Below, one piece after another: positions 1-64,000 of a stretch of DNA of 64,000 nucleotides. Source of the DNA: Zootoca vivipara (taxonomy: Eukaryota). The first letter of the stretch is position 1. Each line of letters starts with the position of its first letter. The notes beneath the pieces are model-generated. The model was not told where the DNA came from and ran no database searches. It was given only the letters and a program-made list of their open reading frames with translations. Location of the stretch: positions 75,888,001 to 75,952,000 of the forward strand of contig NC_083277.1 in NCBI RefSeq assembly GCF_963506605.1, written 5' to 3'. The translations under genes were made by a program, and so were the position numbers.

Positions 1-514
1 TGAGCACAGGGCGTGCATAGTGCAAATTATAGTCATTTATACATGAGAGCAATTTATCTTTGTGATCAGCTGTGCTTAGATAGGAACAAAGGAAATATGG
101 AAATAAGCCCAGACATAATTGAAAATCCAATGTCAAGATATAGGCAGAGGAGGGAGAGAACTTGTGGGCTGCTCAAGCATTGCTTTCTGATTATTGTTGT
201 AGCTGCTCCCTTGTCAAACAGACCAGCCGCCGCTTGAGCTTCCAGTAGCCTAACTTTTTAGCAGTGGAAATCACTAAATTGAAACCAGTCAGCAAAGCTC
301 CAGTCAGGGCCCCCTTTCCATTTCCACACTCAGGCCATTAGTGACTGATTCATTCTCCCTCAGGATGCTGCACAATCTAGTAGGGGGAAAATGGATTTGA
401 TCTCTAGAGGTTGTGTAACTTGGAAATAACAGTTTCCAGAGGGAACATGTGGCTTGATGGCAGGGTGCCAGGTGCGTTTTGCACCTAAAGATTCTCAATT
501 TGCAAGCATTTCAT

Positions 515-650
515 TTTTAAAAATATAATTTTTATTAAATTTTCTGTTTTACAATTTAGAACATTCAGCTTTTGAACCTTCTTCTCTTTCCATGGTTCAA
601 TTTGCATAACATAAATCCCTGCATATGGTACCAATATTTTTATTATAAAC
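515..650 (-). mobile_element. Degenerate LINE (L1-like) 3' UTR fragment
   Basis: T-rich tail with TTTATT (AATAAA on minus) followed by sequence resembling lizard L1 3' ends; a similar fragment lies near 57870-58050. Confidence 0.35.
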
Positions 651-809
651 ACCAAATTAAACATGTATCAACAGTTTCTGATAAAAATGTGATATTGACA
701 ATGTCTTTTATGTGAATTGTGTATTAGTTCATGGACTTGACTGTTGCCCATCTGCAGTAGGTGATGGGGCAGAATTTCTTGTTCATCTCCTGATAACACA
801 GATAAAACA

Positions 810-952
810 GGATAGCTCAGCTGGATAGAGCATGGTGCTGATAGCACCAAGGCTGTAGGCTCGATCCCCATATGGAACAGCTGCATATTCGTACATTGTA
901 GAGGGGCCGGACTAGATGATCCTCAGGATCCATTCCAGCTCTACAGTTCTAT
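810..952 (+). mobile_element. tRNA-derived SINE with CR1-like 3' tail
   Basis: A-box head GGATAGCTCAGCTGGATAGAGC, anticodon-like arm GTGCTGATAGCAC, B-box-like GGCTCGATCCC; tail GGACTAGATGATCCTCAGG...CTCTACAGTTCTAT resembles CR1 3' ends. Confidence 0.75.
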
Positions 953-3049
953 AATTGGCTTACTGAACAGCTGCAATAGGCCATTTTTGGCAACCAAAAA
1001 TGTCTATTGAATGGGCTTCTTGCATGTTGTGTTCAGTGATGAGTGCCAGGCATAAAACTCCAAGGAAATATGCTGAATGACAATGTGCCAGGAATATCTA
1101 GATTGCTGCAGCTGACTTCCCAGGTGTGTTTTGCTCTTCACTTTAATAGATCTGGGACTTATCCTATGAACTGTTGCATGTGCACTGTTGACCTGGAGCA
1201 AAAATGGCATGGTTGCCAACCACGCCTTTGGGCTAGCGCTGGGACTCAACCCTTTCTGGATGATACTGCAATATTCGTATGTGGTCTTGTATCATCAGAA
1301 GCACCATGATTGAGGAACCGTACAGATTGCATCCCTCTTAAGGCTCAGCTAGCTAGCCTGCCTGCCCACCACCACTGAGCTCCTGCTTTAGAGGAGAAAG
1401 TGGGCAAGAAGTTGGTCCATAATGGGATATGCAGGGTAGGTCCTCAACCAGGGTCACTGTTTCTAGGGAACTAGATTTCCATCCAGGGAAAATTCCTATA
1501 ACCTTGTTCAACAGAGCTGCACACAAGTTTCCAGTGTTACTGCTTGTGGAGAGGTTAGAAGCTAATCTCCCTAGCAAAGGACGGGCTGTATTGACAGGAA
1601 GTGCCGTCACAACCCGTGGCCTTGGTGCTGCACCTGAATATCCAGCAGTGGGTGGAAATGGGAGGGCTGGACTTGGCTTAAGATAGAGAGACTGTGTGTG
1701 TGCTCTTGTCCTGTTCTCACTCAGCTGAGCCTGGAATTATCAAACGGAGTACAACTGAGGGACTGGAGCACTCCTTCTTTCTGCATACTCCACCACCATA
1801 TGGTGAGACAGGGGGAAGTCTCTAGTTACTACACAGCTGTTGCAGCCAGCCAGGCTTCTGTGTGGAGAGCCTCTATTAACAGATCACATTACAATGAGCC
1901 AGCAGAGCCAGGGGGTAACCATAAGGCAGCTCACACCCTCTTTCCAAGTTGCTATGACAAAAGGACTATGTGGAACGTGTGGTCTCTGTGTGGGATGCCT
2001 TGTGTTGCTCAGTCATATACTGTATAGCAGAAAAGAGAGATAAGGAGGTTTCGGACTCCTGGTAGTAATCTGTGCAATGGAAAAGGCAAGGATCAAAATA
2101 CATTTCCAAAATTACTCCTTCTGGGATTTGGGGGAAATGGAGATTTTGGAGGCAGAGAATGAACTGAAGTCACTTCTGACTTCAGAAAGTTTGTGAGTGT
2201 GTTTTAATGGGGGCAAGTGGAAAGAGTAACCCTCAGGCAGATGCTCCCTAAAGCTATGGAATAAAGGATGTGTTTTGAACAGGGGTTCTTGAATTTTGGC
2301 TGGCCTGGGTATCCAGCCACTATTTGAGGTTGGAGACTGCCTTGTCCTGAGTCTTCTGTCACACGCAGAAGGGACTTAGGAAGCTACCTTATATTGAGCC
2401 AGACCATGAGCTAAAAGAGGCATTGATGCCTTTCACCGACAGAAATCTTAATACCCACCCCACAACTCTTGACATTGCCCAGATACCTTCAAACCCATTT
2501 TCACAGCATGAGAACTAGAAACCAACTTTTTTAAAAAGAAGAAAAGAAAGATGGGATACTATTACAGTACTACATCCCGTGAGTCTCCTATGCGGTTATG
2601 CTCAGATTCCGGGTATTTGTGTATACATTGCTTCCTACCCCAACAAAAGCATTTAGTTTCTGCTGAGCACTTCATTTCAGTTTTTCCACTATCTCACTAT
2701 CTTCTGTATGGTCTTCTTATCAGCCTGTGTTGCCACAAAAGAGTTCTGTTTTCTTTAACCTTTTGAAACCTAAGCAATCTCCCCACATTCCTTGGGCTTC
2801 ATTTACTTGGGGTGGGGATGGGGCTATAATCTAAATGTAAACATGATTCAACTCTGCATGCTTTTTGATCATAGACTCTTCCTACAGCGGTTTGAACCAT
2901 GCGGTTAAAGTGGTCAGTTTCCAAAGTTAGGCATGTACTTGACTCTTGTCCAGCTGAAATCATTTGAACTTTCAGTGGAATCCTATGCGTGCCCAATCAG
3001 AAGTGGGCCCGAATAAATTCAGCGGGAGTTTCTCCCAAATAAGTGAGTA

Positions 3050-3239
3050 CAGTGGTACCTTGGTCCTTGAAAACCAAGATGCAGCTTCCAATTGGCTGCA
3101 GGAGCTTCCTGCACTCAAGCGGAAGCTGCGTTGAGCTTCTGAAAAACGTTTGCAAACTGGAAAACTTAGTTCCAGGTTTGCGGTGTTTGGGAGTCGATTT
3201 GTTTGAGAAGTAAGCCATTTGAGATACAAGGTACCACTG
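3050..3239. mobile_element. Tc1/mariner (Tigger-like) MITE
   Basis: TA|CAGTGGTACCTTG ... CAAGGTACCACTG|TA terminal inverted repeats with TA TSD. Confidence 0.85.
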
Positions 3240-4479
3240 TATGTATATGTTTGCAGCCCATACTATAGCAGTACTGGAGAGTCAAAGGATAAGACTGCTA
3301 GAATGCAGCAAGTCTGTATAATTAGCCAAAGACCGCACAAGTCAAACCTCTAATCCAGGTTTCTGGTGGTACTGGATAACATTTAAGATACCAATTTGGC
3401 AACAGCATTTGGGGGGTGGGGTGGGGAGGGGAGGGAGCAGGCTGAACTAAAGTAATCCTGATGAGTTGGGTGGAGCTCTTGTTTTAGATGCTCTGAGGAA
3501 GCATCAGCCGGAGCAGGATTTCCTGGTATTGCATCCAGGTTCTTGCAGTTCCTGTAGCGGAAAGATGTTTCACTCATGTCTTGGGAGCTGTTGGGGGGCT
3601 TTCTAGCTCTTGCTAACTCTGGGAAGCCGTGGCTCTTTTGCTCTTGCTGTGCCCTTCTCTTTGAAGAGGGCAGCAATGCTTCAAAGCTGGAGGGCTACTG
3701 AAAGGGCCAGGCAATACATGGCACCAACTACATCATGTGCTCTTTGTGTGCAGGATTTTTTTCTGGCAGAAATACCTAGCATTTGGGATCCAGAGAGTAG
3801 GACTTTAGCTGTTGTTCCCTCCCCCCACCCTTGTTGAGGTCCCAATCTGGATTCCCTCCCCACCCAGTGTCTACAATTTCCATGGATTAAAACAACTCCT
3901 ATGGGAGATTCTCTCTTCTTGCCCCTTGCATTGCAAATTGCAGATGCAGGGGGCTCAGCTGGGACCACAAGAGGAAGCAAAGGGTTCAAGTCCCTGCCAC
4001 TTCCTTTCTTCCCATGTCGGGGTCCCACTCTTCACCAGGACATTTCATCGCCTTCTGGTGAGGGTGCTGCAAAAAGTCCCAGTCCCTCCTCTCTAGCTTG
4101 GTGCTCTGGAGGGAGCAGGGATCATCCCGTGCTGAGCTTCAGCGATGTGCAAAATGCCTTGCCCTTTTTCCAGCTGTGAGGTAGAGCAGAAGGTTAGGGC
4201 TGGCCATTTTGGTGCTGGGACACGGATGTGCTTGGAGCATCTTAGATGATTGACATTAAAACAAGTCCCTGATCCCCTTCCCCAGCTTCCGAATTATGGT
4301 ACTATGGAGAGGAGCAGAGGATTGTGGTGGAAGTCCTGCAGAGACAATTAGCTAGAAGGACCGTTGCAGAGAATGGCTCTTATTTCAGAATAAACATGCA
4401 TATCAGTTGCACAGAAGGAGAGAGGCCAGGTTCCCATGATCAAGACCTGCCAAAAATCTGTGGCTACTGGCCACAATAA

Positions 4480-4678
4480 CAGCTATGTTCTATCAACCTC
4501 CATTGTCAGAGGCATCATGCTGCCAAATACCAGTTGCTGGAAAACGCAGGAGAGGGTTCTTGTGCTCAGGTCCTGCTTTTCAGGCTTCCGGTGGGCATCT
4601 GGTTGGTCATTATGAGCACAGGATGCTGGGTTAGATGGGCCACTGGCCTGATCCTGCAGGTTCCTCTTATGTTCTATG
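4480..4678 (+). mobile_element. CR1-type LINE 3' end fragment
   Basis: GGCATCTGGTTGGTC...GGATGCTGGGTTAGATGGGCCACTGGCCTGATCC...CTTATGTTCTAT, typical CR1 3' terminal stem-loop and repeat. Confidence 0.6.
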
Positions 4679-7600
4679 GTCCCCTGTTCCTTGGTATCTC
4701 ACCTAGGATTCTGCATCATCTGCAGACCTGGATCATGGCTCCCAGGCCCAGAGTCCTTGGCTCTACCTCAGCTGGTGGAAAAAATAATAGAAGAACATAT
4801 AAAATGATGTACTCACCAGCCAAACAACCCCATTTTGGGAGGCATAAAATATTACCCATACTGAAGGCTGCCTCAGTTTCTCTTTTTCGCTTGGAGGGGG
4901 AATCATGATCCTTCCCAGAAAGGGTCTCAAAACTGTCTCCTCCTTCTGTCTTTTTTTTGGGGGTGGGATTGCATCTTCATTTGACCATTCCTGTTTAGCT
5001 TGTCTGTCGATATAAATGCCTCTCCTGTCTGATGGCCACAGTTTCCCGGAGGCTCTCCAAAGGCCCTTTCCCCCCTTGTCTGTGGGTTTTATTCATAAGC
5101 TATTTACACTGTCCCATTTCCCAAAACCAATCTCAGTTTGGGAAAGAGAGAGTGCCCAAGAGCAGGAAATGCCATTCCCTTGGGCTTGTGAGGGGAACTT
5201 CAGCTGGGGGAGCTGGAAAACAACACCACAGAGGGGGAGATTGCATTCTCCCCTTCCATCAGGGGTCTGCCCTTCCGCCTTGGCCCACTGAGCAGCTCTG
5301 AGCTTTGCTCTCCAACCTCCCCTGGGCACTCCTGTCTTTGTGTCTCAGTCTCCTGTATCTCTGGGCAGGGCAGGGTGCCAAAGCCCTGCAAAACCTGCTG
5401 CTTTTCTCTACTCCACAGTGATTGTTTTGAAGAGGCCCGCACCAGAGCTTGGCTTTGAAAAGCAAGTTTATTCTAGATTGTGAGTAATATTAACATTCTC
5501 TCCTTTGGTCTTAAAAGTTTGTTTTCATACATTACTCAGCAGGTCTGGCAGTTTCTTTAAAAGGACATGCCGGCCCTCTCTTCTGCAAGCCCCTTGATGC
5601 TCCCTTTGTTATGCAGAAAGTCATGGCATGCGCCAGAAAAGAGCCGTAATATACTCCTAGATTCCTATCTAAATCACCCAGGTTCTGGGTTCTGCTAACA
5701 TCGAGCATACGCTGCTGGTGTGGCTTGATAACATTTGATCTCAAAGCAGCTGTAGACCCTCCCTCCTTCCCCACCCCCACATATACCTTCAATACAGGGC
5801 CATCCCACCTCTGTGACCAAGTGGGCTGCAAGATTACTTTGACCCAGAACCCAGAGGCCACACACCGAATTAAATTTCCATATCACCTGTGTGTACATAT
5901 GTACATAGTGTGTGTATTACTAAAGCAGCCTGCATTCTGTCTGTATAGAATCTAGATAGCGATCCTTGCTGTCCCCTGGAAAACTCCCTCCTACCCCGCC
6001 CCCTCAGAGCACAGACTGTTGAAGGGTGTAATTTAGGAAGCCCCAGGTATCTATGCGCCATCTCTCATTTCCAAATTTATCTTCCTGGTGGTCACAGCTA
6101 ATAATTCATAAGCCCACCCAACATTCCATTCCTCTCTTCTGTGCCTTGGCTGGCTGTGTGTTGAAGGCAGGGCAGGATATGGCTCCTTCTGAGTTAACTG
6201 TGTAAAAATACTGGCTAACCCAGAACAAAGGGAGTCAGGAAAATACAATTGGTTACCCACCTCTCCCAAGTGCTACAGTGAGTTGAAATGGGCTGTGCGG
6301 CAGACTCTAGCAAAAGAAGGCTAGCAAAGTATTCGGCAATTCTTCTGTGGCAAAGGGTAGTGAACTCAACCCTAAATTCTGTGTTTTTAGGAATGCATAG
6401 CCATTACTTCATATTATCAATGATGATATTTGGAACACAGAAGCAATGCTAGTCCTTGCCTGGAGAGTTTACATGGACGTGAATTCGATGAAGCATATTG
6501 AGCCTTCCCTACTGAATGCTCAACCTGTAATAATCGTGGTGGGAGATGATGGTTTAGAGAGGACATTACAGGCTTTGAGGAAAGGATAGAAGGTGGAATA
6601 AGGGAATAGGGGTGGTGGTGGGCTGTTCAGGTGTAACATGACAGGCAAATGCAGTGAAAACAAAGGGAAACAGATGAGCTTCTGGACCCTTTTATGATGC
6701 TGAGACCTCAACCAGGAGATGATTGGCCTGATTAAATTGCTTAATCTCTCAACCTTTCACACAGCCCATTATTAGTAAAGATACACAACAGGCATCTTAC
6801 ATAGTGCGGCATGTTTTAATCCCCCCCCAATACCTAGTTCAAAAGCCCTGGGGCTGTTAGTATGCTAAACAGCTGGAAAGCTTTCAGTTCTATTTGCTCC
6901 TTCTTTCTGGTTAGCCGACCACAAAAATGTTTTCAGAGATTCTTTTAAGGAACCCAATAATATTTTCTTTCCCTGTTGCTTCCTCATTATTGCAGTTCAA
7001 GGCTTCTTTCAGCACTGAAGCAACAATTAAAACCATTAAAACAGTCAATGATAAGTGGTTGCCACTGATATCCAGCTGTGTGGCTCGGTGGTGTGAATCT
7101 AACTTATTTTGTATACATCTCACTGCTGGGGGTAGGGCTGTGTCCTCCTGGGTAAATGTTTTGTTTAAATAACCAGATGGATCCCTTGTGTCGGATTTTC
7201 TGAACACTCTTTTATGTGGCATCCATTGCACATTAGGATAATTATATGTAGAAGGTTACAGACTGATCCCCAGTTGCCCATTTCCAGGCAGGCCCATCTT
7301 AGCCATAGAGGCTAGTGGCGCGGGGCGCCAAGTTCTGGAGGGCACCAGGTGACAATCCAGGGAACACCAAACGAGCGCGCTGAGTGAGCGAGGGTGCATG
7401 TGTCGCTCCCGCCGAGCGCCGGCTCGGTTTTTTCCTTTTAGCCTGCAGGCACCGAATTCTGTGGGGCGCCAGAAGGCTAAAAGGGGAAAAACCAAGCCGA
7501 TGCTCAGTGGGAGAGGCACACGCACCCTCACCCGCAGCACGAAGCGCCCAGTTGAGTCGGGAGGCGCAGCGCCCAGCCTCCGCCTCTTCCCCACCTCCAG

Positions 7601-7748
7601 TCGCTGCCCACCTCCTCCAGCCCTAAAAAAAGGTCGGCAACTCTGGGAAAAGGGGGGCGCCGGAGGGATCTTTGCACCACAGTGCCAGATATGCTTAATA
7701 AAAAAATTCCTTCAGTAGCACCTTAAAGGCCAACTAAGTTTATATTTT

Positions 7749-7787
7749 GGTATGAGCTTTCGTGTGCATGCACACTTCTTCAGATAC
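7749..7787 (-). ncRNA. Minimal hammerhead ribozyme motif, inverted copy
   Basis: Reverse complement of the same motif; stem I shortened to 4 bp at the inversion junction. Confidence 0.65.
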
Positions 7788-7803
7788 GAAGAAGTATTCT
7801 TCA

Positions 7804-7843
7804 GGTATCTGAAGAAGTGTGCATGCACACGAAAGCTCATACC
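7804..7843 (+). ncRNA. Minimal type I hammerhead ribozyme motif, copy 1
   Basis: Stem I GGTAT/ATACC, core CTGAAGA(A), stem II GTGTGC/GCACAC, GAAA, palindromic stem III AGCT, predicted cleavage after TC at 7838. Confidence 0.75.
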
Positions 7844-7987
7844 AAAATATAAACTTAGTTGGTCTTTAAGGTGCTACTGAAGGAATTTTTTTATTTTGCT
7901 TCGACTCAGACCAACACAGCTACCTACCTGTAACTAGAACTATGGAAGGCACCACATTGAGCCGCATGAAATGGAAGTCCATCAACA

Positions 7988-8027
7988 GGTATCTGAAGAA
8001 GTGTGCATGCACACGAAAGCTCATACC
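7988..8027 (+). ncRNA. Minimal type I hammerhead ribozyme motif, copy 2
   Basis: Identical 40-nt motif to 7804-7843. Confidence 0.75.
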
Positions 8028-8519
8028 AAAATATAAACTTAGTTGGTCTTTAAGGTGCTACTGAAGGAATTTTTTTATTTTGCTTAGACTCAGACCAACA
8101 CGGCTACCTACCTGTAACTAGATATGCTTAAGACGGCCCTGTTTCCAGGTGTGTTGATTGTTGCTGAATTCATACAGTGTTGTTGTTTTTTAAACTGCTT
8201 TTCAAAGCACATTAGAACTTGTCTAATTAAAAACATGATTTACTAAGAATATACAGTTGCCATTTGTTTACTTTCAGCTCCGGTCCTTGCCTTTGTTTGC
8301 ATCTTCGCATTATCAAAGCTTAGATTATAAGCTTTTCTCTCATTCATTCATTCATTCATTCTTGTGTCACTCAGTAAAGCACCACTGATGACATCAATAT
8401 GTAGTGCAGGGGTGGTGAACCTGTGACCCTTCAGATATTGTTGAGACATCATATTATGAATATGGTAAACATATTTATATCATGACTTACAGTATGGATC
8501 AATCTTTCTGCATAATGAT

Positions 8520-9265
8520 GATCTTCTTCTTCTTCGATCACTCATAGCCAAGTAAGATTGGCTTCCATGAACACAGTGGAGATATAGGTTTCCGGGTGGG
8601 AGTTGATCACAGTGAGGGTTTGCCAAATGTGTCTTCCTCTGAGCTCTTCAAAGTCCATGACACCTTTGGTAAAGGGTGTTCTCCTATTGGAGCACTCTCA
8701 GGCCAGTGTTTCCCAATTGTCAGTGTTTATATTACATTATTTTTAGGTTTGCCTTGAGATTTGCCTTTAAACCGCTTTTGTTGACCACCAGCATTATGCT
8801 TTCCATTTTTAAGTTCGGAATAGAGTAGTTGCTTTGGAAGATGATAATCAAGCATCCCAACAACATGGTCGGCCAGTCCAACGAAACTGATGCTGAAGAA
8901 TCCTTGCTTTGATTGACACTGGTGATCTTTGCTTCTTCCAGTACACTGACATTAGTTCGCTTGTCTTCCCAAGTGATATGTAATAATTTTCGGGGACATT
9001 GTTGATGAAATCTTTCGAGGAGTTGGAAATGGCGTTTATAAGTGGTCCATGTTTCACATGCATACAGTAAGATTGGTAATACAATGGCTTTGTAAACAAG
9101 CATTTTGGTTTCCCTGCAAATGTCCTGGTCCTCAAACATTCTGCATTTTTATCAGGAGAAAGCTGCATTTGCAGAGCTCAGGTGATGCTGGATTTTGGCA
9201 TCAATGTCAGCCCTTATGGAAAGATAACTGCCCAGATAGGAAAAGTGAACATTTCCCAATGTTAT
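8520..9265 (-). mobile_element. RTE-clade LINE 3' fragment (degenerate)
   Basis: Minus-strand peptides TKMLVYKAIVLPILLYACETWT...ERFHQ...ITWEDKRTNVSVLEEA and QFRWTG, with frameshifts; (GAA)n-type tail near 8522. Confidence 0.85.
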
Positions 9266-11049
9266 ACCAAGAACTTCCAAGAAGTCCTCAATGGCAGAAC
9301 AGGCGGAAGATAATAAGCGGTATGTTACAATGGCTGTGAAGGTGGATGAAGGCTGCAGCAGATAAGAAACTACCAGTCGTTGTGATAATCATGCCATCAG
9401 AATAGAGCCTTACTGCTAGGACTGTGCGTTGGTCAGCGTGCACTGATATCCACACATAAAACAAATTCACACACGGGCATCTTCCAAAAACCCATCCCAA
9501 ACCCACATAATGATATGGGGCATAGTTGATAATGGATAATCTTCAGTGGCGACTTTAGCAGCTCTTTTCTAACTTGGAAGGGGTAAAATCAATAAAAAAG
9601 GGAAAAATAATAAGCTACATCTGTTTTGATGTTTCAAAACATGTTTTTCACCCTTCAACAGAACTAACTTTTATTATCCCAGAATGCTGTAAGCATTGCA
9701 ACACAGTCTTCAAAAGAAGCTATTATCTTGATGTTGCAGTTTATACACAGGAACTGAAGCAGGGTTTACAAATTTTTGCTATAAATCTATGCTGTCTACT
9801 TGGGCTCTGCTACATGCTTTCATACTCACCAATTATCCCTAGCTTCACAGATGGCCCTTGTTTTAAGATGCCACAGTGTTCCTGTTCCATCTTTTGCTGA
9901 GATTTTTCTTGGTGGGGGGGGGGAGTATCTTGCTAGAGTGTATTCCCTATTCATGCATTTAGTATCTGTAGATACTGAATGCCCAGCCTAGACTCATTCA
10001 TTCGAGTGAAGCCAACACAAATGCGCAATAGTCTTCTTTCAGATGGATGCCAATGTGAGAGCAGGTGTATATGTGTAAGGCTCCCTCCATGGGAATGGGA
10101 ACTCCCCGCCATCAAGGAGAGTCCCAGCTGTGCACATAAGGTTCCCTTCCGACTGATGCAGATCACCTGCTACCAGGGGTGCGTGATCAGTATCTGGGGA
10201 TGGGGCTAGCCTGCACATTCTGGAGACCCCCTTTGCCCCTTCAGGACCCATGGGTACTGAATGCATGCCTGTGCACTCGGGTTCAGTGCCATGCTGTTGG
10301 GGCCTTTAGAATTATCTCTGAGTAGGGGAGATGCATCTCTGCTGCAGCACACATGTGTGTGAATGTACACAACAATGCACATGGACACAAAAATGCCGGC
10401 AACCTACTTCTCTTCCTTCCATCCACCCACCCACCCCCTGAACTTCCTATCCCTGCAGTAAATGTTGCAAAATACGTTTGAGTGGTGGCTATTATCTAAT
10501 AAATCCAGCCAGGTCCACTGTGCTATTAAACAGTTTTAATGTGTGTGTCAAAGAGATAAGGTTATGGTCAGTTTACTACTAACACACCCTTCTCCGGAAT
10601 CTGCTGCTGGACCGACTTCCTTATGAAATCAGCGAATGTTATCTTGTGAAGTAAGTAAATGTTATGTGCAGTGAGCAGAAATGACTAGTGGCTGGGCCGG
10701 TAATGGAGGTGCTGGGGAGTTAGGAGAACAATCCTTGGTGTGAGAATAGGGGTGTTACAAGCCTTCAGGTCCCCCCTTCCATTTGTCATCTGTGAATGCT
10801 TTGGGAATGGGGTGCAAAGAAGAGCAACTTACGGACCAAGATGAGTGTGTATGTGTAGGATATATATTTCCATGCATATTCCACCGTTCTCCATATGGCA
10901 CATGCCTTACAACAGTAGTAAAAAGTGCAATGCATATAATAATAATAAAAACCACAAACATGTGACCGCAGTTTTTGCCTTCCCCACCTTGCATCCATGT
11001 ACATGGTCTGCTTTTAAGACTTGTTCTCCTTCCCTATCTTTAAAGAAGC

Positions 11050-11186
11050 CAGGGATGGTGAACCCGTGGGTCTCCAAATGTTGTTGGGCTCTGACTCCCA
11101 TCAGCATGTCCAGCATGGCCAATCTTCAGGGATGATGAGATTTGGAGTCCACCAGCCTCTAGAGGGCCACAGGTTCCCCACCCCTG
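11050..11186. mobile_element. Short palindromic hAT-like MITE
   Basis: CAGGGATGGTGAACC ... GGTTCCCCACCCCTG ends with internal CTCCCATCA/GATG..TGGAG palindrome; same family as 42640 and 53263 copies. Confidence 0.65.
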
Positions 11187-11298
11187 GGGAATAAACATCA
11201 CCCTAGCCACAGGCAGCTGTTTATCCATGAGCAGCTTCTAAAGAGCTGGTCAACCAACCATGAGCACTTATCGCTCAGTTTCTGGCCATGGGCATGTG

Positions 11299-11492
11299 TG
11301 GAGCTGTAGCTCAGTGGCAAAGCATCTGCTTTTCAGGCAGAAGGCCCTTGGTTGAATCCCCAGCATCCCCAGGTAGGGCTGGGTAGGTTCCCTGCTTGAA
11401 ACTCTGGAGAGCTACTGACAGTCCATGTCGACAGTACTGAGCTAGTTGGACTAATGATCTGAACTCACTGAAGGGCAGATTCTTATATTTCC
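11299..11492 (+). mobile_element. tRNA-derived SINE (Squam3-like)
   Basis: GCTGTAGCTCAGTGG..AGCATCTGCTTT..CAGAAGG..GGTTGAATCCC head; body CTGGAGAGCTACTG..CAGTACTGAGCTAG; related copies elsewhere in the window. Confidence 0.75.
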
Positions 11493-12555
11493 ATGACATC
11501 CTATGGTAGCATTTAAAGGACCCATATTCTGTTTGGTAGAGCTGTACGCCCACCCTCCCGCGTTTAGGGCTGATCACACTTCTATTAGGTTTTAAATCTA
11601 CCGGCTTTGTTTTTGTGTTGAGCAGTTGGGCCCAACATGCTGCTAAGCATTTGGTTCCTTGATTGAGCTTTCCTGTGCAATGTTGTTGGCAATTAAATGC
11701 TACTTTTATCTAGCAATCGCAGTTCATGCATGCCCCGCAGCCAGACCTCAGTTCCTTTCCAAGCTTATTTATCTAAGCCTTGCAAAATCCGAACTGGTAG
11801 ACCAAATCGGAGCTCCTTGCACCTTCGCCAGTAAGAAATGTGTAGAATGGAATTTACCAACGGAACAGAATAACAAAGACTTAAAACGGGCTCATGTTTT
11901 ACCGCAGAACACTTGGAAATGTGATATCCAAGAATGCAAATAGAAGCACATCTAGTCTGGTTTTCTTGGCTTTGTTTTTATCATCCTCATGGATATGGGG
12001 ACGTCACAAAAATGAACTTCATTTTTTTTTCTTCTTCTAAATTTTGGCAGGGACGCCATTTAAATTTCCCTGGGAGACAAGTTTGTGTACATAGGACATC
12101 AGTGTCCTATATTCCAGTGGGTGTGCAGCAGAACATTGAATAATATCCAGCAAAGCTTACTTCCAGTGTTCACTGCTCTGATCAATACAATACCTTTAAA
12201 GCATCGGACACAAACCCAAAAGAATCCTGTGAACTTCAGTTTATCCCCTCACAGTTATAATCCCAAGCACCTTTAACAAACCACAGTTTCCATGATTCTT
12301 GGGTGGGGCATCATGTGCTTTAAACGTATGGTATGTGTGCTGTTTAACTCTTCCTTTCCAAAGCAGCTATTTATGCACTTTAAAAACAATCATAATCAGT
12401 CACACTTGCTGAAAGCTAGGGTTCTACAGACTGATCAGAGCAGCAAACACTAGAGGCAACCTTTACTGGATATTATCCAAAGTTCTGCAACACTCTGTAT
12501 ACTTTAAATATATGGTGTGCATGCAGCCTTACCGTCTGACCTCTTAGCCAGTGAG

Positions 12556-25472: not shown

Positions 25473-28400
25473 TCAAACATTAAAAGCTTCCCTAAACAGG
25501 GCTGCCTTGAGATGCCTTCTAAAGGTCTGGTAATTGTTGTTCTCTTTGACCTCTAGTGGGAGGGCATTCCACAGGGTGGGTGCCACTACCGAGAAGGCCC
25601 TCTGCCTGGTTCCCTGTAACTTGGCTTCTCGTAGTGAGGGAACCGCCAGAAGGCCCTCGGAGCTGGACCTCAGTGTCCGGGCAGAACGATGGGGGTGGAG
25701 ACGCTCCTTCAGGTATACCGGACCGAGGCCGTTTAGGGCTTTAAAGGTCAACACCAACACTTTGAATTGTGCTCGGAAACGTACTGGGAGCCAATGTAGG
25801 TCTTTCAGGACCGGTGTTATGTGGTCTCGGCGGCCGCTCCCAGTCACCAGTCTAGCTGCCGCATTCTGGATTAGTTGTAGTTTCCGGGTCACCTTCAAAG
25901 GTAGCCCCACGTAGAGCGCATTGCAGTAGTCCAAGCGAGAGATAACTAGAGCATGCACCACTCTGGAGAGACAGTCAGTGGGCAGGTAGGGACTCAGCCT
26001 GCGTACCAGATGGAGCTGATAAACAGCTGTCTTGGACACAGAGTTGACCTGTGCCTCCATGGACAGCTGTGAGTCTAAGATGACTCCCAGGCTGCGCACC
26101 TGGTCTTTCAGGGGCACAGTTACCCCATTCAGGACCAGGGAGTCCTCCACACCCGCCCGCCTCCTGTCCCCCACAAACAGTACTTCTGTCTTGTCAGGAT
26201 TCAATCTCAATCTGTTAGCCGCCATCCATCCTCCAACCGCCTCCAAGCACTCACACAGGACCTTCACTGCCTTCACTGGTTCTGATTTAAAAGAGAGGTA
26301 GAGCTGGGTATCATCAGCATACTGATGGACACCCAGCCCAAACCCCCTGATGATCTCTCCCAGCGGCTGCATATAGATGTTAAAAAGCATGGGGGAGAGG
26401 ACAGAACCCTGAGGCACCCCACAAGTGAGAGCCCAGGGGTCTGAACACTCATCCCCCACCACCACTTTCTGAACACGGCCCAGGAGGAAGGAGCGGAACC
26501 ACTGCATGACAGTGCCCCCAGCTCCCAAACCCTCTAGACGATCCAGAAGGATGTTATGGTCGATGGTGTCAAAAGCCGCTGAGAGATCCAGCAGAACAAG
26601 GAAACAGCTCTTACCTTTGTCCCTAGCCCGCCGGAGATCATCGACCAGTGCGACCAAGGCAGTTTCAGTCCCATGATGAGGCCTGAATCCTGACTGGAAG
26701 GGATCCAAATGGTCCGCTTCTTCCAGGCGTGCCTGAAGTTGTTCAGCAACCACTCGCTCAACCACCTTGCCCAAGAATGGAAGATTTGAGACTGGGCGAT
26801 AGTTGGCCATATTGGCCGGATCTAAAGATGGTTTTTTAAGAAGCGGTTTAATAACCGCCTCTTTCAGCGGGTCTGGGAAGGCTCCTTCATGGAGAGAGCA
26901 TTTACCAACCCGCGAAGCCCATCGCCCAGCCCTTCCTGGCTAGCTTTTATAAGCCAGGATGGGCAAGGATCAAGGAGACAGGCGGTTGGTTTCACTCGTC
27001 GAAGCAGCCTGTCCACATCCTCGGAGGTAACAGATTGAAATTGATCCCACAAAACTTGACTAGACAGGACTCTAGCACTCCCCTGCCCCGGCCCTGCCCC
27101 CACGGTGGAGTCTACCTCTTTCCGAATCTGAGCGACTTTATCTGCAAAAAACTTTGCAAAATCATTGCAGGAGATCATGTGGCCCGTACTGGGCCCGGAT
27201 GGAGCAGGTGGTTCCGCTAAATTGCGAACCACCTGGAAGAGTCTCCTGCTGCTGTTTTCTGCAGATGCGATGGAGACGGTGAAGAAGGTCCTCTTCGCCG
27301 TCGCCATTGCCACTTGGTAGGCTCGAAGTTGAGCTCTAGCCCGTGTCCGGTCTGATTCAAAATGAGTTTTCCGCCACCGGCGCTCTAGCCGTCTCAACGA
27401 CTGTTTCATCGCCCTCAGCGCCGGGGAAAACCACGGGGCTGTCCGGGCTCCATGCAATCTGAGAGGGCGCTTCGGAGCCAGACAGTCAATAGCGCTGGTT
27501 AACTCCGCATTCCAGCGGGCCACCAGGGAATCAGCTGAAAGGCCATCGACATGGGATAAAACATCCCCTACCACTCTCTGGAAGCCAATTGGATCCATTA
27601 AGTAGCGGGGGCGGACCATCCGAATCGGTCCCACCTCCCTGCAGAGGGGAAGGGTTGCGGAGAAGTCCAGTTGCACCAGAAAGTGATCTGACCATGGCAC
27701 TTCTTTTGTTTCGCTTTTACTTAATGTCAGATCACCAACATCCATAGAGGTGAACACCAAGTCCAAGGCATGTCCGCGGCTATGAGTTGGGCCAGACTTA
27801 TTCAGGGACAGCCCCATGGTGGCCATGCTTTCCACGAAGTCCCGAGCGGCTCCTTGTAAGGTCGTGTCGGCATGGATGTTAAAATCCCCTAAGACAACCA
27901 AGCTAGGTGTCTCCAGGAGCACATCCGACACGACCTGAAGCAGCTCGGGCAGGGAATCCTTGGTGCAGCGGGGAGGTCGGTACACCAAAAGGAATCCTGT
28001 ACTGCCCCTATTGCCCAACTTCCAGAACATGCACTCAGAAAACTCCGTCTTACCAATAGGACGCCTGGTGCAAACTAATGACTTCCTAAAAATCACTGCA
28101 ACCCCCCCTCCCCGCCCAGATGGCCTGGGTTGCTGTGCATAAGAGAAACCTGGTGGACAAGCAGCGCCAAGAACGGGCCCATCGGCTTCATCCAACCAGG
28201 TCTCTGTCACACATGCCAGGTCAAATCTTCCATCCACAATCAGGTCGTGAATGGCAGTGGTCTTATTCATCATCGACCTGGCATTGCACAGCAGCACCTT
28301 CAGGTCATGTGGGTATCCCTTGCTGATTCCAATATCCGTCCGGTCAGGACCAGACCCGGAGGCAGGGATAGTCCTCAGACAACGACTAAGTCTGCCTCCT

Positions 28401-28504
28401 CGGTAATGACATGGTCTGGTCTTAGCGTAACTCCTCCTCCTACCCGTGACCACTGAGATCGGTTGTCCCAGTGCATCACCCCCTGTGGAATCTGCCCCAG
28501 CCAT
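25473..28504 (-). pseudogene. LINE ORF2 (endonuclease + reverse transcriptase), 1010 aa if a single 1-nt deletion near 26897 is restored
   Basis: ORFs 28615-26864 and 26810-25473 join as VNA[S]LHEGAFPDPLKEAVIKPLLKKPSLDPANMANYRPVSNL by adding one base; no other stops. Confidence 0.9.
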
Positions 28505-28984
28505 TTTGCTTGCTGGGACCCCCTCCCGAGCAGCCCTGACCCCTCCCCTTAAAAACAAAATAAAACCTCTGTAAAAACAGCAAAGAACAGAACAAAAGAA
28601 AAACACAAAAAACACAATAAAACAATAAAACCAAAAACAATAAAAATTACAAATACACTAAAATTTAACAGATTCCCACACCCGACTAAAAATCCCTCGC
28701 TAAAACCTATGTAAATCAAAAAATACAGTAAAACAATACAAAGACAGAAAATTACAAACTAAAATTGACCCCTCCCCTTAAAATCAAATTTAAAACCAAT
28801 ACAGAAAACAAACTAATGCAATAAAACAATACAAACAAAGACAGAAAATTACAAACTAAAATTAACCCCTCCCCTTAAAATCGAATTTAAAACCAATACA
28901 GAAAACAAACTAACAGACTAAACGATAAACAAAAACCAAAAACAATAAAAGTTACAAACACATCAGAATTACAAGAAAAGCAGC

Positions 28985-30370
28985 AGCGGCACTGTTTCAG
29001 GCCTCCTAGGAGCCTTAAAGCTGTGGTAGAGTATGGGTCCCGCCCCCGGGCCCAAGGTGGAAGTGGGCCTCAGGGGGAGCAGTCCTTCCAGTACTCACAG
29101 CAGCACTGATGTTCCAGGCCTCCCAGGAGCCTTAAAAGCTGTGGTGGAGTGGGGGACCCGCCCCAAGCCCCAGGTGGAAGTGGGCTTCAGGGGGAGCAGT
29201 CCTCCCAAACACTCCCTGGCAGAGCAGCAGCAGCAGCAATGTTCCAGGCCTCCCAGGAGCCTTAAAAGCTGTGGTGGAGTGGGGGACCCGCCCCAAGCCC
29301 CAGGTGGAAGTGGGCTTCAGGGGGAGCAGTCCTCCCAAACACTCCCTGGCAGAGCAGCAGCAGCAGCAATGTTCCCGGCCTCCCAGGAGCCTTAAAAGCT
29401 GTGGTGGAGTGGGGGACCCGCCCCAAGCCCAAGGTGGAAGTGGGCTTCAGGGGGAGCAGTCCTTCCAGTACTCACAGCAGCACTGATGTTCCAGGCCTCC
29501 CAGGAGCCTTAAAAGCTGTGGTGGAGTGGGGGACCCGCCCCAAGCCCCAGGTGGAAGTGGGATTCAGGGGGAGCAGTCCTCCCAAACACTCCCTGGCAGA
29601 GCAGCAGCAGCAGCAATGTTCCAGGCCTCCCAGGAGCCTTAAAAGCTGTGGTGGAGTGGGGGACCCGCCCCAAGCCCCAGGTGGAAGTGGGCTTCAGGGG
29701 GAGCAGTCCTCCCAAACACTCCCTGGCAGAGCAGCAGCAGCAGCAATGTTCCAGGCCTCCCAGGAGCCTTAAAAGCTGTGGTGGAGTGGGGGACCCGCCC
29801 CAAGCCCCAGGTGGAAGTGGGCTTCAGGGGGAGCAGTCCTCCCAAACACTCCCTGGCAGAGCAGCAGCAGCAGCAATGTTCCCGGCCTCCCAGGAGCCTT
29901 AAAAGCTGTGGTGGAGTGGGGGACCCGCCCCAAGCCCAAGGTGGAAGTGGGCTTCAGGGGGAGCAGTCCTTCCAGTACTCACAGCAGCACTGATGTTCCA
30001 GGCCTCCCAGGAGCCTTAAAAGCTGTGGTGGAGTGGGGGACCCGCCCCAAGCCCCAGGTGGAAGTGGGATTCAGGGGGAGCAGTCCTCCCAAACACTCCC
30101 TGGCAGAGCAGCAGCAGCAGCAATGTTCCAGGCCTCCCAGGAGCCTTAAAAGCTGTGGTGGAGTGGGGGACCCGCCCCAAGCCCCAGGTGGAAGTGGGCT
30201 TCAGGGGGAGCAGTCCTCCCAAACACTCCCTGGCAGAGCAGCAGCAGCAGCAATGTTCCAGGCCTCCCAGGAGCCTTAAAAGCTGTGGTGGAGTGGGGGA
30301 CCCGCCCCAAGCCCCAGGTGGAAGTGGGCTTCAGGGGGAGCAGTCCTCCCAAACACTCCCTGGCAGAGCA
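28985..30370. repeat. Tandem array of 130-bp (A) and 117-bp (B) GC-rich units with 507-bp higher-order period
   Basis: Unit starts near 28997(B, diverged), 29113(A), 29243(A), 29373(B), 29490(A), 29620(A), 29750(A), 29880(B), 29997(A), 30127(A), 30257(A, partial). Confidence 0.95.
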
Positions 30371-30589
30371 TATACTGTATATATACAGTATATTCCATCT
30401 GACTTCCTCTGAATATAGGGCCAGAGTTGTGGCCCTATGTTGAGGGTGAGTCAGTTAAATCACAGCCCACCATTATAAACAAGAAATCGGCCTCAGGTTT
30501 CTGAACTTCCATGGGTGCTGGCTTCAATGAGAACTTCTTTGGTGTTCCCGCACACTTTGGCACTCGTCACAGTGTCCCATTGCGTCAGA

Positions 30590-30733
30590 AGTTTAGTCAT
30601 GCTGGCCACATGACCCAGAAAGCTGTCTGTGGACAAATGCCGGCTCCCTCAGCCTGAAGCAAGATGAGCGCCGCAACCCCATAGTTGCCTTTGACTGGAC
30701 TTTACCGTCCAGGGGTCCTTTACCTTTACCTTT
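30590..30733 (+). mobile_element. Sauria SINE 3' fragment
   Basis: TTAGTCATGCTGGCCACATGACCC...GATGAGCGCCGCAACCCC...CCTTTACCTTTACC. Confidence 0.8.
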
Positions 30734-31624
30734 CTTTAGCCCAGAAATGGAAGACACTACTGGACTTAAATTTCTCATTGCAATACAAGAATATGTGGAC
30801 TCTACCTATTGCAGAGAAAATAATTCATCTTGTGGGATTTAATTCCTTATATGTCAAATTCGGATATACCACTCTTTCCCCCATCAAATTGTGAAATTTG
30901 GCTTTCATGATGTGCTTTTCTTTTTCTACATTATCTGCTCGCTATTTATTTGAAAAATACAACACCTGTACTGCTCCTGTGTTTTGTAACTTTGATTATT
31001 TATTGTTTGTTCGTTCGTATTTTTTATTTTATGTTAATGAAGAATAACAAAAAATGTTATCTTGGGCAGAAAAAGGGTTTGGTGGGTGGAGGAGGGAGTG
31101 CAGTACGTTTTGTGGATTACTGTATAGTTAGAAAAAGGTTTAACAAATTGATTTGAAACTTGGCAGTGTAGGAGAGATATGTTTGAGGATGGTTCATATC
31201 GAATATGGGTTAGATAGAATAAGAAATGGCTTATTTTGAATGAGTTAAATGCTTGCTTGACAAGTGACTCTTGGAAATTAACAAGTAGTGTTCCATTTTT
31301 TCTTCCATTGGCTTTACCGGGTTGATATTTGAAGGAAAATTGCTGTGCTTGTACTGCCTTTTGGGGGAAAATTTGTTGTGTTAGGTCAAGTGGAACACCT
31401 AGTAAGTGACATGACCTATGAACTGTTTAAAATGTTTCATTTTTATGAACGGTATTTTTGTAGGCAGTGTTAGGGAATGTGCCCAACACATGCTCATTGT
31501 GAACCTGTTCTGAAAAGTCTGAGCAAAAGCGACACATAGAGTGTTGTGAAGTGACATTTTGTGGCACTGTAAGGGGCCAGAAAATAAATTGGGAAGAGGG
31601 GGGAGAAGTTTACAGAGGCATAAA

Positions 31625-31800
31625 AGTTTATTTTACTCCATTTATATCCCTGTTTTCTTCTAAGGATCTCAAGGGTAGCATACATGATTTTCTCCCTCCT
31701 TATTTTATCCTCACAACAACCATGTGAGGCAGATTAGACTGAGAGGCGGTGACTGGCTCTTGATCACCCAGTGAGCTTCACAGCTGTGTGACTATTTGAG
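31625..31800 (-). mobile_element. MIR/CORE-like SINE fragment
   Basis: TTTTATCCTCACAACAACCATGTGAGG...GACTGAGAG...GTGACTGGC...TCACCCAGTGAGCTTCA. Confidence 0.6.
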
Positions 31801-32050
31801 AGGGTTGCCGCATGACCCAGTTGGGTGTGTTTAAGTATCTAGCATTTACAGAAGCAAATCACTCTGCTCACAACCGCCATCCAGCTGCAGTGTAGTGGTG
31901 AACACATTCATATTGCCTAAATAAAATGTCTGTTAAGGGTGACACTGCAATTTATTAGCATTTTGGAACTTCAGTAAACATGGAAAGCCCTTAAAAACAT
32001 TATTTTTTGTGTTAATTGATATAATGTGTATGAAGTTCTTTGAACATTCT

Positions 32051-32407
32051 AAAGGCAGGTAAAGGTAAAGGGACCCCTGACAGTTAGGTCCAGTCGCGGA
32101 CGACTCTGGGGTTGCGGCGCTCATCTTGCTTTACTGGCCGAGGGAGCCGGCGTACAGCTTCCGGGTCATGTGACCAGCATGACAAAGTCGCTTCTGGTGA
32201 ACCAGAGCGGCACACAGAAACACCATTTACCTTCCTGCCGGAGTGGTGCCTATTTATCTACTTGCATTTTGACGTGCTTTCGAACTGCTGGGTGGGCAGG
32301 AGCTGGGACCGAACAACGGGAGCTCACCCCACTGCGGGGATTCGAACCGCCAACCTTCTGATCTGCAAGCCCTAGGCTCTGTGGTTTAACCCACAGCACC
32401 ACCTGCC
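32051..32407 (-). mobile_element. Sauria SINE (reverse)
   Basis: Reverse complement of the 18135-18457 element: AGGTAAAGGTAAAGGGACCCC ... GATTCGAACCGCC ... GGTTTAACCCACAGCACC. Confidence 0.88.
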
Positions 32408-33904
32408 AAAGGTGCTAATAATATTGCTGCAGTTAAAGCACATAATTTCTAACCCAGATCAAGGTTGAATAGTTTATGTTGGTGGTTACTTGCAACAACA
32501 TGGTTGGGAGATGAAAAGGATTAATAAATGATGTCAGCCTTTACTGTGGGTTTATAGTATATGTGTTGAATAGACCTTTGTTCTTATAGACCCTTCAGAA
32601 GGAACTATGCATGTGTATGTGCAGGTCACTCTGATGTACAGCTTGTGCTGATCTCATGCACTGATGGTACTGCTTGACAATGAGAGCTTATAGCCATGCA
32701 CATTACGTGTACTTTTTCTGTTAACCCTGCACCCTGGCCAGCCAGATTCTGGTGTTCTCCACTCATACCCCTTTCCTTCTCCCCACCTGCTACTCATTCC
32801 AATATTCCTGAAACCCAGGGTTGGTGACACTAGGTGAAACCCCACACTGGAGCTGCCCAGATCCCTTTGCCTTGTATCCACCTAAGCTGAAAATCTCATA
32901 TTTAGATTGGCCCCACCGAGGGAGGAGGAAACAGAAGGCTTGTGAAGATAAAAGCGCATCAGCGGAGGTGGCAGGAAAAGGCTTATGATGGTTGCATCCT
33001 GAACATGCTGTGAACTGGGATTAGGAACCTGTTCCCAGCAACGGGAGACCTAGAATTTGTGGATACAAATTGTGAGCTGGGGGGCAAGACGAAAGCTGAG
33101 GGGTACCTGGATATATACTCAGTTTTCCTATGAGTATAAAGTACTGAGCTGTGGTGCTTCGTCCTTTAAATAACCTTCTAGCTTAGGCCCTCTTCATGCA
33201 CATGTGCGCATACACATGCACACACAGAGAAAGAGCTACTTCCACACGGTAGAGTCCCATGCTCAAAGGGAGCACATGAGAATGTGGACAGGGCCACTCA
33301 TGTGGGAAAGGTCATTCAGATGTGCATATGAAGCCAGTGGGGGTTTAGATATAGCCTAGCATAGAGGTAGGGGGGTGGGAATACTGAGTAATAATAAAGG
33401 ATTCCTTTTAGCATGTAGGGTGAACGTTCCATCAGCACAGGGATTTCTCTTTGCACAATGGAACAGTCTCCTTCTGTCCTCCCCTCCCCCATGTGCCTCC
33501 TAAATCTGTTCGAGGGGTTCTCCTATTCCTCTGGAGCACCTTTGGGGAGGGTGCAGGGTGAGGAAGGGGGAACAGTCCCATTGTGGAAGCAGAAATTGTT
33601 GCACTGACAGAACTCATTAGTAGAATACCACCCCTAGCATTTAGCAGTTTGCAACCCCCAAATTCCATCAAGGCTTTCTGTTTTAGACCTTGCTCAGGAA
33701 TGAGATGGGAAAGGCTCTTGACTATTTGGGATTACACAAAAATATGTGCTAAAAATAACGAAGAGGGAGGCAGACCAAAAGAGAGGGAGGTACGTGCATT
33801 GTCCTTGAACAAAATGAGTCCACCTGTTTCATAGGGGTTGCTGTTCCCCCAAATGTTTTCCAGGGTCTGTTTTTACCTCCCAAGACAGTCCACACTCTGG
33901 GAAA

Positions 33905-34072
33905 TGTTGTTGTTGTTTAGTCGTTTAGTCGTGTCCGACTCTTCGTGACCCCATGGACCATAGCACACTAGGCACTCCTGTCTTTCACTGCCTCCCGCAG
34001 TTTGGTCAAACTCATGTTCGTAGCTTCGAGAACACTGTCCAACCATCTCGTCCTCTGTCGTCCCCTTCTCCT
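33905..34072 (-). mobile_element. BovB (RTE) LINE 3' end
   Basis: Minus peptide RRRGRQRTRWLDSVLEATNMSLTKLREAVKDR; GGGGTCACGAAGAGTCGGACACGACTAAACGACTAAACAACAAC tail. Confidence 0.85.
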
Positions 34073-35555
34073 ATCGTGAGCTCCATTATGAAAAGGCCTG
34101 TGTTGTGCCCTCCTTGAGGATAATGGAAAGCTATGCAGCGCAACATGAGTGAATAGTTTTGCAGGGTGTGGGTTCACTTGCAGCTGACAAGACATATATT
34201 CACAAGAGGACTGAAGTTCTTTTGTTCTCCTGATGTTTGTATGGAAATGTGCACTGTGTGTCTGAACAACCCACCTTACTCGCCATCCTCATCAGTCAGC
34301 ACTTTGGAATTCACCTTGCGGCCAGTGCTGCTGATAGCTTGCTCCCTGTGGCAAGAATTTGCCTTATAAAAACCTGGAGCTTTGCGGTGAAGCTACCTGA
34401 GTCAGATTGTGACTCACAGCAAAGCTTATGTGGCTCATGCTTGTTACTGATGCAGAATCTCTGCATGCTAACTATAGCGCTGAAATGAAGCACCTCTTCC
34501 TCGGCAGATGGCTGCCAGGGTATGGAGTCAACCTCTGTTCAGCTTCTAGCTGCAAACTGACTGGCCACATACCCATTGCAAAAAAAGAGGAAATAAACAA
34601 AATCCACCATCCAAAAATTAGGACAAAGGAGGACTCTGATTTGCACAAAAATTGCATTTGCTAACTTATTTCTATAGATGCAAGTGTAGAAATAAATTAC
34701 TATAACTTAAATAGAAATACAATACATTTCTCCATTGAGGGGAAGGCAGTGACTCATTTGGCTGCTCAATCAGCTGGCCAGCTGCTAACTGTTGATGGCC
34801 AACTTCATGGCCCCCCCGATCTCCCTTCTTATAGTTCTTTGTCTTCAAACTGAACTTCAGCAAAGGAATTCAATTAGAGGACTGTCATTTGTGCTACTTA
34901 CCAAATTCTCACTTGGACGGTCTTGCACATAGGAGCAGTGGTGCATTGCTTAGACCTAAATGACTGGATATCTGGGTAAGGCCAAGGCTTTACATGACAA
35001 GCAAAGTTTCCTCATGAAACTGGCTTCTGTATTGCAAAGTGCCCTCAAGTATAAAGAGGGGACTTGTGTATCCAGACAGTTTTTGGGATGTGCCAGGGAG
35101 TTCTGTGGCAACTGCTTATCCCTGACTTGTGGCCACAATGTATCCCAGAGTGTTTGGAGATGCTCTCCATCCCATAATACATACTAACCCTGTCCCCCTC
35201 CCCCATGGTAGAACAATGGCTTCTGTTGTTCCCTGGGACACTCAGTAGGCCCTTGGTTGCAATTAGGACCGCATCACATCCTCTCTTTATGGCAAATGCA
35301 TCTTATAAATTATGAATCTTGGCTTACAGGAAGCCTTGGGGCTGTGCACTTCCAGTATCCTCATAATGACACCGAAGAAAGAGATAAAGATAGATTATCA
35401 GGATATATCCAACTCCAAAGGGCGTGCTCTGAGCTTAGTGGGCCTTGAGGCTGGAAGATTTTAGAGAAACCTGAGTGAGTGATCTTGCCTAATGGCTTGG
35501 TGCCGTTCTCTCTCGTTCTTCTTTTTAACTAAATCCAAGCACCAGGAATGGCTAT

Positions 35556-35972
35556 TGTGAGGGACAAGGGATACAGGGAAGTCCCTCCCATCTTAAGTTC
35601 CAGCCCATCCCCAAGCGCTGGAGAGAGTAAGGAGAGCTCTGCCTCCAGCGGAGAGTCAGGAAGTGGTGTCCGAGGCTCAGGCAAGGTTGTGGAGCCCATG
35701 CCTCAGGTGGGGCAGGAAGTTGGGCGCACGGGGGGAAGGCCAATCCCCCCAACTCCCGAATTGCGATGCAAACGTAGGGGGAAGAGGTTGGGTCTCCCAA
35801 AGCTTTTGTGCTGGAAGAAAACGCGCCAATCGCCATTCGGAGGTTCTGACACCTCACCTTAAGCATGTATATAGATCGTTCTGACCACTGTAAATAATCA
35901 GCACTTAATAAAAGCCTAAAAAGACTATGCTGGAGTCGTTACTCTAGAGTAGCCACATCAGGCCCTCTGACA
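35556..35972 (+). repeat. 5' LTR
   Basis: TGTGAGGGAC...CTCTGACA; AATAAA at 35907-35912; differs from the 3' LTR at 2 positions by eye. Confidence 0.95.
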
Positions 35973-36013
35973 GCAACCTCCGAATCTTTTTTTGGCTACT
36001 TTGGAGTGCCGCG

Positions 36014-36787
36014 ATGAGCGCGCAAGAGGCTGAGCATTGGAGGCTGGAGGCCGAAGCGGTGAAGCAGGAGATACGGAACCTGACAGCGCAGGCCCAGCAG
36101 CAATTGCATGCCGCTCAGGAGGAAGCGCGCGGGGCGCAGGAGGAGCTGAACAGGCTGGCACTGCCGGAGGACATGAGGGTGCACCCAGTGTTTCATAGAT
36201 CGCTGCTGTCGCCGTACAGAGAAAGTACCAGGTTCAGGGACAGCGATCAGCCTCCAGAGGGAGGAGGGGAAAGGGGAGAGACCCAGCAACTCAATGAGGC
36301 AACTGAGATTTTAGATTCAAGGAGAGGGGTGAGAGGGCTGGAGTACCTCATGGCATGGGAGGACACTCCGCCGTCCCACAATGAGTGGATACCGGCCACG
36401 GAAGTACAAGAGGAATTTTTAGTGGAAGAGTTCCATGCCCTTTTCCCCCACAGGCCCAAGCCCTGGCACATGGAAAGGGAGGGAGAGGGGGAGGAAGGGA
36501 GGAAGGGATCGCAGGCAGCAGCTCTCCATGGAGATGGGAAGCGGAATTTGAGGATACGGAAGAAGAGGTGTGGGTTTCACCGAGGTCGACTACGTCAGAG
36601 GCAGGAGAGGACTGGCAGAACATTTTTACTCCCACCAGTTCTGACGCCACAGACTTTTTGGGATTCCCGTCTTCTCAGGGGGAGGGGGAAAGATCGCAGG
36701 ATTGGGGAAAATTTTTTACACCCACAGGCTCTGATGCCACAGACTTCTTGGGGTTTCACTCGTCCCCAGCAAGCAGAGAGCCCCTAG
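36014..36787 (+). CDS. Retroelement ORF: coiled-coil (probable Gag N-terminus) fused to integrase C-terminal tail and chromodomain; C-terminal part probably out of its ancestral frame
   Basis: ATG 42 nt after the LTR; heptad-rich aa 1-46; RLALPEDMRVHPVFHRSLLSPY (integrase tail); ILDSRR..LEYLMAWED..SHNEWIP..V..FH (chromodomain, ~36293-36448). Confidence 0.7.
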   Translation: MSAQEAEHWRLEAEAVKQEIRNLTAQAQQQLHAAQEEARGAQEELNRLALPEDMRVHPVFHRSLLSPYRESTRFRDSDQPPEGGGERGETQQLNEATEILDSRRGVRGLEYLMAWEDTPPSHNEWIPATEVQEEFLVEEFHALFPHRPKPWHMEREGEGEEGRKGSQAAALHGDGKRNLRIRKKRCGFHRGRLRQRQERTGRTFLLPPVLTPQTFWDSRLLRGRGKDRRIGENFLHPQALMPQTSWGFTRPQQAESP

Positions 36788-36821
36788 GGAGGGGGGGAGA
36801 GGAGCCTGGGAGGGGGGTGGA

Positions 36822-37238
36822 TGTGAGGGACAAGGGATACAGGGAAGTCCCTCCCATCTTAAGTTCCAGCCCATCCCCAAGCGCTGGAGAGAGTAAGGAG
36901 AGCTCTGCCTCCAGCGGAGAGTCAGGAAGTGGTGTCCGAGGCTCAGGCAAGGTTGTGGAGCCCATGCCTCAGGTGGGGCAGGAAGTTGGGCGCACGGGGG
37001 GAAGGCCAATCCCCCCAACTCCCGAATTGCGACGCAAATGTAGGGGGAAGAGGTTGGGTCTCCCAAAGCTTTTGTGCTGGAAGAAAACGCGCCAATCGCC
37101 ATTCGGAGGTTCTGACACCTCACCTTAAGCATGTATATAGATCGTTCTGACCACTGTAAATAATCAGCACTTAATAAAAGCCTAAAAAGACTATGCTGGA
37201 GTCGTTACTCTAGAGTAGCCACATCAGGCCCTCTGACA
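36822..37238 (+). repeat. 3' LTR
   Basis: Direct repeat of 35556-35972, offset 1266 bp. Confidence 0.95.
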
Positions 37239-37708
37239 GCTATCCTGTGCTGGATAGAAATAAAGGTTCGATAGAGTGGTCCAGGGATGAGGAAGGCACA
37301 AGAAAGTGTAATGCTCCCACTTCCACTCAGCCTAAATCAAGCACTTCTAAGTCCCATTAAACTCCCCCCATGTTAAGTATGTTTGTGGTTCTCCCATGTT
37401 GAAATCAATGGGACTTGAAAGGGTGAAGCGCTTCATTTTCGCTCAATGAGGCCCCAACTTTGTAACAATTCTTGCTTCATAAAATGCATGTCACAATCCC
37501 ATTAGGTGGGATACGTACCCTGTCTTCTTTTCCTTTTTGTAAAAGCAGTTGCCTGCTTGCGGATCTCTGGTGTGGAATAGTGTGTGATGCTTGAATCTTA
37601 AGGCTGCATCAGCCCACCTGTTCTAAGAATACTGAATGTATTATTGCCTTAATGCTTTGGGCAACAAGAACAAAAGAGAGTAGAATTGGGGAAATAAGGC
37701 ATCTCTTG

Positions 37709-37900
37709 GGGCCTGTCCACACTTCTGCTTGTGCTGTGCCTAGAATGCGGTTTTCCACTTGCCCTGCTCCTTTCCAAGGGAAAACCCACTCTTTAGCGAT
37801 AGATCGGAGCAAATGGCAATTGCCCTTGCTCCAAATGAGCACCAAAGACCGGTTTTCCTAGGAGGGAAGCAGCTGGACAAGAGGAAGTGTGGATAAACCA
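37709..37900. mobile_element. Degenerate MITE, probably PIF/Harbinger-like
   Basis: GGGCCTGTCCACACTTC ... GAAGTGTGGATAAACC; homologous to 21531-21752. Confidence 0.55.
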
Positions 37901-38639
37901 TTGATGAAGATGTCTGTGAGAGCATCTTTTTTTTAAATGAAGGTTTTATTTAAGCAGAGAAGGGTCAGCATAACAGCCATGGATTGCTTTTTAAATTAAA
38001 ATGGCAAAAAGGGATATCAAGATTAGCATCTATTTTCTGCATTAAGAAAATAACAATGGGATGGAATGTGCAAGCTGGAAGTGTGTTACCGTATACATGA
38101 GAACAGCTTGCATAAACACAGGCCAGTGTTTGACTGCTGTAAGACTCTCTCCCCTTAGAATAATATAAGAAGTGTCTCTGAAACCAGTACTGTACTGTAT
38201 CCCTGAGAAATTATGCTGCCTCTCCTGACTCTGGAATTTCTTCCCTTCTGGACTCATTTCGCTTCGTACTTGTCTTCAGCGAGTTTGCTAGGAATCTATT
38301 TACCGTAGCTAATTTGTGAAGCATTTGGTATAACAAGCATCTGGACAGTGCATGGTGCTGTTCAAATAATCTCAAAGAAACAGATGAGTATCTTGCTGCC
38401 GAGCTATTCAAATATTCAGAAGTGGAGGGCCTCATAATGCATCAAGTTCATTAGGCAATGAGCCAGCTGCTTAGTAGATTGCATTGCAGTAGATAATATA
38501 TGTAATACCATCCGTCTGAATAGTATTGGGGAAGTGAGGAGACAAAAGCCACTGAGAAGAGCGCCATGTTGGCATGAGGGATTGTGCTCTGGAGAAATTA
38601 CCCAGCTCCTTCCTCGGTAGCTTCTTCCCTGGGGTAGTG

Positions 38640-38860
38640 ATGCAATGCAGTGGTAAATAGACTTAGCTATGAATCAGGAACTCCCAGGTTTGAATCTCTG
38701 CTCTGCACTCACAAGCAAGCAACTTGATCTCAGCTTACTTCCTCACCCCAGCCTTCTGCAACAAGGAATAATAACTTACCTTTCAGGGTTCGTGTAAGGA
38801 TTACAAATAAATGTTGCAAATGAAGGGTTTCGGTGCTATCCAAATGTCTGTTACCATCTG
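38640..38860 (+). mobile_element. MIR-like SINE fragment
   Basis: CAGTGGTAAATAGAC...CCCAGGTTTGAATC head; CTTACCTTTCAGGGTTCGTGTAAGGATTA tail. Confidence 0.5.
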
Positions 38861-39202
38861 CTTGCATTCCATGTAGCATTTGGAGCCTTGAGGAGTCGCA
38901 TATAGGAACCTGCAATGGAAAGGAGAACCCACAATCCTGTTACCGTATTACTCAGTGAATGTGGAATGTGCTCCTGGTGGCAGAGTTCAGCATCCTGGGA
39001 ATCTTTGTTTTGTTCTTATGTTTAAGTTTATGGCCCTTTGGAATTGCAAAGTTAGGCTTGAGATGCCAAGATTTCCACTGACAAGGGCTTTAGTGGCCTG
39101 CAACCCCTTGATTCTTTACGATTGGCAGAAGCAAATAGTCTGCTTCATTGGTACATTTTATGCAAGCCATTGGTTTTCTTGACTCAGGCAGAGTACACTG
39201 TA

Positions 39203-39628
39203 CAGTGGAACCTCGGTTTATGAACACCTTGGTTTACGAATTTTCGGTTTACAAATGCCGCAGACCCATCTGGAACGGATTAATTCACTTTCCATTACTT
39301 TCAATGGGAAAGTTCGCTTCAGTTTATGAACGCTTCAGTTTATGAACAGACTTCCGGAACCAATTACACCTATGCTTTGGGTTAAGTACGCTTCAGTTTA
39401 AGTACTCCACGGACCGTCTGGAACAGATTGATCCACTTTCCATTACTTTCAATGGGAAAGTTCGCTTCAGTTTATGAACGCTTCAGTTTAAGTACTCCAC
39501 GGACCGTCTGGAACAGATTAATCCACTTTCCATTACTTTCAATGGGAAAGTTTGCTTCAGTTTATGAACACTTCAGTTTATGAACAGACTTCCGGAACCA
39601 ATTGTGTTCATAAACCGAGGTACCACTG
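39203..39628. mobile_element. Tc1/mariner (Tigger-like) MITE, internally expanded form (426 bp) of the 13138 family
   Basis: Same TIRs and TA TSD as 13138-13325; three copies of an ~80-90-bp internal unit. Confidence 0.9.
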
Positions 39629-41630
39629 TATACAAAACCCTCCTTTTCATAGCAGTTGCTGTCTGTATTGCAGATGGCGACCGTTTTCTCTTTTGGAATG
39701 TTCTTGCCTGAATTCATCAGCAACCTTTCCAAACAAGCCGATTCCCCATCAAAAGGCTGACTTTTAAAAGTGGAAAGGTATTTCTTAACTATGTCGGGAG
39801 AGATGCACTTTATACCACTTTCTGAGGGTGAGGTGAATTCTCTTAAACAACACCCTCGTGTGCAGCTGGGTGTCAAGTTAAAACAAGCTGATCTGTTTAA
39901 GAAATTTAATTGTAGCCTCGTTTTATTCTTTGTCTGAAACTGCTTCCCTCCCCCGCCACTGCAAAACATTTATAAAACGGTGCTGTTTAATTTTGGGTTA
40001 ACTATGTTGTGTGCTGTAGTTTGCATGTTGTTCCCATGGGATGTTCTAAAGAGCAAGTGAGCCCTGGCTGAGTGCATAGTCAGTCATCATTGAGCCATGG
40101 AACAATATTTGGAAGAGCCTTTTAAAAGGAACACGATAATTAAAGGATGCAAGTTGTCAGAGCAGTGAAGAGGGCAGCACAAGAAAATGTGCCACTGTAT
40201 GGAGCTTGGCAGTCTTGCAGAATTATCTTTGGGAGATTGCTTCCCCATGTAAATGCGTTCCTCGAGGAGAGCTAGTTTGTACAAAGCATGCAAAAGCAGT
40301 GCTCTCAGGCTGTGGTGACTGCTCTGGTGAGGCATTTTACCTCAGTGTGTATGGGAGTGACCCTTCCATGAAAATAGGGAGACCTGAGGCACCTCTTCAT
40401 ATGCCCCTATCTTGAGGTGATAGCCCCATAATTCATCAGAATAAAACTATATCGCTGCCTCACCAAATGGAAGCGTCTTGTGTTGAGATTAAAGTGAGTG
40501 TTTACCTCTTTAAAGCACCCTCCACCAGCACAGCAAATACCTTGTGTTGTCGTTGGGAGGTGTTTTGCCCCTAGCATTCCACATCCCAAACAGAATCATT
40601 ACTACATTAATGGTACTAATGGTAGTAACGGTACTAATACTTGTGGTCACCTAACACAGGCCAGAGTGTTGCCTTACGCTAATATTGGGTGGAGGACCTC
40701 TGAAAATCCGGAGAGTTGGAGATCTCTATCAGACCAGTCTTTTGAAACATTTAACTGCTGTGTATGTTCAGTTGCTAATTTTTTTTAAGTCCATTTCTGA
40801 TCTTGTTTCCCCCGCCCACCATTGTTTATATTTGATATAAGATCATTTTCTGGAGATAGTACCCATATTTTGATACGAGCGGAGTAAGGCTGCAATGGCT
40901 GCACCCCATGCTCTGTTCATCCAGCAACCCAGCTACCACTTCCCTGCCTGCCATAGGGCAAAATCAGAATAAGGTTGACTGAAGCAGGTGGAAGAAGATG
41001 TGGAAATGCAGTAGGAAGTGCTTTGGTTGTAGCCTCCCTCAGTGTGCTAAAGGGTATAAGCAGGCACCTTCTGCAGGTGAGGAGGCCATGAGGAAATGGC
41101 AATTCTCTTCCCAAGTATCATGGAATTTGTCGCTTCTCCCTCTCCCTGCTCGCCTTGGCACACTTGATCTGGTCCATCTTTTATATTCCATACAGTGCTG
41201 ATGGAAACGACAGGAATCTAACTTGGAGTTCACCAATCCTTGGGGCCATTGGGCACCTTTGGAATTTTGAGAGTGTGCTGCGGTTACTAGTCACAAAATG
41301 GTAGCATAACACAAAATGACTGCCATGTCTAAGGGAGCAGAAAAAGAAACAGGAACACAAAACCATGTGAGTGTGCTCTCTGTCAGACCCCCATCAATGG
41401 AAAATGAACTTCTACACTACCACACTCACAGAGAGAAGCTTTTTGCCACTGCTCCTCTGTTCATAACAGAAGGGAGGGGAGGGTTGTCCAATTGAATTGT
41501 GGGCATGTTTAAGGAGCCATGTTCAGTGTGGGAGAGGCCAAGGCAGTGCAAACAGGAAGAGCAAACTGCCTCTTGTGCTCGGTGGATTTTTTTAGTCGAT
41601 AATTCCTGAGATCTTTCCCAGGTGCCATAG

Positions 41631-63878
<22,248 letters not shown>

Positions 63879-64000
63879 TAATTCGAAATAAAAACAACAA
63901 TAAACTGTAAAATGAAATTTTTTTTTTGAAATGAACGAAACCTAAAGATGGAAAATAATGTTTATTTTTGCATGCTTCCACTTTGTTGATATTTGAAAAT

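Follow-up and report, generated by a model that had tools for sequence, protein, structure and literature searches.

The close tandem of hammerhead motifs at a Zootoca vivipara locus probably arose by reverse-transcriptase jumping within a single Penelope-like element insertion

Two hammerhead ribozyme motifs lying 184 nt apart on one strand raise the question of whether they act together, as a dimer that cuts out a small RNA, or instead record the way in which a retroelement was copied into the genome. We examined such a pair in a 64,000-nt stretch of Zootoca vivipara DNA, hereafter the window. Our main conclusion, to which we give a probability of about three in four, is that a single Penelope-like element (PLE) inserted here recently, leaving three copies of its hammerhead-bearing 5' end, that the tandem was likely made by a jump of the reverse transcriptase (RT), and that the ribozymes are predicted to be blocked by the inverted copy lying upstream.

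The 40-nt hammerhead motif is the same at positions 7804-7843 and 7988-8027 of the plus strand, with a spacing of 184 nt, and an inverted copy of 39 nt occupies 7749-7787 on the minus strand. The initial annotation had placed three hammerheads at these positions and they are indeed there: a generic scan for minimal type I hammerheads on both strands of the window returned exactly three motifs, and none in each of 40 dinucleotide shuffles. The hammerhead search proposed along with that annotation gave a mixed outcome, as the generic scan recovered the three motifs and the Rfam models yielded no hammerhead match at E<=10. The 21 Rfam hits were miRNA-type hairpins or weak matches, under their gathering scores, and the miRNA-family matches reflect the shape of the hairpin described below. 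All three copies keep the core (CUGANGA, GAAA and UH) and have an extra base after A9, a G10.1-C11.1 pair, a palindromic 15.2-16.2 and no loop 3, so that their description as minimal type I hammerheads with a palindromic stem III is borne out; the predicted cuts, after C7838 and C8022, had also been placed correctly. We number the element from q1 (window 7802), which puts the predicted ribozyme cut after q37 and the start of the element's open reading frame (ORF) at q141. A fifth pair of stem I is built on G7804 and G7988; natural element copies have T there, which leaves them with a stem I of 4 bp. Helix I thus falls within the 4-5 bp of the class, with 4 bp native and the fifth pair gained via the junction G.

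The layout of the locus is given in Table 1. The sense motifs belong to a direct repeat of 137 nt (99% identity, period 184), a period that Tandem Repeats Finder (TRF), run on the window, did not call, and the inverted motif belongs to a 91-nt arm (7697-7787) that is 99% complementary to 7805-7895. A single 12-bp duplication encloses, in order, the inverted piece q94-4, filler, q4-185, two bases and q4-137, and the target and the element match over 2-3 nt at both ends of the insertion. The 47-nt spacer between the repeats is the start of the ORF, not host DNA, and natural copies run on from it into a long ORF. The 184-nt period is therefore the element's own 5' end (ribozyme, leader and 15 codons) rejoined to its start, and the junction G at 7988 is likely a copied RNA cap. 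Relative to the natural copy L006, there is one difference in 91 positions in the inverted fragment 7697-7787, one in 182 in 7805-7986 and one in 134 in 7989-8122. These differences are private, one per piece, and since they amount to 3 in 407 the insertion is young. The PLE occupies the right-hand end of a host element (7289-8141) whose hAT-like label we infer from its 8-bp duplication and terminal inverted repeats; this host element also has an internal inverted repeat at 7428-7490.

Table 1. Features of the insertion and its surroundings, in window coordinates
Feature	Position	Strand	Remark
Intron 1 of PH-domain gene (putative)	1..41715	+	candidate exon 1 joins exon at 41,716 in phase
Left 8-bp target duplication of hAT-like host element	7281..7288		identical to 8142-8149
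hAT-like non-autonomous host element	7289..8141		ends complementary 15/19; other copies' contigs stop matching at 8141
Left 12-bp target duplication of PLE	7687..7698		identical to 8120-8131
Inverted PLE fragment q94 to q4, with inverted hammerhead 7749-7787	7697..7787	-	predicted left arm of 91-bp hairpin
17-nt filler, head-to-head joint	7788..7804		short sense and antisense bits of ribozyme 5' segment
Hammerhead 1, minimal type I	7804..7843	+	predicted cut after 7838
PLE fragment q4-185: ribozyme, leader, ORF start	7805..7986	+	ATG at 7942, 15 codons
Two junction bases, absent from both parent sequences	7987..7988	+	joint sequence comparison
Hammerhead 2, minimal type I	7988..8027	+	predicted cut after 8022
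PLE fragment q4-137, ending in 30-40-nt tail	7989..8122	+	tail at distal reverse-transcription start site
Right 12-bp target duplication of PLE	8120..8131		first 3 nt overlap element q135-137
Right 8-bp target duplication of hAT-like host element	8142..8149		identical to 7281-7288

Other repeats are found in the window. Beside the locus, at 8500-9500 on the minus strand, lies a fragment region whose translation we take to be that of an RTE-type LINE. Farther on are LINE-type RT and endonuclease frames (25473-28657, minus strand, with two long open frames of 488 and 597 aa), a tandem array in which periods of 130, 247 and 377 nt are nested, with about 92% matches (28979-30370), and a duplicated segment with an LTR-retrotransposon-like frame (35552-37204), presumably with a chromodomain-like end.

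The Penelope origin proposed for the motifs is supported by the domains of the parent ORF and by the layout of the insertion. At locus L162 a single ORF of 925 aa matches RVT_1 (E 2.4e-10) and, at its C terminus, GIY-YIG (E 5.9e-5), and the translation of the parent ORF contains a CX2-5CxxC linker of the Neptune/Nematis type by the criteria in the available text of PMC8557442. The arrangement of endonuclease-bearing (EN+) PLEs is likewise present: a pLTR with a hammerhead, a tail, tandem and inverted pieces, and a target duplication. L162 and another locus, L176, are near-full tandem PLE units with a period of 3,030 nt. The family is large, with at least 17,681 exact genome copies of a 27-nt core pattern against none of a control.

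Where copies of this family end is informative about how they were made. Among 48 copies in the first 2.1 Mb of contig C1, the 3' end falls at q88-101 in 27, at q128-143 in 20 and elsewhere in one; two start sites plus a tail are also described for the anole Poseidon element PAc (in the portion of PMC11167929 available). On the 5' side, native sequence continues in 33 of the same 48, and a break falls at about q-6 to q11 in 13 of them and at q12-19 in two. Genome-wide, when two non-native bases were required upstream of a break, 4,823 copies begin at q4, while 117 break at the cut site, compared with 47 and 18 at the neighbouring controls q35 and q41. In a hand count of the first 100 listed of the 4,823, q4 was preceded by 69 G, 20 A and 11 C, an excess of G over the 31.5% expected (P 7e-15); an extra G, as a copied cap, is a mark of full-length L1 insertions in the available text of PMC11702581. 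Some of the extra Gs are traceable to inverted filler, as at 7804. Two subfamilies that otherwise differ in upstream sequence have TATA-like boxes starting 30 and 31 nt ahead of q4. From this we infer that templates start uncut, at the front edge of the ribozyme. Some copying from cleaved RNA may also occur, because the 117 cut-site breaks exceed the controls and only 12 of 30 that were inspected are explained otherwise (microhomology in 4, fold-back in 5 rows from 3 loci, internal indels in 3, against a remainder of 18).

RNA reads count, weakly, against this reading. In runs X21-X23 neither starts nor ends pile up at q4, at the L162 cut site or at q185, a weak test given fragmented libraries and read-through from thousands of copies. 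The only nearby starts are in X21, where 7 of 23 and 5 of 22 molecules begin 24-26 nt upstream of q4. Since reads pile up at neither q4 nor q185, the start site and the short RNA invoked below are derived from DNA alone. Over L162:400-3400 the RNA depth is 230-2,300 in the bins of the pLTR and mostly below 10 across the ORF's initial 1.1 kb; it reaches several hundred over the ORF end and 3' UTR of L162 in run X23.

The joint of the tandem is not peculiar to the window. We took all 58 exact matches to the ORF start on contigs C1 and C2, of 292 in the genome, counting array members singly: 28 end within q174-198, another 10 within q199-500, and the remaining 20 extend past q500. The ribozyme 5' end follows within 8 nt in 20 of the 28 that stop at q174-198, and three others of these directly adjoin non-element DNA. 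The 46 loci with a joint at q182-190, the ORF ends covered by the joint pattern, contain 26 different joint sequences. The commonest recurs in 10 of the 46 and that of the window in three; clonal spread of the latter was considered and rejected, as its three loci differ in subfamily state. More generally, loci sharing a joint are no more alike in sequence than others (permutation p 0.75). Left pieces begin anywhere from q3 to q167, an extra G is present in 29 of 46 joints, where the ORF supplies no G, and the set includes no array and no joint at the cut site. Tandem joints thus look made anew each time, whereas a hammerhead-made circle would give seamless units with a fixed joint, and multimers. 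The pattern of breaks and joints points to run-off and jumping by the RT, not to a circle made by the hammerhead.

In the reading that we favour, the endonuclease would cut both strands of the target 12 nt apart, priming would occur from the right end at q137 and from the left at q94, and reverse transcription would proceed to the capped 5' end of the RNA at about q4, with a G added. One enzyme would then restart at a third preferred site near q185 and run again to q4, and the two cDNAs would be joined head to head via filler. The restart point could be where a short RNA ends on its 3' side, or else an internal position fixed by the bound protein. We propose priming at both ends because of the head-to-head layout, the 2-3-nt matches between target and element, and the activity of PAc on both strands; in the available text of PMC3846280, head-to-head joints are ascribed to self-priming on antisense RNA. 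As for the restart, the shortest active PAc RNA extends 146 nt beyond the cut site in the portion of PMC11167929 available, and the joints seen here lie 137-161 nt past it, a range that includes this value; as the clade differs, the match is only suggestive and may be a coincidence.

Of the other ways to build the tandem, the one that fares best is that it was copied from a small circle, not made by the hammerhead, in which a position near q185 was joined to the 5' end and around which the RT went 1.7 times. Such a circle would account for copies of more than one unit, as proposed in the available text of PMC4209133, and the joints are tightly clustered; in many loci the left and right pieces also have subfamily bases in common (41 shared positions). 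A ligated circle does not easily accommodate a cap-like G at the joint, however, and neither 26 different joints with no array in 46 loci nor the direct contact of 3 of 28 q174-198 ends with non-element DNA speaks for one, so that we hold this origin to be improbable. It is quite improbable that the tandem reflects two successive PLE insertions, one within or alongside the other, or a later local duplication: PLEs are said to insert into or beside existing copies (available text of PMC6765202), yet one 12-bp duplication encloses all three pieces and the inner piece has none of its own, all pieces are equally near L006, each with private changes, and the same layout repeats in dozens of loci.

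Known systems share many of these traits. The minimal hammerheads that metazoan PLEs carry (Cervera and de la Pena 2014, PMC4209133) have, in the available text, the same core with an extra base between 9 and 10.1 and a G10.1-C11.1 pair, and likewise a palindromic 15.2-16.2, no loop 3 and a helix I of 4-5 bp; they too occur in thousands of copies, with opposite-strand pairs within 100-700 bp. Helix II is 5 bp here, from a 14-nt palindrome, as against 7-8 bp in Schistosoma, and unlike in the systems described there, two sense copies lie just 184 nt apart. EN+ PLE insertions, so far as PMC8557442 and PMC3846280 describe them in their available parts, show the same direct pair plus inverted copy, a tail at one end and a target duplication, and have in common with our element a TATA in the pLTR and the CX2-5CxxC linker; the inter-repeat piece of 15 codons, the recurrent q174-198 joint and the cap-like G set the present insertions apart from them. 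PAc (Frangieh 2024, PMC11167929) has the same two internal RT start sites 30-40 nt apart, both strands are likewise cut and extended, and its RNAs, in the portion available, likewise do not end at the ribozyme cut site; it belongs to another clade, and its ORF begins inside the ribozyme.

Resemblance to non-LTR retrozymes (PMC7229834; bioRxiv 10.64898/2026.07.22.740005; available parts) lies in short tandem type I hammerhead units related to PLE ends. Unlike these, the unit of the locus, known from DNA, has no shared monomer or arrays, its second unit is incomplete and its ribozyme is minimal, not canonical. Outside PLEs, concatemer synthesis by DRT2 (PMC12039810) likewise yields repeats when the enzyme jumps on a linear RNA template, and inverted pieces also result from priming at both cut ends in the twin priming of L1 (PMC11702581). 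Both enzymes are unrelated to that of PLEs, and, unlike in these systems as their available text presents them, the jump at these loci lacks precision and is seen a single time in each.

Whether the ribozymes could cut depends on the transcript in which they would lie. Exons of a PH-domain gene, which we take to be AFAP1L1, are found on the plus strand from 41.7 kb of the window. Some 10.8 kb before the window a candidate exon 1 comprises an ATG, 16 coding nt, a GTAAGC donor and a CpG island, the island lying about 11 kb before the window; the end of another gene, presumably ABLIM-type, is about 18.6 kb before it. As the exon-1 donor and the acceptor at 41,715 agree in phase, the insertion would lie in intron 1 in the sense orientation, and the earlier suggestion to this effect would hold, given the candidate exon 1 and its phase.

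In such a transcript the inverted arm precedes hammerhead 1 and is made first. The hairpin that it would form, 7697-7895, has a predicted energy of -160.7 kcal/mol, and forcing the dimer fold in the whole insert costs about 65 kcal/mol by folding prediction, these energies omitting Mg2+, tertiary contacts, proteins and RNA editing and overstating the cost of the core. For transcripts ending at 7900 or 8030 the predicted probability that core 1 pairs with the arm is 1.0; for one ending at 8145 it is 0.78 for core 1 and 0.22 for core 2, so that at all three lengths the arm would hold one core. In host pre-mRNA, then, the arm would zip up hammerhead 1 and leave hammerhead 2 partnerless. The construct proposed in the initial annotation, 7800-8040, excludes this arm; in the tandem without it, the palindromic stems II are predicted to cross-pair over 14 bp, 23 kcal/mol better than the dimer.

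The published activity of such motifs is modest. In the available text of the papers concerned, dimeric and trimeric minimal hammerheads cleave at a low level (PMC4209133), the PAc hammerhead shows no cleavage without the PLE protein (PMC11167929), and cleavage was seen in one of nine frog elements (bioRxiv 2026.07.22.740005); the statement that these motifs cleave efficiently as tandem dimers was thus overstated. As for RNA from the locus itself, no ends at 7838 or 8022 were seen in two runs of which about 6% each was read, a weak test with an unsuited library type, and the depth on the unique flanks of the locus was zero in the same share of two runs, again a weak test. The reads found at the locus come from other copies, and 92-95% of them run on into sequence unlike the locus (X21-X23).

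Both cores are nonetheless intact, all 24 of 24 pairs of the dimer fold of the two sense hammerheads are Watson-Crick, and the junction G adds the fifth stem I pair. Within the core, N7 varies most (6 of 30 and 9 of 46 copies), a pattern that selection on the ribozyme would produce, and the parent ribozyme is thus likely under selection. Even with these points, the sense orientation in the putative intron, and axolotl dimers that cleave and circularise (available text of PMC7229834), we regard as very improbable the initial view, that of a nascent retrozyme in which the intronic hammerheads would pair up as a dimer and cleave after 7838 and 8022, the 184-nt RNA thus freed becoming a circle, given the predicted arm pairing, the predicted cross-pairing of stems II, the published activity of such motifs, which is low or depends on protein (PMC4209133, PMC11167929), and, as a weak point, the silence of the reads. 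Release of such an RNA or circle finds no support in a unit that lacks the family behaviour of one propagated by circles. Because the inverted copy would be transcribed first and bury hammerhead 1 in a 91-bp hairpin, dimer cleavage at this locus is unlikely. With hammerhead 1 blocked by the arm and hammerhead 2 left without a partner, the locus is likely neutral debris, giving at most a long intronic hairpin.

The window locus works like a partial tandem made by a jump, and it departs from retrozymes in two respects. Retrozymes consist of complete units in tandem, a criterion with TRF taken from the 2026 preprint (available part), and here the second unit has 137 of 184 nt and goes uncalled by TRF. 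They also spread as one monomer, and here we find 26 joints in 46 loci, no array and the p of 0.75 given above. Better cases for a test of dimer cleavage exist elsewhere in the genome: 14 of the 46 joint loci have two intact motifs, and eight of these, without an upstream inverted copy, are such cases (L087, L097, L102, L103, L107, L108, L109 and L150).

The best retrozyme-like or rolling-circle candidate seen in the genome is L141 (G000:C3:91,909,000-91,911,900), where ten ribozymes are spaced by nine identical 293-nt units, with partial ends, enclosed by one 10-bp target duplication. Its unit comprises promoter region, hammerhead, leader and ORF start. Two further loci of the same subfamily bear promoter-containing units, L142 (G000:C1:2,777,300-2,779,750) with a 598-nt unit four times and L120 with a 263-nt unit twice, each with a target-duplication-like flank. 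No source locus was found for the L141 and L142 arrays, whose joints are confined to the arrays themselves (10 of 10 and 4 of 4), and since the joints occur only there, local expansion fits these arrays as well as a rolling circle does. We suggest, tentatively and with the odds against it, that a third start of the PLE RT near q185, with a jump from the capped 5' end, gives close hammerhead dimers in one step and so a route by which retrozymes may be born. The eight unblocked loci and the promoter-bearing arrays (293 nt in ten identical copies on C3, 598 nt in four on C1) would then represent extant intermediates, and the arrays would have been copied by rolling circle from circles that the hammerhead made.

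Taken alone, the locus is unremarkable: it is one copy among at least 17,681 and holds little promise of self-cleavage in vivo; the family-wide pattern of copy ends is more useful. We found no paper describing the q174-198 joint hot spot in the open-access literature searched. How PLE tandems form was a question left open in PMC2377424, and cutting by PLE hammerheads in vivo is left open in the available text of PMC4209133 and PMC11167929. On both, what the copy ends of this family say is that templates begin uncut at the front edge of the ribozyme, and that mini-tandems come from a restart near q185.

Follow-up and report, generated by a model that had tools for sequence, protein, structure and literature searches.

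Likely Tf1-style self-priming in a young chromovirus family of the lizard Zootoca vivipara

A deleted chromovirus copy and the complement within its LTR

How is reverse transcription primed in an LTR element whose 5′ LTR is not followed by a tRNA-type primer-binding site (PBS)? In retroviruses, the primer is a tRNA that matches 18 nt beginning with TGG, and no TGG follows the 5′ LTR of an element that we studied in a 64,000-nt stretch of the Zootoca vivipara genome (GCF_963506605.1, NC_083277.1, positions 75,888,001–75,952,000, forward strand). This whole analyzed stretch is called the window; positions are given in window numbering, and the features of the element lie on the plus strand. The first-pass annotation of this DNA had pointed out the missing TGG and had claimed instead an exact 11-nt complement within the LTR, upstream of AATAAA at 35907, all of which is borne out by the sequence. 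The PBS, AACCTCCGAAT at 35975–35985, is the exact reverse complement of ATTCGGAGGTT at 35835–35845, the resulting helix is exactly 11 bp long with C/C mismatches flanking both ends (35834/35986 and 35846/35974), and the polyadenylation signal AATAAA is located at 35907–35912. The expected number of occurrences of this exact 11-mer in 417 nt is 7e-5.

The element itself (35556–37238) is a young Ty3/gypsy chromovirus copy with an internal deletion and displays the hallmarks of this group, namely TG...CA LTRs of 417 bp, a 5-bp target-site duplication (GCTAT, 35551–35555 and 37239–37243) and a polypurine tract, which together with 4 further nt precedes the 3′ LTR (36808–36821). The 5′ LTR (35556–35972) and the 3′ LTR (36822–37238, with a second copy of the primer at 37101–37111) differ at two positions, both CpG transitions, and a 2-nt spacer, GC (35973–35974), which the first-pass annotation had passed over, separates the 5′ LTR from the PBS. 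The interior of only 849 bp consists of the first 186 nt of the family interior joined to its last 671 nt via an 8-nt microhomology (36151–36158), and ~4.1 kb of gag-pol is absent. What is left is a 257-codon frame (36014–36787) that fuses the start of gag to the tail of the integrase and carries a fragment of SH3_Tf2-1 and a chromodomain at ~36299–36436. As the window copy has no reverse transcriptase (RT), its replication would have depended on full-length relatives for enzymes, unless the middle part was lost after insertion. In an exact-match search, the deletion junction had a single match genome-wide, and we discarded the idea that the copy belongs to a non-autonomous subfamily.

In the fission yeast element Tf1, the 5′ end of the RNA itself serves as the primer: its first 11 nt anneal to the PBS and are cut off by RNase H after nucleotide 11, and the released fragment primes the minus strand, as described in the accessible parts of PMC7175516. 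By likeness to Tf1, we consider it highly probable that the lizard family primes reverse transcription from its own RNA in the same manner, and each biochemical step is modeled on that element. Transcription would begin at A35835, making 35835–35845 the predicted first 11 nt of the RNA and the predicted self-primer; these nucleotides would pair with the PBS, braced by a helix between U5 and the leader; the element-encoded RNase H, the domain of which is present in full-length relatives, would cleave after nucleotide 11; and the freed 3′ OH would prime minus-strand DNA. During plus-strand synthesis, the primer would be copied into a new PBS, and about two replication rounds would suffice for a change in the LTR primer to appear in the PBS.

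Covariation of primer and PBS among subfamilies and families

The family has well over a thousand LTR-PBS junctions in this genome. Our counts rest on fetched loci that were picked by a PBS pattern or by their likeness to the window, and the LTR site lay outside these patterns. Among the 30 loci closest to the window, 29 pair exactly and one has a mismatch. In one RNA-seq run, two letters inside the LTR 11-mer were swapped in 22 of 49 reads; the PBS predicted from this swap is found at 244 places in the genome, compared with 587 for the window-type PBS, and all fetched loci found only by this two-letter PBS variant (30/30) carry the swapped LTR 11-mer 138 nt from the LTR end. Searches with the RT and with further patterns added the types C, D and E, the last with 40 places. 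What had looked like a private compensated mutation in locus L107 turned out to be a 40-copy subfamily, namely type E.

Altogether, the family has five PBS sequences, each of which is matched by its own LTR variant. The fetched family loci yielded 152 distinct LTR-PBS junctions, of which 143 pair at 11 of 11 positions (57 of type A, 33 of type B, 32 of type C, 16 of type E and 5 of type D), six have a single mismatch, in each case due to one transition, and three were unreadable. Thus, the pairing is exact at 143 of the 149 readable junctions, and the covariation that the first-pass annotation had proposed to look for across copies is indeed present. The primer positions that vary among the types are 2, 4, 7, 8 and 11, with changes on both sides of the helix. 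In a set of 15 representatives of types A to D, 165 of 165 primer cells pair, and at four of the 11 pairs both sides are changed; the covariation score of 0.170 (0.093 when shuffled) was reached by none of 500 shuffles, and the count of four both-side-changed pairs was reached by 29 of 500. The five variants correspond to about four or five evolutionary events and not to 143 independent ones. With regard to their distribution, the 40 copies nearest to the window's subfamily cluster on contigs C9 and C18, and copies of types B and C are scattered across the contigs that come first in the list.

The same geometry recurs in other chromovirus families of this genome. In a second family, whose RT is about 60% identical, the spacer is again GC and the PBS that follows it is unrelated; nine of ten parsed loci carry an exact complement to this PBS of 11–12 nt, the remaining one having 10 nt. 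This complement sits 127–145 nt from the LTR end, with a TATA-like box ~30 nt upstream. In a third, older family (RT about 50%, spacer GT), a complement of 10–11 nt was found ~30 nt below a TATA-like box in two of the nine loci examined; in one more, the old locus L115, the PBS is present and no upstream complement was found, and the other loci of the nine were not parsable. Outside the parsed set stand six old loci without the ACA-GC end, five loci without an LTR pair, and L038 and L135, two unparsed loci of the window's family. These two families, each with its own self-complementary PBS, are represented by L099–L104, L106, L112, L117 and L118 and by L110 and L113, and the PBS of the second family contains a near-palindrome.

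These data bear on two alternatives. The first is that the complement arose by chance and was simply inherited by descent within a repeat family. Complements of at least 11 nt between the LTR and the 25 nt 3′ of it do arise in 7 of 1500 dinucleotide-shuffled LTRs (~0.5%), and the folding energy of the whole leader is not unusual compared with shuffled sequences (z −1.37). Chance inheritance is nevertheless already refuted by the existence of compensated variants, with both-side changes at five primer positions across subfamilies, and the other families present the same geometry with unrelated letters; we assign this explanation a negligible probability.

In the second alternative, the partner of the PBS is a host tRNA, a tRNA half or some other small RNA, and the complement in the LTR is secondary. 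According to the accessible text of PMC6317226, some LTR elements use tRNA halves and lack a TGG PBS, and the tRNA set available for our comparison was a partial one, comprising 24 distinct genes that came from 30 loci and represent 10 anticodon types. The PBS is not of the CCA type with its TGG, and within this set the longest tRNA complement to any of six junction variants is 6 nt; the comparison with host tRNAs suggested by the first-pass annotation thus did not refute its proposal. The stronger argument against a tRNA primer is that the PBS tracks the element's own LTR, in five variants within the family as well as in the two unrelated PBSs of the sister families, whereas a host RNA would keep the PBS constant. 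A host-derived primer therefore appears very unlikely, and priming from the element's own RNA is the reading that we pursue.

If self-priming operates as in Tf1, the tight covariation would follow from the replication cycle itself because plus-strand synthesis would rewrite the PBS from the primer, and with a PBS rewritten in each cycle compensated variants would be easy to gain. According to the accessible part of PMC11042837, the cDNA of Tf1 retains the reverse-transcribed PBS at its 3′ end. We tentatively suggest that primer variants may spread in the family in this manner, with no second mutation, and that type B possibly originated in one step through a template switch from the U3 stretch at 35751–35766, which in the window copy is a partial complement of the primer site and the five nt preceding it. 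The PBS of type B equals the first 11 nt of this stretch (35751–35761), the segment from which the switch may have occurred. As an inverted repeat, the primer region and U3 35751–35766 match at 15 of 16 positions in type B, at 12 of 16 in type A (L031) and at 8 of 16 in types C and D. A conserved U3 hairpin that would act as an ‘anti-primer’ by hiding the 3′ copy of the primer was also considered and rejected, since the 15/16 match is found solely in type B and covariation with the primer is missing in types C and D.

RNA structure around the PBS and the predicted start site

When the primer and the PBS were held aside in folding, U5 (35940–35955) paired with the leader (35993–36008) and enclosed the PBS in nine of ten constrained folds. 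This predicted 16-bp helix would be the second duplex of a Tf1-type ‘pretzel’. Its longest length is 15–17 bp in the four family members tested (4/4), which was reached by 0–1 of 300 shuffles; it shows three one-sided changes and no two-sided ones. In the second family, the corresponding helix has 9 and 6 bp, not above shuffles. A 4-bp U5 hairpin predicted immediately 5′ of the PBS (35958–35970) is a weak candidate for the third duplex, which is 3–5 bp long among the copies and absent in 4 of 10. In unconstrained folds, the primer helix was dominant in 10 of 15 representatives. The primer helix and the U5/leader helix together form a pseudoknot, and the folding program cannot hold both at once; as modeled, the helices are in keeping with two of the three ‘pretzel’ duplexes described for Tf1 (bioRxiv 10.1101/2022.12.06.519325).

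This arrangement also resembles that of retroviruses, in which U5 and the leader are paired immediately 3′ of the PBS (U5-leader, U5-IR) and a small hairpin lies 5′ of the PBS; in the lizard family, too, a U5 stretch is predicted to pair with the leader 3′ of the PBS, next to a small hairpin on its 5′ side. Unlike in retroviruses, the primer is predicted to derive from the RNA of the element and not from a tRNA. The likeness of Tf1 to U5-IR appears in a title cited by PMC7175516, as far as the accessible part of that paper goes.

Where, then, does transcription start? A C at −1 and an A at +1 of the predicted start are present in 148 of the 149 readable copies, and this C-A step presumably fits the initiator consensus. 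In the window's family, no TATA was found at −30 from the predicted start. A CCAAT motif (35826–35830) lies directly upstream of it in the window copy and reads CCAAA in other subfamilies; we treat it as a candidate element only. Another candidate, a TATA-like stretch 3′ of the primer and within the predicted R region (35868–35874), occurs in part of the type-A copies and is lacking in all 34 copies of type B, for which reason it was rejected as the core promoter of the family. Read naively, the CCAAT and the TATA-like stretch of the window copy would place a start 3′ of the primer, near 35897.

We also inspected RNA-seq data from three runs of the same species, all from one study, of each of which about 6% was read. 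On the window stretch, 6, 15 and 156 reads were mapped, with one pile at 35853, and the 5′ LTR and leader of another copy (L086:1514–1940) received 391, 315 and 905 reads. The reads were mostly read-through from flanking DNA via U3, no pile of 5′ ends was seen at the predicted start, and in one run sense reads covered U5, the PBS and gag. At the L086 LTR, most sense reads enter U3 from unrelated flanks and fade toward AATAAA, which suggests that many LTR copies terminate host or read-through transcripts.

A third alternative takes up these points and accepts the pairing as functional, though not as that of a 5′-end primer. Transcription would start upstream or at ~35897, and the helix would serve packaging or strand transfer, or the primer would be cut from the interior of the RNA or from the 3′ copy of R. 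The RNA-seq without an end pile at the predicted start, the family's lack of a TATA at −30 and the pair of CCAAT and TATA-like motifs in the window copy speak for it. Against it, the helix begins at the C-A step and is exactly 11 bp long in five variants, as in Tf1, the second and third families have a TATA-like box ~30 nt upstream of the complement, and the downstream TATA-like stretch is missing throughout type B. We judge this alternative improbable and retain a start at A35835, which we infer from Tf1.

The downstream TATA-like stretch might have another role. Tf2 is regulated through a start that lies further downstream and leaves out the self-primer (PMC5341516, accessible part). A similar start without the primer could arise from the box within R in some type-A copies, a suggestion we make with the same reserve as that of PBS rewriting; if it is true, this box would be a vertebrate counterpart of the start-site control of Tf2.

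Full-length relatives and comparison with known self-priming elements

Full-length relatives of the window copy are ~5.8 kb long. Their gag matches Retrotrans_gag, Ty3_capsid and DUF4939, contains a CCHC motif in most copies and gave no match when compared with solved structures; the order of the pol domains is PR-RT-RH-IN-SH3_Tf2-chromo (L034, L035), with chromodomain scores of 23.6–26.6 bits around the Pfam cut-off of 25.1. Of the 25 copies in which the frames of gag and pol are both callable, 16 have pol in the −1 frame relative to gag and the other nine are out of step, presumably through indels; the slippery site GGGAAAC was present in both gag-pol overlaps examined (2/2). A +1 frameshift hinted at by L031 and L034 was not general among the copies and was dismissed. 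In L101, L102 and L131, gag and pol form a single open frame of 1653–1692 codons; these loci have relatives with a −1 shift.

The nearest database proteins are from lizard elements and are 62–68% identical. In an RT-RH tree of 35 sequences (30 labelled ones of the 120 matches listed and five from this genome, midpoint rooted), the family falls into a squamate clade (98/95) within a vertebrate clade (100/99), next to elements from lizard, snake, frog and fish; two fungal elements adjoin the vertebrate clade, and plant and algal ones stand apart. The tree contained no named Tf1, sushi-ichi, Amn or V-clade sequences, and its placement of the family in the cluster of fungal and vertebrate elements is tentative. 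The identity as a chromodomain Ty3/gypsy element of a vertebrate clade beside fungal elements, the covariation and the tRNA comparison together support the tRNA-independent priming of the Tf1/sushi kind that the first-pass annotation had proposed.

As a hallmark of the Tf1/sushi group, including its vertebrate members, self-priming has already been published, and it is well supported that the lizard family adds a member to this known group rather than a new mechanism. The sources cited for self-priming across the group are said to be Butler et al. 2001 and Lin and Levin 1997, and there is reportedly a 2009 paper on an Anolis chromovirus. Our literature search, which had most subscription papers outside its reach, found no paper on self-priming in a lizard family or on covariation of primer and PBS among subfamilies. 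In their accessible parts, several of PMC6317226, PMC3601003, PMC4600332, PMC7175516, PMC2864245, PMC5341516, PMC11042837 and bioRxiv 10.1101/2022.12.06.519325 present self-priming as a shared trait of the Tf1/sushi elements, and self-priming together with the pretzel is described as common to those of fungi and vertebrates (PMC6317226, PMC7175516 and bioRxiv 10.1101/2022.12.06.519325, likewise in part). Experimental demonstration is confined to Tf1 of fission yeast, and for vertebrate chromoviruses self-priming is a prediction from sequence, to judge from the available portions of PMC6317226, PMC4600332 and bioRxiv 10.1101/2022.12.06.519325.

The founding self-priming chromoviruses are Tf1 and Tf2 of Schizosaccharomyces pombe, to which Tj1, Tosmo1-3 and Tcry1 are added (PMC7175516, PMC4600332 and bioRxiv 10.1101/2022.12.06.519325, as far as accessible). 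Like Tf1 and Tf2, the lizard family has an 11-nt PBS complementary to a site in the LTR, no tRNA PBS, an integrase with a chromodomain, the Pfam domain SH3_Tf2-1 and a predicted extra duplex between a stretch adjacent to the PBS and the LTR downstream of the primer. Unlike Tf1, it lacks a TATA at −30, has a 2-nt spacer between LTR and PBS and a weak third duplex; furthermore, the start site, RNase H cut and structure of Tf1 are experimental, whereas the lizard family is known from its sequence. Fission yeast elements have no CCHC and possess one ORF or an in-frame stop, and members of the Tf1/sushi group from elsewhere have a −1 gag-pol frameshift and a CCHC gag (bioRxiv 10.1101/2022.12.06.519325, accessible text). 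With its CCHC gag and its pol in the −1 frame, the lizard family differs from the fission yeast elements and agrees with vertebrate chromoviruses, which it also resembles in the predicted self-priming and in two of the predicted pretzel duplexes; it is a separate squamate family. With its five co-varying primer variants and a start predicted to the nucleotide, the family offers unusually clean comparative support and an easily testable 5′ end in a reptile and, if the PBS is indeed rewritten from the primer, it would be a natural record of the copying of primer to PBS in a vertebrate.

Some elements of the family are arranged in tandem and share one LTR (L057, L069, L210); at 3 of 147 junctions, the LTR is immediately preceded by the polypurine tract, and LTR-PBS junctions occur at a spacing of about 5.39 kb, for instance at G000:C2:16765332, 16770717 and 16776100. 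These tandems resemble the integrase-independent tandem insertions of Tf1 (PMC11042837, accessible part); unequal crossing-over would equally yield tandems with a shared LTR. Elsewhere in the window, a LINE-type element (25473–30411) has endonuclease and RT frames in minus-strand ORFs at 26864–28657 and 25473–26939, beside which ten tandem copies of a 130/117-nt unit are located at 28968–30411. Finally, a short repeat at 7690–8122 is present in direct and inverted copies that are 96–99% alike, with some arms 17 nt apart.

Follow-up and report, generated by a model that had tools for sequence, protein, structure and literature searches.

A recent, internally deleted Ty3/gypsy chromovirus copy in the window, by which we mean the whole 64,000-nucleotide stretch of Zootoca vivipara DNA analyzed here, carries behind its integrase chromodomain two copies of a peptide that are under purifying selection and that have the layout of the TND-interacting motif (TIM) of host proteins. 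Based on sequence, selection and the literature, there are good grounds to expect that this peptide binds a TND protein, probably LEDGF/HRP2, and on balance we lean towards the view that the two copies bind the LEDGF/HRP2 TND/IBD and tether integration to H3K36-methylated transcribed chromatin. The lacertid clade to which the element belongs likely gained such a LEDGF/HRP2-binding tether while its histone-mark reader decayed.

Structure of the element

The copy (1,683 bp, 35556-37238, plus strand, as are all of its features below) lies within a host intron, and is bounded by the target-site duplication GCTAT at 35551-35555, with the same 5-mer at 37239-37243. The LTRs (417 nt, 35556-35972 and 36822-37238) begin with TG and end with CA; since they differ at only 2 positions and the 5-bp duplication is intact, the insertion is recent. 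The interior of 849 nt consists of about 45 gag codons (36014-36158) joined to the end of the integrase, which comprises an SH3 remnant, the chromodomain and an acidic tail. About 4 kb is missing at the junction (36151-36158), where 8 nt are common to both sides, and element positions 1-603 and 596-1683 align to separate parts of one full-length sister copy. Because the gag start is joined to the integrase end while full-length relatives measure 5-6.5 kb, the window copy is an internally deleted Ty3/gypsy chromovirus; it is non-autonomous, and therefore no integrase is made from it. A second internally deleted copy (L026:164-2539) has nearly the same gag-side breakpoint and a different integrase-side breakpoint.

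In one full-length relative the gag frame spans 418 codons and the pol frame 1,379, and in the pol of a related full-length copy, which gag precedes, Pfam identified protease, RT, RNase H, integrase, SH3 and chromodomain. The LTRs with TG...CA ends, the 5-bp duplication, gag followed by the PR-RT-RH-IN order and the C-terminal integrase chromodomain are those of a chromovirus, the domain order being read on the related full-length copy, as the window copy retains the two ends only. In the window, the end of the SH3-like (GPY/F) module (36152-36220) was matched as a Pfam SH3_Tf2-1 fragment at E 1e-3, which is below the cut-off, and the chromodomain (36293-36463) as PF00385 at E 5.8e-6. A purine-rich span with a frameshift (36461-36515) separates the chromodomain from the motifs, and a third unit with an aromatic anchor and an acidic linker but no FxGF (36529-36573) precedes motif 1 (36610-36675) and motif 2 (36700-36765). 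Judging from its position and pattern, this third unit is likely a decayed motif copy; the older relatives L193 and L198 have three FxGF units in series. The purine-rich tract at 36786-36821, directly before the 3' LTR, is from its sequence the putative polypurine tract. The pol frame then continues about 100 codons into the 3' LTR (36822-37128, with the stop at 37126-37128), where pN/pS between subfamilies is 0.27, pointing to some selection, and where a basic, NLS-like stretch (37030-37059) and L-[LW]-C-W-K/R are kept, as they are in relatives.

Reading frame and selection on the repeat

The initial annotation had described a repeat of 90-nt period in the frame 36385-37128, and both of its 22-codon peptides were found exactly as quoted, at 36610-36675 and 36700-36765. 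Its count of nine synonymous codon differences was also reproduced: in this frame the copies agree in 8 codons, while 9 show synonymous and 5 non-synonymous differences, and the other two forward frames have 1 synonymous change each. Third positions account for 13 of the 18 base differences between the 66-nt copies, and random placement of the changes kept at least 17 of the 22 residues in 9 of 100,000 trials (P ~9e-5). We also calculated pN/pS by pairwise comparison of natural copies from four subfamilies, the regions being short and the values rough. Motif 1 had ratios of 0.00, 0.24 and 0.30, and motif 2 ratios of 0.19 and 0.27, which is similar to the 0.11-0.31 of the chromodomain; the ratio was 0.86, 0.94 and 0.49 for the 8-codon spacer and 0.20-0.59 for the linker ahead of motif 1. 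The motif copies are thus under purifying selection, and a protein motif is favored over a DNA or RNA signal because silent sites vary while the anchor residues stay.

In the window copy the chromodomain (PF00385) and the motifs lie in different frames, which had been ascribed to a 1-nt shift in the purine run. The placement is correct, since 36461-36515 is one base shorter in the window than in 24 of the 26 sisters measured (54 nt in comparison to 55 nt). A genome search gave 1,388 candidates, of which 40 were scored and the best 30 kept as sister loci. That the chromodomain and the FxGF repeats form one ORF in the family was borne out by 26 of these best 30 loci, in which the chromodomain and both FLGF copies share a stop-free frame; this frame extends to the integrase core in 16 of the 30, and of the remaining loci one has a single motif copy in frame and three, including the window, have none. 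A 26-nt pattern taken from motif 1 had 175 exact matches in the genome, in comparison to 0 for the control pattern.

Comparison with the published TIM

In the published description, a TIM begins with a helix containing F/V/L/I, continues through 8-16 residues of acidic, Ser/Thr-rich linker and may end in FxGF, which all known LEDGF/HRP2 TND partners have, and the LEDGF/HRP2 readers bind H3K36me2/3 (PMC9987994). A motif consensus D/E-x-E-x-F-x-G-F is given in PMC8022399. The HRP2-binding DPF3a peptide has a hydrophobic-F pair, a 10-residue Ser/Thr/acidic linker and FHGF, and its phosphorylation at position -2 strengthens HRP2 binding (PMC7337902); FxGF is also found in fly JIL-1 (PMC6877644).

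The claim under study concerned the FxGF motif, and the likeness turned out to exceed it: the match to the TIM is better than first proposed because the upstream hydrophobic anchor and the linker are also conserved. The motif unit has the full TIM layout of aromatic-x-x-[IV]F, an acidic Ser/Thr linker of 8-9 residues and FxGF; in motif 1 these are W-x-x-IF, a 9-residue Ser/Thr/Asp linker and FLGF at 36655-36666, and in motif 2 FLGF lies at 36745-36756. Across 15 tabulated instances the linker has 8-9 residues with 2-7 Asp/Glu, 1-5 Ser/Thr and at most one basic residue. Position -4 before FxGF is Asp/Glu in all 15, while position -2 is E in 7, T in 3, S in 2, G in 2 and D in 1. FxGF is the most conserved part of the motif, being invariant in 8 of 8 aligned own-genome instances, and the relative P0074 has an STFHGF core in common with DPF3a. 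The layout pattern did not pick up P0006-P0011 and P0074, which have Ser/Thr-rich linkers, and shuffle P values are optimistic because the pattern was fitted to these same sequences.

AlphaFold on a sister copy folded the chromodomain (pLDDT ~90 or more) and left the motif tail without secondary structure (pLDDT ~50, from a shallow 9-row alignment), so that the integrase tail is predicted to be disordered, as a linear motif requires. Several of these sequence results count against the tether reading. The window-family copies have Thr at -2, where the consensus has Glu or Ser, and their linkers, with two acidic residues each, are the least acidic among the tabulated copies. The residue pattern of the upstream anchor is conserved, but the unbound AlphaFold model has no helix there. 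Finally, a PDB search with the motif profile recovered no host TIM chain, although the PDB contains such chains. That search and a PDB search with the tail sequence both gave chance hits only, and ESM Atlas with a relative's tail, at a best score of 0.80, was uninformative.

Distribution among relatives

The tether proposal would be weakened if FxGF varied among related elements, and the motif was found after the chromodomain in 13 of the 13 closest relatives, at 34-58% identity, with one to three copies among close relatives. These came from a database search with 26 hits, in which 11 of the 13 closest were labelled Podarcis muralis, 12 distant hits had no FxGF after the chromodomain and one was a chimeric gene model. 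A profile search of 1.84 billion representatives added 147 new proteins, 97 with tails of at least 40 residues, and only 4 of the 147 had FxGF after the chromodomain, three of them labelled Podarcis; a third search gave one further Podarcis carrier. Among the hits examined that were labelled viper, garter snake, worm lizard, frog or fish, there was no FxGF tail. There is no named carrier outside lacertids in these databases, where mobile-element proteins are thinly sampled. In the lizard's own genome, a young sister family with LTRs 99.8-100% identical has an acidic tail without FxGF, and two further families have no FxGF, either in the tail or by absence of a tail. Acidity by itself is thus widespread, and the motif is specific to one group.

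In a tree that includes the chromodomain, made as a quick tree only, all carriers form one branch (SH-aLRT 100). When the chromodomain was left out, together with L195 and L198, which were too short, the carriers were supported at 88/98, below the star threshold, and the broken, long-branch copy L193 fell outside. The carrier branch adjoins motif-less sister families in both trees, and the motif likely had one origin.

Two observations were made on motif-less elements. The loci L200-L203 and L215-L222 represent a second young chromovirus family in which the chromodomain cage is intact and the acidic tail is dotted with Trp but has no FxGF; one copy of this family lies beside an exon that we take to be protocadherin-like. 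In P0093, P0095, P0097, P0139 and other fish-like hits the integrase ends in a short basic R/G/P-rich tail. Such tails, which resemble AT-hooks, were found in 12 of the 49 motif-less rows that have tails.

The chromodomain cage

Group I chromodomains have three cage aromatics, and group II chromodomains, which in 2013 were known only from plants, have lost the first and third (PMC3605345). The cage positions of the window chromodomain are N, W and T in comparison to Y, W and Y in group I, the third position being taken from alignment to HP1 and the first from position matching. All three aromatics were present in 0 of 17 motif carriers in comparison to 56 of 73 motif-less rows, a count in which several exceptions were mis-anchored by the pattern and 4 rows were unmatched. 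The motif-less sister families in the same genome retain the cage. Cage loss with motif gain is what the replacement of one targeting module by another should look like, and it is a single observation, because it is one event in one clade. Taken together with relatives P0001-P0014, the segment 36293-36463 represents a clade of vertebrate chromoviruses whose chromodomain is of a group II-like type; one subgroup of the clade is without the cage Trp as well.

Host gene, candidate host partner and insertion sites

The element lies on the sense strand of the first intron, about 52 kb long, of a host gene that runs on the plus strand of C2 from some 11 kb before the window (L207:7231) as far as window position 63878. 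The CpG-island exon at that upstream distance of about 11 kb matches in phase the exon near 41714, and a PH-domain exon comes next; we take the gene to be AFAP1L1. ESM Atlas with a host exon was uninformative. A genome search for candidate host partners found the HRP2 IBD exon, which matches solved IBDs, and did not find LEDGF/PSIP1, which such an exon-wise search can miss.

The position of the element in or near a gene had been read as fitting a tether to transcribed chromatin. A large part of a vertebrate genome is genic, and one intronic copy therefore says little on targeting. For 60 of the 78 young copies, we compared 10 kb of flanking sequence with 57 random stretches (60 less three on C18, a contig that was oversampled) and with 20 flanks of the cage-intact family; the comparisons of strand skew and ORF length excluded 2 insertion flanks, 2 random stretches and 1 family-E flank in which little DNA was unmasked. 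The flanks did not differ in GC or CpG, in repeat content, or in strand skew or ORF length (all P >0.12). These proxies are weak and blurred by post-insertion selection, and the lack of a difference neither supports nor refutes targeting to gene bodies.

Copies are spread over 18 chromosomes. The 78 young copies are uneven among them (over-represented on C10, C13, C16 and C17, under-represented on C2, C5 and C6), with a chi-square P of 0.003 in which the length of C18 was set too high. Among the first 100 exact motif 1 matches listed, 20 lie in a 16-Mb stretch of C9 (43-59 Mb), and the best DNA matches also cluster on the 9.3-Mb contig C18; these clusters could reflect a region that is rich in repeats or recombines little. 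In three RNA runs from a related organism there were 12, 9 and 127 reads, which come from sister copies because nearly all are 90-99% alike, and are uninformative for the window copy.

Proposed mechanism and alternative explanations

If the peptide is a TIM mimic, the anchoring helix would come from the upstream W-x-x-[IV]F and FxGF would fill the second pocket, while the negative charge that the Ser/Thr linker lacks would come from its phosphorylation. Thr at -2 in the window family fits such a phospho-switch, though it is not the published residue. The tandem copies would add avidity, and the tether would replace the reading of methyl-lysine by the chromodomain. In its widest form the proposal is that the clade swapped targeting modules, the chromodomain decaying while a phospho-tunable TIM mimic was gained and then multiplied, which would make it a lentivirus-independent route to LEDGF/HRP2 and the first retrotransposon integrase with that tether; we regard this as possible and put it forward tentatively. 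The window copy itself is a deleted, frameshifted passenger that is unable to use the motif.

The motif could be a true TIM whose TND binding serves chromatin retention or integration efficiency, or which prefers IWS1, TFIIS, ELOA, MED26 or PNUTS. The spread of copies over 18 chromosomes with no flank signature agrees with such a role, as does the third unit, which is without FxGF like many TIMs (PMC9987994); we nevertheless consider it unlikely, as FxGF is both the most conserved part of the motif and specific to LEDGF/HRP2, the readers of H3K36me2/3. Rather improbable is a different linear motif for a non-TND partner, for example an ATG8-family LIR, which the acidic W-x-x-[IV] half fits. PH domains and transport factors are further binders of acidic aromatic motifs; the sequence acid-W-x-x-I/V recurs in most second and third copies, and the motif profile recovered no host TIM. 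However, this reading leaves the fixed spacing of 8-9 residues and the invariant FxGF unexplained, and first copies often begin with F instead of W. The first copy directly follows the chromodomain in several families, which would suit a motif that packs against the chromodomain or integrase of the element itself, or that makes contacts in an integrase multimer; given that copy number (1-3) and distance to the chromodomain vary freely and that AlphaFold leaves the tail unstructured (pLDDT ~50, on the 9-row alignment), this seems very improbable. That the repeat acts as DNA or RNA, or arose by neutral duplication close to the polypurine tract, with the peptide incidental, is hardly credible and largely refuted by the codon tests, for although cis signals are often found in the region where the repeat lies, 20-200 nt ahead of the 3' LTR region, silent changes have accumulated with the residues kept, both between the two copies and between subfamilies.

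Relation to known systems

The tether reading can be set against several known systems. Host TIMs (MLL1, JPO2/CDCA7L, POGZ, IWS1, DPF3a and fly JIL-1) share with the lizard motif a disordered context, a hydrophobic anchor ending in F, an acidic Ser/Thr linker, FxGF and serial copies (PMC9987994, PMC7337902, PMC6877644). They differ in being host proteins with measured binding, whereas the lizard motif belongs to the integrase of a mobile element and is known from its sequence; POGZ is transposase-derived but domesticated, unlike the active lizard element. Lentiviral integrases tethered by LEDGF/HRP2 would share with it the host domain and the outcome, namely transcribed genes (PMC9987994). In the HIV integrase the contact is made by a site already formed on the folded catalytic core (PMC10854676), in contrast to the unstructured motif of the lizard element.

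In Ty1, a short C-terminal integrase motif binds the host factor AC40, as the lizard tail may bind its own, though motif and partner differ. Ty5-Sir4 and MLV-BET are likewise short C-terminal integrase motifs binding a host chromatin or transcription factor. No TIM is known among these three motifs, nor is any of them known to come after a chromodomain. Integrase tails with short host-binding motifs are already known, as is the lentiviral use of LEDGF; what would be new is a retrotransposon mimicking a linear-motif ligand of LEDGF/HRP2. Judged by title or the start of the abstract, the literature searched, which did not extend to most subscription papers or the primary TIM papers, showed no retrotransposon or active transposon with a TIM, and on the same basis no paper naming FxGF placed it on a mobile element; the string "transpos" is absent from the accessible text of PMC9987994. 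If the tether is real, chromatin marked by H3K36 methylation would have been reached twice, by different molecular routes, and vertebrate chromoviruses would acquire a testable targeting mechanism.

With chromoviruses (Sushi-like vertebrate elements, group I, and plant group II) the lizard element shares gag/PR-RT-RH-IN-chromodomain, TG...CA LTRs and the 5-bp duplication. The loss of the first and third cage aromatics is the same in plant group II, and the pol frame enters the 3' LTR in plant CRM elements as well (PMC3605345). In fish and frog chromovirus relatives, by comparison, the cage is mostly intact and the tail is without FxGF. The cage-intact sister family active in the same genome provides a natural control, as it gives two young families, one with and one without the motif.

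Elsewhere in the window, a LINE-like element lies on the minus strand at 25476-30370, where we take its frames to be endonuclease and RT-like, and beside it is a tandem array of about 10 copies with a 130-nt period.
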